From the IMG/VR virus record IMGVR_UViG_3300012953_000014, positions 64,001 through 128,000 of that record: a DNA stretch of 64,000 bases; one strand, written 5' to 3'. Below the pieces are notes generated by a model. It was not told the DNA's origin. It saw nothing but the letters and a program-made list of their open reading frames with translations, and did not search any database. Position 1 is the stretch's first letter, and each line of letters begins with the position of its first letter. Position numbers and translations under genes: made by a program. The stretch comes from a virus. Positions 1 to 64,000 of the stretch are shown piece by piece.

Positions 1-9
1 ATAAATAGT
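1..9 (-). promoter_or_regulatory. Putative late-promoter box ACTATTTAT (serves a gene left of the window)
   Basis: Same 9-mer as the intergenic copies at 5909, 7246, 10285, 18857 and 22596. Confidence 0.5.
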
Positions 10-39
10 ATCTTATGGCCCGAAAAGACATGTGAATCA

Positions 40-927
40 TTATCTGGGCAATTTTCCATGATTCCAAGGAAGCTCATCGTCCATGATAGTTCTTTCACGC
101 GGTTTTTTGACATCAACTGCCGTTTCGCGAATAACAACTTTTGGTGACTCTTGGTTTTTGTCTCCACCAACAAGATGACCAAGAACTTTTAACTGAAAAG
201 AGGTATGGTAGATTCGACTCTCCTCTGCAATCTCCGTTATGGTGTTGTTTTCTGTAAAATCTTGCTGAATAAACAACTCATACTGGTGTTTGTGCTTCTC
301 TATTACCTCATAGTTGATGCCATCTGTTTTTGTTAAAAATGGTTGGATTATTTCATTGATCTGTTGTTGATATTCAGTGCGAATATCGATTGTGTATGTT
401 ACATCAACATAAACTGGCATCGGAATTGAAATTATTTCATAAACTGGCTTGGGATCTAACTTTTTGCTTGGGAAGTTTATACCTTTTTGGCCCGAACCTA
501 CTGTTTTGTTGTCTTTTCTTGCCGAATATGAGTTTTTAAAGCCTGCTGTCTTGTCTTGCTGTATTCTTCTGGCGATTTCAATCGAACCACCCTTGAATTG
601 GTTGACTGGGTTAGCTGCTTTGGGATCTATGTTGCCGTAAAACATGCCTTTACGTGCAGGATCCTTTACCATACCATCACGTTTTAAAGTGATCATTGGA
701 AATATCAAAGCTCCATTGTCATCTCTCAGATCTTTGTTGCTTTTAACCTGATGCGCACGCTCTCCAGCTACCCACAAGACAGGAACTTTTTTAAATCCTT
801 TGTTTGTTGTGCAAAAGACATCCATTTCTTTGTTCAGCCAGTCGTATGTGGCAAAGTCTATTGTCTCAATTGTTGAAGGGGTAAACGGAAGAATCGTCCG
901 TATCTCGCCTTTATCATCATTCGCCAT
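40..927 (-). CDS. Tail terminator / sheath-stabilizer protein (T4 gp15-like)
   Basis: IPMPVYVDVTYTIDIRTEYQQQINEIIQPF resembles the gp15 PVPYxxxFELxIxT..DxxQIxEQILP segment; follows gp13/gp14-like genes; ATG at 927 after an AGAGGGG RBS. Confidence 0.65.
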   Translation of the reverse strand: MANDDKGEIRTILPFTPSTIETIDFATYDWLNKEMDVFCTTNKGFKKVPVLWVAGERAHQVKSNKDLRDDNGALIFPMITLKRDGMVKDPARKGMFYGNIDPKAANPVNQFKGGSIEIARRIQQDKTAGFKNSYSARKDNKTVGSGQKGINFPSKKLDPKPVYEIISIPMPVYVDVTYTIDIRTEYQQQINEIIQPFLTKTDGINYEVIEKHKHQYELFIQQDFTENNTITEIAEESRIYHTSFQLKVLGHLVGGDKNQESPKVVIRETAVDVKKPRERTIMDDELPWNHGKLPR

Positions 928-1408
928 CAAACAACCCCTCTCTGGCCCTGTAACACTGAGCCGAAGTTTCTATTTTATGTTCTGTGCGTCCAAAGATTTC
1001 TCTTGGTTGGCTCAAACTTAAAATTTCATAGTAACTATCGCCGTAGAGGAGGAAATCACCCTCTCGGACGTATAGATTTTGGTCCTCTGTCAACCTTCTA
1101 TCATGAAAATGAACAGTTATTGAGGCCAAAACATCAAGACCAAATGTGCTTTGGGCTGTGGTTTCGATTCCGCCGTGCTCCACAAGTGCATAAACCCTAA
1201 TAGGTGGAAGCCAAGTTTTTTTGATTGCTTCTCCGTATAGTTGGTGATAGTTGGTGTGCTCCATGCTTATTGGATAATAAATAACACTTTGGCCGATGAC
1301 CCTTTCTATCAACTCATCGTTTACTTGTTTTACTAGATCTCTTTCTTTTTGCCCAGTAAAGAGAGGTGGAGGAGGAGCGTCCGGTCGATTCCATTTATTG
1401 TTTGCCAT
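917..1408 (-). CDS. Neck / head-closure protein (T4 gp14-like)
   Basis: ERDLVKQVNDELIE..GQSVIYY, LYGE and REGDFL..YYEI pattern; synteny with gp13. Confidence 0.7.
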   Translation of the reverse strand: MANNKWNRPDAPPPPLFTGQKERDLVKQVNDELIERVIGQSVIYYPISMEHTNYHQLYGEAIKKTWLPPIRVYALVEHGGIETTAQSTFGLDVLASITVHFHDRRLTEDQNLYVREGDFLLYGDSYYEILSLSQPREIFGRTEHKIETSAQCYRAREGLFDGE

Positions 1409-1420
1409 TTATTCTCCTCC

Positions 1421-2737
1421 TTATCCTACGATTATATTCAGTGGAACTCCGATCTGTATTCTGTTTGAAGCATCAACAGTGTCTGCATCTTTACTTGCCA
1501 AGGATGAATATGTCAACTCATCAAGAAGTGTCTTTAGATCTTCCTTAAGCGCGGATTGTTCATCTTTTGCCTGAGACATGAGTTCTGAAGCATTTAATGT
1601 GATATCGTTGCCCGGTATTGGTATTGATCCGAATTTTCCACGCACTTGAGCTAGCATCTCTTTTGAAACAGCTAGGGCGTACTTTCGAATCCATTGTTTG
1701 CCCATGCTATTTATATTTTGGTATGGTATGTTCGCAAATGGTAAAGTGTTATAGTTGTTTACTCCATTAACACCATCTTTGCGATCAGAACTTCCGGTTG
1801 AATAAGAGTCTGTTCTAACAGCAAACTCAAACCAAATTTTTGTTGGAGCACCTGTTCCTGGCTCTGCTGGTGGTGGATATACTCTGATTCTGTTATCTCT
1901 TATCTCATATGAATAATGAGAAGCCCGAGTATAAATATTTGTCTCATATGCCATGGCCTGGGCCTTGTTTTGCCATGTTGGTACCAACTCAAAGGTCGAA
2001 TCATCAGAGTATTGACCATAACTTTGCAGGTTCCCTACAACATTCAATCCTCCATAATATGCATAAAATCTCCACATAGCTCGTGGAGATCTATAATAAA
2101 CTCTTTTTATTTCAATTCTTTTATTATCAACTTTGTTTGCGAAGTCTTGGCCCATCTCTGAGCCGTCCGTTGAAGCATCTTGCACAACCTCTTGCAGATC
2201 ATAATCTTGCTTATCATTAATAAGAGTGATTGATGCTGAATAGATTCGTGCGTCTCCCATGGCCGCTTCAGTTGATAAACCGCTTGCGACTCGCTTACTT
2301 GCTTCGAATGTAAACTTAGGATATTTTAATGAGGCTTGGGTTCCCAATAAACTGGAAGATAACTCACCAGACTTTAAAATACCATCTTGGTCAAAGGTAC
2401 CAGTTGGTGAGCCAAGAAAGTCTGATAAGACATTTTTTGCCTGATGGCTGTTGATTATATAACAGTATTCTAGTGTCGCTATTTCATAAGAAGAATATAC
2501 ATTATTTTCTGTTATCTCAACATCAAGTACGTCACCACCGAGCATCTTGTAGGTAAAAGATACTTGATCAACTGCTCCCGAAATCCAACCCACAGAGTAC
2601 AAAGCACTTCCGGTATTCGCATACAATCCATACGGTAATGATGACGAAGGTGGGAAATTTCCACTAGCATGTGTGCCTGTTACTGGCAATATAATGGAGC
2701 TAGTGACGCTTTGTGGGGTTAGGTTTGGTGCAGCCAT
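1421..2737 (-). CDS. Neck / head-tail adaptor protein (T4 gp13-like)
   Basis: LGGDVLDVEITE near N-terminus; C-terminal WIRKYALAVSKEMLAQVRGKFGSIPIPGNDITLNA is typical of gp13. Confidence 0.8.
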   Translation of the reverse strand: MAAPNLTPQSVTSSIILPVTGTHASGNFPPSSSLPYGLYANTGSALYSVGWISGAVDQVSFTYKMLGGDVLDVEITENNVYSSYEIATLEYCYIINSHQAKNVLSDFLGSPTGTFDQDGILKSGELSSSLLGTQASLKYPKFTFEASKRVASGLSTEAAMGDARIYSASITLINDKQDYDLQEVVQDASTDGSEMGQDFANKVDNKRIEIKRVYYRSPRAMWRFYAYYGGLNVVGNLQSYGQYSDDSTFELVPTWQNKAQAMAYETNIYTRASHYSYEIRDNRIRVYPPPAEPGTGAPTKIWFEFAVRTDSYSTGSSDRKDGVNGVNNYNTLPFANIPYQNINSMGKQWIRKYALAVSKEMLAQVRGKFGSIPIPGNDITLNASELMSQAKDEQSALKEDLKTLLDELTYSSLASKDADTVDASNRIQIGVPLNIIVG

Positions 2738-2755
2738 GTTTTGTTCTCCTATATC

Positions 2756-2764
2756 TTAAGTAGT
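2756..2764 (-). promoter_or_regulatory. Putative late-promoter box (ACTACTTAA)
   Basis: Variant of CTAnTTA located just after the MCP terminator and before the gp13 RBS. Confidence 0.5.
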
Positions 2765-2782
2765 TAAATGGGGCTTTAAATG

Positions 2783-2823
2783 AAAAAGAAAACCCCACCT
2801 CTCATAAGAAAGATGGGGCTTCT
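2783..2823 (-). terminator. Rho-independent terminator after the major capsid gene
   Basis: AGAAGCCCCATCTTTC-TTAT-GAGAGGTGGGGTTTTCT hairpin followed by a T run on the minus strand. Confidence 0.85.
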
Positions 2824-2851
2824 ATGTTTTAAAGAATGTTAACTAATCAGA

Positions 2852-4672
2852 TTAGCCGAGCATATCTTCGATGATAACAAGACCATACATGTCAGAACGA
2901 ACCATCTTCTTACCGTATCGAGTCATAACACCCTTTCTTGGGGTGAAGTCATCGACACCGAAAATGGTAGGAGTAACTTGTAGTGGCACATAAGGTGCGT
3001 ATACGTAGCCACTCTCAAGGAAGCTACCGCCCTTGCGACCAACTAGGATTACGTTACGTGGGAAATATGGGTCAACATAAACGTCCCACTTCTTGCTAAT
3101 AGCACCAACTTTGACTGCACCAGCAGTTCCGCGAGCTTCGTCAGCGGTTGTGTCAGCACGGAATCCAGCGGTGAACTCAAGGATGTTAGCAGCCTCTGGG
3201 CCACAAACCAAGAAGTTCGCTCCGCCACGCAAAGTTTTGCGGTGGATGTTAGCAGAAACATCGTTAACTGTCTCAAGAAGAGTCTCATACCATTCTGATA
3301 CTGTACCAGTAAAATCAGGTAGGACTGTAGCTCCTGGTTGTCCGAGGATTTGCTTGCCAGTATCTTTGATGACAAACTTACCTGGGCGACGTGACCAGTA
3401 GTATGTTCCAGCACTAGAATCCTTAACAAGATCTTCAAGAATCTCTTGGTCAATTTCAAGAGCAATATGCTCAGAAAGAATACCAGTCAATTCTACCTCT
3501 GCATCCAAGTTGTGGTATGCATTGATATCTTGCTGTAGTTCTGGTGTCCATTTAGCCTTCAACTTCTTGGTCATTGCAGTGATTGATACACTGTCAACCT
3601 TGATGTCGATTTCTGGAATGTTGCCAGAGTTTTCTAGGTTCCACATAGTAGCACCGACAACACCACCGGTAGAATCAGCAGCATTAAAGTTGTCTTTGAT
3701 TGCATAAGTTAACTTACGGGTTGAGCCAGCCGCTTTTCCAGCAGTACCAAGTGTGGCACGAGTTGTAACAGTGTGGCCATTTTCCGCATCTTGATCACAA
3801 AGAGCAGAAGGTTTAACTGCACCGTCAACGCTAGCAAATACAAGATAGAAATGAGTTTTCGCATCTCCAGCTTGTCGCTTACCACGATGACTACCAGACC
3901 ACTGTGTCAAACGACGTACTTGAGTACCAGTAAGCTCAGCGGCAGAACCTGTGTAAGTAACAGTAATAGAAACTAGGTCAGATTCATTAAGTTGTGATGT
4001 AAGTGAAGAAGAAACCTTCAAAACACCAACAGTGGTTGTACCAGAAATAAAGTCTGGGTCATATCGCAAAAGGCTGTCAAGTGCGAAACCTTCGTCAGCA
4101 CCTTGGGCAACTTCACCAGCAGGGAATGCTGAACCGGTTCCACCAAAAGTACCAGATGCAAATTGAACAGGTGTACACTCAACTGATCCAGTTGGGGAAG
4201 AGTAACCATTATTCAAAGAATAAAAGCTGTCTTCGCTTGAATCAAGATCAGAAAGGTTAACACCACCAGTGATTTGGCTACCAACAGCTCCACCACCGTA
4301 TACTGACTCGCCAGCTTCTGCTCCGAGTCGTCGAGAGTTGGTCTTAAAGTCTAGGAAGAAAATAAGGCCAGATGGCAAACTCATTGGTTGAACAGAAACA
4401 AGTTCATTTGCGATAAGTCCACCAAATACTCGGCGAACGATTGGGAATGCAACAGCAGCGAAACCTTCGACATCGCCAGCCATCATTGTAGAAGCTTCAC
4501 GAAGAAGCTCTTTTGCTTGGTTTTCAAGAAGACAAGCCATGTTATTACGTGACCAGTCGTTTTGAATACCTTCAAGAAGTCCAGTCTTTTCCCATTTGTT
4601 GAGAAGAGCTTGACCTTCTTTTTGGACATCACGTTTCATGACGCCCTCAGTTAGTTTTTCAATAATACTCAT
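2852..4672 (-). CDS. Major capsid protein (T4 gp23-like)
   Basis: VRRVFGGLIANELVSVQPMSLPSGLIF, KLKAKWTPELQQDINAYHNLDAEVEL, GYVYAPYVPL, FTPRKGVMTRY. Confidence 0.95.
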   Translation of the reverse strand: MSIIEKLTEGVMKRDVQKEGQALLNKWEKTGLLEGIQNDWSRNNMACLLENQAKELLREASTMMAGDVEGFAAVAFPIVRRVFGGLIANELVSVQPMSLPSGLIFFLDFKTNSRRLGAEAGESVYGGGAVGSQITGGVNLSDLDSSEDSFYSLNNGYSSPTGSVECTPVQFASGTFGGTGSAFPAGEVAQGADEGFALDSLLRYDPDFISGTTTVGVLKVSSSLTSQLNESDLVSITVTYTGSAAELTGTQVRRLTQWSGSHRGKRQAGDAKTHFYLVFASVDGAVKPSALCDQDAENGHTVTTRATLGTAGKAAGSTRKLTYAIKDNFNAADSTGGVVGATMWNLENSGNIPEIDIKVDSVSITAMTKKLKAKWTPELQQDINAYHNLDAEVELTGILSEHIALEIDQEILEDLVKDSSAGTYYWSRRPGKFVIKDTGKQILGQPGATVLPDFTGTVSEWYETLLETVNDVSANIHRKTLRGGANFLVCGPEAANILEFTAGFRADTTADEARGTAGAVKVGAISKKWDVYVDPYFPRNVILVGRKGGSFLESGYVYAPYVPLQVTPTIFGVDDFTPRKGVMTRYGKKMVRSDMYGLVIIEDMLG

Positions 4673-4695
4673 TGTATTAAATCTCCTTAAATATT

Positions 4696-5877
4696 TTAAA
4701 TAATTCCAGCAAGCTTCTTCATTCTCGCGGCTGCGGAAGTGCCAGCTTGCGCTTCTTTTTTGTTAGATTTCAAAACAAGCCTGCTATTTTTGCTCACAGC
4801 CTCACTTAAGTTCTTAGGTGCTTCTTGCGCCTTAGAGGTAAGTGATTCTTGTAAAGTTTCAAAAATAACTTTAGCTTCTTCAGGTGAATTCGCGTTTGAA
4901 ACCGCTTCGACAAGTTTAAATTTTTGTCGCTCATTCAAGGAGGAGGATTCCAGAATACGATTCTGATATACCAACTTAGCGTTGGTTGTATTAAGTTCAG
5001 TTAGTTTTTCACTAACTTGACGGGCAAGACTTTTAAGCTCACTGTGCTCTGCTACAAGACTATTCTTTTCAGTCTTGAGAGATTTTACTTGCTCTTCTAA
5101 ATTTGCGATTTTTTTAACGGCTTCTTCAAATTCTTCGTTCTGCTCTTTCATTTCGGTATCTTCGTCAGCAGCTGCTGCAACTTCTACAGCTCGAACTTGT
5201 TCGCCTTCTGTTGGGTGCGTTGTTCCGATTGCACCTCTTGGTTGGTTTTTTAAATCAACAGTTAAGGCTTCGGTGTTTAAAATTTCTTCGATGGCAGCTT
5301 TGAGAGTTTCTTCGTCGAGTTCTAACTCTTCTTCAACTTTATCTTCTTTATCGTCATTCGCCATTGATTTTTCGATAGCGGCACCGCGCTTCTTTTCATA
5401 GCTAGACAACTTTCCGTCATCATCTAAGTCGGCTTTGTCAGGATTCTTGAGTTTTTCTTCAATGGTATCATCCTCATCTTCTGTTAAAAGGGACAATAAG
5501 TCTTCTTCTGTAGACTCAAACATCATTTCATCACCCATTGGCATTTCTTCTGCCTCATCAGACTGCGCTAGGGCAATCAGCTCTGGTAGATCGATCTCGA
5601 TCTCCTCTTCTTCATCTGGACATGGACATGCTTTTTCGCCATCCATCGCCTTCATTGGAAGTTCATCTACAATCTCGTCTCGATCGACAGATGCATCGGC
5701 GTCCATTGCCATTTCTTCACCAGCAAATGGATCGTCGTCTTGCTCTAAAAGAGCATCAACAGCCTCTTTAATTTCGCTCGAATATTTTGCGATGACTTCT
5801 TGTTCTGCATTTTTGATTGCAGCTTCTTTTAAATTTTGTGCGTCGATGACCGCCTGTTCTAACATTGATGATGACAT
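4696..5877 (-). CDS. Prohead core / scaffolding protein (gp22-like)
   Basis: Acidic coiled coil directly upstream of MCP; many [LI]xE sites; C-terminal RMKKLAGII. Confidence 0.8.
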   Translation of the reverse strand: MSSSMLEQAVIDAQNLKEAAIKNAEQEVIAKYSSEIKEAVDALLEQDDDPFAGEEMAMDADASVDRDEIVDELPMKAMDGEKACPCPDEEEEIEIDLPELIALAQSDEAEEMPMGDEMMFESTEEDLLSLLTEDEDDTIEEKLKNPDKADLDDDGKLSSYEKKRGAAIEKSMANDDKEDKVEEELELDEETLKAAIEEILNTEALTVDLKNQPRGAIGTTHPTEGEQVRAVEVAAAADEDTEMKEQNEEFEEAVKKIANLEEQVKSLKTEKNSLVAEHSELKSLARQVSEKLTELNTTNAKLVYQNRILESSSLNERQKFKLVEAVSNANSPEEAKVIFETLQESLTSKAQEAPKNLSEAVSKNSRLVLKSNKKEAQAGTSAAARMKKLAGII

Positions 5878-5908
5878 CATAATCTCCTAATAATAGTTTT
5901 TGTCCTAG

Positions 5909-5917
5909 ATAAATAGT
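5909..5917 (-). promoter_or_regulatory. Putative late-promoter box ACTATTTAT
   Basis: Recurrent motif upstream of the scaffold-MCP unit. Confidence 0.6.
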
Positions 5918-5974
5918 CTTGAAAAGACTAAAGTGCTATAAAATGTACCCATTTGAGGTATGATGGGCTATTGT

Positions 5975-6385
5975 CTAACCAACTCCAAGCGACCCAGACC
6001 AGTTATTGATGATAGACCCGGTTGGTATGTTTGTTAATCCGGCAACGATATCAAACGGTATAGTAGCACTTGCTGGTCTTTTATAATAAAGTTTGGTTAC
6101 TTTTAAATAAAAAATATTGCCTGCACCCTCATTTATAACATTTGAAGATAAAGATTGAAAATAATTGTTTGTATCCATACCGTTTTCAGAAAAAGAAATT
6201 AGTGGGCCGTCCGACGTTCTGTCTGTGCTTAGATTTCTTATGTGAATCCAATTTGTTACGTATGGAAACTCAATAACTCTAACAACGTTATCAGCCGATA
6301 AGCTACCTCTAAAAAATGGCTGTCCTGAAACTTGATATGATCCAACATCACCTAATGCCGGTCGGCCTGGAGTGTAAATTCCCAT
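5975..6385 (-). CDS. Virion protein, paralog 3 of tandem triplet
   Basis: Shares LGxVGSYQVSG, IEFPxVTxWI and AGLTxI..NWSGSxGVG with its two neighbours. Confidence 0.75.
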   Translation of the reverse strand: MGIYTPGRPALGDVGSYQVSGQPFFRGSLSADNVVRVIEFPYVTNWIHIRNLSTDRTSDGPLISFSENGMDTNNYFQSLSSNVINEGAGNIFYLKVTKLYYKRPASATIPFDIVAGLTNIPTGSIINNWSGSLGVG

Positions 6386-6813
6386 TATCCTACTCCCGTG
6401 GATCCAGACCAGTTGTCCAATATTGAACTAGTGTGAATACCAGTTAAACCAGCGAGCACCTCAACATTGTCTGAAGATCCTGTTAAATATAATCTTGTTA
6501 ATTTAAGTTCTAATCGAGGGGTTTGACCATCGCGCAAACCTGGTGCTCCTGTATAGTTGTCATTGACTCTAAAATAGTTGTCATTTTTAAGACCAACTTC
6601 AGAGACTCCTACCTTAATTTGCTTAGAGTTATCGCTTGAATTTCCAAAGTTTTTAACAATAATCCACCTTGTAACATTTGGAAACTCAATAACTAATGGC
6701 GTATCATCTGGTTGGGATGACAAGTCAATACTGGCAGACACGAATGGAACACCAGATACTCGATAAGACCCAACATTTCCTAAGCCGGGTGAATTTGGAT
6801 CATATCCTGGCAC
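6385..6813 (-). CDS. Virion protein, paralog 2 of tandem triplet (GTG start at 6813)
   Basis: Homology to neighbours begins at VPGYDP; the GTG overlaps the upstream TAG (TAGTG); the ORF-track extension to 6903 overlaps paralog 1. Confidence 0.75.
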   Translation of the reverse strand: MPGYDPNSPGLGNVGSYRVSGVPFVSASIDLSSQPDDTPLVIEFPNVTRWIIVKNFGNSSDNSKQIKVGVSEVGLKNDNYFRVNDNYTGAPGLRDGQTPRLELKLTRLYLTGSSDNVEVLAGLTGIHTSSILDNWSGSTGVG

Positions 6814-7229
6814 TAACCAACTCCAAGTGACCCTGACCAGTTGTCGGGAATAGAGCTTGTTTGAATTCCTGTTAAACCTGCAATAACATCGCAGTTTGTG
6901 CAAGCCCCTGTAAGATATAGTCGCGCTGTTTTGAGTTCCAATCGCGCAGTCATAGTGTCGCCATAATCATTTGCATCTCTTGAGACTGTAAAGTAGTTAC
7001 TCCCATTCAATCCAAGATGTGAAAAAGATACTTTAACGTCACCATCTGATGTGGTATCATGATTTGTGACTGTAATCCATCTTGTTACATACGGAAACTC
7101 AATGACCAATGGTGTGTTATCTGGTTGTGACGATAAGTCAATACCGCCTGATGCGAACGGAACACCGGAAACTTGATATGATCCGACATTTCCTAATCCT
7201 GGTGGTCCGTAGTTAAATCTATTTGACAT
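6813..7229 (-). CDS. Virion protein, paralog 1 of tandem triplet
   Basis: PGLGNVGSYQVSGVPF..IDLSSQPDNTPLVIEFP..NWSGSLGVG; own motif box and GAGG RBS. Confidence 0.8.
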   Translation of the reverse strand: MSNRFNYGPPGLGNVGSYQVSGVPFASGGIDLSSQPDNTPLVIEFPYVTRWITVTNHDTTSDGDVKVSFSHLGLNGSNYFTVSRDANDYGDTMTARLELKTARLYLTGACTNCDVIAGLTGIQTSSIPDNWSGSLGVG

Positions 7230-7245
7230 GTTTTACCTCGTTAAT

Positions 7246-7254
7246 ATAAATAGT
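7246..7254 (-). promoter_or_regulatory. Putative late-promoter box ACTATTTAT
   Basis: Recurrent motif upstream of the paralog triplet. Confidence 0.6.
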
Positions 7255-7256
7255 TA

Positions 7257-7463
7257 TTAGCCTTCTCTTTCCCGTTTTTCTTTTTGCTTAACCTTTTCAT
7301 TCTCCGAATCGCGGCGAGCTTGCTCTTCTCTTTTTACTTGAGATGGTTTTTTAAAATATCTCCTATCTAAGAACTCCTCAACTATTTTTTCTTTTTTTGT
7401 TTTTCTTATGAATCTTTTGATAAGGTTTTCAGATGATTCATTTTTTCTGCGTTTGACTTGCAT
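7257..7463 (-). CDS. rpsU: Phage-encoded 30S ribosomal protein bS21
   Basis: MQVKRRKNESSENLIKRFIRKTKKEKIVEEFLDRRYFKKPSQVKR matches the bS21 pattern (V..E..E..L+RF.+.....G+..E...R.++.KPS); ATG at 7463 after AGAGG. Confidence 0.85.
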   Translation of the reverse strand: MQVKRRKNESSENLIKRFIRKTKKEKIVEEFLDRRYFKKPSQVKREEQARRDSENEKVKQKEKREREG

Positions 7464-7471
7464 TTTTCCTC

Positions 7472-7894
7472 TTATTTTAATTGACCCCAAGCGTTGCCAG
7501 CAACGCTTAAGATGCCTGTGATATCAACCCCTGCATCACCTGGATCGCGATCTCTTAATGAGCTGTATTGAGAGTTTTCACCTTGTCGTGATTGGTGCAT
7601 GGGTTGGGTTCCTTCGAAAATTCCCTTTAAACCAGTTGAGTTTTCTAACTTCTTTTTTGATTCTTCAAGGTGTTTTTTAATTTCATTACTTGCACCTAGG
7701 TTTTCTCGAACTCTGTTAAAGTTTTGTTTAGGCTTTGATGATGCCTCTACAATAGTTTGGGTTGTATTTGTATTTCCTAATCCCTTAGCTACTTCTGAAA
7801 TAATACCTGAAAGTGTGCCATCTTCAAAGATGACTTCTTTGATGCATTCTTTAATAAGTGGTTTCAAAAGTTTTTTAAGTTCTGTTTTCTTCAT
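7472..7894 (-). CDS. Hypothetical head-module protein
   Basis: 140 aa; N-terminus MKKTELKKLLKPLIKECIKEVIFE resembles the shared leader. Confidence 0.75.
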   Translation of the reverse strand: MKKTELKKLLKPLIKECIKEVIFEDGTLSGIISEVAKGLGNTNTTQTIVEASSKPKQNFNRVRENLGASNEIKKHLEESKKKLENSTGLKGIFEGTQPMHQSRQGENSQYSSLRDRDPGDAGVDITGILSVAGNAWGQLK

Positions 7895-7896
7895 TG

Positions 7897-8952
7897 TTAC
7901 CTTCTTAACATATTCCTTAGTTGTTTATCAATTTGCAGTTGAGTTTCTGCAATCATCATTGTTTTGACAATTCTTTTTTGATTGTCGTCGATTTGTATAA
8001 CACCTTGCTCACTTAGATTGTATAAGTGGCGGAAGATGGTTTCGCTTTGAAATGCCGGTGTTGGGCCGGATAGCGGGCTTTGGCTTGGATTATATTGAGT
8101 TGTGTTTTTTTGGGGCACATCTTTTTTGTCATCTCGCTTCATATAAAAGACTTTCTCAGGAGTAACTTCAGGGGATAAATATCCACTATCCATCAAATAC
8201 TTGTAAATACTATTTGCTATCCCAGCGATTTTTTCTTTTTTGGCGTTGCCTAGCATACCAATAAGTTGTCCGATTTGCTTTTGAACATCTGAACTGGCTT
8301 GTTCAAGCAACAACCCTTCAACCTTTAGGTTGTTGATTTCTGTTAGTATTTCGTTTTTCATTTCTCTTTTAACAAGAGATGAGATAGATTCTTCGAGTTC
8401 TATGACATTATTTTCATTTAAAAAGTTGACAATTGTGTAAACAAATTTTCTTGATTCAAGATTTTCGTTTTGGAAGTTTATGACTTTGGCTCTTGTCAAG
8501 TCTCTTACTAGTTCGTTTCGGGCTTGACCGGGGGTAAGTTTTCCTGTTTTTAAGTTGATTAGGGTGGTAACAATGTCAACTTGATCTTCTTCTGGTAAAG
8601 TATCGACGGTTTGCTCTGTAGGTTCATCTGGTGAGGTCCCTAGGACTTTGTCGATTGTTCCCGCCTTGTTAAGGGCGGCTTCCAACATATCCAACGCTTT
8701 ATCAACTTCTCCCGATTGAACATTGTCGTCCTTTGCATATTGCACAAGCAGTTTGTATATACCTGCGATCCTTTGCAGTTCGCCTTTTTGGACACCTTGG
8801 AAGTCTTCTGGTTCTGACTTCTTTAGATCTTTCAAAAAATCTGAAGCTTTAATTGCTTTTAGCCTTTGGAGCCACCCTCTAATATCTATTTCGCTTAAGG
8901 ATTCAGCCTCTTCTTGTATCAGGCTTTCAAGGTTTTGTTTTGAAAGTTTCAT
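7897..8952 (-). CDS. Putative internal head protein with shared leader
   Basis: MKLSKQNLESLIQEEAESLSE; further LxE sites (ILTE, LLLE, LSE). Confidence 0.7.
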   Translation of the reverse strand: MKLSKQNLESLIQEEAESLSEIDIRGWLQRLKAIKASDFLKDLKKSEPEDFQGVQKGELQRIAGIYKLLVQYAKDDNVQSGEVDKALDMLEAALNKAGTIDKVLGTSPDEPTEQTVDTLPEEDQVDIVTTLINLKTGKLTPGQARNELVRDLTRAKVINFQNENLESRKFVYTIVNFLNENNVIELEESISSLVKREMKNEILTEINNLKVEGLLLEQASSDVQKQIGQLIGMLGNAKKEKIAGIANSIYKYLMDSGYLSPEVTPEKVFYMKRDDKKDVPQKNTTQYNPSQSPLSGPTPAFQSETIFRHLYNLSEQGVIQIDDNQKRIVKTMMIAETQLQIDKQLRNMLRR

Positions 8953-8956
8953 AAAT

Positions 8957-9562
8957 TTATTTTTCCTTCAAAATATCATTCAACATTCTATTGATACGAT
9001 CTGCTTTTGAATAGATTTGTTTTTGTTTTGATTCTGTCATCGACATGTAAGCACCTTGAGTTGAGGGCTCTGATACAATATCAAAACAAATGAGTTGGAA
9101 ATCATCTTCAACGAGAGTTTGCCCCTGTTGTTCGACGACCGAGCCAAGACCACGAGATGAAATACCAAGTGTAACTCCATCATTAATGAGAGACTTTAGG
9201 ATGTTCCCGGATGGCGTAGTTAATACTTTAATCTTACCCATTAAATCTTGACCTTCCCACCACAATGAAGTGACCATGTGAGAAGCATTTTTTAAGTTCA
9301 CTACAGAGTCTTCAGGGTGATCAAGCTCTCCGCAAGAGCGATATTCTTTTACCGACTTCATATAGTTCTCAACTTCTCTTTTTAGGATATCCATAGGATA
9401 AACTCTACCATTTCCATTCTTAGCATCTGCACGCTGCATCACGCCTGTAAGAAAAATTGTACCACTTTTTACTTGAATCTTTTCCTCTTCGGTTAAAAGA
9501 TCTTGGCAAATGCCGCCTGGACAAAGTTCATAATATTCTCTTAAAAGATATTTGTTACTCAT
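8957..9562 (-). CDS. Prohead core protease (T4 gp21-like)
   Basis: NGNGRVYP, GELDHP, SHMVT, TPSGNIL, GISSRGLGS, DIVSEPS. Confidence 0.95.
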   Translation of the reverse strand: MSNKYLLREYYELCPGGICQDLLTEEEKIQVKSGTIFLTGVMQRADAKNGNGRVYPMDILKREVENYMKSVKEYRSCGELDHPEDSVVNLKNASHMVTSLWWEGQDLMGKIKVLTTPSGNILKSLINDGVTLGISSRGLGSVVEQQGQTLVEDDFQLICFDIVSEPSTQGAYMSMTESKQKQIYSKADRINRMLNDILKEK

Positions 9563-10271
9563 CGTTTTTGTCCTCTGCTATTGAGGTGACTCTGCGGCGG
9601 GGGTCTGTTTTAATGGTGGTCGTTCGACCACGTCGAGGAACAACATAGCCGATTTCTTTTCCGCGAGCACCAAGAGATTTTTCTAATGATCTTATTTCTT
9701 CAGAGACTGCAATAACCGCACTGGTCAGATCATTCCTTTTTCGATCATCTGCTAACTCATTAATGTAAGAAGTTATTTTCGCTAAAGCTTGTGCGATCTC
9801 TTCTTTAACTTCATTTATGTTTTTAGTTGGGGTTGCGGATTGTTCCTCATACAGTGAAGTTTTTAACTCATTTCTTACTATTTCTTGAGCTGCCTCGATC
9901 GCACTTTTATCAGATGGATTTGCCAACGCAGTGGAAATCAACATCAAATCTGTATCATTCATCACTGTTTTGTTTTTATCAGATTGTGACATATAGTTGC
10001 CGAAATCGACATCTTTACCACTTAAAATCTGTTGAATTAAACTATAAGAATCATTTAGCAAAGAGTTAACAATCTCTACACCTTTATGCGTAGACTCATT
10101 GTCGTTGTCAATATTCGTATGCTGCATGACCACATCAATGGCTTTATCGAGAGCTTGACTGACTGCTCTTAAAGTTCCAGTGTCCTCTGGTGTGAGTCTT
10201 TCGTTTTCTTTTAAGACAGACTCCAGTTCTTCTCTAATAATCTTTACAATATTGCTTTTGCTAAACTTCAT
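9555..10271 (-). CDS. Putative internal head protein with shared leader
   Basis: MKFSKSNIVKIIREELESVLKE; adjacent to the protease. Confidence 0.7.
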   Translation of the reverse strand: MKFSKSNIVKIIREELESVLKENERLTPEDTGTLRAVSQALDKAIDVVMQHTNIDNDNESTHKGVEIVNSLLNDSYSLIQQILSGKDVDFGNYMSQSDKNKTVMNDTDLMLISTALANPSDKSAIEAAQEIVRNELKTSLYEEQSATPTKNINEVKEEIAQALAKITSYINELADDRKRNDLTSAVIAVSEEIRSLEKSLGARGKEIGYVVPRRGRTTTIKTDPRRRVTSIAEDKNDE

Positions 10272-10284
10272 GTTATTGTTCCTT

Positions 10285-10293
10285 ATAAATAGT
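10285..10293 (-). promoter_or_regulatory. Putative late-promoter box ACTATTTAT
   Basis: Recurrent motif immediately after a GC hairpin and before an AAGGA RBS. Confidence 0.6.
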
Positions 10294-10329
10294 TGCGGGC
10301 GCTACCCGCACGAGTCAACAGCCTGACTT
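10294..10329 (-). other. Two adjacent stem-loops around the micro-ORF TGA
   Basis: Minus strand AGTCAG-GCTG-TTGACT then TGCGGG-TAGCG-CCCGCA; no U-tract directly after. Confidence 0.55.
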
Positions 10330-10386
10330 ACATCGTCGAACTGGACGAAGCATTCGCTTTTTAGTTGTCCATACACCTTCAAACAT
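10315..10386 (-). CDS. 23-aa basic Cys-containing peptide MFEGVWTTKKRMLRPVRRCKSGC (not in ORF track)
   Basis: AGGAG RBS 8 nt upstream of ATG; overlaps the upstream stop; fills the gap between genes. Confidence 0.55.
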   Translation of the reverse strand: MFEGVWTTKKRMLRPVRRCKSGC

Positions 10387-10699
10387 TGTCATTGCTCCTG
10401 TTAACAAGATTTATTCCTTCATCTCCGAAAATCATACTTAAAATATATGACGTTCCAGATCCAAGGCACCCCAATAAAAATGCACTAGATATGGAATATT
10501 CATAGGTAAATAGTTCTGTAAAGTCGTTTATTGCCCACAAAAAGATTCCAATCCAAAAGCCCATACACATAGGGCAATGAAATAGTTTGCCAAAACCTGA
10601 TAGCCAGTCTTTTGATGGTCGAATGTTATCGAAAATACTTCCGTAAACTAAAATTTGAGTAAGACCATATCCACAGAGGATAAAATAGGTTAGCTCCAT
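10379..10699 (-). CDS. Membrane protein with CxxC (DUF1360-like)
   Basis: Three hydrophobic segments and GKLFHCPMCMGFW. Confidence 0.65.
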   Translation of the reverse strand: MELTYFILCGYGLTQILVYGSIFDNIRPSKDWLSGFGKLFHCPMCMGFWIGIFLWAINDFTELFTYEYSISSAFLLGCLGSGTSYILSMIFGDEGINLVNRSNDNV

Positions 10700-11253
10700 T
10701 AATATTGTCCGTAACCACTTAAGTATTTTCGGACTTTATCTGGACCTAATGAGCCCTTTTTTGGCTCTTGCGGGACTTCACCAAGTTCAGTAGAGTCTTC
10801 TGCCGTTGGATCTATTAGATGATTTTCCATTTCATCATCAAGATATTGCATCATATCAAGTTGAGGTTTGTTTTCAAGAATAAACTTTGATGTCGATAAG
10901 ATAACAACTTGTGTTGAGTTTATTGATTCATCAGCAGACTCAGGATAATCTCCCTGTAAGCTGCCATAGACATTGCCCGATATAACACTCTCTGGTTTTA
11001 CAACACCCTCTTTTACCAAATACTTAAAATAGCTATTTTGATATTGGTATGTTTCGTCATTGATTTGTTCTTTCGGGAAGGTTAAAACTTTTTTGGATGC
11101 TGTGTCAAGAATAATATCAAAAAACATATGATCCAGTATCATTATTTTCCCATCAAGAGTTTTTCTTATATCAAGAGATACACTTATATCTTTTTGCTCT
11201 TCGACTGGTTTTTGTTCTGGACCATCTGGTTCAATATTAATCTTGATTGACAT
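10699..11253 (-). CDS. Hypothetical protein
   Basis: 184-aa ORF, TAATG-coupled to the next gene. Confidence 0.75.
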   Translation of the reverse strand: MSIKINIEPDGPEQKPVEEQKDISVSLDIRKTLDGKIMILDHMFFDIILDTASKKVLTFPKEQINDETYQYQNSYFKYLVKEGVVKPESVISGNVYGSLQGDYPESADESINSTQVVILSTSKFILENKPQLDMMQYLDDEMENHLIDPTAEDSTELGEVPQEPKKGSLGPDKVRKYLSGYGQY

Positions 11254-12070
11254 GATTGTTTATTTCCTGTACTAGTTCTTGTATCTTAATTACTTCCTCA
11301 ACCATCTTTTGGTCCGGTGCTTTGTTTTTATATGACTCTAAAAGACCAATAACATTTTTCGCGTTGTTGTGCATGTCTTCATCATCAACGAACTCTGGGT
11401 TATCTAAAGAGGATTTTATGCTACTTTTAAGTCTACCAACCTCTTCATTTAAGTAAGTCGACAATTCAATTCCGTTATTATAAAAAGAAGTTACGAATTT
11501 GTTCAATAGTGTTTTTTGTTCTGGTAATAACTTACTTCCATATTCGTTATTAAACCTTTGAGCAAACGATTTAAAAACCAGGTTATCCATTGGTACCATT
11601 TCGTTCGTTTGATCTTGTTCTGTCATGTTTTTAATGATTTCGTTCTCCAAAAGAACCTTTGATTTGACTGAAATCCTTTGATTAAAAATCTGGCTAATCG
11701 AGGCAAGATCTTTGTAGTTTGGAACAAAATTTGAAAATGCATCGTCGGTCATCATTTTTTTTATTTTACGAACGAGTTTGTTTTGTTCCGAAACCAATTG
11801 TTTTTTATCAATCTCTTTGTGTCTTGATTTGACCTCATTGATAATTTTTTCTGCGATGTGGACTTTAATACCTTTTGAGCGAGAAATGGCCCTGTAAAGC
11901 TTAAGCTCTCTATACATCATCGACTCTCTTGAGAAAGATTCTTTAATGGCTTTGGTTAGGCTTTCTTTTAGTTTCAAATCTTTATTGATTATTGATTTTG
12001 TTAACTCTTGAACCAACACCTCATAAAGAAACGCACTATTTCGTTTTTTGTTATGTTTAAACTTTATCAT
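11237..12070 (-). CDS. Head-module protein downstream of portal
   Basis: Likely start MIKFKHNKKRNSAFLYE at 12070, overlapping the portal end; helical and Lys-rich. Confidence 0.75.
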   Translation of the reverse strand: MIKFKHNKKRNSAFLYEVLVQELTKSIINKDLKLKESLTKAIKESFSRESMMYRELKLYRAISRSKGIKVHIAEKIINEVKSRHKEIDKKQLVSEQNKLVRKIKKMMTDDAFSNFVPNYKDLASISQIFNQRISVKSKVLLENEIIKNMTEQDQTNEMVPMDNLVFKSFAQRFNNEYGSKLLPEQKTLLNKFVTSFYNNGIELSTYLNEEVGRLKSSIKSSLDNPEFVDDEDMHNNAKNVIGLLESYKNKAPDQKMVEEVIKIQELVQEINNHVNQD

Positions 12071-14030
12071 TTTTCTTCTCTTTATTTCCCTTTTTTTCAA
12101 GATTTTGAATTATCTTTTGAATTTCAATATCATTTTCCAACACTCTCATCTCTTCTAAGTGAGACTTGTTTTCATAATTAGTTTCTAAATTTTCATAAAT
12201 ACCGTTGGTAAGTCCTTTAAGACCTTCTAACCCAGGATGAATGTTTCTTGTTGTATTTTTTCCCTTTTCTTCGGAATATTTAGACTTATAACTTCTTTTA
12301 CGAGCGCCCATGTTTCTCTTATCAGATTTTACAGGGGTATATTTTTTGCCTTTGGCACCGGGAGTTGTGTATGAATCTTTATCTGGTTTTTTCCAGCTAA
12401 ACTCATTTCTCTTACCCGGAGTTGCCAGTAGAGTTTCTTCTTCGCCCGCAGCAGCAGTGTCTCCTGTATCGGCGTCACCAGCATCATCAGTGTCGCCAGC
12501 GTCGGCTCCAGTGTCACCACCGAACAAGTCATCCCCACCGCCAGTTGCGGTGGTGCCCATGCCGCCCTCATCGGTTGCGGCTGCAATGTCTAACATGCCA
12601 TCAAGCTGCCTATCGTAAAACATTTCTCTTTGATTGCGAACAACTTCTTCATCAGAGAGATCAAAAATGTTTTTAGCAACCCATCTACGACTGAAAAATC
12701 CATCAGTTGCAGAGGAACCGATTTCGAACTTTGTTCTCCAATGTTCAAGCTCTTGAAGTTCCATAATTTTTGAAGGAGAGTTTAAACTGAGGCCGAAAGA
12801 AACCAAGTCTTTTCCAGTATAACCAAGAGTGTATAGATGGATAACTGCCATTTTTTCTAACTCTGAAACCATGCTTCTCTGCAACCTCATAATGGTTCTG
12901 GCGAATCTAATGTCTTTTTGAGCAAGGGTTGTCTTATCTTCTGAACCTTCTTCTCCCTGTGTTAAGTAAGAAGGTGGAACTTTCAAGGCAGAAAACAATT
13001 TATCGCGAAGATATTTTACATCATCAATATCTCCAGTATAAGTTCCACCGGGCAAAGACTCGATTCGTGTTCCCGCTTGCCCTCCACGGACAGGAATAAA
13101 ATAATCTTCATCAACAGACATTGGGTTGTATCTTAAATCAACCCGGCCCGTATCTTGTGAAATAACTTGATTTCTCTTCATTTGGGTGACGATTCTTTGC
13201 ATGTGTTGCTCGACATCGTTTTCGGGGATACCACCAACGTCGATATAAAAGACTCGCCTTTCTGGTGAGCGAACGACACGGTAAGCCATCATAGCATCTT
13301 CAAGTAGAGTAAGTTGTCTCCAAATCCTTCGTGATGACTCTAAGGCAGAACTTCCATACGGGGCATACTTATCGTTTCCTAAAATACGAAAATGAGCAAT
13401 CTGCCAGTTTTCAAATGTTAAGCCACCGCTATTCCACTGAAACTGTACATAACTTGGATTTGTTTTGTCTTCACCTTCAAGGCGTTCTACTTCTGAGGTT
13501 GGCAAACCAATAACGGACTTAAGTCCCAACTTTTCATCAACATCCAAATAAAGAAAATAGTCTCCGTATTTACACAGCGATCGACACCAGCCGAACAGAT
13601 TAAACTCAATGTTTAGTGTGCTATAAAAAAGAGTATTCAAGATTTCTTTGATTTCTTCATTTGGACAGCTTATGTTAAGAAGGCTTTGTAACGGCGAAGA
13701 CACAGTCATTTCGTCAGCATAAATATCTAACGCAGAGGCGATTTCAGGCATATACTCCATTTGATCGAAGTCAACATAACGCTCTGCTCTTGCCATGTTT
13801 GCGCTGGCGTTGCCGAATGCATTATCAAATGCGCCCATTCCATAAGAAGATTTTTTAAAACTAAGGCCACCAGCAGATTGAAATTTGTATTTGTCAAGTT
13901 GCCATCTTTTAAGTTGTCTTGGGTTCTGTCTTTGATGAGTAGTCAGCGGACCAGAAAGCAATCTTGTCAATGCTTTAAACAGAAGTGAGTCTGGGTTTCT
14001 ATTATTATTTTTGTTATTGTTGTTTGCCAT
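12057..14030 (-). CDS. Portal protein (T4 gp20-like)
   Basis: PEIASALDIYADE, LLEDAMMAYRVVRSPERRVFYIDVG, EDYFIPVRGG, IDDVKYLRDKLFSALKVP. Confidence 0.95.
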   Translation of the reverse strand: MANNNNKNNNRNPDSLLFKALTRLLSGPLTTHQRQNPRQLKRWQLDKYKFQSAGGLSFKKSSYGMGAFDNAFGNASANMARAERYVDFDQMEYMPEIASALDIYADEMTVSSPLQSLLNISCPNEEIKEILNTLFYSTLNIEFNLFGWCRSLCKYGDYFLYLDVDEKLGLKSVIGLPTSEVERLEGEDKTNPSYVQFQWNSGGLTFENWQIAHFRILGNDKYAPYGSSALESSRRIWRQLTLLEDAMMAYRVVRSPERRVFYIDVGGIPENDVEQHMQRIVTQMKRNQVISQDTGRVDLRYNPMSVDEDYFIPVRGGQAGTRIESLPGGTYTGDIDDVKYLRDKLFSALKVPPSYLTQGEEGSEDKTTLAQKDIRFARTIMRLQRSMVSELEKMAVIHLYTLGYTGKDLVSFGLSLNSPSKIMELQELEHWRTKFEIGSSATDGFFSRRWVAKNIFDLSDEEVVRNQREMFYDRQLDGMLDIAAATDEGGMGTTATGGGDDLFGGDTGADAGDTDDAGDADTGDTAAAGEEETLLATPGKRNEFSWKKPDKDSYTTPGAKGKKYTPVKSDKRNMGARKRSYKSKYSEEKGKNTTRNIHPGLEGLKGLTNGIYENLETNYENKSHLEEMRVLENDIEIQKIIQNLEKKGNKEKKNDKV

Positions 14031-14033
14031 TGT

Positions 14034-15623
14034 TTATCCTTTTATCAACCATCCAAAATTTGTATAATCTTCTTTGGCTTTGTCCATTTTATCAAGACTT
14101 TGGTCTTTTTTGTAGCCATGCATACCAGGAATTGTAGTATTAATCTGAGTATTTGTAAAAATCATTGAATTTAGGAATGCTTTTTTGTACTTTAAGTCTC
14201 TTGTATTTTCTTCTAATACGGTATCCCTTACCCAAACAGCGATAGATAGTGACATTACTAAATCATCATTATATCCACGTTGAGCCTCGGGTCTTCCGTT
14301 TTTCCAAACAAAAGTCTTCAATTCCTGATAAGACCTTATAGAATTTATATTAATTAGTTCGTTTCGTATGAACTCTTCCAGTTTTGCAACTATGAGCGGT
14401 CTTGTCTTTTGGGAGGTGGTAAAACCTGGAATAGAGTTTGACATATGTTCTGCTTGGTGTTGTTCGATGTATTCGTGGCTTCCCTTGGTCGAATAATATA
14501 AATTTGGATAGCCTGCATCAATGAGTTTTTCTAATACCGAATAGCCAATATTATTGTTTTCAACCACCAACATTGCATCGCCATATTCTTTTCCCGCGTC
14601 AAATAATATTCTTGAAAACATATCTGTTGTTGGCTTGCCGCGATATTCAGCCACTTGTTCCATTGTTTTTGTATTGAAGATATGAAAAACTGAATAATCA
14701 TTACCGTCACCGCGAGCGACATCGCCAACGAGCAGGTATTTGTTTTCAGGATCATACTCTTCCCAAATCCAAAAGTTTCTGTCAAACCCTGTTTGATGTT
14801 TTGGATCAGAACACAAACTTTCAATTTTGTTTAAATTGTCTGGATGTATTACAGTTTCGCCTGAAGCATTAAAGTTACATTCATACTCTTGTGCCACTCT
14901 TCTTCTTGAAAGATTTTTTGTTGTGTCATCGAACCATTTTTGATCTCTTTCTGGGTGTAACGTCCAATGTAGGCGAGTTGGGTGAAAATCATTTTCTCCG
15001 CTTTCTGCTGATATATATGTTTTATGAAACCAGTTGCCTACACCGTTTGGGGAAGAAAGAGCAATGCATCGACCGCCTGCTGCCATTGTAGGTTGAAGCG
15101 CCGTCCAGAGATCATCAAAGCCTTCAATATGAGCAGCCTCGTCGATTACCAATAATGACAGAGCTTCTGAACGACCGGCATCTGCTGATGTCGAGGATGC
15201 CTTGATTTCCGATCCGTTATTCAAAACAAACGAGGAACGGTTGTCGATTGCGATTTGAGCCAACTGATCAAACCAAGGGGGCAATAACTTAATCATTGCT
15301 TTAACTTTTTTAACTAAGTTGGCGGCGGTGCTGAACTTTGTCGCAATAACTAATATGTTCTTGTCTCTATGGAACAACATCATCCATGAAACGTATGCAG
15401 CTGATATTGTTGAGATTCCCATTTGACGGGATTTCAAAATAACATTATTGCGATAATCGTTAAACTTATGCAACAGATCTTGTTGAAAGTCCCAAGTTTT
15501 AAATGATATTTGTCCGCGAGTAGGGTGAGCTATCTTACAGTAGTTATCAATAAAATATACAGGATCTTTGCCGCATTTGACGATCTCTTTAACGAGATCT
15601 TTTTTTGATAGATATTGCGACAT
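14034..15623 (-). CDS. Terminase large subunit (T4 gp17-like)
   Basis: KCGKDPVYF, LKSRQMGIST, Walker B LLVIDEAAHI, SSPNG, QEYECNF, nuclease GDVARG and DDLVMS. Confidence 0.95.
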   Translation of the reverse strand: MSQYLSKKDLVKEIVKCGKDPVYFIDNYCKIAHPTRGQISFKTWDFQQDLLHKFNDYRNNVILKSRQMGISTISAAYVSWMMLFHRDKNILVIATKFSTAANLVKKVKAMIKLLPPWFDQLAQIAIDNRSSFVLNNGSEIKASSTSADAGRSEALSLLVIDEAAHIEGFDDLWTALQPTMAAGGRCIALSSPNGVGNWFHKTYISAESGENDFHPTRLHWTLHPERDQKWFDDTTKNLSRRRVAQEYECNFNASGETVIHPDNLNKIESLCSDPKHQTGFDRNFWIWEEYDPENKYLLVGDVARGDGNDYSVFHIFNTKTMEQVAEYRGKPTTDMFSRILFDAGKEYGDAMLVVENNNIGYSVLEKLIDAGYPNLYYSTKGSHEYIEQHQAEHMSNSIPGFTTSQKTRPLIVAKLEEFIRNELININSIRSYQELKTFVWKNGRPEAQRGYNDDLVMSLSIAVWVRDTVLEENTRDLKYKKAFLNSMIFTNTQINTTIPGMHGYKKDQSLDKMDKAKEDYTNFGWLIKG

Positions 15624-15632
15624 ACATGTTAA

Positions 15633-16253
15633 TTAGCCTCTCGGCTCCTCATCGCGCTTTCCTTTGACGTTTTGTGGCTTTTTAGTACCAGGATATTGTT
15701 TTAAGCCTTGTAGTGGTGTAACATTGTATCTGCTGTTTGCTTTGTCAGTTTTGCCCATTCCAAGCCAACTTTTGATAGAGTTATCAAGCCTTTCTTCCAC
15801 AGATGTGCCAAGCTCTGGTTCAGCAGGTATACCACCGATTTCATATTTACAATCTGCTTGGACCCAAGAGCGGACCTTACTCATACTTTGAACAAGCACA
15901 TTTGGTTCTTTGCTTAACTTCTTAAGAGTAAGAGTGTTTCCGGTGATCTTTTTATATTCTTTCTTAAGAAACGAAATAATGTCAGCCATCATCTGATCAA
16001 TCTCACCTTCGAAATCTCCGCGATGAACGTCTTTTAATAAAATTTCACCATGATACTTAACAGTCATTGTGTTGCCTGACAGAAGGACATTGAAACCATC
16101 CATGACTCTTTTATCCAAAATGGGATCACCTTCCTCTCGTTTGAGGCCGACCTTGATTGGTTCTCCGTTCTCATCTAGTGCTCCATCGTATGCATTCGCG
16201 GCGGCTTGGGAAATGCCGTTTACGATGTCTAAGATATTATTTTTTTCTGCCAT
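15633..16253 (-). CDS. Hypothetical protein
   Basis: 206-aa ORF with GAGGA RBS, upstream of terminase. Confidence 0.75.
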   Translation of the reverse strand: MAEKNNILDIVNGISQAAANAYDGALDENGEPIKVGLKREEGDPILDKRVMDGFNVLLSGNTMTVKYHGEILLKDVHRGDFEGEIDQMMADIISFLKKEYKKITGNTLTLKKLSKEPNVLVQSMSKVRSWVQADCKYEIGGIPAEPELGTSVEERLDNSIKSWLGMGKTDKANSRYNVTPLQGLKQYPGTKKPQNVKGKRDEEPRG

Positions 16254-16256
16254 TTG

Positions 16257-16625
16257 TTATTCCTCTTGTTCCAAGTTTAGTTTTTCGAACCACTTTTCTT
16301 CTCTGTCTTCAACATATTCAACATAACATTTGTAACAGCATTTAAACTTGGCCATATATAAATCATCTTTCATTTCGAAAGAATATTTTTTACACGAAGG
16401 ACAAGTGCGATTTGATTCTTTATTAAATAGTTTCTTGGGCATTAAAATGCCATCAACCTCTACTTTCTCTTTTGGTCTGCGAGTTTTAGCTATCTTTTTA
16501 ATCTGATTCAGATATTCTTTTTCTTTCTCTTCGTCCCAATTTGCTTTTGGGTTTTGAATAGCATCTTCACCATATTTATCTAAAATAGCTTTTTCAACTT
16601 TTATTAAATGATTTGGGTCTTTCAT
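16257..16625 (-). CDS. Zn-finger-like hypothetical protein
   Basis: CPSC...CCYKC; ATGA overlap with the upstream gene. Confidence 0.7.
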   Translation of the reverse strand: MKDPNHLIKVEKAILDKYGEDAIQNPKANWDEEKEKEYLNQIKKIAKTRRPKEKVEVDGILMPKKLFNKESNRTCPSCKKYSFEMKDDLYMAKFKCCYKCYVEYVEDREEKWFEKLNLEQEE

Positions 16626-17071
16626 TTTGCTACTTCAACCGCTGCGAAAAATATAGCAATGGAAGTAACGGTTCCAATACCAAAACCAATTACAGCCCAT
16701 AGAGTATTGTCAGTTCCTTTTGCCAAGTTTCGTAGTGTCTCGATCTCTTCCTTCTGTGCTTGGATTATCAGATTGTTCTTGTGCTTTTCGATCTTTAACT
16801 CTGATTTTAACAGGCTTGTGTCTCTTTCACACTTAGCCCCCAACAAGTCCTTCTGGTGGCTTACTTTGAGATTACATTGTTTTTCTGCCAGTTTTCTTTC
16901 TGTCAATATTTTGGCAACTGCAACAGGATCAAAAATAGTCCCATCAAAGGGAGCAGGATCTCCCTCGTTTAGAAAAGTAAACTTTCCAGTTGTACTTGTA
17001 GATGTTTGTGCGTATGAAGTTGACGAAACAAGCGTCAGGCTAATCAGAACTATCGCTATCTTTTTTAACAT
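16622..17071 (-). CDS. Exported coiled-coil protein with C-terminal TM (spanin-like candidate)
   Basis: Signal peptide ending SYA-Q, coiled coil, C-terminal LWAVIGFGIGTVTSIAIFFAAV. Confidence 0.55.
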   Translation of the reverse strand: MLKKIAIVLISLTLVSSTSYAQTSTSTTGKFTFLNEGDPAPFDGTIFDPVAVAKILTERKLAEKQCNLKVSHQKDLLGAKCERDTSLLKSELKIEKHKNNLIIQAQKEEIETLRNLAKGTDNTLWAVIGFGIGTVTSIAIFFAAVEVAK

Positions 17072-17435
17072 GTGTTAAGTTGAGAACCTTAGAAATTTCT
17101 AAAGACATTTCTTTAGGATTATTATAATGCTTTTCGACAAGTTTTTTAATCTCTTTTTTCGTTTCTTGACGAATTTCTTTTTGTTGTTTCTTGTGAGCAT
17201 TCTCTAAAGCTCCAACAACTCTGCTATATTCTTTATCTATTTCTTTCTTTTCAGCTTTCTTTTTAGCTTCTGCTTCCGAGATTGCTGCTTTCTGTTTCTG
17301 TTCTGATTTTTCTTGTGCATCGGAGATTTTTTCAGCAGTGTTTGAGCGGCTTTTTAATATAACACCAATCAATGCCACAATAGGAAGATACCAATGTGTT
17401 TTCAAAAAAGCCCAGATTTTTTTCAGTGCGCTCAT
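17040..17435 (-). CDS. N-terminally anchored coiled-coil protein (i-spanin-like candidate)
   Basis: WYLPIVALIGVIL TM followed by a K/E-rich helix; 3' end overlaps the next gene. Confidence 0.55.
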   Translation of the reverse strand: MSALKKIWAFLKTHWYLPIVALIGVILKSRSNTAEKISDAQEKSEQKQKAAISEAEAKKKAEKKEIDKEYSRVVGALENAHKKQQKEIRQETKKEIKKLVEKHYNNPKEMSLEISKVLNLTHVKKDSDSSD

Positions 17436-17737
17436 TTTACAATCCGTATTTTTATCCCGCCCTTTTTAAGACGGGATTTTTCTTTTCTTCCTCGGTTTTT
17501 AGATACAGGTTCACATGCAACTTCGTCATTCTCTATTCCATTGACGTGATGAAGTTCTTGCCCTTCCGGGCATTCCCCATGTTCCTTATCGTGCTTTCTT
17601 TTATCTCTCTTGCGCTTGTTGCGCTCTTCTTGTTCTTTGGAGCCTGGCTCGTTATATTCTTTCGAATAATCGCGGGGCGTATCAGATTCTTTATTCCACT
17701 TTTGTTCGCTAAGAGTCTTTTTTATTTTTATCTTCAT
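17432..17737 (-). CDS. Small HNH-like endonuclease
   Basis: RDYSKEY...RNKRKR...ELHHVNG...PVSKNRG; start MKIKIKK at 17737 after GAGGGAG. Confidence 0.5.
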   Translation of the reverse strand: MKIKIKKTLSEQKWNKESDTPRDYSKEYNEPGSKEQEERNKRKRDKRKHDKEHGECPEGQELHHVNGIENDEVACEPVSKNRGRKEKSRLKKGGIKIRIVK

Positions 17738-18014
17738 CTTTGTCTCCCTCTTTCTCATCTTCAGGTCGTTCTAAAGTTGCTCCCTTAATTTTGGCAGTAT
17801 CTACGCATATTCTTGCGGCGGCTTGAACTAGTGTAGTCCCAGGTTCTGGGTCGACTTTTTTATCCTTTACGATATCGGCAATACATTGATTGCGAGTATC
17901 AGTTGCCTTTTCTTTAGATTGAGATTGACTAAAGTGTAGTTCACTCTTTTCGCGTAACAAGACCTCAAGCTCTTCTTGAATAAACTTTTCGAGTTGTGAT
18001 CTTGTCAGCTTCAT
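17709..18014 (-). CDS. Putative internal head protein with shared leader
   Basis: MKLTRSQLEKFIQEELEVLLRE. Confidence 0.7.
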   Translation of the reverse strand: MKLTRSQLEKFIQEELEVLLREKSELHFSQSQSKEKATDTRNQCIADIVKDKKVDPEPGTTLVQAAARICVDTAKIKGATLERPEDEKEGDKDEDKNKKDS

Positions 18015-18028
18015 AAAAAACCTATAAC

Positions 18029-18385
18029 TTACTTGTCTTCTTTTTTCTTTTTGTCAACGTGACGTTTGGCTGGATGTTCGTGGTGTCCCTCTGCCAAAGA
18101 AGCTTGAGTTACAAGAATATCATCAGTGGAAACATTTTCCATGATTGTACCATCTTCCAATTGCATATCATATGCTGTTACTTTTCCAAGGTCTTCATTC
18201 CAGTTGTGATTAACTGCTTTCGCCTCTTGGATTTGACCATCAACATTTACACCACCATGATGAACACAATAATGATTTGGAGCAAATACAGCTTCTTCCT
18301 CATTGATTTCTTCTTCATTGTTTGCTAAAACGTTGTCCATTTCTTCTTTGATAAGTTGCTTCAATTGAGCTTTTGTTAATTTCAT
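18029..18385 (-). CDS. Putative internal head protein with shared leader
   Basis: MKLTKAQLKQLIKEEMDNVL...INE; His/Cys motif HYCVHH. Confidence 0.7.
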   Translation of the reverse strand: MKLTKAQLKQLIKEEMDNVLANNEEEINEEEAVFAPNHYCVHHGGVNVDGQIQEAKAVNHNWNEDLGKVTAYDMQLEDGTIMENVSTDDILVTQASLAEGHHEHPAKRHVDKKKKEDK

Positions 18386-18397
18386 TTTTTTTATTCC

Positions 18398-18595
18398 TTA
18401 TTGTTTTCCAAATTTCCATTGTGTGGCAATATCAGCGATACCTTGGATACCAATGTACCCTAAAGATATAGCAACCCATTGGTCGCCCGTGATGCTACCG
18501 AGATATAGAAATATTGTTGATAGTGAAAATACTGTGAACTTTCGAGAAATGACTTTTCCCAAAAGATTGTCTAAAACTGGTTTAAGTTGACTCAT
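18398..18595 (-). CDS. Small two-TM protein (holin-like)
   Basis: SRKF..TM..ITGDQWVAISLGYIGIQGIAD. Confidence 0.55.
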   Translation of the reverse strand: MSQLKPVLDNLLGKVISRKFTVFSLSTIFLYLGSITGDQWVAISLGYIGIQGIADIATQWKFGKQ

Positions 18596-18597
18596 GA

Positions 18598-18840
18598 TTA
18601 TTTTCTCCCCCTAAATAGTACAACAAGTACAAGAAGAGAAACTAGACCAGCAAAGCCGCTTGAACCAATATCGTTAACAAGCTTAGTAATGTTGCCAATC
18701 ACTCCCATTCCAAAAATACCTTGGCCGTAAATAACTTCAACCAAAATAGCAAGAGCGACGAGATTCATAACAACGCCAGTGATTCCGGCTACGCCTTCAC
18801 CGACTTTTTCAAAAATGTCTTTGATTTCCAAATCTTTCAT
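18598..18840 (-). CDS. Small membrane protein
   Basis: 80 aa, hydrophobic helices, basic C-terminus, GGAGGTG RBS. Confidence 0.7.
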   Translation of the reverse strand: MKDLEIKDIFEKVGEGVAGITGVVMNLVALAILVEVIYGQGIFGMGVIGNITKLVNDIGSSGFAGLVSLLVLVVLFRGRK

Positions 18841-18856
18841 AATATATCACCTCCTT

Positions 18857-18865
18857 ATAAATAGT
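18857..18865 (-). promoter_or_regulatory. Putative late-promoter box ACTATTTAT
   Basis: Recurrent motif at the boundary between SbcCD and the lysis/head genes. Confidence 0.65.
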
Positions 18866-18875
18866 TTCTTTTTTA

Positions 18876-21800
18876 TTAACAGTTCACATTTGCATAACCA
18901 TTTTTCTTTTCTATATTAATAACAGAATCAGCAGAGTCTTTTAGGCTATCTAAATGCGAAATAAGCATAACTGTTTTGAAAACTGATTTTACAATATCAA
19001 GAATTCTAGTAAAACCTTCCATCCTCTCTTCGTCTAAAGCAGTACCAGGTTCATCAAGAATGAATACTTGACTCCTGGGGATAGTAGAGACCGCTATGAA
19101 TGCTAATCGGATTGCCATTGCGGACACTGTCTTTTCAGCACCGCTGGCCATTTCCAATGGACTCGGATCCCTATTTGGGTGTTTTATATATATGTCCAAG
19201 CGATTATCCTCAGTTTCAAAAAACACTTCAAAGTCTACCACATTAGCAAGGACTTTTGAAATTTCAGAGTTGATTACTGGTAGGCTCTTTTTGATAATGT
19301 CATATGCGATTCCGTTTGGATGCATCGCCCTCATATAAAGATCGTAAGCCTCATATTCATTTTGAGCCTGTTCTTTATTTTCTTTTTGCTCTTTCAGGTT
19401 TTCAATCTTTTGCTCATAATATCCATGACTTTTATAAAGATCCAATAATATATCTTCACACTGTTCTAGATCTTTATTATTTTCTTCAAGTTCTTTTTGC
19501 TTGTCGTTTGTCTGTAAGATGATCTCATTAATGTTTTCGATCACCTCTTTGTTTTCTTCGTAAAGTTTTTCTTTTGCGACCAAATCTTTCAATTCAAGTT
19601 CTGCAATGGACTTTTTTGATTGAAGGTTTTCCAATATTAAGAAAGAGCCTTTAGAATCTAACTCTAACTGGTTTTTGATGCTCAAGAACTTTTCAAACTT
19701 ACTTAAGTTTTCTACCACACCTTCGATGCCTAGCTGGTCTGCTGAGCGTTGTAAGGCTGCTTTTGTATTCCCATCCTTAACTGTTGATAGCTGGACAAGG
19801 CTTACTTTGTCTTTTGCTTCATATGCCCCCTTGATAAACTTACAATGAGAATATTCCTGTCCACATGGCACTTCATCCAACAAACCAATCTGCTTATTTA
19901 AGCGATCGATTTGACTTTTATCATTTTTAATTTGCCTTGTTATTTCATCAATCTGTTCAGAGATATCAGAATGCTTTTGTTTTTTAGAAGTTAAAAGTTC
20001 AACATCAAAACTTTTCACAAATTTATTTGCTTTTTTTATTTTATCTGTGGTTTTTACGGTGTTTTCTTTCTCATTTGAGATTTCCTTTCCTAAAGTTGCA
20101 ATCTTGTTCTTGTGTTTTTCAATACCAAGCTTTACTTCAGATATGTTTATAATCTCTGTTGGGGCTGATTTTACTTTATCTTCAAGAGAAGCGATTGTAT
20201 CTTTTGTAGTTTCAATGTTCCCTTTTAATCTTTTGCATTGAGATTTTCTAGCTTCGGTGATGGCCTCGTTATTTAGTAGTTCTTTTTTAAGTTTTTTAAT
20301 CTCAACATCATGATCTACGTTGTCTAAATTTTTTATTGAAGCTTTCAGCTCGGCAGCATCATCTTTGGCGGTTTTGAACTTTTTATCAAGCAAGTCAAGA
20401 TCTAGGAACTTAGCTAGGATTTCTTTTCTCTTTGTTGAACCTTCGTTGATAAAAACTAAAGACCCTAGCTGAGATGACATTGAGGTTAAGAGGAAATCTT
20501 CAATGGTTCCAAAGTACTTAATAATATTTTTATCAGTATCTGATCTTGTCAGGCCATTTAGTGATTTAGATTCTTCAGTCACAACATCATAACAGGAAAA
20601 ATCTAAAAATGTTTTTGCCTCGACTGTCTCGTTTCCTTTTAGCTTCTTAAGGTATTTTTCTACCTTGCGATATATTGTGTATACTTTGTTGCCTCGGCGA
20701 ATCTTGACTCTTCCAGAACCAGCCTCTTTGTCATTGTTAACTATGTTCAAGTTCTTGCGAGAATTTTTTGAAATTGAGTTATAGATCGTAAACAAAAGTG
20801 AGTCGACAATGCTCGACTTACCGGAGAAGTTTTTGCCAAAAATACCAGTGATTCCAACATATTTTGTAAAATCCAAACGATTACTTTCACCATAATTAAA
20901 AAGGTTATCCCACTCAAGTTCAAGAATCTCATAGTTTGTGTTCCTGTAAGTCTCGTCATTTTGTTCAGCTATTTGGTTGTATTTTTTATTGAGATCTAAA
21001 ACTCGCTTATCAAGCTCATTTGATATCTTATAATCTTCCAAATACTCTCTAATGAGTTTTTCTTGAACTGCAATATCTCTTAAATCGTCTCTCCTAAAAT
21101 CATCTGATACTTCAACACCATCTGTGGAGATTGCGCGATTGATAACCGAAACTGACTCTGGCTTGAATCTTTTCTTAGCTACATCAACGGCTTTTTTTAG
21201 GGCAGTTGATGAAATACTATTCTCAACAACCAATCTAACACGGGCACCTTCAGGTACAGCTTTTGTGGGTAGCTTCCCACCCTTTGTCAAGTGAATTGAA
21301 ATAAATGGTTTGGAGCTTGTATATAAAAATGGTTCGCAAGTAAAGTCTTTTTTATTCTTTATATCCCAAAGCAAAAAACCTTTGTGTTCTGATTCACCAA
21401 AGTTCTGTTGAACCGTTGAGCCCGCATATCTAATGCGTCCGGCTTTATCGAGCTTTTGATTCTCTAAGTGAATGTCACCAAGCATTGCATAATCAAAATC
21501 TTTAAAGATTGACATGTCATTTTCGCCGTGTTCCATTTTCCAACCAATGTCTGTTGTACATCCTGTAATAGAACCATGATAGAGTGCAATATTTGTTCTC
21601 GATTTGCTCGCGGGTTTGGCCCAGTTATCAACGTCGAACACTGAAAGTACATTCAGGGCGAAATCCTTGTGGATGATTGTTTCCCCAGAATTTTTTAGAA
21701 GGTGTAGATTTTTGTGATCCAACGCATCAGCGATTGGAGTAATAGAATCTTGTCTGTTTCCATTTCTTAAGTTACCGTCATGATTTCCTAATATAACATA

Positions 21801-22019
21801 TGTCGGTGCAATATCCGCCAGGCTTGAAAGAAAGTTTGATGCCATTTCCACATACTCTGGTGAGATTTGTGTCTTTGTGTGGCATATATCTCCGCAATGA
21901 ATAATAAAATCTACCTTCTCTTTTTTAAGATCCGAATAGATTTTATTAAATATTTCTTTGTATTCTTTATGATATTTTAAGTTGCGGATATGGGTATCCG
22001 CAATGTGAGCAAACTTCAT
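18876..22019 (-). CDS. Fused SbcD(Mre11/gp47)-SbcC(Rad50/gp46) recombination nuclease
   Basis: Phosphoesterase HIADTH, HCGD, GNHD, LGDIH; Walker A GKNFSGKSS, coiled coil, ASGAEK signature, FILDEP, ISH. Confidence 0.92.
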   Translation of the reverse strand: MKFAHIADTHIRNLKYHKEYKEIFNKIYSDLKKEKVDFIIHCGDICHTKTQISPEYVEMASNFLSSLADIAPTYVILGNHDGNLRNGNRQDSITPIADALDHKNLHLLKNSGETIIHKDFALNVLSVFDVDNWAKPASKSRTNIALYHGSITGCTTDIGWKMEHGENDMSIFKDFDYAMLGDIHLENQKLDKAGRIRYAGSTVQQNFGESEHKGFLLWDIKNKKDFTCEPFLYTSSKPFISIHLTKGGKLPTKAVPEGARVRLVVENSISSTALKKAVDVAKKRFKPESVSVINRAISTDGVEVSDDFRRDDLRDIAVQEKLIREYLEDYKISNELDKRVLDLNKKYNQIAEQNDETYRNTNYEILELEWDNLFNYGESNRLDFTKYVGITGIFGKNFSGKSSIVDSLLFTIYNSISKNSRKNLNIVNNDKEAGSGRVKIRRGNKVYTIYRKVEKYLKKLKGNETVEAKTFLDFSCYDVVTEESKSLNGLTRSDTDKNIIKYFGTIEDFLLTSMSSQLGSLVFINEGSTKRKEILAKFLDLDLLDKKFKTAKDDAAELKASIKNLDNVDHDVEIKKLKKELLNNEAITEARKSQCKRLKGNIETTKDTIASLEDKVKSAPTEIINISEVKLGIEKHKNKIATLGKEISNEKENTVKTTDKIKKANKFVKSFDVELLTSKKQKHSDISEQIDEITRQIKNDKSQIDRLNKQIGLLDEVPCGQEYSHCKFIKGAYEAKDKVSLVQLSTVKDGNTKAALQRSADQLGIEGVVENLSKFEKFLSIKNQLELDSKGSFLILENLQSKKSIAELELKDLVAKEKLYEENKEVIENINEIILQTNDKQKELEENNKDLEQCEDILLDLYKSHGYYEQKIENLKEQKENKEQAQNEYEAYDLYMRAMHPNGIAYDIIKKSLPVINSEISKVLANVVDFEVFFETEDNRLDIYIKHPNRDPSPLEMASGAEKTVSAMAIRLAFIAVSTIPRSQVFILDEPGTALDEERMEGFTRILDIVKSVFKTVMLISHLDSLKDSADSVINIEKKNGYANVNC

Positions 22020-22027
22020 ATAATATG

Positions 22028-22056
22028 ATTATATTATATTATTGAACTAATGTCAA
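22028..22056 (-). promoter_or_regulatory. Consensus sigma70 promoter TTGACA-N17-TATAAT for SbcCD
   Basis: Minus strand TTGACA TTAGTTCAATAATATAA TATAAT CATATTAT ATG. Confidence 0.85.
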
Positions 22057-22064
22057 GGAGAAAA

Positions 22065-22445
22065 TTAAGTTCCGCGAGTGAATCTTTTTGGGTCTCTTTC
22101 TCGGGCTTTAGCCATAGATTTTAGAGAATCTTCATCGGAGACAGCGGGCTTGGGATCTTTGCGAGGATAAAGTTCCATCATCGCTTCGTTTTCAAGTCGC
22201 ATTACATCATCTCTGCTCAGGGGTGGAATCATGCCTTCATCGTCTTTTGCGCCGCCATCTGCAAGGATTCCACGCAAGCGGTCACGCATCTCCATAGGCA
22301 CAATTCTACCTTTTTCTTTCATCATGCTATGAACGCCCTTAAGCCACTCTTTAGCGCGATCATAATCTGGTGAAGCTTGTTCATTGACATGATTTTCTAG
22401 TTCTTCTTTAATAATTTGTTGTAGCTTATCTTTTGTTAGTTTCAT
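22065..22445 (-). CDS. Putative internal head protein with shared leader
   Basis: MKLTKDKLQQIIKEELENHVNE; AAGGA RBS. Confidence 0.7.
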   Translation of the reverse strand: MKLTKDKLQQIIKEELENHVNEQASPDYDRAKEWLKGVHSMMKEKGRIVPMEMRDRLRGILADGGAKDDEGMIPPLSRDDVMRLENEAMMELYPRKDPKPAVSDEDSLKSMAKARERDPKRFTRGT

Positions 22446-22466
22446 TTGTATTATCCTTTGTGTGTT

Positions 22467-22562
22467 TTAGCAACAACCTTTTTCGCATTGGCAGCAACCA
22501 CAACAACAACAACAGTGTTTACTATCAAACACTTTAATCAGTTTATGTAAAAAATTTTTCAC
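22467..22562 (-). CDS. 31-aa poly-cysteine peptide MKNFLHKLIKVFDSKHCCCCCGCCQCEKGCC (not in ORF track)
   Basis: GTG start after a GGGGTG RBS and a motif box at 22596; both TGT and TGC codons; TAA stop. Confidence 0.65.
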   Translation of the reverse strand: MKNFLHKLIKVFDSKHCCCCCGCCQCEKGCC

Positions 22563-22595
22563 TTCATCACCCCCGTTAAAATGATTGATTCTCCA

Positions 22596-22604
22596 ATAAA
22601 TAGT
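22596..22604 (-). promoter_or_regulatory. Putative late-promoter box ACTATTTAT
   Basis: Recurrent motif upstream of the poly-Cys ORF. Confidence 0.6.
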
Positions 22605-22631
22605 TCCAAGCACGAAGAAAAGTTTATATTA

Positions 22632-23384
22632 TTATTCTTTCACCCAAGTGGCGTACCACCCCTTCACATTTCTCCCTAAATGATCTAAGCTGGCTGGGGT
22701 CGCACTTTTAAAAATCAAATTGTCTATGCTGTCTATCCAAGGGCATACATTATCATGATTGATTTGGCAAATCAATTTCCCACCAGGTTTTAAAATTTCA
22801 TTAATTTTATACTTCTTAACAGCCGATTCAACACTAAAATGAAATCCAACAGCGGCCATAGAATATACTAAATCGACTTCTTCCAGTTTTGTTATCTCGT
22901 CAGTATCTAAATTAATGTTTTCATAGTTTTTAAGACCATAATAAGAAGAAAACAGATTCATCATCTTAAAGTCATTATAAGGTGATGGTTCAGCGTTTTT
23001 TTTATAACCTTGGCCTCCGGGGAAAACAGATCCGAACTCGGGTTTGGTTTTGGGATCAAAAAGTGTTCTATTAAAATCAGCTAAATAAAATTTTGTGTCT
23101 AGTAATTCATTTTTTAAATTCATGTTCACAAAGCAAGAAAAACGCCCACTACCACAACCTAAATCAACAATTTTTTTGGGTATAAAATTTTCATTACAAA
23201 TTTCTGAACTTATGCTTTCATAATCAATTATTGAAAATCTATCTAAAACTTCTTCCATAGTGTTTATTGACTTTGTCCAGGATTGCAATTGTAAACTTAT
23301 GTAATATTCAATTTCTTCTATTTGTTTCCAATACTCGTGGTCTTTGTCGTGAACAAAGTTGCTAAATGTTTTTAATTCTTTCAT
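22632..23384 (-). CDS. Class I SAM-dependent methyltransferase
   Basis: IVDLGCGSG motif I, VDLVYS, ILKPGG. Confidence 0.8.
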   Translation of the reverse strand: MKELKTFSNFVHDKDHEYWKQIEEIEYYISLQLQSWTKSINTMEEVLDRFSIIDYESISSEICNENFIPKKIVDLGCGSGRFSCFVNMNLKNELLDTKFYLADFNRTLFDPKTKPEFGSVFPGGQGYKKNAEPSPYNDFKMMNLFSSYYGLKNYENINLDTDEITKLEEVDLVYSMAAVGFHFSVESAVKKYKINEILKPGGKLICQINHDNVCPWIDSIDNLIFKSATPASLDHLGRNVKGWYATWVKE

Positions 23385-23398
23385 TATCTTCCCAAACC

Positions 23399-24310
23399 TT
23401 AATAGTAAAACTTCTCCAATAAGTAGCTGTCTAAAGAAAGAAAAGTGGCAGCTTTCTTGCGAGTCTGGAATGTTTCCTTATCCATCTCTCCAACATCTCC
23501 AAAACCCGAAGTATCAACCCTGTAAACATCCACGCCATATGACATAAATAGTTGGCTTATTTTATCTTGTTTTGCTCTTGCATCAGAATCCAATGCGATA
23601 TATACCTTGTCACAGTTATTCACAATCTTTTGAAAAATATAACTATTTTCACGCAACGTAGAGCCAAGAAGAGGAATCGCATTGCCAGCCACGATTGCAT
23701 CGAAGGCACCTTCAACAATAGTTACGTCCTGGGTCCAATCCAAATATAATTCATTAAATATGAAATCTTTCTCGGCAGGCGGGTTTTTATATTTTTGCCA
23801 CTCGCCGGGTGCATAAGATCTAGCAACAAAATAATTTATATTTCCATCCAAACCAAAAGAAGGGATTATAAGTCTTTTAGAATAAGGACCATCAGGGCAA
23901 TAACCAATCTTCCACCACACTAAATCATCTCTTGTCAGGTTTCTACCCTTAAGATATCTTCTCGCCTCCAACGATAAAGGTTTGGCCTGTTTTCCTGTTA
24001 GTGTCATAAACTCATCAGGTAATGTGACGGCAATTTTTTCCTCTTTATTTTCGTCTTTAGAAAAATCAACTACTCCGGCGATTGATTTCCATTGAGATTT
24101 ATTTTCAGGGCTTCCATAAGAATATACTAACTTGGAAACATCTTTTCCGACGTAATCACAAATCCAACACTTAAAAACATTCTTATCAAAGTTTATTGAA
24201 AGCTTTCTTCTGTGGTGTTTACATTTGGGACAATGAAAAAGAAACTCGTCTTTGGTCTTATAGAAAGAGCCCAAGAAATCTTTTATTATTCTAAGTTTTC
24301 TTTCAGACAT
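23399..24310 (-). CDS. DNA primase (Zn finger + TOPRIM)
   Basis: CPKC..FKCWIC, YLKGR, RLIIP, KYKNP, VEGAFDA, LDSD. Confidence 0.9.
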   Translation of the reverse strand: MSERKLRIIKDFLGSFYKTKDEFLFHCPKCKHHRRKLSINFDKNVFKCWICDYVGKDVSKLVYSYGSPENKSQWKSIAGVVDFSKDENKEEKIAVTLPDEFMTLTGKQAKPLSLEARRYLKGRNLTRDDLVWWKIGYCPDGPYSKRLIIPSFGLDGNINYFVARSYAPGEWQKYKNPPAEKDFIFNELYLDWTQDVTIVEGAFDAIVAGNAIPLLGSTLRENSYIFQKIVNNCDKVYIALDSDARAKQDKISQLFMSYGVDVYRVDTSGFGDVGEMDKETFQTRKKAATFLSLDSYLLEKFYY

Positions 24311-24813
24311 GCTAAACCTGCGCGGGCCATAACCAATGCATCTGCCTGATCGTAATATTTTGGTTTTGGATTTCCATGCTTTGTATATTCTACACGAAAG
24401 TCGGGTTCGTTGTCAAGAAAAAATTTCATAACCACTTCTTTAGCTTTTTGGCCACGAGTAATGGTAATCCCGCACTTCTTTCTTGCTGATATTGCTGGGA
24501 TAAACTCTGGTTTAAGTCCGAACTCCTCATAACACATCCAGGTTGTTATGCCATTAAATTTAATTAATGTTGAAATTGTATGAGAAGAGGATTTACCCGC
24601 CATAAACATGTTGAGGGCAGGTTCTATGAAAATGTGATCAATGGGATAATCTATTTCTTTTAGTTTTTCTTTAATAAATAAAGATTTAGAAAATATGTCT
24701 GGGAAATGTCTTTTGTTTCTCATATCCCAACTGCCGACTTCCATCGCCTTGCCTTTAAGATCGACGATGGCATATCCGGTGATTGATGTTGAAATGTCTA
24801 AGCCAAGAATCAT
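24286..24813 (-). CDS. RuvC-like Holliday junction resolvase
   Basis: MILGLDISTSITGYA, IFIE, DQADA acidic residues. Confidence 0.85.
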   Translation of the reverse strand: MILGLDISTSITGYAIVDLKGKAMEVGSWDMRNKRHFPDIFSKSLFIKEKLKEIDYPIDHIFIEPALNMFMAGKSSSHTISTLIKFNGITTWMCYEEFGLKPEFIPAISARKKCGITITRGQKAKEVVMKFFLDNEPDFRVEYTKHGNPKPKYYDQADALVMARAGLACLKENLE

Positions 24814-25160
24814 TAAATATTCACTTCTTCATAGCCATACTCACGACCGACTGTCAGACCCCTGATCTTGTTCAGACCTGGGATTAAGACATCATTGTAG
24901 TATGCTCGTGGATCTTTCCCACGAGGAAGAACGAAGCGAATGGTGTATTCAGCAACAAATGTTTGTTCAGTGGATGAAATCTCGTCACCTCTGGTTGCAG
25001 TTGTTACGTTGGGAATGGCTCTCATGTCATCCATGACAACAGTTCGATCAATGTCCTTTGCTTGAACAATTGACATCGTAAACTCGGCCATATATTTTTT
25101 TAACAGTTTGTCTTCGGATTCATTAACAAACTTTCGCCATTTATTAAATTCGTTTTTCAT
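24813..25160 (-). CDS. Hypothetical protein with capsid-targeting-like N-terminus
   Basis: MKNEFNKWRKFVNE; motif box immediately upstream. Confidence 0.7.
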   Translation of the reverse strand: MKNEFNKWRKFVNESEDKLLKKYMAEFTMSIVQAKDIDRTVVMDDMRAIPNVTTATRGDEISSTEQTFVAEYTIRFVLPRGKDPRAYYNDVLIPGLNKIRGLTVGREYGYEEVNI

Positions 25161-25164
25161 CACT

Positions 25165-25173
25165 ATAAATAGA
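25165..25173 (-). promoter_or_regulatory. Putative late-promoter box TCTATTTAT
   Basis: Motif variant a few nt before the start codon. Confidence 0.5.
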
Positions 25174-25184
25174 ATATTATTGTA

Positions 25185-26402
25185 TCAAAAATCTAACTTT
25201 AATTTAAATGTTAAATCATCGATTTCTCGTTTCCTTATTGGTGTCGCAAGCTTAGCTATTGCGATTAAATTTTTATTGTCATCGTATATACCAATCTTAC
25301 TGATATATGTTGTCTTTTCAAAGTCTGCGCTGCCAGAAGACCCGCTGTAAGGACTTTTTGTGATATTTTTGATTGAAAGACCGGGATTCTCTCTGTATGC
25401 AAATGAGCTGCTATAAGCTGGGCCGAGTGAACCAGATTGCCCATACTCAACAAATGTCGGATTGTTTGATTGGTTTAAGTGGCCCTTACGAGCGTGCGCT
25501 AACATTGTTACGTTCGGAACAAAGTTGGTCCCACTAAATGACATATCAAAACTGGAATATACTGCTGAAGATCCTGTTTGTCCAAAATAAACCCATCGAG
25601 GATTGTCTGCACCTACTGAAGATTCATATGTTTCAACATGTGGAGAGCCGGACTTTGTTTCAACAAGCCAAGAGCCAGTTAACATGATGATTCCATCGTT
25701 ATATAAAACAACACCAGCGATCTTGTTGGCGTTTGTACCAGAACCAGTAACACGCAGAACACCATCTTTATAGCGATCTGTTACTTCTTCCTGCACGGTT
25801 CCTGACAAAAGATATTTTAACGAGACTGTTCCTTTTTGAATTGATGAACCATAATAAATTGATGGTATATCAATAAAGCGCATTTGTTGTCGCCCTTTGT
25901 CCCAACCTTCACCCAGTGTTGAACTTAAAGCATAATAAGGACTATAAACATTATAGTTGAATAAAATATTTTCCAAAGCACCAAAAAAAGAACCTGAGCG
26001 CCTGTTTGCCGTTTTGGTTGGCGAGTTTCTGTCTATCCCAGAACCTGAAAAGGCCGGATAATAGAAAGAAGAAATACTGGAGGACATGGGGTATGAGCTT
26101 GAAAAAATATGCCCATAATCTTGTTCGTTGTAAGAAGCGGTGGTTGTTGACTTAAATGTGGTTTGATTTGAACCTTTCGACAGAAATGGGTAAATCAGAA
26201 AAGAATCTGAACGATTTACATTATATTCATAAAGATTGACACAACCAACCGGAACACCAGAAGCGGAATCAGAATATGTTCCAGCTTCACCAACATGATT
26301 GTTCAGGTAAACTGAACCCGTATAGATAAAAAGATCAACTTGAGGATGAGTCTTTAGTTGATTATAGAATACATCATTTCTACCAAATTTATAAAACGAC
26401 AT
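25185..26402 (-). CDS. Baseplate/tail-associated structural protein
   Basis: C-terminal ISKIGIYDDNKNLIAIAKLATPIRK..KLDF; paralog of the next gene; SGS-rich. Confidence 0.65.
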   Translation of the reverse strand: MSFYKFGRNDVFYNQLKTHPQVDLFIYTGSVYLNNHVGEAGTYSDSASGVPVGCVNLYEYNVNRSDSFLIYPFLSKGSNQTTFKSTTTASYNEQDYGHIFSSSYPMSSSISSFYYPAFSGSGIDRNSPTKTANRRSGSFFGALENILFNYNVYSPYYALSSTLGEGWDKGRQQMRFIDIPSIYYGSSIQKGTVSLKYLLSGTVQEEVTDRYKDGVLRVTGSGTNANKIAGVVLYNDGIIMLTGSWLVETKSGSPHVETYESSVGADNPRWVYFGQTGSSAVYSSFDMSFSGTNFVPNVTMLAHARKGHLNQSNNPTFVEYGQSGSLGPAYSSSFAYRENPGLSIKNITKSPYSGSSGSADFEKTTYISKIGIYDDNKNLIAIAKLATPIRKREIDDLTFKLKLDF

Positions 26403-26410
26403 AACTGTAA

Positions 26411-26419
26411 CTAAATAGT
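26411..26419 (-). promoter_or_regulatory. Putative late-promoter box ACTATTTAG
   Basis: Recurrent motif in a short intergenic gap. Confidence 0.55.
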
Positions 26420-26425
26420 CGTGTT

Positions 26426-27544
26426 TTAATAATCAAGTCTTACGCGGATTGTCATCTCATTAGATGGATCCTTCTTAAGTGGCTCAGAAAGTTTTGCCAC
26501 CGCCAAAAGTTCATTATCTGGAGAATACAGACCAACTGTTGTAATGTACGATACAGGTGCATCAAGTTGATTGTTTTTAACACGAATCTTACTGCTGCTC
26601 AAGTAAGTTGGGTTTGCGCTGTAGTTAAACTCATTGTTGTTAGCGCGACAGAAATAAACTGAGGAGTTTAGTTCTGTTGTGTTATTGAAACTAACATTAT
26701 AAATTCTGTGCCTGATTGCATCACAACTAGCGGATATCGAAGAACCTGTCAGTTGAGCATTCATGTCTGGGCCAGTGGTTGAACCGGTGTTTGCGCCAAG
26801 ACCCAACATAACCATACTGCCGGATGCTCCAGCACCAGATTTACCATAAGCTTGGAAAATGCCTCCACTCAAAACTGCGACTCCAGCTTGATAGAACAGT
26901 AGACCAACTTTTGTATCCAGCGGCATGGTAGAACCAGAGCCATATAAGATAGAATATTCACCAGTAGGTGAGTTTACCAAATAGCTGGCTGTTGCTTTTG
27001 TGTCAGTAATCGTGATAAGATCTTGAAACTCAGAACCAACACTAGCCGAAGCATAAGATGCGCTCGCACCAAGCTTTAAACTAAACGAACCTTTTTTGAT
27101 TTCATCTTTTGACAGCAGTCTTGAAAAGTTTAAGAAAACACATTCTTTTAGTTTTGTGCCTCCGCTTGTTACATCACCGTCTTCGTCAAACTGTAAAATG
27201 TTTCCTGATGCATCGTGGCCTTGTAAGACCGCTGCCATTTGATTATAAATATTAATCTTTTTGGCGTTTTGGACATTTGTCGAGGAAGATAGCGCGGATC
27301 CCGTAGAATATCCCAAAGTAACATCAAAAATGTGATTTGCTGAAGAACTTAAATATGGGTAATCATAAACACTCTGGAACATACCATGTGAGTAGTTTTT
27401 GATATTCGGCTCGCTTCCGAGCGCAATCGTTGAACCGCCATATGTTCCAGAAACAATAGCTCCTGTAACCGGGATTGATTCGTGAAGGAGTGTTCTTGTA
27501 CTCGTTCGGTCGTTGTTTGTTAATGTTTTAAAAATTGTTGCCAT
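26426..27544 (-). CDS. Baseplate/tail-associated structural protein
   Basis: C-terminal ITTVGLYSPDNELLAVAKLSEPLKK..RLDY. Confidence 0.65.
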   Translation of the reverse strand: MATIFKTLTNNDRTSTRTLLHESIPVTGAIVSGTYGGSTIALGSEPNIKNYSHGMFQSVYDYPYLSSSANHIFDVTLGYSTGSALSSSTNVQNAKKINIYNQMAAVLQGHDASGNILQFDEDGDVTSGGTKLKECVFLNFSRLLSKDEIKKGSFSLKLGASASYASASVGSEFQDLITITDTKATASYLVNSPTGEYSILYGSGSTMPLDTKVGLLFYQAGVAVLSGGIFQAYGKSGAGASGSMVMLGLGANTGSTTGPDMNAQLTGSSISASCDAIRHRIYNVSFNNTTELNSSVYFCRANNNEFNYSANPTYLSSSKIRVKNNQLDAPVSYITTVGLYSPDNELLAVAKLSEPLKKDPSNEMTIRVRLDY

Positions 27545-27560
27545 CTTTTATTCCTTTATA

Positions 27561-28502
27561 TTAGGTTGGTACTTTTACAAATCGAACTGGAATATCGATT
27601 CTGTACCCTGTTGTTGCTCCCGTTACTCTTACAATAGAATCAATGTATTTCACGATTTGTCCAGTTGGGTTCCCAGAGACTCCGACCGCTAAAGTGTTTC
27701 CAAGTTGGTCAAATAAATAATCACTTGTGTTTAGGTCAATCGACGCGCCGACAGAGAACGATAATGTTGTCCCTCTTGGTCCTGCGATTACTTGGCCGGG
27801 GCTAAATTTTTGTGATGAGCGTTGGGTATTTGAGCTTACGAAACCTGTGTCGCTAAGAGAAAGGAAATATGAAGCAACACTGTCATCATCAATAAATGAA
27901 ACTTGGGCTGTGCTTACCTGCGAACTAGCTCCAAGTGAAGGGCTTACAACACTTCCAAAACGGTTATCCATTTCGATAATATATTGTGTTTCATTTAAAT
28001 CTGCTGGGATTGTGAAGTTCGAAGATACTTCTTCTGTGTCTAAACCTTGATCGATTCTAATGAAACCTCCATCTAAAGACTCGCCACGAATGACTCCGTC
28101 TTCGTTTCCGTAACCGCCTTCTGCTTCGCTTTCTTCGGTTTTTGAATCAACTGCGACGACAAAGCCACCAGTTGAATATTCCTTGTGTGCGCCACCTTGC
28201 GCATTGATTTTTAACACTGGCAAATATAAGATATTTGTTCTTGGAATAGAAATAAGCTTACTATTCATTGTTGCCGTGTTATTTGTAAATGATTCTAAAA
28301 CAGGAGTTTGCATGATTTGCAAATCATAATATGCACTCCCACTAGCGTGATCTTTGTTGTAGAGTTCATAATTGATTTCATCGTCTCCAAGTGCAAATTT
28401 AACGATTCGGAATGAACCATCACCTTTTGCTAAACGAAATCTTCCAGTGTCAGTTAAAACTGCATCAAGAATAATATCTCCACTATTATCTAAAAAACCC
28501 AT
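27561..28502 (-). CDS. Baseplate/tail-associated structural protein
   Basis: N-terminal ILDAVLTDTGRFRLAKG..FALGDDEINY. Confidence 0.65.
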   Translation of the reverse strand: MGFLDNSGDIILDAVLTDTGRFRLAKGDGSFRIVKFALGDDEINYELYNKDHASGSAYYDLQIMQTPVLESFTNNTATMNSKLISIPRTNILYLPVLKINAQGGAHKEYSTGGFVVAVDSKTEESEAEGGYGNEDGVIRGESLDGGFIRIDQGLDTEEVSSNFTIPADLNETQYIIEMDNRFGSVVSPSLGASSQVSTAQVSFIDDDSVASYFLSLSDTGFVSSNTQRSSQKFSPGQVIAGPRGTTLSFSVGASIDLNTSDYLFDQLGNTLAVGVSGNPTGQIVKYIDSIVRVTGATTGYRIDIPVRFVKVPT

Positions 28503-28521
28503 ATTTTTCTCCTATTATTAC

Positions 28522-28530
28522 CTAAATAGT
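28522..28530 (-). promoter_or_regulatory. Putative late-promoter box ACTATTTAG
   Basis: Recurrent motif before an AGGAG RBS. Confidence 0.55.
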
Positions 28531-28574
28531 TTCAAAATTACTTATTAGTCCCATATTTTTGCCCATTTATATTG

Positions 28575-31529
28575 TTAACAATCTTTGTTGCTTGGGTTTT
28601 TAATATGTTCTGTTGCAAAGTAAACATTGAAATCCATTTTTCTCCCCGTCTTTTTCGACGTTAATCTTATTTTAAACTTTTTAGGTTTCTCATCACTTGA
28701 CCATACACTCTGATCTTGATCAGTAAAACCGAAAACTGGTTTGTTCGAGTCCGCGTTTACCGTAGCTAGAGAAGGAATTTTTTGATTTGTTTCTTGATTC
28801 ATAAGTCCACTCTCCACTTCGTTCAAAGCTCCCTGATTAAATGATGGTTTAATCTGGATATATCTCTTAGCTGCTTTTGTTGGGACCCTTAAGTCTGGAG
28901 GAACGGGAGCTGGGAATGTTTCGATATCCAGCCAAACTGTTCCATTGTCATCATTCATTCTTATTTCATAAACTGCGGTTGGGTTTGATGTGTTTCCATG
29001 TACGTCGACAGATCTGAAGGTATACCAATATTTTTGATTTGGTTTTACATCATCTTTAATGTGCGCAGAAGATGCTTTTAAGCACGGATTATCAAAATAT
29101 ATTGAACTATCTGCCAGTGCATGAAACTTAAAATCTGTCCATTTAGTTGGTTTTTGGTCGGTTCGCCAAACCTCGAACATGGTTACAGGATCATCACTAC
29201 TAAACTCGATTGGTGGTGCGGGTGTCTGAGTCCTTGGTAGTTTTTGATTGACCAAATATTTCCTAAGCAACTCTTCGTCTTGATCCGACATGGTAATAAA
29301 TGGTGCTTTGAATTTTCCAACACTACCATTTAACAAAATAAGCATTTCATTGCTGTTGGCACGATAAGGAACTAAGTTGACATCTGGCGGGACAGGTGGT
29401 TTGTCAAGGACAATAGCATCAAACTCAAAGTGTGGGACCTCCATCAAAACAAGAGAAGGTTCTGATAAGACACATATCTCTGCCTTATTATAATCTAATG
29501 CATCTTGTGGTGATTCAGAATAAATCATTGAAGATGGCCCCTCATTTACTTCAGTAAACTGGTTTGAGTTAAAGGTTTGATTGACAAATGTTGCCCAATC
29601 TTTTGCTTTATGTGATTCAGATTCGCCTGCGTTTGCCGTTGGGGATGGTGGCGTCTGTGGGAAAACGGGTTGCTCAAGACCAGGAATACCACTATCAAAA
29701 GCTGTGCGATTTGCAACGGCAGAAGGAGAGCCGGTTGATGTGTTTTGTTCTTCAGAAAAAATTTGTTTTTCCCCATCAGAACATAGCGGCATATTATTTA
29801 TTTTATATCTATATTTTGTCCCTACGACAAACTGATAGGCAAACACATCATACTTGTATTCGACACCATATAAAACTTGGGTGTCTACGTATTTTACGAC
29901 ATCAATCTCACTTGAGTTTGGAATCCAAATATTTTGTACTATTTCGCCTGTATTTCGATTTCTTTTTTGAATCCTATAGAACAATGTTTCGGAATAGGCT
30001 TTTTTACCCTCATACACATCCTTATAGGTTCTAGCTAAACCTGGTTTTGATTTACTCGCATGGCCTTGACCAATGACCAAATTTTTAATCAAGACCTTTA
30101 ATGTATCAATATTGATTGCGCTTGTAGTTGTGCAGTTTTCAATTGCAGTGGCCAGCTCATCAAATGTCTCAAGGGTTGGGCTATATAAATAAATCCAATC
30201 CTCTCCACCGCCTGGTGAAACAGGGGTTGGATCTTGCAACAAGTCTGCTGCCTGTTTTGTCATAAGAAACTGTCCGATGTCCCAATATCTGTAATAACCA
30301 TCAGTTAAGCCTGCGAATGTTGGATCTACATTAGATACTCGATCCATTTTGATCCACCTATTCCATGGGCGCTCTTCATAAACTGGATTAAATAATGGTT
30401 GGCCTGGTGTAAACGCTCCGGCACCCTCGTATCTTGAGACGAACATCTCTTTATTTTCTAACACTTCTTTTATCAATGTTGTTGTCATGTTAGTTCTTAA
30501 TAAAGCATCTGCAAACTTTGTATTACAATCTGTGTTGAACTCAACATTGATGTTCATTGGAAACATCTTTTGCTTATCATTAACATCACTCAAGTATGGA
30601 ACACTTGCACCAGGGATAATAATGTTTTTAAAAGAATTTAAAAACGGAAACTCCACAAAATAATCTAATATTGCTGGTGCGTTTGCGGCAGCTGGGCTTA
30701 ATCCAGAAAACCTAAAATCAATAATATCTCTTGTAGAATTAAAACCAAAGAATCCACCACGGGCGAGGGCCGCTTGATCTGGCGTGCTTTCGACCTCTTG
30801 AACTGGTCTTGGAAGAATTGAGCCTATAGCTTTTGACCACTCTTCGTGATAAGATAGCCTATCCAGTTCTCCGACTTTTTCACCCTTTTCATTTGTTATA
30901 TCGATTAGTGTATCCTTTATTCTGCCACCAAGAGTAATATGATTAAAATAAATGCCGGAACCTGGAAAAGCGTATGGAAGACCACTGATTATGGTTCCTG
31001 GATCTCTTACTGACCTATTCATTTCTGTCAAAAACACATATAAGTTTGGAAGCAGAGCTTCGGGCAATTGGGCCAAAACTTTTTCATAGTCTCTAATAAA
31101 GAAGTTATAAACCGACTCGTACTCAAAATATAACCCACTAAGTTGTTTGGCTGCGGCAGTGTCGTCCCAGCTCAAAGGTTGTTCCATACCGAAAGCATAA
31201 TCAGTATAAACAATTTTCTCCATTGGAGATAATCTTCCTGGTTGTGGAGGGGGAGGCTCTGGTGCTAAATATACATCTGGTATTGGCTCAACTATTGTAC
31301 GTGTAGCAGGGGGTGTTATTGGGCCAATGTTAGGATTAACAGCAACACTTCCACCCTGATAATGACCTGAATAAACAGTCCTGTCATATGTTGTTGTGGT
31401 TGTTAGAGCCCTTATTGATCTGTCATCTATTTGTGAACTATCAGAAGAAGATTTCAACTCTGAGGTTGATAACTTGTTTTTAGAGGTGTCATTTAAGATT
31501 GTTTTAGTCCATATTCTTTTTTTAGCCAT
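28575..31529 (-). CDS. Large hypothetical virion protein (984 aa)
   Basis: In the baseplate block; beta-sandwich-like segments (YVDTQVLYGVEYKYDV, KYWYTFRSVDVHGNTSNP). Confidence 0.7.
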   Translation of the reverse strand: MAKKRIWTKTILNDTSKNKLSTSELKSSSDSSQIDDRSIRALTTTTTYDRTVYSGHYQGGSVAVNPNIGPITPPATRTIVEPIPDVYLAPEPPPPQPGRLSPMEKIVYTDYAFGMEQPLSWDDTAAAKQLSGLYFEYESVYNFFIRDYEKVLAQLPEALLPNLYVFLTEMNRSVRDPGTIISGLPYAFPGSGIYFNHITLGGRIKDTLIDITNEKGEKVGELDRLSYHEEWSKAIGSILPRPVQEVESTPDQAALARGGFFGFNSTRDIIDFRFSGLSPAAANAPAILDYFVEFPFLNSFKNIIIPGASVPYLSDVNDKQKMFPMNINVEFNTDCNTKFADALLRTNMTTTLIKEVLENKEMFVSRYEGAGAFTPGQPLFNPVYEERPWNRWIKMDRVSNVDPTFAGLTDGYYRYWDIGQFLMTKQAADLLQDPTPVSPGGGEDWIYLYSPTLETFDELATAIENCTTTSAINIDTLKVLIKNLVIGQGHASKSKPGLARTYKDVYEGKKAYSETLFYRIQKRNRNTGEIVQNIWIPNSSEIDVVKYVDTQVLYGVEYKYDVFAYQFVVGTKYRYKINNMPLCSDGEKQIFSEEQNTSTGSPSAVANRTAFDSGIPGLEQPVFPQTPPSPTANAGESESHKAKDWATFVNQTFNSNQFTEVNEGPSSMIYSESPQDALDYNKAEICVLSEPSLVLMEVPHFEFDAIVLDKPPVPPDVNLVPYRANSNEMLILLNGSVGKFKAPFITMSDQDEELLRKYLVNQKLPRTQTPAPPIEFSSDDPVTMFEVWRTDQKPTKWTDFKFHALADSSIYFDNPCLKASSAHIKDDVKPNQKYWYTFRSVDVHGNTSNPTAVYEIRMNDDNGTVWLDIETFPAPVPPDLRVPTKAAKRYIQIKPSFNQGALNEVESGLMNQETNQKIPSLATVNADSNKPVFGFTDQDQSVWSSDEKPKKFKIRLTSKKTGRKMDFNVYFATEHIKNPSNKDC

Positions 31530-31548
31530 TTTTTATTTCCTTGTACCT

Positions 31549-32787
31549 CTAGTATCCGCCCATGCCGCCCATGCCGCCGAAACCTCCACCAGCTCCTCCG
31601 AGCCCACCGGTACCGCCAAAACCACCGCCTCTAGTTCTTCTGGTTGTAGTTGTTTGATTAGAGGGCTGTTGGGTTCTGTTTGAGGTTGGGGCAGCTAATG
31701 GACCAGTCATGGGTCTGGAAAAGTCTCCTGGTAGTCTCGCATTTAATGCTGCTTGTCCTGGATTTTCTGCTGCTACAGAAGTTGCCACGGCGTCCATGTT
31801 TGGTGCAGGTGCGGTTGGGGGTGGTTCAGTTAAAACAATCGGATCTGTTGGAATAATAACTCCTTGCTCTGGACAGGGCATTGCGTCTTCCATGCTTCCA
31901 AAAACTGAAGGGTTTGCGGTAAGCTCAATAAGTTCTTTGTGGTGAACATTAAATGGGTTGTTTGTTGCAACATCGATTGCGCCGCCAATATCGCCCTGTT
32001 TCCACACTGGATATTCATATTCTTGCGTAGATAAATCAGTATCAACCCTAACAGACTCAAATGGTAAAATTTGTCCAGGTATTCCCTGTCCAGTGCCGTT
32101 GAGGGCTTCAGGTTCATATTGTCCTATATAATCCAAAAGATTCCAAAATTGATCTGTTTTGTACCTTAATAGATCCAATGGGCGCTCAAGATCACCATAA
32201 CGATCTCCAACTCTAAATTCTTCAGGTATTTGCAAATATGGATTTGCATCTTGAGGCATTTGTCTAACTAAAGCCTTGCCAGATTCTGGTACGATGCGAA
32301 AGTTGCCACGAAGCTCACCTAGTTCGCCAAAAACTCTGGTGTATATCTGATCATTTCTTTGTAAAACCTCTTCCACAATTAAGTTTCTGACATTTCCGGC
32401 TTGCGGTACATATTCTTTTGGTGGTGCATACGGTACTCCTGTCGGCGGCGTGGCTGTGCGTTCTCGTGGACCGTATCTTGTGGCAGTTCGTGGATCTCCT
32501 GCTCGCTCCGGGGGTGGTGGCGGGATAATTGGCGGGATGCGGGTTGGAGGTGCTACAGCGGATCTTGGTGTCGTTCCTCCGGCTTGGGATCGTTCCGTTT
32601 GTCTGCGCTGTTGTTCTGGGTCTGTAATCCCGGTAGTTGGATTCCGGCGCTCCTCATCTTGTGCAGTGTACGACTGACCAACATTTGAACCTTGAGTGGT
32701 TTCTGATGTTGTGAACACAGTTCTATCTGCATTTGCCCTAAATCTTCTTGATTGATTGTGTATGGTATCCCAACTTAAAACTGCCAT
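31549..32787 (-). CDS. Pro/Gly-rich hypothetical protein (likely start MAVLSW at 32787)
   Basis: GGAGGG RBS upstream of 32787; low-complexity ends; GGMGGMGGY tail. Confidence 0.7.
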   Translation of the reverse strand: MAVLSWDTIHNQSRRFRANADRTVFTTSETTQGSNVGQSYTAQDEERRNPTTGITDPEQQRRQTERSQAGGTTPRSAVAPPTRIPPIIPPPPPERAGDPRTATRYGPRERTATPPTGVPYAPPKEYVPQAGNVRNLIVEEVLQRNDQIYTRVFGELGELRGNFRIVPESGKALVRQMPQDANPYLQIPEEFRVGDRYGDLERPLDLLRYKTDQFWNLLDYIGQYEPEALNGTGQGIPGQILPFESVRVDTDLSTQEYEYPVWKQGDIGGAIDVATNNPFNVHHKELIELTANPSVFGSMEDAMPCPEQGVIIPTDPIVLTEPPPTAPAPNMDAVATSVAAENPGQAALNARLPGDFSRPMTGPLAAPTSNRTQQPSNQTTTTRRTRGGGFGGTGGLGGAGGGFGGMGGMGGY

Positions 32788-32791
32788 GATA

Positions 32792-35700
32792 TTAACTACC
32801 CTCCAGAATGAAATATTCATCGTAAGTAGGTAAATCATAGTTTTCGGCTCTTTCGATTCCCATAATCTTATTTTCATATGGTATTATGCGACAAAGCAAG
32901 TTTTTCCCGGCGTATTCATCATAAGCTTTTTGTGTGAGTTTTTCCCACTTTGGAAGCATTAAGGAATATCCATTTGCAGATTTTTTATATTCTCTAAGAA
33001 TTTGCACTTCTACGATTTCATAAAACTTGTACCGAAACATATCTACGTTGTCTGAGTTTACATCCTCTGACAGCATCGCTTCTACTTCTTTTCTGACATC
33101 TCCTGATTTATCAGGCGGATAACTTCGAGAGTTTGATTTTATTAAAAGCTTAACTGGGTTTGGCAGTTCTCTTAGTGAGTCATTTGGGTTTATTGTTTTT
33201 TTAATCTTATCAAAGTTTTGCTTTACTTTTGAATTTCCATCTATCAAATTATAATCTTTTACTTGATTTGGGCTTTTGCCCGAATCTTGATTTATGAGTT
33301 GTTTCAGGATTGGGCTGGCTGCACGATTGTTTTGTGAAGTCGAACCTTTACCTAGATCGTTTTCAATATAATTTTTTGTTTTGTCAGATGAATCTGCCGT
33401 CTCCATTGTTGCATCAGCGGTAGATGTCGGGGATGTGTTCGGTGAAGATTCTTCCTTGTTTACAATCTGCACTCCAAGATTGTCACTAATCCATTGAGCA
33501 GAAGTATTTGCATTTTCAATTTCTGATTTAAGATTAATCTTTTGTGCCACCATCTCTTGTTCTTTCGAGTTAAGTGGTTGATTTGGGTTTGAATATGGAG
33601 GTTCTTTTTTAGATGAATCTTGTTTTTTTACAACATACGACTGATAAGATGCAGACTTAGATTTGCTTTTTCTTCCCGCATTGTAAAAGAATGTTGCGGA
33701 AGCAACTTTTTTATATTCTTCTTTGTTCGATACTGATGCTTGATTACTGTTAGCAATTGTCAGATCAATAGATGGGTTAATCCCTATTTTAGTCGGAGTA
33801 AAATAACTCATCATTGAAGTTGCAACAGTGTCTTGCTCGTCATACCCCTCAATACCAACATTTGCGGTTTCAGAATCAAAAAGCTTAGAAACTTCTCTCG
33901 AAGTTATTTTTCTGAACATATCTCTGGATACTTTTTTGAGGCCAAAATTCTCATCGGTCCCCAAAGCCATGAAATCTATTCCAATATCACCCATGTCGGA
34001 TGCATTGCAAATGTAAGAGAACTCATTACTAACACTTATAATTGTCATCTTTTTGCGATCTCCGCCTTCAACATGACTTTTTCGAGTTGTTGCATTTGTG
34101 GTTCCAGAATTTTTATCATCTGGTTTTTGATAAAGATCTATTATTGAGTTTATATCGCTATTAACTTTTTCCATCACAGCTATAACAGAAGATATCCCCT
34201 CTGGTGAACCACCAACAGGAGAGATGATGTTCATCAATGATCTTATTCTTCTATCAAACTCTAAATCTGATAATGGATTTGGGGAGTAAAAATTATCAAT
34301 AGTCACAAACCTATCTAATATTGCCACTAACTCATCACTAACGCCATCACCAGATGACGGATTGGACCACCTCAAGTTTTGCCTGAATGATTGAGAAAAC
34401 TTATTTGTTAAAGCGTTAAAAGAACGAGGTACATATTCTCCCTTTTCAAATCCCTTAGAGTACATTGAATTTTTATCACTCGATGCGGGGACGTTTTCTT
34501 TCTTTGCTACATTGGGCATGTTATTTTGAGTTGAACAATTTCCCTCCAATTCTGGAGATTGGAAGCCTTTTTGCACACGAGGTTTTACATAATCGCCGGT
34601 ACTAGTCAAGTGGGCTGCACCAAAAGGATTTTTTATTGCTGCTGCCGAATTTTGTGCGGAACTGTAATATTCCTTAAGAGTATTTATATCTTGACTTAAT
34701 GTATTTGCATGAAAGTTTATCACCCTATAGACTGTATCTTGTATATCGACTTCTATATGGTATTTATAAAAACCATCAGTTTTTTGTGTTATGCTCTTAT
34801 CTATACCACTGAAATATCTAACCCCAACATCGTTTTGAGCTTCAATAACCACTTCTTCGACAGAAGAACCGTTATTTAATCGTGTTGGTCGAATTGTTGA
34901 GTCTGAGAACCTTTGATCTGCTTGAACGATAAGTTCGCTAACTTCATTATCCATAAAGTTATTTTCTCTTGAATCACCATATACAACAGATCCCTCAAGG
35001 TTTAATGGGCTCAACTCGCTTTCGCCGGAGCCGGGTATTCTTCTTCTGTATATCCTAATAGAAGAAATGGGTGGTGGTGATTGCTCCATTATATGCCTAT
35101 AAGAGGATGGTCGTTCGTAGAAGTTTCCAAATACAGAATGCTCTGAAAGGATTTTTTTCATATCAATGCCGAAAAAGAATCGATTTGAACCATCCAAATC
35201 TCTAGCAGAATAAAAATCTGAAAACAAGTTTAGCGGAAGTGGAGCGGGCGGGTTCAAGGTTACTTGTAATCCACTGGTTCTTGTCCGGGGCTGTAAGGTA
35301 ACTTGTAACCCTTGTGATTGATTATTCGATTGTTGAGATACTTGTAACCCTCTGGATCTGTTTGAAGTTTGGCTAGACTGTCTGTTAACTTGTTGTCCGG
35401 ATGGTGCGTTCGTTGGTTGTGACATTCCCGCATAAGACATTGTCGTTCCAGCAGGTATTTGACCCGTTGATGTTTGGGTTGGTCCACCACCCAAAGTCAT
35501 AGTTGTTCCAGCAGGTAAATGCCCCATAGATGAAATCACACCACCACCAACTTGTGTGGGTGGAGACGAAGCCCTAGAAAGGTCTCTTAGATCCACTATT
35601 TGAGTCATTGGAATCAAATAATGAACGTGCGGACCCTGTGCGCCGATGGCTTCTTGAACCTCTTCTTGGATGACGGCGTGCTGGTGACATATAACATTGC

Positions 35701-36379
35701 CATCTGCATCAGGTGGAGAGCAAACTTGTTTAGTTTGTGCAGTGTTGTCCAAATACACATGTTTGTGTCCGGCGTTTTCAGAAGTTTGGTAATCATATGT
35801 TGTGTATTGGCGAATGTTACCATTTACAATTATCTCTTGAATACTTTTTGCGCTCGTGTATATCCCTGTCTCAGAAACATTAGTTAGATTAGTCCCTTGA
35901 GATAAGAAATCAAGAATTAAACTGTTTAAGTCCAATTCAACCCATGCTCGATACTCTAAGCTTTGGGGCCTTAAAAAGGGATATTGGGTTTTATGAGTTA
36001 TTACATAGTTATTGCCTTGGCTCACCATTTGAGATAAATCAAAAGCTGGATCAATGCCAAAAACAGTTTCAGAAGATAATCCATCAATAGTTTCGACCAA
36101 GTGAATTTTAATATGTTGACGAAATTTATCATTAAGCATTAATGATTTCACACCAGTGCATAATAAATCGGTAACATATATAGTACACTCGATTTCTAAA
36201 GGAGATGGTTGTGAGCCTGGTACTGGTGGATTGAAGCCTGATCCTGCTATAGCAGAAGCTCCAACTTGATTAACTGTTGTTGCTGAGGTTCCTTCGTCCA
36301 ATATAACTTTATATACCGTCGCATACGGCAGTATTCGTTCAGAAATGGTTGGGAGTTCAAAGTCAGTATAAAGAGACAT
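32792..36379 (-). CDS. Large hypothetical virion protein with HxH motifs and short repeats
   Basis: TAATG-coupled start at 36379; GHKH, CHQH, PHVH. Confidence 0.7.
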   Translation of the reverse strand: MSLYTDFELPTISERILPYATVYKVILDEGTSATTVNQVGASAIAGSGFNPPVPGSQPSPLEIECTIYVTDLLCTGVKSLMLNDKFRQHIKIHLVETIDGLSSETVFGIDPAFDLSQMVSQGNNYVITHKTQYPFLRPQSLEYRAWVELDLNSLILDFLSQGTNLTNVSETGIYTSAKSIQEIIVNGNIRQYTTYDYQTSENAGHKHVYLDNTAQTKQVCSPPDADGNVICHQHAVIQEEVQEAIGAQGPHVHYLIPMTQIVDLRDLSRASSPPTQVGGGVISSMGHLPAGTTMTLGGGPTQTSTGQIPAGTTMSYAGMSQPTNAPSGQQVNRQSSQTSNRSRGLQVSQQSNNQSQGLQVTLQPRTRTSGLQVTLNPPAPLPLNLFSDFYSARDLDGSNRFFFGIDMKKILSEHSVFGNFYERPSSYRHIMEQSPPPISSIRIYRRRIPGSGESELSPLNLEGSVVYGDSRENNFMDNEVSELIVQADQRFSDSTIRPTRLNNGSSVEEVVIEAQNDVGVRYFSGIDKSITQKTDGFYKYHIEVDIQDTVYRVINFHANTLSQDINTLKEYYSSAQNSAAAIKNPFGAAHLTSTGDYVKPRVQKGFQSPELEGNCSTQNNMPNVAKKENVPASSDKNSMYSKGFEKGEYVPRSFNALTNKFSQSFRQNLRWSNPSSGDGVSDELVAILDRFVTIDNFYSPNPLSDLEFDRRIRSLMNIISPVGGSPEGISSVIAVMEKVNSDINSIIDLYQKPDDKNSGTTNATTRKSHVEGGDRKKMTIISVSNEFSYICNASDMGDIGIDFMALGTDENFGLKKVSRDMFRKITSREVSKLFDSETANVGIEGYDEQDTVATSMMSYFTPTKIGINPSIDLTIANSNQASVSNKEEYKKVASATFFYNAGRKSKSKSASYQSYVVKKQDSSKKEPPYSNPNQPLNSKEQEMVAQKINLKSEIENANTSAQWISDNLGVQIVNKEESSPNTSPTSTADATMETADSSDKTKNYIENDLGKGSTSQNNRAASPILKQLINQDSGKSPNQVKDYNLIDGNSKVKQNFDKIKKTINPNDSLRELPNPVKLLIKSNSRSYPPDKSGDVRKEVEAMLSEDVNSDNVDMFRYKFYEIVEVQILREYKKSANGYSLMLPKWEKLTQKAYDEYAGKNLLCRIIPYENKIMGIERAENYDLPTYDEYFILEGS

Positions 36380-37476
36380 TAGCAATCCTCCAGATCTTCT
36401 TCTGTAACATCAGACTTATAATAATCTCTGTTACTGATCTTTTGTTGTTGTTCAAGGTCATCGCAACTTAACATTCTCGAAGAGAATATTCCTTGAGCTT
36501 TGTCAGCTGGTTTTAATCTGCACAATGTCTCTTGACCAATCTCGTGATCAACTTTGACATCAAAATAATATTCAACACAGTTTGGAGTTAGTTGTTGGGG
36601 CGTCATATTGTCAGGCTCATCTAATAAAATATTATCTTTTACTTCTTCTCTTTGTTTCATAAAATATAGCGGTATTAGATTCTCCTCTGTTGTGCCAGCA
36701 GTATTTGTGGAGTTGTCATCGACCTCAAACACTTCAATGTCAAAGTTTTCATTTTCAAAAGGAGTGTTCATTTCATCAATCTCTAAAACAATGAAGTCTT
36801 CAAAAATCCTTAAATAGTTTCCATCATTGAAGACTTCAGTGGTATAACTATCTGCAACTGGATTTTCTTGTGGAACTCCTTTTTGGACTTGGGACTTATA
36901 AGTTACTGGTGCCATCTCCAGTTGTGGTATATTAGTTATTTTTCCACCAGAATCAGTCTTATAGTGTTTAGAAGTAAGAATCCTTCCCTGCAATACATCA
37001 ACATTAAAGGCAGATTTTTTATTTGTTCCCAAAGCAGACCGACCTAGAGCGGAGTCTGCACCATGGATTTTCGCTGGGGTTGACTGAACAAAAGGATCAA
37101 TTTTTGTTACGTCTGGTGGCAGTTGTTGATCTGGGAATAGACTAGGAATCATATCACTCGGTTTATTAGTCGAGTGAGCTTGTACAACTTTGGTTATGTC
37201 AGTTTCTATACCACTAAAAACATATTGTGTTTCAAGGCGGAGATCCTCTTTTATCCTATCTTCGATTTCGTTTTGGGGTTCTGCTGGCCAAGAGTTTCCG
37301 TCGCGATCACCTGTTTCATCATTCTTATTTGGTGCGGCATATTTTCGATCATAAATCACATCATCATCAAAAAAAGCATAATGGGATGGACGGAAATCAC
37401 CCTTTGATAATAGGTGTTTGCCATATTGAGTTAGTTTAATATCAATAACTCTCTCTTTTTTGTTTAAAAACTTCAT
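36379..37476 (-). CDS. Baseplate/tail-associated structural protein
   Basis: N-terminal IDIKLTQYGKHLLSKG..YAFFDDDVIYD parallels the 27561..28502 protein. Confidence 0.65.
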   Translation of the reverse strand: MKFLNKKERVIDIKLTQYGKHLLSKGDFRPSHYAFFDDDVIYDRKYAAPNKNDETGDRDGNSWPAEPQNEIEDRIKEDLRLETQYVFSGIETDITKVVQAHSTNKPSDMIPSLFPDQQLPPDVTKIDPFVQSTPAKIHGADSALGRSALGTNKKSAFNVDVLQGRILTSKHYKTDSGGKITNIPQLEMAPVTYKSQVQKGVPQENPVADSYTTEVFNDGNYLRIFEDFIVLEIDEMNTPFENENFDIEVFEVDDNSTNTAGTTEENLIPLYFMKQREEVKDNILLDEPDNMTPQQLTPNCVEYYFDVKVDHEIGQETLCRLKPADKAQGIFSSRMLSCDDLEQQQKISNRDYYKSDVTEEDLEDC

Positions 37477-40400
37477 TGGGATTGTGTTTTAATTCCTTTT
37501 ATAGTTTTTTCGACAAACTCTGTTTCTGTCTCTACTTCTGCCAATTCTACCAAACTAAAGTAATCATACGGCCAGTTATAACTATATGGCAAATCAACAT
37601 TTCCAACGTTAAATCTGAAATCAAACTTTGAATCATCTGATGTGTCTGCTGTTAGTTTGTAGTAATCTACGTTGGCTTTTCTCTTTACTTTGAAGACCAT
37701 CCACCTTATGTTATTTGGCAACCTTTTGCCATGATAAAACTCATTTTCTCCAAGGCCATGTTCAAATATATTATTATCAATATTGCTGTCAGACATTTTA
37801 CCATTTTGTGATATTTTTGGCATTAGACCTTGCCAAATGTCTGCCAAATCTTGAGAATCAAGAGTGTGATTAAACTCAAATACATAAGCAACGAATGGAT
37901 TAACTTTCATGCCTTTTTTCGAGAAAGTTATAAAATCCAACTCTGGTGGCATTACATATTTATCTAAAGATTCCATCATGTTTGTTATTGAATCGCTTGG
38001 GATTTCTGGCGGCTCTGTTTGTGGTTCTAATCTGTTACTTTCTAACCACTTTAAGTAATAGTTAAAAGTCTCGTGATTGATTTTGAACAAGTTTTTATCA
38101 AGTATACTGGTTGTTTCTGCGAAACCTGATTTTGGACCGTATTGATGCTCAGTGAATGGTATTGCAACAATCGCTTCGGAGATTGTTTTTTCATCAGCTA
38201 TTTCTCCTACTTTCCTTGCTTTTGGTGATTCAAAACATTTTCTCAATAGCGAATCTTTTCCTTTTGGAAAGGTTCCTTTAAAAGTTTCTTCAATACCAAA
38301 TGAAATGCCATCAGATCCTGTTACCAATTTGCCATACCCGCTCCACATTCCTCGGCCAGAACCTTCTTCATATGGTTGATCAGCAAAGTTTAGAACAGGT
38401 GTTTCCATTCTTGATGAGATTACCCACCTATTTCTTGAAGAATCAGGGGCGTCGACCACCTCTAACAGATTCCCCTTTTCATCCAAACGAGTTTGTTTTT
38501 CTTGGAAAATACCAAAAGGATTAACGGATGCAGTTAATCTCATTTGACATGCCTCTGCCGGTGACAATCTTGGGCTTGACACTTGTGCATAAGCAATCTG
38601 GGAGCCGCTGTAATATAGAGAAACATCTGGGAACAACTCTTGACCAGGCTTGATTGACGAGGTTGTATTCCATTTTCCTTGACTTGTGTAGAATGTTTCA
38701 TAGTTTACACCATAAGAGTATTCAGTTGCCGATGCGGTCAAAGTTCCTGTGTTAGCGGTGTTTGTGTATTGATAAAGAACATCCCCATTACGTTCAAGCT
38801 TGATTCTTAAAAATCCACCATCTTGCAAAAGCCCTTTTGGAGACACGTAAGGATTGTCACCTTCAAACTCCCAGACAAAAAGTTGCCCATTGGCAGAGTG
38901 TTGAATCGCAAATTCCATATCGGTATAATCACTTGAGGCACCAGGACCTTGGTTAAGCCCAGCTATAACATCGGTTCGTGCTGCTGCTGTTCCAACAGAT
39001 GGAATATTCCATTCAAAAAACTGTCCGCCGCCGACAGAACTTGAAAGCTTATCTCTAGCTCCAACATTCCATGCGCCTGCATTGGCAGTCTTTATTAGGT
39101 TAAAATACCTATCTCGCCCACCAGGACCTTTAGAGCCACTGCATTCAAATGTGGCGTTAGAGTTTAACACATCCCAATCTACAAAGTTTGATCTTTTATG
39201 TGTCTTATCAAACATGCCAGTTAGTTGATCATTTTTATAATCTATAAATGATTTTTCAAAAACTTTTTGATAACTGAAGCCGCCTTTTTCATCATCGGCA
39301 TCTGCAACATAAGCAATAGTTAGACCTGACTTTCCATAAAAATATGGTGGCGTCCATGGGGCATATGCTGGATCTCCATTATTCTCAGGGAATGAAAAAT
39401 GAAAATAAGTATTTTGTGTATCCAAAAATGAAGTGCATCCAGCATTATAATACTCATCTCTGCCATCACCAAACTTGGCGGGGGGTCCAAAATATTGTCC
39501 GTTATAAGTAATCGGATCTGCATTTGATCTTGTTGCAAATGAATAGTGTTGTTTTCTATACACATCTGTGGATCCACTATTATTGAGAAAGTCATCAATC
39601 ATAACGACGTTATCATCTTTTTGCAGATAAACATCCATATAATAAGTTGTACCAGATACCAAACTCACTTCCTCTTGTCTTTTTGAACTAATAGATTTGA
39701 GTGAATTGTTTCTCAAAAAGAAGTTTGGTATTTCTGCAAAAAAGTTATTACTAGCCATCTTATACAGTCGATATTCTTCTGAGTTTTGGGCATTCTTGCG
39801 ATTTGTGGCTGCGATTTCTACATAAGGATGTCTTTTTATGTTACTTCCACCCCACTGATTATTATCCCAGCCATCAAAATAATAACTTGGATTTAACAAT
39901 GAAAGACTGCCACTTCCAGGTTTTGGATCTGCTTGAGGCGCTTTTGGTTGCAACTCTTCGTCTGTCGGAGCAGGAAAACCAACATCACCTAAAGGATCTA
40001 GTATGGATTCAAAAGGTATTCTAAAGTCTGCCAGTTGATCGATCACATAGTTATTAATAGCACCGGCAGTCGAGCTTCCAGAATATATATTAACTGAGCT
40101 AGAGTACGCTGCCCAATCAACAGCGATACCGGCTTTGATCGTGTTGTACATGATACCTGGTGCATAAAATGGTTGCAACATTGATTGAACAGCTAGGGCA
40201 CCAGAATGTTCGAATGACGCTTTAACACCTTCACCTTTTGTCCACCCAATACCATTAATAAATGGGCCGATAGATTGTGAAAACTGTGATGCTAACTGTA
40301 AACTTCTTTGTGCTGGGTAAAAGCCATTGTATGGCAATAGCTTCTTAACAGCGTTGCATTTTATAGTTACTTTGTTGAGAGCAAGATCTTCTGAAAAAGT

Positions 40401-43400
40401 TCCAAAGTATTTTTGGAAATCGCTGTTGGAATACTCTTTAAAAAACTCTTTATTAAATCCACGAGAACCATCAGATTGTGTAACATAATCTGCACTGGAG
40501 GTAATATTAGCTCCCTCTAGTGATAAAAATTTATCATTCTTTTTAAGGAAGTTCCCTTCAGAATAATATTTTATATGATCTGACATTTTAAATTCTGGAA
40601 CAATAGAATATGCTTTTGCCACACCCCTCATATCTGAAATATATTCTTCATAACTGTCAAACCATGGTTGTTTACCAGAATACTCTGATGCTTTCCAAGA
40701 TAAACGCCCAAAAGAAGAGGTGTTATTATTTAACATTTTAGAGCTTTTATGATAATAGTATGCCGAAGCTGTCGGATAATGTGAAGTTTGATATGCTATG
40801 GTGCCTGGTATTGCAGAACCAGAGGAGTTACCAACAAGACCTGCAAGCGTTTGATAGTTGGCAGAATTAAGTTCTCCAAAATCCGTGTAAGTATTAATAA
40901 CTTCATCAAGGAACGAACCATCACAAGCTTCATTTATAGATGCGGACAGAGATAAGGGCTTTTTCAAAGCTTCTTCAATCATTGAACATTCTATAAATGC
41001 TGCTGGTGTTTGACCAAGCCCATACAAGTTGGATGAAAAGCCATCATAAAAACCCTGTGAGTTTGGAAGAGTAGTTTGGAAGTTGTTTGGTGTTGCACCA
41101 GTCAACTGACAAACCTCTGCTGCATCCTGATTAGAGGAGGAACGAGCCACTTGGGTTGCTACTTCAAACTCTAATCTTCTGTTTCTGTTTTTAGCATTAG
41201 ACCGCCAGAAAGTACGTCTTGTCAAAATATCTCTATCGACACCGTTGTCTCCGTCAGAAACAGATGCTGAGTTGTTTTCTGTTACTGTTGCAGTTTCTGC
41301 ATAATACAATCTTGCTCTATTTTTGGCCAAGCCGGTAAAAATTTCTCTAGGATAAACAACTTCACGATAAGAAAAACTTTCAAGGTCAGCAGACTTTTGG
41401 AGACTACTTCTGTCATAAATATTTTTAAGTCTGTAATACGGCAAGTCCATTTGATTTTGAGACTCGTCAATAGCCAAAACCTCTTTAAACTTACTATTTG
41501 CAAAAGTTCCAATAACATTTCCAAAACTGTGCCTGAACGTTGTTGAGGCACCTAAAGAGCCGCTGGGTTGTACTGCGGTTTCAAGAGCGCGATATCTAAA
41601 ACTAACAGGTGGTTCCACCAAACTTGCTGTTAAGACATGTTTTTTTAAGTCAAAATTTGTCCTTGATTTAAACGGTTGTAAGAACTTAACGGTAGTTCCG
41701 ATTGTCTTAGTTCCGTCTCTAGTTTTCTTAGCTGGTATAACACGGCTAAATAAACCACCGTTGGCATATGCTGAAAGGATGTTGTTTACCTTTTGGTGTC
41801 TAGCTATCGGGTGTTGTCCAGCTCTGATTTGTTTCCATGAAGCTTGGCCCCAAGGACCATGGCGGTGAGTAATAATACCATTAAAAATAGCTGCACACGA
41901 ACTGCCACCGGCTTCATCGTCGGCACATGGGGCGGCTCCCAAGAAGTCTGTGTTCAAATAACTCTGGTTATTATTAGCAGCTGGAAAGCCCAGTGTTCTT
42001 GTTGATGCGGTTAGTGGTTCATAAATATTTGAATTTATTCCCACGAAATCATTTGGAAGGAAGTTGTTATAAGCACTATTAACTTCCACAGAACCAGAAT
42101 AATAACCATATTGGCGATAGCCATTTGATACATGGAATGCGGATCCGATTACGCTTTGAGAAATGAATGCAGGCATCGATGCACTAACTGAAGTTGAACC
42201 GGTTGGAACAGAAAAGTTTGTTACATACCCATATGTATCGAGATGCGAAGATGATATTGAAGCTGTTATCCAGGCATACTGATTCGCACTTCTTGGTATT
42301 GGGTGTTGAATATACCAGTTATCATAGTTAATCGTTCCACTCTTTGTACCTTCATAATCGTTATCATACTTTCTGCTTAGTGCGCCGATACGACGGGGGT
42401 TGCGATTCGTTTTGTGGTACGCTGCAATTGTATTATAGTTGTTTGCATTGGTTGTGTGTTGCGCCTCAGTAGTTCCATCACCGATTGTTCCAGTTGGGTC
42501 AATACCAAACTGACCGACATGCTCTATTTGCCATTCATGCAAAGCATTTCTCACAATCAAGTTTCTGTTATTCAAGCCATTATATACTGAAAATTCTTCT
42601 GCATATAAATCTAATGCGCCACGAGACATAGTGTCTATGCCACCGGGTGAGCTGAACCTTTGAACAACTATTGATTTGCCAGAACCAGTTAGGTCAAACC
42701 TTGGTAAAGAAAAATCTTTAGAACCAGAAATGTTAGTTGAAGAGGCTGTCGCGGGGGAAAAGCCTTCGTTCTTAGTGAAGAATCTGTTGTTCTGTGTTCT
42801 TCCAAAAGTCAACATGATTTCATAATCATTTTGATAGTTTCCGGCGTTGGCAGAAGAGGTTCCCCATTTAATATTCCTAATGTTTACTGGACGTTTTGCA
42901 TGTTCTTCTCTAAAATACTGTGCTCTTGGTTGAACGGCGGAACGAGCAGAAAAGTTTAAGAAAGGATCTCCTCCAAATGTAGCGTTCCATGCCTCTGCTC
43001 TTGTGAGCGTCGTATCCGTGGATGCGGTATTTATATTTGTATGTCTTACTTGGCGGCCACCGACATGCCTTTCGGTAAATGGACCCTGCATCGGGATTTC
43101 GCCTTTTTCATACGAATCATCATGATAGTTTGTGATTCTCGCATATTCAACGTGTTTAACAAAGGGTGCGGGCGTTGTTCCACTAATAAAACCTTGTTCA
43201 ACGTTGTTCTTAAACTCTGTTGCTGATGCGCTATAGAGACTGAATCTTGCCAACAAAGCACCCTTAGCTTCCACATAAGAGTCTGGGCCGTTTGTTTTGA
43301 CTTGGTTATTTTTCAAAGTAAAGTCAACTCTTGACTTTTTGTTTGGATCGGCCACGTCATGACAAATCGGGTGAAACTTAAGAGAGCCCGAACCGCCTGT

Positions 43401-46400
43401 TGAAAGTTTATTGTCAGTGTCAAAAACGGAGTTGAGGGCTGTTTGAAAATAGTCTACAACCTTTTCTCCGTCATAATTTGAACCACCCCGAATCGTTTTA
43501 TTATATTTTGTCTCAATAACAACTGGTGCGTTAAAAAATCTTCGATTAAATGCACTTAGAGTAGCAGAATGTATAAGTTGTCTATCTGTATCTACCGCTG
43601 CATCTCCCGATGAAATATAATCTTTTCTTTCTGCTTTGTGCTTCCACCAAAAACAATGTTTATTTTGAGATGGCGGTGACTCGGGTAGTGTGGGCGAACC
43701 TTCTTGGTACGGAAATTTTTGACGCCCAGCGCCCAAGAGTTGTGATTTAATGGTGTTACCTTTAAACTCAATCGTTGGATACTTTGTCCAATATTTATTC
43801 CTCTCCAAGACATGGCTCTCAACCATGGTCAAAAGATTTGTGGAAAAATCAGCAGATGCAGGGAACAACTGAACCAACATTTTTGAAATAGAGTTGTCGG
43901 CCCATTTATAATAGTCCACAAACTTGTCAAAATCAATTGTATCATTCTGGATTCTTGAAAAGTAAATCTCTCTTAGCTTTTCGAGTTGTTTATACTCCAT
44001 CCTATATCGGTTTACTGGTTCACCAATCAGGTTATTAAAATCTTTAATGGTAGAGAATACTTTAAGAATCTCATCTGATAAGATTGCATAAAGACTTTTT
44101 TCTGCTGCGAAAAAGAATGATATTGGTCGCGACTCTCTAGTGAATAAACTATCATCGTTTGAGCTAACAAGTTTAACCATATCATTGCTGTTCAAAACAT
44201 CTGGCTTTAGCTTTTTCGCAGTATTTACATACTCTCTACTGACAGAGCCCGTGTCTGATACCGGGAAGTTATATCCGCGACCTGGGTGTCTAATATCTGC
44301 AATCGGAGCTAACCAGCCATAGTTTAGTTGGCCGCTTGCGGAAGATAGTGTTGATGAGCCAGAGGTTGCATCTTCTACGAAAAACTGGCCGTCAGCATTT
44401 GAACCTGTTGTGGTATCAAATGTCCAATGAAGTGCAAGAGTTTCCATTTGGGGAATCTGTTTAACGTTTCTTGCAAAACCATTGGAGTCTGGTGCAGAAC
44501 CAGATTGAGAAGTGTAAGCATTCCTAAGTGGATTATCAACACCAAAACTTGAAGGATCGGTTGCGTGTGATTTTATTGTAGTATCAGACAAGTGATCAGC
44601 CCACACACGTAATGAGGAGATCTTAGCATCTGAGTGTTCTCTCAATGTTCCCGTAAAGTTTGTGCGGTGGGCACCGACAAAAAATCTTTTTGAGCCTGTC
44701 ATGAAGAATTTTGCAGAACCACTATCTAAAGTTCCGGTAACAGAAAAAGAGTTTTGAATAGTATCTTGAATGGCGTTGTAGCCAGTAAAGATAATGTCAT
44801 AGTTAGAACCACTAACACTTCCTGTAACAACGTCACTTCCACTAAGGGCATTAGCATAAGGGTAAGTGGTTGGTTTTATTCTAACATTTAAATTCCATCT
44901 AGTGTTGTCATAAACATGATTAAACAAACTACTGGTCAAAGTAGGTAATGGATACGGGGCAGTTCCTGTGAGTTGGAAAAACACGGAAGTTGAACCGGAC
45001 TCAGGGCGGATTGCCTGGACTTGAAAGTTTGATAAATCGGGGCCAAGTGCCGAATCTTCCCAGCCAAAATCATTTGGAGAGGCCACATCAACAGTGTGAG
45101 CGCCGAAAAGAGAACTTGTCAAGAAGTTTGTTTGATAATATTCTGTTGAACTTCTTTCAACTTTCTTGGGAAAAATAACTTCAGCTTGATATGTGTTACC
45201 ACGATAACGCATTTCTGATGATGAAGATACATAAGATCTGGTATTTGTTGCATCTCCGCTAGCTGTCTGTTGAACCACTGTTGATTCAACTTTATTTTCT
45301 GTACTAAAATTAGCGTATCTTTTTCTTATTATGGAAGACTCAAAGTTGTTCCTTATCAGGTGTGTTGTATTGTTTCCATAAAGATTTAACTTTATAAGAT
45401 TTTCATCAACACCATAACATCGAATCAAGTTTCTAAAAGACTGCTCTGTGCCTTTTGATTTCAGGATCAAAGGAAGGTTGTTATAGATATTTTGATATAC
45501 TCGGTTTTTTATCTCGTCAAGTTTAGTGGAGAAGTTTATTAAATCATCTCTCTTTCCAAACGCCTCAAGTGCGGTAGCATCAGAAAACAGTTCAGACATA
45601 TCTATTCCCATAGATTCAACCAGTCTATTTGTAAATGGGAATGGCTTAAAACTTCCACTAATATAGTCTGCATCTTTTAATCTTGGTAAAAAGTCTATTT
45701 GAAGCTGTAAAGTATCAAAATAACTGCCGATTATTTGTGTAAGTTTTAATAAAGTATCTCTATCGTTTTCAAGATCACCTTCTTGAATCCATCCTGGTAG
45801 GGTGTGAAAAATCGATGAGTTGTTTGTTCTATCATAAAATTCACCTTCTGCTTCCTTAACTTCCAAAGAGCTTGAAACCAGTGGGTGAGTAGAATATAAA
45901 ATTGGGTCTTTAAACTCTGTTAAAGATGCACTACTTTCAGTAATCGCAGAAGAAGTTGAACGAACACCAACTTGGTATCCTGTCCATTCACCATTGGAAA
46001 CTCTACCAGAATAATCCAATATGATTGCATCGGTTGTGTCTGTGCTAGAAGTGTTAAACACACCTTCATTAAATTTATAGTAAACACCTAAATCAACTGG
46101 GTTCCCTGGGCTGTATTTGTTTGAACCTGTTCCGACTGTGTTGTAGTCTGTATTGGTTCCGCCGCCGACTTGGGTAAACCAATATTTACCTATTTCATTT
46201 CCATCACGTTCTGTTTTCCAGAACCTAAGCTCATCAAGAGAAGCAGATAATGAGCCAGAGAACTGTGCGCCCGCTGTACCAGAAGCATGGGCAACTAGGG
46301 AACCGATCTGGCCAATCATTGATCCGGTTATCAGATTAATAGTTGAGCCCGTCAGAACTGTATTTTCTAAAGCTCCATTTCGATATAGTTTGCACTCCAT

Positions 46401-47282
46401 TGCACTGCCAGAGTTGGCAAGGGTGATAGCATAGTGGTTCCAACCACCAATAAGTGAGGTGCTTGAGCTAATCGCAACGTCCGTGTGATTTAAAAAAGAA
46501 CCCGATAATCTTGCGGCAGAAAGACCATCAGTACCAGAAAGCATTGTAACATTGAAGTATTGACCAACACTTGTCTCTGAACCTGTGATTTCTACCCTAA
46601 AACGACCATAATCATTGTTACCAAAAGATGCACTATTCCAGACATCAAAAATAACTTGCTTTCTTGATTCTTCAAATTGGTCATAATTAAAGGCAGATCT
46701 GGATAGCCAAAACTCTAAGGTAACACCTTTTGTTCCGTCAATCTCTAAGTTTGATTCCTGTCTCGTATCTGCATCATAGACATTGGATGCAGTAAAGTTA
46801 AGCGCCATGGTGCCTGAACCATTGTAGTTTTCTGCACGGTGGGGGCCGCCTTTAAAAAAAATGCCCTCTATGTTCGTTGATGCGTCATAGTTGTTTGCTG
46901 AACCTGTAGCTGAAGTAATGGTTCCAACATTTTTACCTAACTTGATATAACCCGTTGTTCTTGGGTAAATATTTTCAAAGATATATTTATCTAAATAAGT
47001 TCCACTTAACTCCCACTGAACTCTTTCTTTAAGTGATCCATCGTAAGGATACTCATTGTAAACATAAGAATATGCATTTTTGTAATATTCTTTTGCAGAA
47101 CCATATACACAAAAATTAGAGGCTGTTAGAAAATCTATATGGGGAATAAATTTTGATTGATTCTCTGATTCTGCCTTAATATATTCAGCAGACTCAACTT
47201 TTCGTCCAGCAGAGTTTAAGCTCGCGGAGGCGACGATTTTTGAGGAAAAAGAGTTTTTAAACAGATCTTTTGTATTGGCCAT
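37473..47282 (-). CDS. Giant baseplate/tail-fibre protein (3269 aa) with LamG-like domain
   Basis: TLEFW, WNHYAIT, LDELRFW LamG hallmarks; KSKGTEQSFRNLIRCYG resembles the wedge (gp7-type) KGT motif. Confidence 0.7.
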   Translation of the reverse strand: MANTKDLFKNSFSSKIVASASLNSAGRKVESAEYIKAESENQSKFIPHIDFLTASNFCVYGSAKEYYKNAYSYVYNEYPYDGSLKERVQWELSGTYLDKYIFENIYPRTTGYIKLGKNVGTITSATGSANNYDASTNIEGIFFKGGPHRAENYNGSGTMALNFTASNVYDADTRQESNLEIDGTKGVTLEFWLSRSAFNYDQFEESRKQVIFDVWNSASFGNNDYGRFRVEITGSETSVGQYFNVTMLSGTDGLSAARLSGSFLNHTDVAISSSTSLIGGWNHYAITLANSGSAMECKLYRNGALENTVLTGSTINLITGSMIGQIGSLVAHASGTAGAQFSGSLSASLDELRFWKTERDGNEIGKYWFTQVGGGTNTDYNTVGTGSNKYSPGNPVDLGVYYKFNEGVFNTSSTDTTDAIILDYSGRVSNGEWTGYQVGVRSTSSAITESSASLTEFKDPILYSTHPLVSSSLEVKEAEGEFYDRTNNSSIFHTLPGWIQEGDLENDRDTLLKLTQIIGSYFDTLQLQIDFLPRLKDADYISGSFKPFPFTNRLVESMGIDMSELFSDATALEAFGKRDDLINFSTKLDEIKNRVYQNIYNNLPLILKSKGTEQSFRNLIRCYGVDENLIKLNLYGNNTTHLIRNNFESSIIRKRYANFSTENKVESTVVQQTASGDATNTRSYVSSSSEMRYRGNTYQAEVIFPKKVERSSTEYYQTNFLTSSLFGAHTVDVASPNDFGWEDSALGPDLSNFQVQAIRPESGSTSVFFQLTGTAPYPLPTLTSSLFNHVYDNTRWNLNVRIKPTTYPYANALSGSDVVTGSVSGSNYDIIFTGYNAIQDTIQNSFSVTGTLDSGSAKFFMTGSKRFFVGAHRTNFTGTLREHSDAKISSLRVWADHLSDTTIKSHATDPSSFGVDNPLRNAYTSQSGSAPDSNGFARNVKQIPQMETLALHWTFDTTTGSNADGQFFVEDATSGSSTLSSASGQLNYGWLAPIADIRHPGRGYNFPVSDTGSVSREYVNTAKKLKPDVLNSNDMVKLVSSNDDSLFTRESRPISFFFAAEKSLYAILSDEILKVFSTIKDFNNLIGEPVNRYRMEYKQLEKLREIYFSRIQNDTIDFDKFVDYYKWADNSISKMLVQLFPASADFSTNLLTMVESHVLERNKYWTKYPTIEFKGNTIKSQLLGAGRQKFPYQEGSPTLPESPPSQNKHCFWWKHKAERKDYISSGDAAVDTDRQLIHSATLSAFNRRFFNAPVVIETKYNKTIRGGSNYDGEKVVDYFQTALNSVFDTDNKLSTGGSGSLKFHPICHDVADPNKKSRVDFTLKNNQVKTNGPDSYVEAKGALLARFSLYSASATEFKNNVEQGFISGTTPAPFVKHVEYARITNYHDDSYEKGEIPMQGPFTERHVGGRQVRHTNINTASTDTTLTRAEAWNATFGGDPFLNFSARSAVQPRAQYFREEHAKRPVNIRNIKWGTSSANAGNYQNDYEIMLTFGRTQNNRFFTKNEGFSPATASSTNISGSKDFSLPRFDLTGSGKSIVVQRFSSPGGIDTMSRGALDLYAEEFSVYNGLNNRNLIVRNALHEWQIEHVGQFGIDPTGTIGDGTTEAQHTTNANNYNTIAAYHKTNRNPRRIGALSRKYDNDYEGTKSGTINYDNWYIQHPIPRSANQYAWITASISSSHLDTYGYVTNFSVPTGSTSVSASMPAFISQSVIGSAFHVSNGYRQYGYYSGSVEVNSAYNNFLPNDFVGINSNIYEPLTASTRTLGFPAANNNQSYLNTDFLGAAPCADDEAGGSSCAAIFNGIITHRHGPWGQASWKQIRAGQHPIARHQKVNNILSAYANGGLFSRVIPAKKTRDGTKTIGTTVKFLQPFKSRTNFDLKKHVLTASLVEPPVSFRYRALETAVQPSGSLGASTTFRHSFGNVIGTFANSKFKEVLAIDESQNQMDLPYYRLKNIYDRSSLQKSADLESFSYREVVYPREIFTGLAKNRARLYYAETATVTENNSASVSDGDNGVDRDILTRRTFWRSNAKNRNRRLEFEVATQVARSSSNQDAAEVCQLTGATPNNFQTTLPNSQGFYDGFSSNLYGLGQTPAAFIECSMIEEALKKPLSLSASINEACDGSFLDEVINTYTDFGELNSANYQTLAGLVGNSSGSAIPGTIAYQTSHYPTASAYYYHKSSKMLNNNTSSFGRLSWKASEYSGKQPWFDSYEEYISDMRGVAKAYSIVPEFKMSDHIKYYSEGNFLKKNDKFLSLEGANITSSADYVTQSDGSRGFNKEFFKEYSNSDFQKYFGTFSEDLALNKVTIKCNAVKKLLPYNGFYPAQRSLQLASQFSQSIGPFINGIGWTKGEGVKASFEHSGALAVQSMLQPFYAPGIMYNTIKAGIAVDWAAYSSSVNIYSGSSTAGAINNYVIDQLADFRIPFESILDPLGDVGFPAPTDEELQPKAPQADPKPGSGSLSLLNPSYYFDGWDNNQWGGSNIKRHPYVEIAATNRKNAQNSEEYRLYKMASNNFFAEIPNFFLRNNSLKSISSKRQEEVSLVSGTTYYMDVYLQKDDNVVMIDDFLNNSGSTDVYRKQHYSFATRSNADPITYNGQYFGPPAKFGDGRDEYYNAGCTSFLDTQNTYFHFSFPENNGDPAYAPWTPPYFYGKSGLTIAYVADADDEKGGFSYQKVFEKSFIDYKNDQLTGMFDKTHKRSNFVDWDVLNSNATFECSGSKGPGGRDRYFNLIKTANAGAWNVGARDKLSSSVGGGQFFEWNIPSVGTAAARTDVIAGLNQGPGASSDYTDMEFAIQHSANGQLFVWEFEGDNPYVSPKGLLQDGGFLRIKLERNGDVLYQYTNTANTGTLTASATEYSYGVNYETFYTSQGKWNTTSSIKPGQELFPDVSLYYSGSQIAYAQVSSPRLSPAEACQMRLTASVNPFGIFQEKQTRLDEKGNLLEVVDAPDSSRNRWVISSRMETPVLNFADQPYEEGSGRGMWSGYGKLVTGSDGISFGIEETFKGTFPKGKDSLLRKCFESPKARKVGEIADEKTISEAIVAIPFTEHQYGPKSGFAETTSILDKNLFKINHETFNYYLKWLESNRLEPQTEPPEIPSDSITNMMESLDKYVMPPELDFITFSKKGMKVNPFVAYVFEFNHTLDSQDLADIWQGLMPKISQNGKMSDSNIDNNIFEHGLGENEFYHGKRLPNNIRWMVFKVKRKANVDYYKLTADTSDDSKFDFRFNVGNVDLPYSYNWPYDYFSLVELAEVETETEFVEKTIKGIKTQSQ

Positions 47283-47298
47283 AACTTACTATTCTACT

Positions 47299-48909
47299 TT
47301 ATACGTTAGGTATCATTTTTTCTACTCTAAATTTAAAATCTTCAGTCTGTTCTCGATAACTCCCGTTTAAGTAATAGCAAAACTTTATGCCATAAGCATA
47401 TCCCGGTTCTAATAAGCCCATATCTAAATCAAAATAACTCCCAGAAACATCGTATGAAAGTTTTGTATGATCTGCACTTCCGGTTCCGTAACTAATAACA
47501 TCATGATTATCAACAACTCTGTAAATTCTAAAATAGGCATCCTCGACAATTGATGTCTCAATATCAGTTGATGCTATTGTATAAATAGTAGGATTCCAGT
47601 TTCTTAAGCGCGTAAACAATCTAAAGCGAGCGAGTTCTTGGTAATGATATTGCTCTCTTAGGTTTGAAATAGTTGTCACATAATCAGGCATTGAGAAGTG
47701 GGCTGAGGTGCTGAAATCTTCTGGATTGATGGAGCCAGTGTGATAATATATCAAATTTGTATCGTTAGCTTCTCCATCAGATGCGGTCCACCAACGATCA
47801 TAAACGATATCACTGCCTGTTGCTATAGCCATAGAAGCAGAATATATTCCTGTTGAAACTTTTCCTCCGGTTATTGGCTGATATATGCTGTCAACGTATG
47901 GCCAAGTTTGTACTCTTGAGCTTCCATCCCCATCAGAGGCGGAAGTGTGAACAGTGACATATATTGAACCAGAAACGTCACCGGATGGATGGGCCAAATC
48001 TTTGAGTTGACCTCTCACATAGTTGTAAAGGTATATTGTATTTAAGTTATCTGCTGCGCTCAGGTTTGAGCTAGAAACAACAAATGTTCCTCTATGATCT
48101 TTTCGAGATGAGTTCCACCTTGCTTCAATGCAGGGTCGCTTAAAGAAGTATTCGCTCGTTCGTGAAGAAAATCTTTTTGTATAATAAGATCTTACAGAAC
48201 TACTTTCTTGGCTTGCTGTTAAATATACTACGACTCCATAGTTAGTGTATCCTGGATTTCCCGCTGGGTTGTTCTGGCCTGTGCCCAAAACCCATTGTTC
48301 CACCAGACCCGTTATATCAACACTGAGATCTTCTACTCCGGTTTCGAATGAGGAGGAATAGTTAAACTCATTGTATCTTGTGACTGGTGAACCATTCCAA
48401 GAGGCACTCAAAATACTGCCACCAGGAGAGGAGACATCCGTGCCGTCTTCGTCTTTGACAACCCAGTTTGTACTAGCTCCTGCGTTTACCCAGTTAGATC
48501 CAGTGCCATCATAAGTTAAGTCTTTGTAGTTGTCTAAATCAACTCCCGAACCTTCTTCCCAGGATTGAGAAAGTGGGGCTACAACTAATGTAAAATTCCT
48601 AGGGAGAGTTTGATCGTGTCTTACATTATAAAGGTTTAAAAAGAAATTTACACTTCCGCTTTTAGGGATGTCTCCGTTTGTTCGATCCTGCTTAATGCTA
48701 GAACCTGTTGTATCGCTGGTCAATATGGGGAACTTGAAAATGGTTCTTGATTTCTCAACGGAAGCACTGTTTTGTTGTCCAAATATTGAAAAAATCTCAA
48801 CACTATCCGCCGCTCCAGCATTGCTACCTGTTGCGCGAGTAGCCAAGTCGGGCTCGTATGCATTTGTTATTGTGTTGTCATCAACTGCAATATATCTTTT
48901 AATAGTCAT
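47299..48909 (-). CDS. Baseplate-associated structural protein
   Basis: TAATG-coupled to gp6-like gene; DNTI..SRTIFKF..SQSWEEG..DITGLV..NYG..P.IE beta-sandwich pattern. Confidence 0.65.
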   Translation of the reverse strand: MTIKRYIAVDDNTITNAYEPDLATRATGSNAGAADSVEIFSIFGQQNSASVEKSRTIFKFPILTSDTTGSSIKQDRTNGDIPKSGSVNFFLNLYNVRHDQTLPRNFTLVVAPLSQSWEEGSGVDLDNYKDLTYDGTGSNWVNAGASTNWVVKDEDGTDVSSPGGSILSASWNGSPVTRYNEFNYSSSFETGVEDLSVDITGLVEQWVLGTGQNNPAGNPGYTNYGVVVYLTASQESSSVRSYYTKRFSSRTSEYFFKRPCIEARWNSSRKDHRGTFVVSSSNLSAADNLNTIYLYNYVRGQLKDLAHPSGDVSGSIYVTVHTSASDGDGSSRVQTWPYVDSIYQPITGGKVSTGIYSASMAIATGSDIVYDRWWTASDGEANDTNLIYYHTGSINPEDFSTSAHFSMPDYVTTISNLREQYHYQELARFRLFTRLRNWNPTIYTIASTDIETSIVEDAYFRIYRVVDNHDVISYGTGSADHTKLSYDVSGSYFDLDMGLLEPGYAYGIKFCYYLNGSYREQTEDFKFRVEKMIPNV

Positions 48910-50708
48910 TATTTAACATCCCCTCTAATATCCGATGCTGGAAACTTAAGTTCCATGATAACATTGTCAGGAACGGTGATGAAGCGCCCATCCGGTGAGG
49001 TCGCTTTGTCAACATTGAATCTGGTTTCTGCATAGTTTAGTCCAGTTTTTGATGTTATCTTAACACTTACCGTATCTACAACACCATCAACTTGGTTTAG
49101 TTCGTTGTAGATATCTGTTATGAAAAACGGTTCTCCGATTTCAAGTTTGTTTTCATAGAATGATGTCAAAGCTTCAATCGCTCTGTTTAAGATAACAAAC
49201 TTATTTGTCTCCAAGTCGCCAACTATGACAAAATCTATACCGAAGTTAACAATCTTTGCATCAATAATATCCACTGTATCATTTATCATTCTGCCTTGGT
49301 TTAACCAAGTTTTAACATTTTGTTTTATTGTTGTGTTTGGAGCCTCTAAGTTGCCTTCTGAAGATTCGCCAATAACATATATGTTTAAGTTTCTTTTAAA
49401 AGAGTCTGGGTCTCTGATGATGTTTGCTCTTTTGATGCCGCCGAACTCCGGGGGCATTGCATATATTAAACTTCTATAATCCTGTTCTGTCACCGCTCTT
49501 CTTTGTGAAGAAAAACTGTCATTTATTCTTATCCTTAGTTCGTCTATTGATGGTAAAGTGACATCGCCATTTATTGGCTTTTCGTTGTTAACCTCTAAAG
49601 AATTAACGATTTCAGATATCTTTGTCGTGCTCAGTTCCATAATGTTGTTGAAGTCAATGATTGGATTAGTTATGGTTGATAAAGAGTTTACAGGGGCATT
49701 AACATTGCCAAACACATTAGTTCTGTATACAACTGTTATATTTGTATTTGCGGGGGCGACACCCAAAGTTGGGGTTCCCAAAAGATTTGTTGGGTCAAAC
49801 GACAAAGAAGAAATATATTCTCTTCCATGAAAGTTGGCGATTGTTTTACTTGGGTCTGTTATGGAATCAGTATTGGTGGCGTCCTCTTTTGCTCCACCAA
49901 ATTGGATTATTGTTGAGTCTTCTAGTTGCTCAACAGTGTATCTTCTTGGAACTATTATGGGTTTTAGCACAGATGGTGTTTTTGCACGATTCGAGTCATA
50001 GTTTTTGACGGGGGCGTATATCACATCTTGTGACAAGTAATCCACCCTAAAATATTCATTACCCTCTGAATCTGTTATAGAAATGATTTCCGAGATGTTT
50101 TCTCCGGAAAGTTCAATCTTCCTAAACTCCTCAAATGATCCTATAGCAAGAACTTCTTGTGAAAGTTCGCCGGAAATAACTTGTCCAGTTGCACGTACTG
50201 CATAATGTGTTGGCAGGCCCGTTGAAGAATTTACTTTTGCAACAACAACTTCGTTGCTTGGATCAGACAAGCTAACATCCTCATTTAATATGAAACCTAT
50301 ACCGCTAGAGGACTGAAGCTCTGTGCCTCGTCTGACATAACCCAAATAAGCAGAATCTGGACCCAAACCTGTGGAAGCTGCTGGAATTATGGCGTAAAAA
50401 GACGCCATACCAAAAGAGGAAGGGCTACCTTTAAATTGATACCCCAACTGTCGACCTAGACGCAATACATTATCATATTCAATCGCAGTATCAAGGAAGC
50501 TTTCGTTTGCACTGTAATCTAAGTAAAAGGATAAAATGTCACCGACATATGAAACTGTGTCAAGCATAAGAGAACCAAAGCCAGCTTCATTGAAGTCTTG
50601 AAATGTATTTGGGTAATACCTTTTTGCATATTCAATCAGATCATTTTTGATTGAATTAAAATCTCTTGATGTATAATTTATGGCTGGATATTGCTTCTTG
50701 ACTGTCAC
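48909..50708 (-). CDS. Baseplate wedge subunit (T4 gp6-like)
   Basis: SRDFNSIKNDL, DFNEAGFG, ESFLDTA, LGYQ, QRRAVTEQDY. Confidence 0.9.
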   Translation of the reverse strand: MTVKKQYPAINYTSRDFNSIKNDLIEYAKRYYPNTFQDFNEAGFGSLMLDTVSYVGDILSFYLDYSANESFLDTAIEYDNVLRLGRQLGYQFKGSPSSFGMASFYAIIPAASTGLGPDSAYLGYVRRGTELQSSSGIGFILNEDVSLSDPSNEVVVAKVNSSTGLPTHYAVRATGQVISGELSQEVLAIGSFEEFRKIELSGENISEIISITDSEGNEYFRVDYLSQDVIYAPVKNYDSNRAKTPSVLKPIIVPRRYTVEQLEDSTIIQFGGAKEDATNTDSITDPSKTIANFHGREYISSLSFDPTNLLGTPTLGVAPANTNITVVYRTNVFGNVNAPVNSLSTITNPIIDFNNIMELSTTKISEIVNSLEVNNEKPINGDVTLPSIDELRIRINDSFSSQRRAVTEQDYRSLIYAMPPEFGGIKRANIIRDPDSFKRNLNIYVIGESSEGNLEAPNTTIKQNVKTWLNQGRMINDTVDIIDAKIVNFGIDFVIVGDLETNKFVILNRAIEALTSFYENKLEIGEPFFITDIYNELNQVDGVVDTVSVKITSKTGLNYAETRFNVDKATSPDGRFITVPDNVIMELKFPASDIRGDVK

Positions 50709-50726
50709 TTGTTTTCCTCTTAATAC

Positions 50727-50735
50727 TTAATTAGT
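50727..50735 (-). promoter_or_regulatory. Putative late-promoter box ACTAATTAA
   Basis: Motif variant in the gap before gp6. Confidence 0.45.
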
Positions 50736-50738
50736 AAT

Positions 50739-51122
50739 TTATGGACTTATTTCTAAAATGTCTACAGTATTTAAAGAAGGTATTGCATACCTTATTTGAA
50801 TATTGATAGAATTGTCATATTCAACCTCTTCGTTAAAGCTTGGAAAAATATTAACCTCAACAAGCTCAATGAATGGCATATATTTGCCAACTTGTTGAGC
50901 AATCCTTGTTCTTATATTACTTCTAACCTGTGCTGTATCGTTTTCAAATAAATAGTTTCTGAGACCTACGCCAAAGTCTGGAATCATCATTCGCTCGCCT
51001 GGAGCTGTGAGAACTAAATTTTTTAAGTTCTGCTGGATTAGTCCCTTGTATCCCTTAATAAGTTTATATGCACCATCAACATTGTCTACATTTAATGGTA
51101 ATTTTGGTGTTAAGCCCGCCAT
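50739..51122 (-). CDS. Baseplate wedge / sheath initiator (gp25/GPW family)
   Basis: QNLKNLVLTAPGERMMIPDFGVGLRNYLFE. Confidence 0.92.
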   Translation of the reverse strand: MAGLTPKLPLNVDNVDGAYKLIKGYKGLIQQNLKNLVLTAPGERMMIPDFGVGLRNYLFENDTAQVRSNIRTRIAQQVGKYMPFIELVEVNIFPSFNEEVEYDNSINIQIRYAIPSLNTVDILEISP

Positions 51123-51123
51123 A

Positions 51124-54100
51124 TTATTCTTCCTCCTCAGTGTCTACATTCTCTACATAGGCGCTAGTATCAATTGGTTCCAAATTACAATCATCTGCTC
51201 TAGTATAATCTCGGCCACCGGCTTCTTTTTGAGCACATCGTCGACTTTCAGCAACGTCACTATTACCTTGGTTTTCAATCCAATCGTAAACACCCAAAGA
51301 GAAGTCATATATCCAACCAAAAGGAACTGTTGGTGGAATCCATGTTGCTCCAAAAATTGCCATTGATATTGGAAGAACTGGAAGATCTGGGATTCTGATT
51401 GTTCTTTCGCACGAGTCTAACATGCCCGCATCTTCAAGGGCATTTTCCCCTTCACCAATTAAATTGTTTGCAGCTCTAATACCTGCATTTGCAGCGAACT
51501 GAATCTGTTTAGATATTGCAATATTAGGATCAAATGTTTCTGTTAATCCTTTTAGGATCATTGGTGGGAACTTAATGGCCAAAGACCACAAATCAACTCC
51601 AGGGGTTTTATTATCTCCATAGGTATCACTAAAATCTGATGTAGCTAAGACCTTGTTGGTCAACGGGTCGGCGTATTGATAGTTTCCACTATTAAGCATG
51701 GCATCAAAAATAATTCTTAACGATTCCTTAGTGTTGTTAAATGTTCTGGTTACGTCACCGTGTGATGCCAAGAATGTCTCTATAAACATAATATTTTGGG
51801 CGAACATTCGATCAACAGGGAACAAATATTTGAAAAACAACTTAAATTCATCAGTGTTTGTTAGAGAATCAATCAAAACTTGATTAACCTTTCTATCATG
51901 ATACATTCTTAATCTATATTTTTCTTCCTCGATGGCATTCAATCCCACTCCAACAAGTTCTGCCAGATTTGTGTCAGAACCAATTGGTTCTTCAACGGCG
52001 ACCACTGGAAATGTAACATATGATTTATCTATTGTTCTTATTGTTTCTTGATTGGTGTTTGCGTCATATTCAGTAACTGTTCCAACCTCATTCATAAGAT
52101 ATGCTTTGTCCCTTTTAATTCCTTCCACCACATTTATATCTCTTGATCTTGCACGGACTTTATTTAATAATGGAGAATCCTCAGATGGTGAGGCGACACA
52201 GGTCATTCTTAAACCGACATTAAGACTTTCAAATAAATCAGAAATCTTAATAACTTGCGACATAACTGTTGCTTCAGTTTGTGGAGTTATGAATACCAAA
52301 TTTTCACCACATTCGGCCTCTGTCATAACAGCTTGAATCAACCTTGGGTTTCCTGGGACATTAACATCAGCATTTATGAGTTGTTCATCTGAGGGTCCAA
52401 AGTTTGAGGTTAACCACTCAGCGAACTTATCAATATTTACAACTCCCGTCTCCGAGGTAGTCATATTATTTAAAATCGCGCTCACTTGATTATATAAGTT
52501 ACCTGAACTGTCTATCTCTTGCAGATCTCTTCTAAGGTTTTCTTGGGACTTATGTCTAACTTTAATATATTTTTCGTATATTACGTTTCCATTATCCATG
52601 AACCAAGTTAGAGGGCTTCCTTTTGGCTCACGCATTTTTCTTAGGCGGCCCATTTCATCAAGAACTTCTTGCCTCTTCCTTCTTCTTCCATCAAGATCTT
52701 TAGCGGACTCGTCTTTTACATATTGTGCAGCATCCTTGATTTTGCCTAAGAAATCAGTATAATCTTTAATCTCCCTATAATCTCTAAAATCTGGAGATAA
52801 CAAGTAAAAAGCTGCTAACTTTGACATCCACCAATCGATTTCCCACATCAAGTGATATGCATATAGATAAACAATTTCCGGAGTGCCCATTCTACTGTAA
52901 TCTGATGTACTGAATGTTGTGTTTCCATCCGTGTATCTTGGGCCATAATGCGCTTGAGTGCCATTGTTATCTCTCAACGATAACATTTCATCAAAAACTT
53001 CTCTAAATGTTTTATTATTGCTCCTCATGAAATCACGGACAATATTGTCACTAACTCCTGTTCTACCGCCTGCTGATTGGAGTCCATATTCGTGACTCTG
53101 CTGGCTTAAAACAGGGTGTCCTCTCTGAAAAGTCGGTCGCCTTGACCAGCCATCTGGTTCTGTTGTCCAGTTTCCGATGGTTGTTCTGTATTGAGTTCTT
53201 GCTGGCTGATAAGCACGATACGTATCATAAAGGCGTGGAATATAGTTTGGATTCGGGTTTTGAAGATTTTCTATTCTATTTTTTAACTGATCTAAAATAA
53301 ATGTTAGAGTTGCTGGTTTCCAGACTTTACCCAATCGTTGAACATGTTTTTGAATAGATGATTGAAGATTTGCTACGGTTGGAAGAGGACGATCATTCCA
53401 TTTGCTATTTAAAAAGTCTTTACCGATTTTATCCAATCTTTTTCTTTCAGAATATGATAAGGCCCAATGATGCTTGTTCGACCAAAATTGCCTCTTTATA
53501 TTTAAATATAACGCCTCATCGTCCCAAACATTCCATTTATCATAATACTCTATTTCCGCTTGTATGTCTTCAGGCAGAGAAGGTATTGTTCCCTCTTGCA
53601 TGTTATACTGCATCATTTTAGGGTGAAACATATCTTCCGCTAAATATTCAGGCTGCGGGAAGTTGAAGTTCTTAGCTTCAGGTAACGTGTCTTGTTCTAT
53701 AAGCCGATAAGTCCATGTCTTTCTTGGCATTCTGTGATATGGAAGTTCCATATTTTTTTTGTGCCCATAGTGAGCAGGCACTTGATTTTCTGGGACTCTT
53801 GGATTTCCATCTGTGTGATAGGGTTCACTGTAGGAGTCCTCATACCATGCATATTTTGGCCCATAAAAAGAATTTGGAGTATATGCCTTTTTAGCTGAAG
53901 GTAGTTCAACCAACCTGTACATAGGATACACATATGTCGATTGGCCTCTGGTTGCATTATAATTTATCCCAACAGGTGTGCTATATGAGGAGCCAGCGTT
54001 ACCTGGCATCAAAACATTTGGACAATTAAATATTTCGAACATCGTTAAAGCAGAACGATATTCATATTCAGAAATACCATCATACCATAAATTTTGATTG

Positions 54101-57100
54101 GTTAACCCAGTTGATTCCCATTCATTATCATTTATCAAAGGATTTTCAAGCTTGTATGGCCAATCTGTTCTTCCAGTATTTGATTGCAACATGTAATCAC
54201 CAAAAGATGGGGTGAACTGGTAATGGATACTAGTCGGATCATAGCGGGGTGGTGATTTTCTTCTGACTTCACTAAATGTGAAAACATTTTCAAGAGTTTT
54301 CTGAGCCGGATCTGAACCTACATTACCAGCAGTAGATACAAATACCTCAACAGATGCTGATAGAAGGTTTCCAGACCCTATCGCTGTATTTGTAGACACA
54401 TTAGTTAAACTGAGGTCTCTCTTATACGCCCAAAATGGCTGCTTTAGAGTGTCGGGTAACGGCAAGTTTTCAAAATGAGATCGCAAAGTCCAATCAAAAG
54501 CCCTACCAAATCCCCAAGAATCATCCACTCTTAAATCTTTTTTCGCTAAGTGGTAAACAATTTCTGCGTATGTTGATGTTGAACTTTCACTATACCATTC
54601 TTCTCTTCTTGCTATTGCTTCCTCGGTCAAGCCATTGTCTCGAAGATATTTTTCATATTTGCTTAACTCATTTAAAATGTTTATTTCTCTTGCAGATATT
54701 CGAGGTTCAGTGGTTAACCTGCTGTTACTGTATCCAACTGGTGTTATCAGTGGCGTAGTTAGTTCTTTGGGCACATCAAACACTGGTATAAATGTATCAG
54801 AAACCACAGAATCAATAGTGTTATCCTGGTTGTTGTCCAAGATTAAATCCATCTTTTGCATGGCCTTATAAAGTTCTACTCTTATAAGATAATCAAGTGC
54901 AGCTTCTTCTTCTTGGATGGGCTCAAGTTCGTCGGTTGGGTTTACACTTGCCATCCTGTTGTAGGTTCTAAAACATTGCAACAAAAATTCATCTGCATAA
55001 CCCTTCTTTCGGATTTCACCAATAGTACGGCCTCCGCCAATCATGCGGTTTCTTATGTACTCCACGAGCGTTTGGTCGATATCTTCTGGTCTTGTGAACT
55101 TAAACTCAGAAAATGCCCAAATGCCTTTTAAAATTGCCTCAATCGCATACACGCGAATTGTTACTATTGTCGCTCCTGAGATAACCGCTGATTCTAAGGC
55201 GTTGTTTTTATTGGTTCCAAGACCATCCTCATTGGGGATATTTTTCTCAACACACTTTGCTATCTTATATTGATTAATGACAATCTGTTTTATTTCATCT
55301 AAGTTTAATAAATGTGGATCTAGACATCCAGCTTCGATTTGGGCGCGGCTTAATCTAGGTGTCAGGTTTACAAGTTCAAGCTGACCTTCTTTAAAGAAGT
55401 CGCTTTCTGAGATTTCACTTGAAAATGTAGTAAAAAAGTCCCTAAATATTTCAACATAAAGAGAGCTTAAGTTTTCCGATGATGATTGGTTTTCTAAAAT
55501 TTGTTCAACGATTGGGTAAAGCCTGGAGCCTGTACCGATTTCATCTTCTACATAGGAAGAATTAATATCCGATGTTGGGCGGATTATTGGACCATCACTA
55601 AAACTCTTATCTAACAAACTAGCAAACAATCTTTCTTGTCTTGATTTATTTAGATAAGAGGGAATGTCTGGATTGAGACTTTGACTAAATATAACGTTGT
55701 ACGCTTGTTTATTTATAGAATCTTCCGTATAATCGTGATATATTAGGTGAACTTGAGAGTTACTGCCATTAGAAGGGGTGTTGGAATAAATGGTAAAATT
55801 ATAAGCCTCTTTATCATCTGATGAAGGATCAAGAGAATCATAGTTAATCAACCATTTGTCCGGCCCCAAACTTAACCCAGCATAACCTTGATTAGCCATT
55901 TGTTGCTCAAATGACCTTCTGAAATCGTTTCCGTTTACGCCGCCGCCATATGAACCAAAACTTTGGACTAGCTGGTTTGGCTGTTCTAATACTAACAGGC
56001 TATTATAATATTTAAAATATGTGGCACTGGTGCCTGTTAGAGATAGGTTGCTTAAGTTTTCTTGCAACCCCGGAACCAGCTTTTGGCTGTTTTTTGGAAT
56101 CAATATTGACGAAGAAATACCATATGCGCTTTGAACCTGTGCTTCAACATCAGGATCTGGACTAAGTTGTCTTGATTGGACTGGACCAATTTGAATCAAA
56201 GGGTTGCCGTCCCTATCACTTCTTGCAGTTGAATCGGGGGTATCTGATGTTAAATACGGATAAGGAAAATCTATCAACGGACGATATCCTTGACCAATAT
56301 AACTTTCGAACTCAGGATTTATAAGATTTAGTGGCAATGTAGGTTGATCATTGTCCTCTCTTATTACATTTTCTCTTTGAATCAAATCCCTATTTGGTTT
56401 GGGAATTGTTCTTTTTACTTCTCTAAAACCATCTGGTGTTTTTTGTTTGAGGGAAGGTATAAAACCTAATACATCCTCGTTGAAGGTTGAGTGAACATTA
56501 TCATATGATGTGTCAACAGTTCTTTTCAACATATGAGTGAAAGACGGGTGATCAATATCTATTAATCCTGGTATGATGTTTCCGTTTTCGTCAAAGGTGC
56601 AGAATGTTGGGGGCAATACGCCTTCTAAAAAGTTATCTTTTTCGAGTAACGATGCTAGATCTGATAGTCTTTTTCGTTTTCTTTGATCTGCATCATCAAT
56701 CTGTTTCTTGGCTTCATCAGCAGATAAACCTTTATCCATCAACAGGCTCATTCTTAAATCACCATATGGATTTTCATTGCACAAACCTTGAAGACGATCG
56801 GGGATTACATCTTGTGCATCTGCAACCACTTTCAGTAGTTCTTCTTCATCCAGCAGCTTTCCAACGCTTTGAAAATAATCACTTACTCTGCTTTCACTAG
56901 AAAATAAATCCTTCAAAGCGTCCGAATACCTATCGGAACCAACAACCACGGTTTTGATTGTGTCTTGAATCTCCGGTGTTCCACCTTGAAGTAATAGTTT
57001 TGACACCTCTCCAGGAGTTAAGATAGCGGACACCTCTGCGATTAACTGATCCATTTCTCCACCGGGGCTGAAGACTCCCTGGTTCAACAGTCTTTGCACC

Positions 57101-58725
57101 GCTTCGTTGCCCAAAAATCCTTGAATACCTTTGACCGCTTCTTTGGACACTTCCAAATCAAAATTTGCAATATTTGTGACGCCGCTTTCTACGCCATCTA
57201 AAACTGCTCCAAAGGCTCGTTCACCAAAAACGTTCTGCATTAAAGATCCAAAAACTTTTCGGTCAGTAAATAAGTCTTTCATTGGCATCCCGCCAAAGTT
57301 CATCTTATCAGGATTACCGCAAGACTCTACAATCATTTGAAGTATGTCTCTTAACAGCTGCAAAAGGGCGGATTTGAGAGCTTCCCAGACTGCGGCGAAG
57401 ATTTTCTCTCCAATGTCTGCCATAATATCAACAGTTATATCAAAGTCAGGAATATCGATTGTCGGTATTTTTAAGATGTCAATAATACCTTCAACAAACC
57501 TTGCAGAGTCTCTTAAAAATTGTTTAATTTCTCTATATCTTCGAGCGACTTCTCCATTGGGATCCAAGCATATGATGGCTTGATTTACTAAAGGAACTAC
57601 TTGATACTGGTGGAAAAACTGGTAATAACTTGACTCTAAACCATCCAAGCTGTTTTCAACAGACTTGATGTTGTTTAATACACTATTCTCAACTTGGTCT
57701 GCTGTTTTTGCGGTACGTTCAGCGATGTTTGCATTAAACGCTCTATCCCCCCAGATTTTTTTCTGTCTCTGAAGATCTTTTAAAGATAAGGTGGACTCTT
57801 TGTCCATCTCTTCAGTTTTTTGCTTTTCGGGGTTTCCGGGTTTTGGATTATACCTTCTTGGTTCCGCATTTGGATCTATTCGATAATCTTTAATGGTGTA
57901 TTTTTCCAAAAACTTTTCCCAAGTTATTGGGGGAACACTTTTATAATCTCCATAAATACTGTCAATCACACTAAGGTAATGAACTGATTGTTGGTTTTTT
58001 ATTGACGGATGGGATTTAAATGCTCCAAACTTGTTTACAAGATTCTCATATTTTTGACCCTTGTTTATTTGAGCATATGTTGGAACGTTATCCTTGTTGA
58101 TTCCGATTGTGATTAGATTGGATACTGATTCATTATAATCATATCCATTATCTTGAACCAAAGAACGGATGGCATATGGAACATTTTTAAAATCAGAAGC
58201 CTCTGTTTTCATGTTTATTCCGTACACCTTTCCCGTATACTTTTCAATGTTTGAATGAAAATTGTGAAATATGTTTACTATTCCATCAATTTTTTTAGTT
58301 AAATTTTTTGTACTTAAAGTTATTTCGTGAACTGCTGTGGTATCAAGCGCATTATTGGCTTGCATTTTATCGAACACACTTTGTTCGATACCAACCAACA
58401 CTTTAATCTTTGCGCGAGGGCGGGGGGGAACATAGTATTCATTAGCAACACCAAGTTTAACAATTTCCGAAACATCTGTGGGTAATAGTTTCGTATAATG
58501 TTCTGCTATTTGTTTTACGCCAGCCTCAATATACTCATTTGGATAAGCGCGTTGGAAGTTTCTTCCCGTGGTTTCATACTTCAAAGAAACCGCTACAACA
58601 TACATCCCCTTCTCTTGGTCATAAAACGGAGTTAACCCTTGAGTGCCAGTCCAATCTGGCGATATCAAGGGTTTTGTATTTCTAACAACTTGTTCAGTAT
58701 TTTTTATATTACTCTTTTTTACCAT
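51124..58725 (-). CDS. Giant hypothetical virion protein (2533 aa)
   Basis: Uninterrupted ORF between the spike and gp25 genes; no recognised motif. Confidence 0.75.
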   Translation of the reverse strand: MVKKSNIKNTEQVVRNTKPLISPDWTGTQGLTPFYDQEKGMYVVAVSLKYETTGRNFQRAYPNEYIEAGVKQIAEHYTKLLPTDVSEIVKLGVANEYYVPPRPRAKIKVLVGIEQSVFDKMQANNALDTTAVHEITLSTKNLTKKIDGIVNIFHNFHSNIEKYTGKVYGINMKTEASDFKNVPYAIRSLVQDNGYDYNESVSNLITIGINKDNVPTYAQINKGQKYENLVNKFGAFKSHPSIKNQQSVHYLSVIDSIYGDYKSVPPITWEKFLEKYTIKDYRIDPNAEPRRYNPKPGNPEKQKTEEMDKESTLSLKDLQRQKKIWGDRAFNANIAERTAKTADQVENSVLNNIKSVENSLDGLESSYYQFFHQYQVVPLVNQAIICLDPNGEVARRYREIKQFLRDSARFVEGIIDILKIPTIDIPDFDITVDIMADIGEKIFAAVWEALKSALLQLLRDILQMIVESCGNPDKMNFGGMPMKDLFTDRKVFGSLMQNVFGERAFGAVLDGVESGVTNIANFDLEVSKEAVKGIQGFLGNEAVQRLLNQGVFSPGGEMDQLIAEVSAILTPGEVSKLLLQGGTPEIQDTIKTVVVGSDRYSDALKDLFSSESRVSDYFQSVGKLLDEEELLKVVADAQDVIPDRLQGLCNENPYGDLRMSLLMDKGLSADEAKKQIDDADQRKRKRLSDLASLLEKDNFLEGVLPPTFCTFDENGNIIPGLIDIDHPSFTHMLKRTVDTSYDNVHSTFNEDVLGFIPSLKQKTPDGFREVKRTIPKPNRDLIQRENVIREDNDQPTLPLNLINPEFESYIGQGYRPLIDFPYPYLTSDTPDSTARSDRDGNPLIQIGPVQSRQLSPDPDVEAQVQSAYGISSSILIPKNSQKLVPGLQENLSNLSLTGTSATYFKYYNSLLVLEQPNQLVQSFGSYGGGVNGNDFRRSFEQQMANQGYAGLSLGPDKWLINYDSLDPSSDDKEAYNFTIYSNTPSNGSNSQVHLIYHDYTEDSINKQAYNVIFSQSLNPDIPSYLNKSRQERLFASLLDKSFSDGPIIRPTSDINSSYVEDEIGTGSRLYPIVEQILENQSSSENLSSLYVEIFRDFFTTFSSEISESDFFKEGQLELVNLTPRLSRAQIEAGCLDPHLLNLDEIKQIVINQYKIAKCVEKNIPNEDGLGTNKNNALESAVISGATIVTIRVYAIEAILKGIWAFSEFKFTRPEDIDQTLVEYIRNRMIGGGRTIGEIRKKGYADEFLLQCFRTYNRMASVNPTDELEPIQEEEAALDYLIRVELYKAMQKMDLILDNNQDNTIDSVVSDTFIPVFDVPKELTTPLITPVGYSNSRLTTEPRISAREINILNELSKYEKYLRDNGLTEEAIARREEWYSESSTSTYAEIVYHLAKKDLRVDDSWGFGRAFDWTLRSHFENLPLPDTLKQPFWAYKRDLSLTNVSTNTAIGSGNLLSASVEVFVSTAGNVGSDPAQKTLENVFTFSEVRRKSPPRYDPTSIHYQFTPSFGDYMLQSNTGRTDWPYKLENPLINDNEWESTGLTNQNLWYDGISEYEYRSALTMFEIFNCPNVLMPGNAGSSYSTPVGINYNATRGQSTYVYPMYRLVELPSAKKAYTPNSFYGPKYAWYEDSYSEPYHTDGNPRVPENQVPAHYGHKKNMELPYHRMPRKTWTYRLIEQDTLPEAKNFNFPQPEYLAEDMFHPKMMQYNMQEGTIPSLPEDIQAEIEYYDKWNVWDDEALYLNIKRQFWSNKHHWALSYSERKRLDKIGKDFLNSKWNDRPLPTVANLQSSIQKHVQRLGKVWKPATLTFILDQLKNRIENLQNPNPNYIPRLYDTYRAYQPARTQYRTTIGNWTTEPDGWSRRPTFQRGHPVLSQQSHEYGLQSAGGRTGVSDNIVRDFMRSNNKTFREVFDEMLSLRDNNGTQAHYGPRYTDGNTTFSTSDYSRMGTPEIVYLYAYHLMWEIDWWMSKLAAFYLLSPDFRDYREIKDYTDFLGKIKDAAQYVKDESAKDLDGRRRKRQEVLDEMGRLRKMREPKGSPLTWFMDNGNVIYEKYIKVRHKSQENLRRDLQEIDSSGNLYNQVSAILNNMTTSETGVVNIDKFAEWLTSNFGPSDEQLINADVNVPGNPRLIQAVMTEAECGENLVFITPQTEATVMSQVIKISDLFESLNVGLRMTCVASPSEDSPLLNKVRARSRDINVVEGIKRDKAYLMNEVGTVTEYDANTNQETIRTIDKSYVTFPVVAVEEPIGSDTNLAELVGVGLNAIEEEKYRLRMYHDRKVNQVLIDSLTNTDEFKLFFKYLFPVDRMFAQNIMFIETFLASHGDVTRTFNNTKESLRIIFDAMLNSGNYQYADPLTNKVLATSDFSDTYGDNKTPGVDLWSLAIKFPPMILKGLTETFDPNIAISKQIQFAANAGIRAANNLIGEGENALEDAGMLDSCERTIRIPDLPVLPISMAIFGATWIPPTVPFGWIYDFSLGVYDWIENQGNSDVAESRRCAQKEAGGRDYTRADDCNLEPIDTSAYVENVDTEEEE

Positions 58726-58728
58726 GAT

Positions 58729-60123
58729 TTAGGTTGTATTATTATAACGACTATTGATATACTTGTTACCCATTGTTGTAAAATAATTTAATTTAAATTT
58801 CGCTAAGTTAGCCTTATGTATAATTAGTGACCTCTTAGTTTGTGACAAGTGATCAACCATAGTTTTAATACCTGCTGCCACGACCGGGGGTGATGGTGTC
58901 GTTTTCCACACCATTCCTCCTGGAAATGGAATAACTTGGGCGGGACCAAAGTGATAATGATTTGTCACTCTTTCATTCAAATATGTTTGATATTGCAATA
59001 AAGAATCGACAATACCATTCAACTTACTAACATGATCTGTGAGTTTCTGTAATGCTTCTGCGAGGTTGGCTCCTTTGGGGATAGGTTGTAAATCAGAATC
59101 ATCATTTGTAGCTATAAGATCAATGCCATGGATGTCTTCGATTAGACCGCCTTGTGAGTTCATTTGATCTGTTCTTGTTACAAGTTTGATCCCATCTCTC
59201 GCCACTATACGAACTGCATCAGCTTTCATACCAATTGATGATCTTGTTTTTGAGATACCAACTGCTCCAGGAGCCAAATTAAAATAATCATCAATATCTG
59301 ATTTTTGGCTTATGTAAATTCTTGCAGCATCACGTACAAAGTCTGGATTAGCGAAAACAGCGTCCTCATCTTCAAATGGAACTTCTGAGTTATCGATGAA
59401 GGCTTGTTCTCTTCTTTTCTTTTTGTCGTCGTCTGGTAAATATTGGCCTGTTTTATAACCCAACCTTCCCACTACAATATCAATAGCACCGGCTTGAGTG
59501 TGGCCTCTTCCACCATAACCACTACATCGACTTGCGTTGCGGTCACGACCCAAAACAATAGAGGTATTATGAAGGCCGTCTTTTATAACGTCATCATCAA
59601 CTTTTACATAGTTTGGTACAGGATCAACTTTTAATGGATTACCGCAAGTTCCTTGTAGGCCAATCTTATATTGTTCAGGCAGTCTTGACATCTCATCAAT
59701 GACTGACTGTTTGGCCGACGAAATATCAACACCTTTTTTGGTTCCAGTTGGTTGGATTGGTTTGTTTTTATCTGATTTTGGAGTTTTAGATTGTTTTGTG
59801 TTTGGTTCAAAATCTCTTGATTTTTCTTGATTTTTTTGTGATTGTGAACTCTTTGAAGCAAAATAAGCATCATCAACTTTCTGGCGTTCTAAGATTTCCA
59901 TTGCAACAACATCTGATACAGAGGCGTCGTCGCTATAAGCAGAGTTAAAATACCCCGTTTCTGATACGTCATTGCTTGCGTGAGATGCAGTCCATATATT
60001 GAATGCATTGGTTGCTTCGTCATATTTACCACCATCAGAAAGTTCGTTAATATAAGCGGCAGCTTCATCACCAGACATTGCTTCAATATCTTTTTTCGAT
60101 TTATAATAATTTATACTTGGCAT
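58729..60123 (-). CDS. Baseplate spike / gp5 C-terminal-like protein
   Basis: Short beta-strand repeats (ARIYISQ, SIGMKADAVRIVARDGIKL), then PKGANL..L helix and HYH. Confidence 0.55.
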   Translation of the reverse strand: MPSINYYKSKKDIEAMSGDEAAAYINELSDGGKYDEATNAFNIWTASHASNDVSETGYFNSAYSDDASVSDVVAMEILERQKVDDAYFASKSSQSQKNQEKSRDFEPNTKQSKTPKSDKNKPIQPTGTKKGVDISSAKQSVIDEMSRLPEQYKIGLQGTCGNPLKVDPVPNYVKVDDDVIKDGLHNTSIVLGRDRNASRCSGYGGRGHTQAGAIDIVVGRLGYKTGQYLPDDDKKKRREQAFIDNSEVPFEDEDAVFANPDFVRDAARIYISQKSDIDDYFNLAPGAVGISKTRSSIGMKADAVRIVARDGIKLVTRTDQMNSQGGLIEDIHGIDLIATNDDSDLQPIPKGANLAEALQKLTDHVSKLNGIVDSLLQYQTYLNERVTNHYHFGPAQVIPFPGGMVWKTTPSPPVVAAGIKTMVDHLSQTKRSLIIHKANLAKFKLNYFTTMGNKYINSRYNNTT

Positions 60124-60129
60124 AATGTT

Positions 60130-61146
60130 TTACTTATTCTGAGATGACCACGTCTTTAGCTCTGTTGCTGTAAAAGCCCCGAGAACAACAGAAACATAAC
60201 TACTGGGGTCAAAAACTTCACCGAAGCCGTCGGGTCCATCGCGTAACTCAAGGTGCAAATGGGGTCCGCTTGAACCACCAGCATTTGGCTGATTATCAGG
60301 TGATCCACCCGAAAGGCCGACTTGCTCACCAGCTTCAACTTGATCGCCCACTTGTACAGTAACCTCATTCATGTGAGCATAGCGTGAAGTTCTTCCATCT
60401 TTATGCTTCACATCAACATACAGACCATAACCACCTTGGTTAATCTTAACCCTAGATACGCGACCATCCATCATAGAGTGAATTGGGGAATTAGATGGTG
60501 TGTTAAGATCAATCCCTTTGTGCATCTTCACTTTGCCGGATAGTGGGTGGATTCTCTTACCTAATCCACTTGTTATTCTTACATTACTGGCAGCAGCACT
60601 CAACCCTTGCGAAGAGCGATTTTGACTAAAATAATTAAATGCGCCCCCAGAAGGCACCTTGATTGTACCATCAGAAACTCTACCAATATAAGTAGGTTGT
60701 GTCATGTTAACGCGATCACCAAAATCAACCTCAACTATGTCACCAGGTGCAGGAATGGGTGTACTGTCCTTTAAACCAACTGGTGCTTCAGAAATGAAAG
60801 CTGGATGAAGATTGATTTGTAAGTGGGCGTTACCCGCTTCATTTCCATATGCAAAAGGATCTGTTATGTGAGCATGAAGTTCTGGGATTCTTGCATAGAC
60901 TGTCAACCAAAGCTTATCCTTATCGGCAACTCCAGATTGTTGAACCCATGAACCAGCGGGTGGGTTTACAGTTAAATCAGTTCTTAAGCAAATAGCCCTA
61001 AGAATACCTTGGTGTTGGAATGCTTCCGCATTAAACCGCCGTAGAGCGGTTTCGCGAATAGAGCTTACTAGACTATTTCCTTGATAGGTTGTTCCACAAA
61101 AAGGAAGTCCTAGTGAGTTAAGTTTACCATCACCAAAGTTAGCCAT
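60130..61146 (-). CDS. Baseplate hub gp5-like N-domain fused to M23 peptidase
   Basis: VYARIPE..PAPGDIVEVDF..PTYIG; M23 motifs HKGID, YAH, GPHLHLE. Confidence 0.8.
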   Translation of the reverse strand: MANFGDGKLNSLGLPFCGTTYQGNSLVSSIRETALRRFNAEAFQHQGILRAICLRTDLTVNPPAGSWVQQSGVADKDKLWLTVYARIPELHAHITDPFAYGNEAGNAHLQINLHPAFISEAPVGLKDSTPIPAPGDIVEVDFGDRVNMTQPTYIGRVSDGTIKVPSGGAFNYFSQNRSSQGLSAAASNVRITSGLGKRIHPLSGKVKMHKGIDLNTPSNSPIHSMMDGRVSRVKINQGGYGLYVDVKHKDGRTSRYAHMNEVTVQVGDQVEAGEQVGLSGGSPDNQPNAGGSSGPHLHLELRDGPDGFGEVFDPSSYVSVVLGAFTATELKTWSSQNK

Positions 61147-61434
61147 TTACTTTTCCCCATTCAAACTGTCAAAGATTTCTGCTCGTTCTTCGGCGGTTAA
61201 GCCAACATCAAGTTTCTCACTTTTTTGTTTCAAAGAAGCAATTTTAACAAGCTGTTCATTTGAGCGTTGTAGAGTTTCGACATATTTAGCGGCAGTTAAA
61301 CCAACCTCTTTGTGACGATGTTCGTCGGTGGATAGGTACTTTACTAAATCTTTTAAAAGCTCTGTTGTTTGTTCGCGATCTTTGCGAATATTTTCTATTG
61401 CTTCATCAGTAAGTGACTCAAAATCTTTGTTCAT
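61147..61434 (-). CDS. Helical hypothetical protein (possible small terminase)
   Basis: ATGA-coupled to the sigma gene; coiled-coil character. Confidence 0.6.
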   Translation of the reverse strand: MNKDFESLTDEAIENIRKDREQTTELLKDLVKYLSTDEHRHKEVGLTAAKYVETLQRSNEQLVKIASLKQKSEKLDVGLTAEERAEIFDSLNGEK

Positions 61435-62120
61435 TCGTTCCATTTCTTTTTAAACTGGGAGTATTCCGATCTGAACTTTGTTAGGTTGTTTAATACCTGC
61501 TTTGTATTCAGATTTGTTATCTCTCTAATATACAGGTAAATAGCCTTTTTGTTAAAAATTTCGATTGCGTCGGCTTCAGATAAAAGTATTTTAATGGCTT
61601 CCAAAACCTTTTTTTCGTTTTCTTTTAGGTTTTGTTTATCCCATCTACGAATCTCACCCCAAAGGTGTTCCATGAACTCCTTCTTCTCTCGTTCACTATC
61701 ATATTTGTTGTAGATAGCAAGATGATCCATTTCAACCTGTTTTGAAATCTCATCATAATGCGCCTCGCGGCGGAGTTGCATTGCGGTTTTCTTTACCTTT
61801 GCGATAAACCAATTTTTGGTAATAACACTAAAGTATGAAAATGCTTTGGAACCTTTGTTTCGATCAAAGTTGCTTAAGATTGTTATCAGATGAACTTCGC
61901 ACTCATCTTTCAAACTATCAACATTTGGAAGATTAGTAAACTTATAAGTAAAAACAATTTTGTTAATCATCTCTACGAATACTGGACGTATAACATCTCT
62001 GTATATAACGTTTCTTTGTTCAGGGTCATCACAATCAATATATTCTATGATCGCGTCCTCGTGAACTTTGGTAAAATATTTCTTACCTTTTTTTCTACGT
62101 CGCTTCTTCTTGGTTATCAT
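61431..62120 (-). CDS. Late-transcription sigma factor (T4 gp55-like)
   Basis: KKYF..AIIEY, NFDRNKGSKAFSYFSVITKNWFI (region-2-like). Confidence 0.7.
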   Translation of the reverse strand: MITKKKRRRKKGKKYFTKVHEDAIIEYIDCDDPEQRNVIYRDVIRPVFVEMINKIVFTYKFTNLPNVDSLKDECEVHLITILSNFDRNKGSKAFSYFSVITKNWFIAKVKKTAMQLRREAHYDEISKQVEMDHLAIYNKYDSEREKKEFMEHLWGEIRRWDKQNLKENEKKVLEAIKILLSEADAIEIFNKKAIYLYIREITNLNTKQVLNNLTKFRSEYSQFKKKWNE

Positions 62121-62463
62121 TTTGTTCTTCCATTTGGTCTTCAGCACCATTTAGCTGATTTAATAAGTCTGGTTGTGTAAAAGAATATACTTCATCATAT
62201 TGTTTCAAAAACTCAGACATATCCTTAGTGTGCTCTAAAAGGCTGGACAATGTTTCATCACCATAAAATGCAGGCATTTCATAAACTGACTTAAGATGAT
62301 TCTCGTATGAATCAATCATTGTTAATATTCTTGATACTTCTTCGGAGGCAATATAAATTCTAAAAAACACCCTCCTAGAATAAAAATACAATATCCCGTT
62401 CACTAGTAAAGACAAAAACAGAAACACAGATATTAAAACTGCAAAAACAAAACTAACCGTCAT
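62095..62463 (-). CDS. Membrane-anchored hypothetical protein
   Basis: N-terminal TM helix; FYGDETL motif. Confidence 0.7.
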   Translation of the reverse strand: MTVSFVFAVLISVFLFLSLLVNGILYFYSRRVFFRIYIASEEVSRILTMIDSYENHLKSVYEMPAFYGDETLSSLLEHTKDMSEFLKQYDEVYSFTQPDLLNQLNGAEDQMEEQNDNQEEAT

Positions 62464-62725
62464 TCTTATACATCCTACTTTTTAGTTTCTCTCTTTCTTG
62501 AGAGATTTCTTCTTTTGTCTCTTCGATGGTGGCTTTTAAAAGCTCACCAGGTTTAGACTTTCCATCAAAATGCTCTTGTTTTTTACTTATAAAAACATTT
62601 GAAGGGACTCGTGTAATCGAGTCGGTTGCTCCACAAAGTTCGCATATTTTCAACGTTTTATTGATAGAATGCTTTGCCTCAAAATTGGATTGGCAATCTT
62701 TGCAGAAATATGCATATTTAGGCAT
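62453..62725 (-). CDS. FmdB-family zinc-ribbon protein
   Basis: MPKYAYFCKDC..FE..CELCG...RVPS. Confidence 0.8.
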   Translation of the reverse strand: MPKYAYFCKDCQSNFEAKHSINKTLKICELCGATDSITRVPSNVFISKKQEHFDGKSKPGELLKATIEETKEEISQEREKLKSRMYKNDG

Positions 62726-62930
62726 TTTTGACTACTTCTGCATCTGAAACTTTAACTGTTGGAGGATTATTAACCACTAATCCGTCATTTGTATTAGAAA
62801 GCTCAAACTCTCTCAACATTTCAGTAATATCAGCTTGCTCAAGCAATCCTTTTTGGAGTGCCATCATAAGAGAGCCGATGGCCTGGTCTGATAGTTTAAG
62901 TTTGTTTTCGATTTGCATTTTAATTTGCAT
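62718..62930 (-). CDS. Hypothetical protein
   Basis: 70 aa with AGGAG RBS. Confidence 0.7.
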   Translation of the reverse strand: MQIKMQIENKLKLSDQAIGSLMMALQKGLLEQADITEMLREFELSNTNDGLVVNNPPTVKVSDAEVVKNA

Positions 62931-62944
62931 TATTGTTTCTCCTT

Positions 62945-63907
62945 TTATTTTAGTGATTTATAATCTTCATTATACATCATCTTACATAGTTCTTCAAATT
63001 TAACTTTTGGTTCCCAGTTCAAAACCTTCTTTGCTTTCGCGGGGTTGCCCAACAAATAGGGAACTTCTTGCGGCCTGAATAGTCTTGGGTCAATCTCAAC
63101 ATATTTGTCCGGATCTAACCCCGCATAATCAAACACACAATCTAAAAATTCTTTAACACTATATGTCTCTCCTGTGGCGATAACATAATCATCTGGGTTG
63201 TCTTGTTGTAGCATGAGCCACATTGCCTCGACGTAATCTCCGGCAAAACCCCAATCGCGCTTAGCATCTAAGTTGCCAAGGAAGAGTTTATCTTGTAAAC
63301 CAAGTTTAATGTTAGCGGCTGCCATCGTAATCTTTCTTGTTACAAATGTTTCTCCGCGTCGGGGGGATTCATGATTGAAGAGGATCCCGCTTGATGCATG
63401 TAACCCATAACTCTCTCGGTAGTTTCTAACCAGGTTGTGTGCAAAGACCTTAGCACAAGCATATGGAGAAGCAGGCGTCAAAATAGAGTCTTCATCAAAT
63501 GGATATTCTGGATTGTCCCCATACATTTCTGATGATGATGCTTGGTAAAATCTTGATTCTGGGCAGACTTTTTTGACCGCATTCATAATCCTCAAAGAAC
63601 CCATTGCAATACTATCAACTGTGTGTTCTGGAATATCAAATGAGACCCTAACATGCGATTGGGCGGCGATGTTATATATTTCATCAGGTTTAATATCCAT
63701 CAACATTTCCCACATTGAAGAAGTATCATTCAAGTCGTGATATCTTAAGTGAAAGTTGGGGTTGCCGAAAATGTGATCTATTCTTGATGTGTTGAATGAA
63801 GATGATCGTCTTTTCAATCCATATACTTCATATCCTTTATCTAACAATAGTTCTGTAAGGTAAGAACCATCTTGGCCTGTAACGCCAGTTATAAGTGCTT
63901 TTTTCAT
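62945..63907 (-). CDS. gmd: GDP-mannose 4,6-dehydratase
   Basis: [66 protein letters not shown]. Confidence 0.97.
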
Positions 63908-63935
63908 TTATTGTATTAATCCACCTGTTAAAAAT

Positions 63936-63944
63936 ATTATAACA
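63936..63944 (-). promoter_or_regulatory. Extended -10 promoter (TGtTATAAT) upstream of gmd
   Basis: Minus strand TGTTATAAT; no clear -35. Confidence 0.45.
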
Positions 63945-64000
63945 TTGTTTTTATTAATTTTGTTGGTATTTTTATATTCTTAAAAATGCAAGATTCCCTG

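Follow-up and report, generated by a model that had tools for sequence, protein, structure and literature searches.

A 186-nt gap between two genes on the minus strand of an uncultured phage genome holds a 31-codon open reading frame (ORF), and 10 of the final 15 residues of its predicted product are Cys (32% Cys overall). The questions raised by this locus are whether such a short frame is a real gene, and what a peptide of this composition might do for the phage. The window, which means the whole stretch of 64,000 nucleotides analysed here, is part of a 156.6-kb IMG/VR virus record with an estimated completeness of 71%, a GC content of 38% and no tRNA genes. The record carries terminase, portal, and major-head genes. 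The terminase shares 45-46% identity with the terminases of Flavobacterium phage immuto and Microcystis phage Mel-JY01 and 31-35% with those of T4-like cyanophages, which indicates that the source is an uncultured and distantly T4-like marine myovirus.

The micro-ORF and its locus

The features of the locus are listed in Table 1. The original prediction of a 31-codon Cys-rich ORF was correct in its length and in the ten Cys among the last 15 residues; the start codon is GTG in the window, and not the ATG that its peptide had implied, while ATG is found at the equivalent position in the relatives. A longer ORF of 48 codons could be read from a GTG at 22613, and the extended frame showed no conservation. 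The first five Cys codons of the window are all TGT and form a (TGT)5 run; the other five are a mixture of TGT and TGC. No terminator-like site was found between the micro-ORF and the 126-aa gene, and the two are probably co-transcribed.

Table 1. Coordinates of the micro-ORF, its predicted signals, and its flanking genes in the window.
Feature	Position	Strand	Remarks
Micro-protein CDS	22467..22562	-	31 codons plus TAA stop (22467-22469); GTG start (22560-22562)
Putative His + Cys10 cluster region, codons 16-31	22470..22517	-	His, Cys x5, Gly, Cys x2, x, Cys, x, x, Gly, Cys x2
Predicted N-terminal basic amphipathic helix, codons 2-13	22524..22559	-	Conservation, hydrophobic moment, AF2
Shine-Dalgarno site GGGGGTGA	22567..22574	-	4 nt before micro-ORF start
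Promoter-like box AACTATTTA	22597..22605	-	34 nt before micro-ORF start
Downstream 126-aa gene, conserved N-terminal leader (MKLTK...IIKEE type)	22065..22445	-	Starts 21 nt after micro-ORF stop
Upstream 250-aa SAM-methyltransferase-like gene	22632..23384	-	Weak Pfam methyltransferase matches
Fused SbcD/SbcC-like gene, downstream of the 126-aa gene	18876..22019	-	1047 aa

Several other features of the window were observed. The 1047-aa protein has an SbcD/Mre11-type phosphoesterase N-terminus and an SbcC/Rad50-type ATPase, and this fusion is conserved in the relatives. A perfect sigma-70 consensus (TTGACA, 17 nt, TATAAT; 12/12) is located at 22028-22056 on the minus strand, between the 126-aa gene and the start of the SbcCD-like gene at 22019. 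Two giant ORFs of 3269 and 2533 aa (37473-47282 and 51124-58725, minus strand) are found in the structural region.

Conservation, anatomy and distribution of the family

Syntenic contigs were reached through homologues of the upstream methyltransferase (87, 80, and 59% identity) by exact-protein look-ups; searches with the single methyltransferase or the 126-aa protein as query gave no viral contigs. In the syntenic relatives, whose flanking methyltransferases are 59-87% identical, the micro-ORF is at the same place, and the frame, the ATG, the Shine-Dalgarno site and all ten Cys are kept. DNA alignment of these relatives showed that the Cys codons vary by TGT/TGC alone, and that the upstream box is conserved. 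The original prediction had named loss of the ORF or frame breaks in syntenic relatives as evidence against a gene; neither was seen in these contigs.

A degenerate DNA pattern for the His-Cys5-Gly-Cys2 core was searched in viral contigs and metagenomes, and it matched 87 viral contigs and at least 120 metagenome stretches. Nearly all of the AT-rich matches are ORFs of 31-51 codons that belong to one family, with 145 distinct complete peptides. The start codon is ATG in 76 of the 77 distinct viral loci. A site similar to the Shine-Dalgarno sequence precedes 74 of 77 distinct family loci, compared with 14% at random positions, which agrees with the ribosome-binding site proposed for the window. 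Across the relatives every Cys position is about 50:50 TGT and TGC, and all four Gly codons occur, with the residues unchanged. The Cys tract is therefore not a microsatellite, as the mixed codons of the window had been taken to suggest. The opposite-strand frames (poly-Thr and poly-Asn) change their residue at each TGT/TGC switch; conservation is thus confined to the Cys frame. For the 13 codons ahead of the core, pN/pS is 0.40, with pS saturated at 0.80. Moreover, the residues H6, L8, F12, C26, and C31 are at least 90% conserved, and none of them is demanded by the search pattern.

The invariance of the core among the family members is partly an ascertainment effect of the search pattern. 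Therefore, a second pattern was run that demands the helix end and only three Cys, which removes this bias only partly; 56 of its 60 matches are loci that already hold the full core. Among the other four, one is cut by a contig end and three vary at the Gly or at one Cys. The explanation that there is no gene at all, namely a chance ORF over a (TGT)n-like repeat or conservation caused by an opposite-strand gene, would suit the (TGT)5 run of the window and the failure of gene callers to call the micro-ORF in almost every case; however, its probability is negligible in view of the mixed codons with residues kept, the nearly universal ATG starts and Shine-Dalgarno sites, the residue changes in the antisense frames, and the 145 distinct intact ORFs, and the comparative data exclude chance ORF, microsatellite, and antisense gene alike. 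The micro-ORF is a genuine gene under purifying selection, which is widespread, unannotated, and accessory, and has a fixed Cys count. We infer that it is translated in vivo.

The number of Cys is exactly ten in 137 of the 145 members (94%), eleven in seven, and nine in one. The members share a core in the order His16, five Cys, Gly, two Cys, x, and Cys, which is followed by one of two alternative C-terminal endings (x-x-x-C-C or x-x-C-x-x-x-C). The helix residues 2-13 have a mean hydrophobic moment of 0.52 versus 0.28 for shuffles, in accordance with the amphipathic basic helix of the original prediction. AF2 placed a helix at residues 2-11 (mean pLDDT 71), and the model is confident for the helix alone; a complex prediction with four peptide copies and Zn scored 0.02, which speaks neither for nor against a complex. 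The hydrophilic face of the helix bears the conserved polar residues H6, N10, and N13. Phe is present at positions 4 and 12 (F12 in 72 of 76 members), and the Cys-rich half has no aromatics. A basic C-terminal tail with the RGRP core of an AT-hook was found in 11 distinct members, with weak matches to Pfam AT_hook (E 0.18). These tails point to DNA as a probable target in at least the tailed subgroup; the window's own peptide has no R-G-R-P tail.

Two loci differ from the usual arrangement. One viral locus (L042) has a tandem pair (matches at 639-665 and 779-805, minus strand), in which an intact member is accompanied by a truncated copy about 140 nt away that has lost the frame after the core; this suggests duplication followed by decay. 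A different open frame of about 150 codons in another viral contig (L043, about 6500-7000, minus strand) contains several His-Cys4/5-Gly-Cys2-like repeats; it could be related to the family by expansion, or be an unrelated protein with Cys repeats.

No match for the family was found in Pfam, PHROGs, or the PDB (76 members against Pfam-A with E up to 1; PDB profile search with E up to 10). A profile search of 1.84 billion representative proteins gave 8 matches, and a search of 5.8 billion proteins gave 9, none of which is named; gene callers almost always miss the micro-ORF. Full-text literature searches found no description of a phage peptide of this kind. Searches of the INPHARED phage genomes by tblastn with a 49-aa member and by blastn with the region returned no relatives, with the reservation that the low-complexity filter may mask the Cys run. 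Judged by terminase and primase, the closest relatives in culture are Flavobacterium phage immuto and Microcystis phage Mel-JY01; a (TGY)5 scan of these two and of a 484-kb uncultured phage gave two out-of-frame chance matches only. No member was thus found in the cultured phages searched, the closest ones included. Among 185,579 species genomes, two contigs contain true members, and the other 18 of the 20 matches are chance matches in GC-rich genomes. The two are MAG contigs from the Ca. Pelagibacter TMED166 and Halobacteriovorax bins; they are probably mis-binned phage DNA, and therefore no host is deduced from them. The protein-family and structure databases searched, like the literature searched, do not contain the family, which is widespread in marine viral and metagenome data.

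The occurrence of the micro-ORF among related phages is patchy. Among 44 viral loci that encode a related primase and extend far enough around it, only 2 have the micro-ORF nearby; eight of the loci without it have a 71-76% identical primase. The core pattern matches nowhere in five large relatives (48-83% complete); in one of these, the primase is followed directly by a leader-bearing gene and SbcCD. A relative with a 73% identical primase has neither the methyltransferase gene nor the micro-ORF. Close relatives are without the micro-ORF and its neighbours vary: it is dispensable and accessory.

The upstream box and the neighbouring genes

The upstream box ACTATTTA that had been noticed before the micro-ORF proved to be a recurrent and strand-specific motif. 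The sequence AACTAYTTA was counted 11 times in the window, in every case on the coding strand, compared with 1.95 expected copies; the whole record has 15 copies on the coding strand versus 1 on the other strand. In 26 of 76 distinct upstream regions, the 8-mer ACTAYTTA precedes the micro-ORF at a distance of 15-70 nt; for equivalent stretches elsewhere the figure is 1.1%. A part of these upstream copies overlaps the C-terminal coding sequence of the primase, and others are clearly intergenic. For other genes, the distance from the box end to the ATG is mostly 16-36 nt, and the 34 nt of the window's micro-ORF is within this range. The box is flanked by a T-rich stretch upstream and has no -35-like partner. 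It also precedes a scaffold-like gene (window 4699-5880), located immediately ahead of the major head gene, and a 438-aa gene that comes after it. Further box-preceded genes are one of 313-345 aa that is conserved among ten loci, those for small membrane proteins, and many small genes with leaders; PHROGs has no annotation for most of the box-preceded genes. The ACTAYTTA box is probably a phage-specific single-element promoter. A late-type promoter may reasonably be assumed, with the expression class taken from gene position only.

The micro-ORF is always co-directional with its neighbours, and in 57 of 70 co-directional cases the next start is within 30 nt of its stop or overlaps it. In the commonest setting the gene order is resolvase, primase, (methyltransferase), micro-ORF, small leader-bearing genes, and SbcCD. 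The window lineage has the methyltransferase, the micro-ORF and the 126-aa gene between primase and SbcCD, with the primase and a RuvC-like resolvase further upstream of the methyltransferase gene. Other genes directly before the micro-ORF encode NifU_N, Peptidase_M50, DnaE, tail-sheath, T4-type prohead protease, and thioredoxin-like proteins, and no gene family is constant as a neighbour among about 78 distinct contexts. A NifU_N/IscU gene is found within three genes in 3 distinct contexts only, which is not clearly above chance, and the Fe-S link was rejected. One locus (L078, 119-1180) has the micro-ORF between a thioredoxin-like gene and a PLP-dependent (cysteine-synthase-like, PALP) gene that starts 7 nt after its stop; this is the sole thiol-metabolism context among the 78 or so.

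The position directly upstream of a leader-bearing gene, which had been pointed out for the window, recurs across the family. The immediate downstream gene is leader-bearing in 26 of 63 contexts, and 63 of the 698 remaining ORFs of these loci bear a leader (OR 7.1); for ORFs of up to 150 aa the numbers are 23 of 45 versus 57 of 345 (OR 5.3); these counts were obtained from phylogenetically non-independent loci with a crude ORF caller. Three N-terminal leaders were recognized (MKLTK..L..IIKEE, MK.LLENWR.YL.E, and MPKF..QNKKR..PRYFLNE), each of which ends in hydrophobic-x-Glu. Examples are the 126-aa gene of the window and genes at 3944-4270 of L003, 1036-1470 of L009, and 4925-5764 of L138. The relatives encode a T4-type prohead protease (Peptidase_S77), and thus the leaders may be capsid-targeting or cleaved propeptides. 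The patchy distribution, the own promoter-like box and the frequent pairing with leader-bearing genes would mark a mobile accessory module.

A DnaE-type Pol III alpha is also phage-encoded (1133-aa frame; G000:C1:29363-30124, L134), and no DnaN-type clamp was found in the 71%-complete record. The L-x-N-L-F stretch of the peptide loosely resembles the sliding-clamp motif Q-L-x-L-F; the key Gln is replaced, so it is not claimed as a clamp-binding motif.

Possible roles of the peptide and comparison with known systems

The reading that we favour, at about even confidence, is a free micro-protein with an amphipathic helix and a Cys10/His2 metal-thiolate cluster, which would be metallothionein-like in chemistry only. 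It is preferred because selection acts on the peptide, the number of ligands is constant, some members have tails and the neighbours vary, and because of the textbook chemistry of Cys-rich peptides. The 31-residue free product would consist of two parts, a basic amphipathic helix (residues 2-13) and a 16-residue segment with ten Cys. The ten Cys and the conserved H6 and H16 would fold round a small metal-thiolate cluster, in which the twelve ligands would be enough for about 3-4 Zn(II)-type ions or a larger number of Cu(I); an Fe-S cluster might be possible too. The micro-gene would be driven by its own ACTAYTTA box and a strong Shine-Dalgarno site, with the next gene probably on the same transcript. 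The cluster may buffer or sequester metal during infection. Alternatively, it may serve as a structural core, so that the helix, and in some members also an AT-hook tail, could dock on DNA or another target.

Ten thiols and two imidazoles in a fixed count would fit a defined coordination cluster better than a generic Cys-rich stretch. Metallothionein domains use 9 Cys for 3 M(II) or 11 Cys for 4 M(II); the Neurospora Cu-thionein of about 25 residues is an example that a peptide of such size can hold a cluster. The composition of the peptide (31 aa, 10 Cys, and C-C, C-x-C, and C-x-x-C spacings) is that of a metallothionein; however, metallothioneins have few aromatics, and the peptide has Phe at 4 and 12. 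The conserved aromatics and the helix, which are not metallothionein features, count against the metal cluster. In addition, no member of the 76 matched the metallothionein models of Pfam (including PF00131 and PF02069), and no similarity to a metallothionein or zinc-finger family was found in Pfam-A (E up to 1) or in the PDB profile search (E up to 10). To our knowledge, no characterised metallothionein has its Cys packed as densely as in the run of five, and neighbouring thiols cannot all coordinate the same ion. The dispensability of the gene, the partial ascertainment effect in the core and an AF2 model that is confident for the helix alone also count against this reading. Against a free peptide, the excess of leader-bearing genes at the next downstream position could indicate a cis-regulatory role. 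By its composition and conservation, the peptide is a candidate metal binder.

The main rival to the metal-thiolate micro-protein, which we consider unlikely, is a cis-acting upstream ORF. Its ten Cys codons would report the level of charged tRNA-Cys and set the output of the next gene, often leader-bearing and possibly capsid-targeted, by stalling, occlusion of the ribosome-binding site or termination-reinitiation, and the peptide would be a by-product or have a second function. A precedent exists in mycobacteria, in which short polycysteine ORFs have been proven to act as attenuators that respond to cysteine (Canestrari et al., bioRxiv 10.1101/834739). The close or overlapping start of the next gene in 57 of the 70 co-directional cases would suit such coupling, although tight spacing is normal in phage genomes. 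The same applies to the enrichment of leader-bearing genes immediately downstream (OR 7; OR 5.3 for up to 150 aa), although these statistics come from non-independent loci and a crude ORF caller. In the minimum free energy (MFE) fold of the window locus, the UGU-rich Cys tract is base-paired to the ACA-rich spacer and to the Shine-Dalgarno site of the next gene; however, this fold is no better than those of shuffles (z -0.37), and an Rfam search of 21900-23000 gave nothing relevant. The spacers of the relatives are too different for a covariation comparison. The thioredoxin-like and cysteine-synthase-like neighbours of L078 would be suitable partners for a cysteine sensor, whereas the downstream genes in general belong to many unrelated families, with cysteine metabolism in 1 of about 78 contexts.

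Other observations on the peptide itself also argue against a sensor ORF. A gauge of tRNA-Cys needs neither the conserved H6, L8, F12, N10, N13, and core Gly nor a fixed count of ten Cys, and AT-hook tails would be useless in it. The mRNA is not leaderless, with a Shine-Dalgarno site 4 nt and a box 34 nt upstream. The cysteine-sensing leader peptide of the original prediction is thus unlikely as a sole role, in view of the purifying selection on non-Cys residues, the tails of DNA-binding type, the varied non-cysteine targets, and the lack of significant RNA structure. A secondary role through translational coupling is possible. We give a slim chance to a dual device of marine T4-like phages, in which a metal-cluster peptide (targeted to DNA in the AT-hook variants) is combined with Cys-codon translation that couples leader-bearing and probably capsid-loaded cargo to the cysteine or reduced sulfur of the host.

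The readings as redox or disulfide peptide, RiPP precursor or membrane anchor have less support than the cysteine-sensing upstream ORF. The thiols of a free peptide might serve redox or covalent chemistry, for example as a disulfide-based staple or switch, with oxidation in the virion or in seawater and reduction in the cytoplasm, or as a sacrificial sink for oxidants and electrophiles, which we regard as rather improbable. The composition fits this chemistry and the metal model equally; however, the fixed ten Cys and the two conserved His suit coordination chemistry better than a thiol sink. The box also precedes head-module genes (the scaffold-like gene and the 438-aa gene after the major head protein), and in some relatives the micro-ORF directly follows prohead protease genes (L046 and L098) or tail-sheath genes (L079 lineage), which would agree with expression late in infection or with a peptide associated with the virion. 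The box is nevertheless assigned to an expression class by gene position alone, and PHROGs is silent on most box-preceded genes. The peptide does not have the N-terminal leaders of its putative capsid-targeted neighbours, and nothing supports its presence in the virion.

It is very unlikely that the peptide is a RiPP precursor, with the helix as leader and the Cys segment as core, or a membrane-surface peptide held by its helix or by Cys lipidation. The conserved N-terminal segment and the Cys-rich part do resemble a leader/core layout, but the core of RiPPs is usually more variable than the leader, whereas here conservation is highest in the core. In the window lineage the gene directly upstream is SAM-methyltransferase-like, and in one other lineage it is a Peptidase_M50 gene; however, the methyltransferase is restricted to the former lineage, and across approximately 78 distinct contexts no neighbouring gene for a modifying enzyme is conserved. 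The helix is amphipathic and basic like the membrane-targeting helices of bacteria, although its conserved polar residues H6, N10, and N13 argue for a specific contact. The peptide has no signal peptide and no lipobox, and we know of no S-acylation machinery in bacteria. Nothing was found in favour of the membrane-associated acylated peptide that had been proposed.

The micro-ORF represents a widespread protein family of large uncultured ocean phages that gene callers nearly always miss, and a strand-specific promoter-like box that recurs across this phage group is documented here. If the peptide binds metal, it would be a phage-encoded metallothionein-like peptide, none of which was described in the literature searched. 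It would then be relevant to the viral handling of trace metals (Zn, Cu, and Fe), whether scarce or toxic, in infected marine cells. If the dual device is true, it would be a ribosome-based nutrient gauge in a virus.

Compared with the mycobacterial polycysteine ORFs, the phage micro-ORF also has consecutive Cys codons (five) in a short ORF directly upstream of a gene in the same orientation, which starts 21 nt downstream with no terminator between; a slowed ribosome could affect the downstream ribosome-binding site. The mycobacterial ORFs are leaderless, whereas the micro-ORF has a Shine-Dalgarno site (similar sites precede 74 of 77 family loci), a 5' UTR, and conserved non-Cys residues. In addition, the downstream genes in the phages are not those of cysteine metabolism (the PALP gene of L078 is the sole exception), and no supported structure that would sequester the ribosome-binding site was found. 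The promoter-like box resembles single-element phage promoters such as the T4 late promoter (TATAAATA) in that it is short, AT-rich, and strand-specific and has no conserved -35 partner; the phage box lies 16-36 nt before starts and recurs before head-module and small genes. The box differs in its sequence (ACTAYTTA), and it is known here as a sequence motif whose class was taken from gene positions.

Bridged Zn-thiolate clusters made from 6-9 close Cys are known in the Zn2Cys6 (Gal4 type) and the Zn3Cys9 CXC/pre-SET proteins, and the R-G-R-P flanked by Lys/Arg at the C-terminus of 11 members is similar to the HMGA-type AT-hook. These modules are eukaryotic and not homologous, and the window peptide is without an AT-hook tail. 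The metallothioneins, for example the Cu-thioneins of Neurospora and Agaricus (about 25 residues), the single alpha or beta domains of animal metallothioneins, and the bacterial SmtA/BmtA, differ from the peptide, which has no homology to them, contains an aromatic-bearing helix and a Cys5 run, and is encoded by a phage accessory gene with a phage-type box. They share with it the tiny size, the extreme Cys content, and the C-C, C-x-C, and C-x-x-C spacings; the fixed ten Cys and two His are comparable to the 9-11 Cys of one metallothionein domain, and similar cluster chemistry would be expected.
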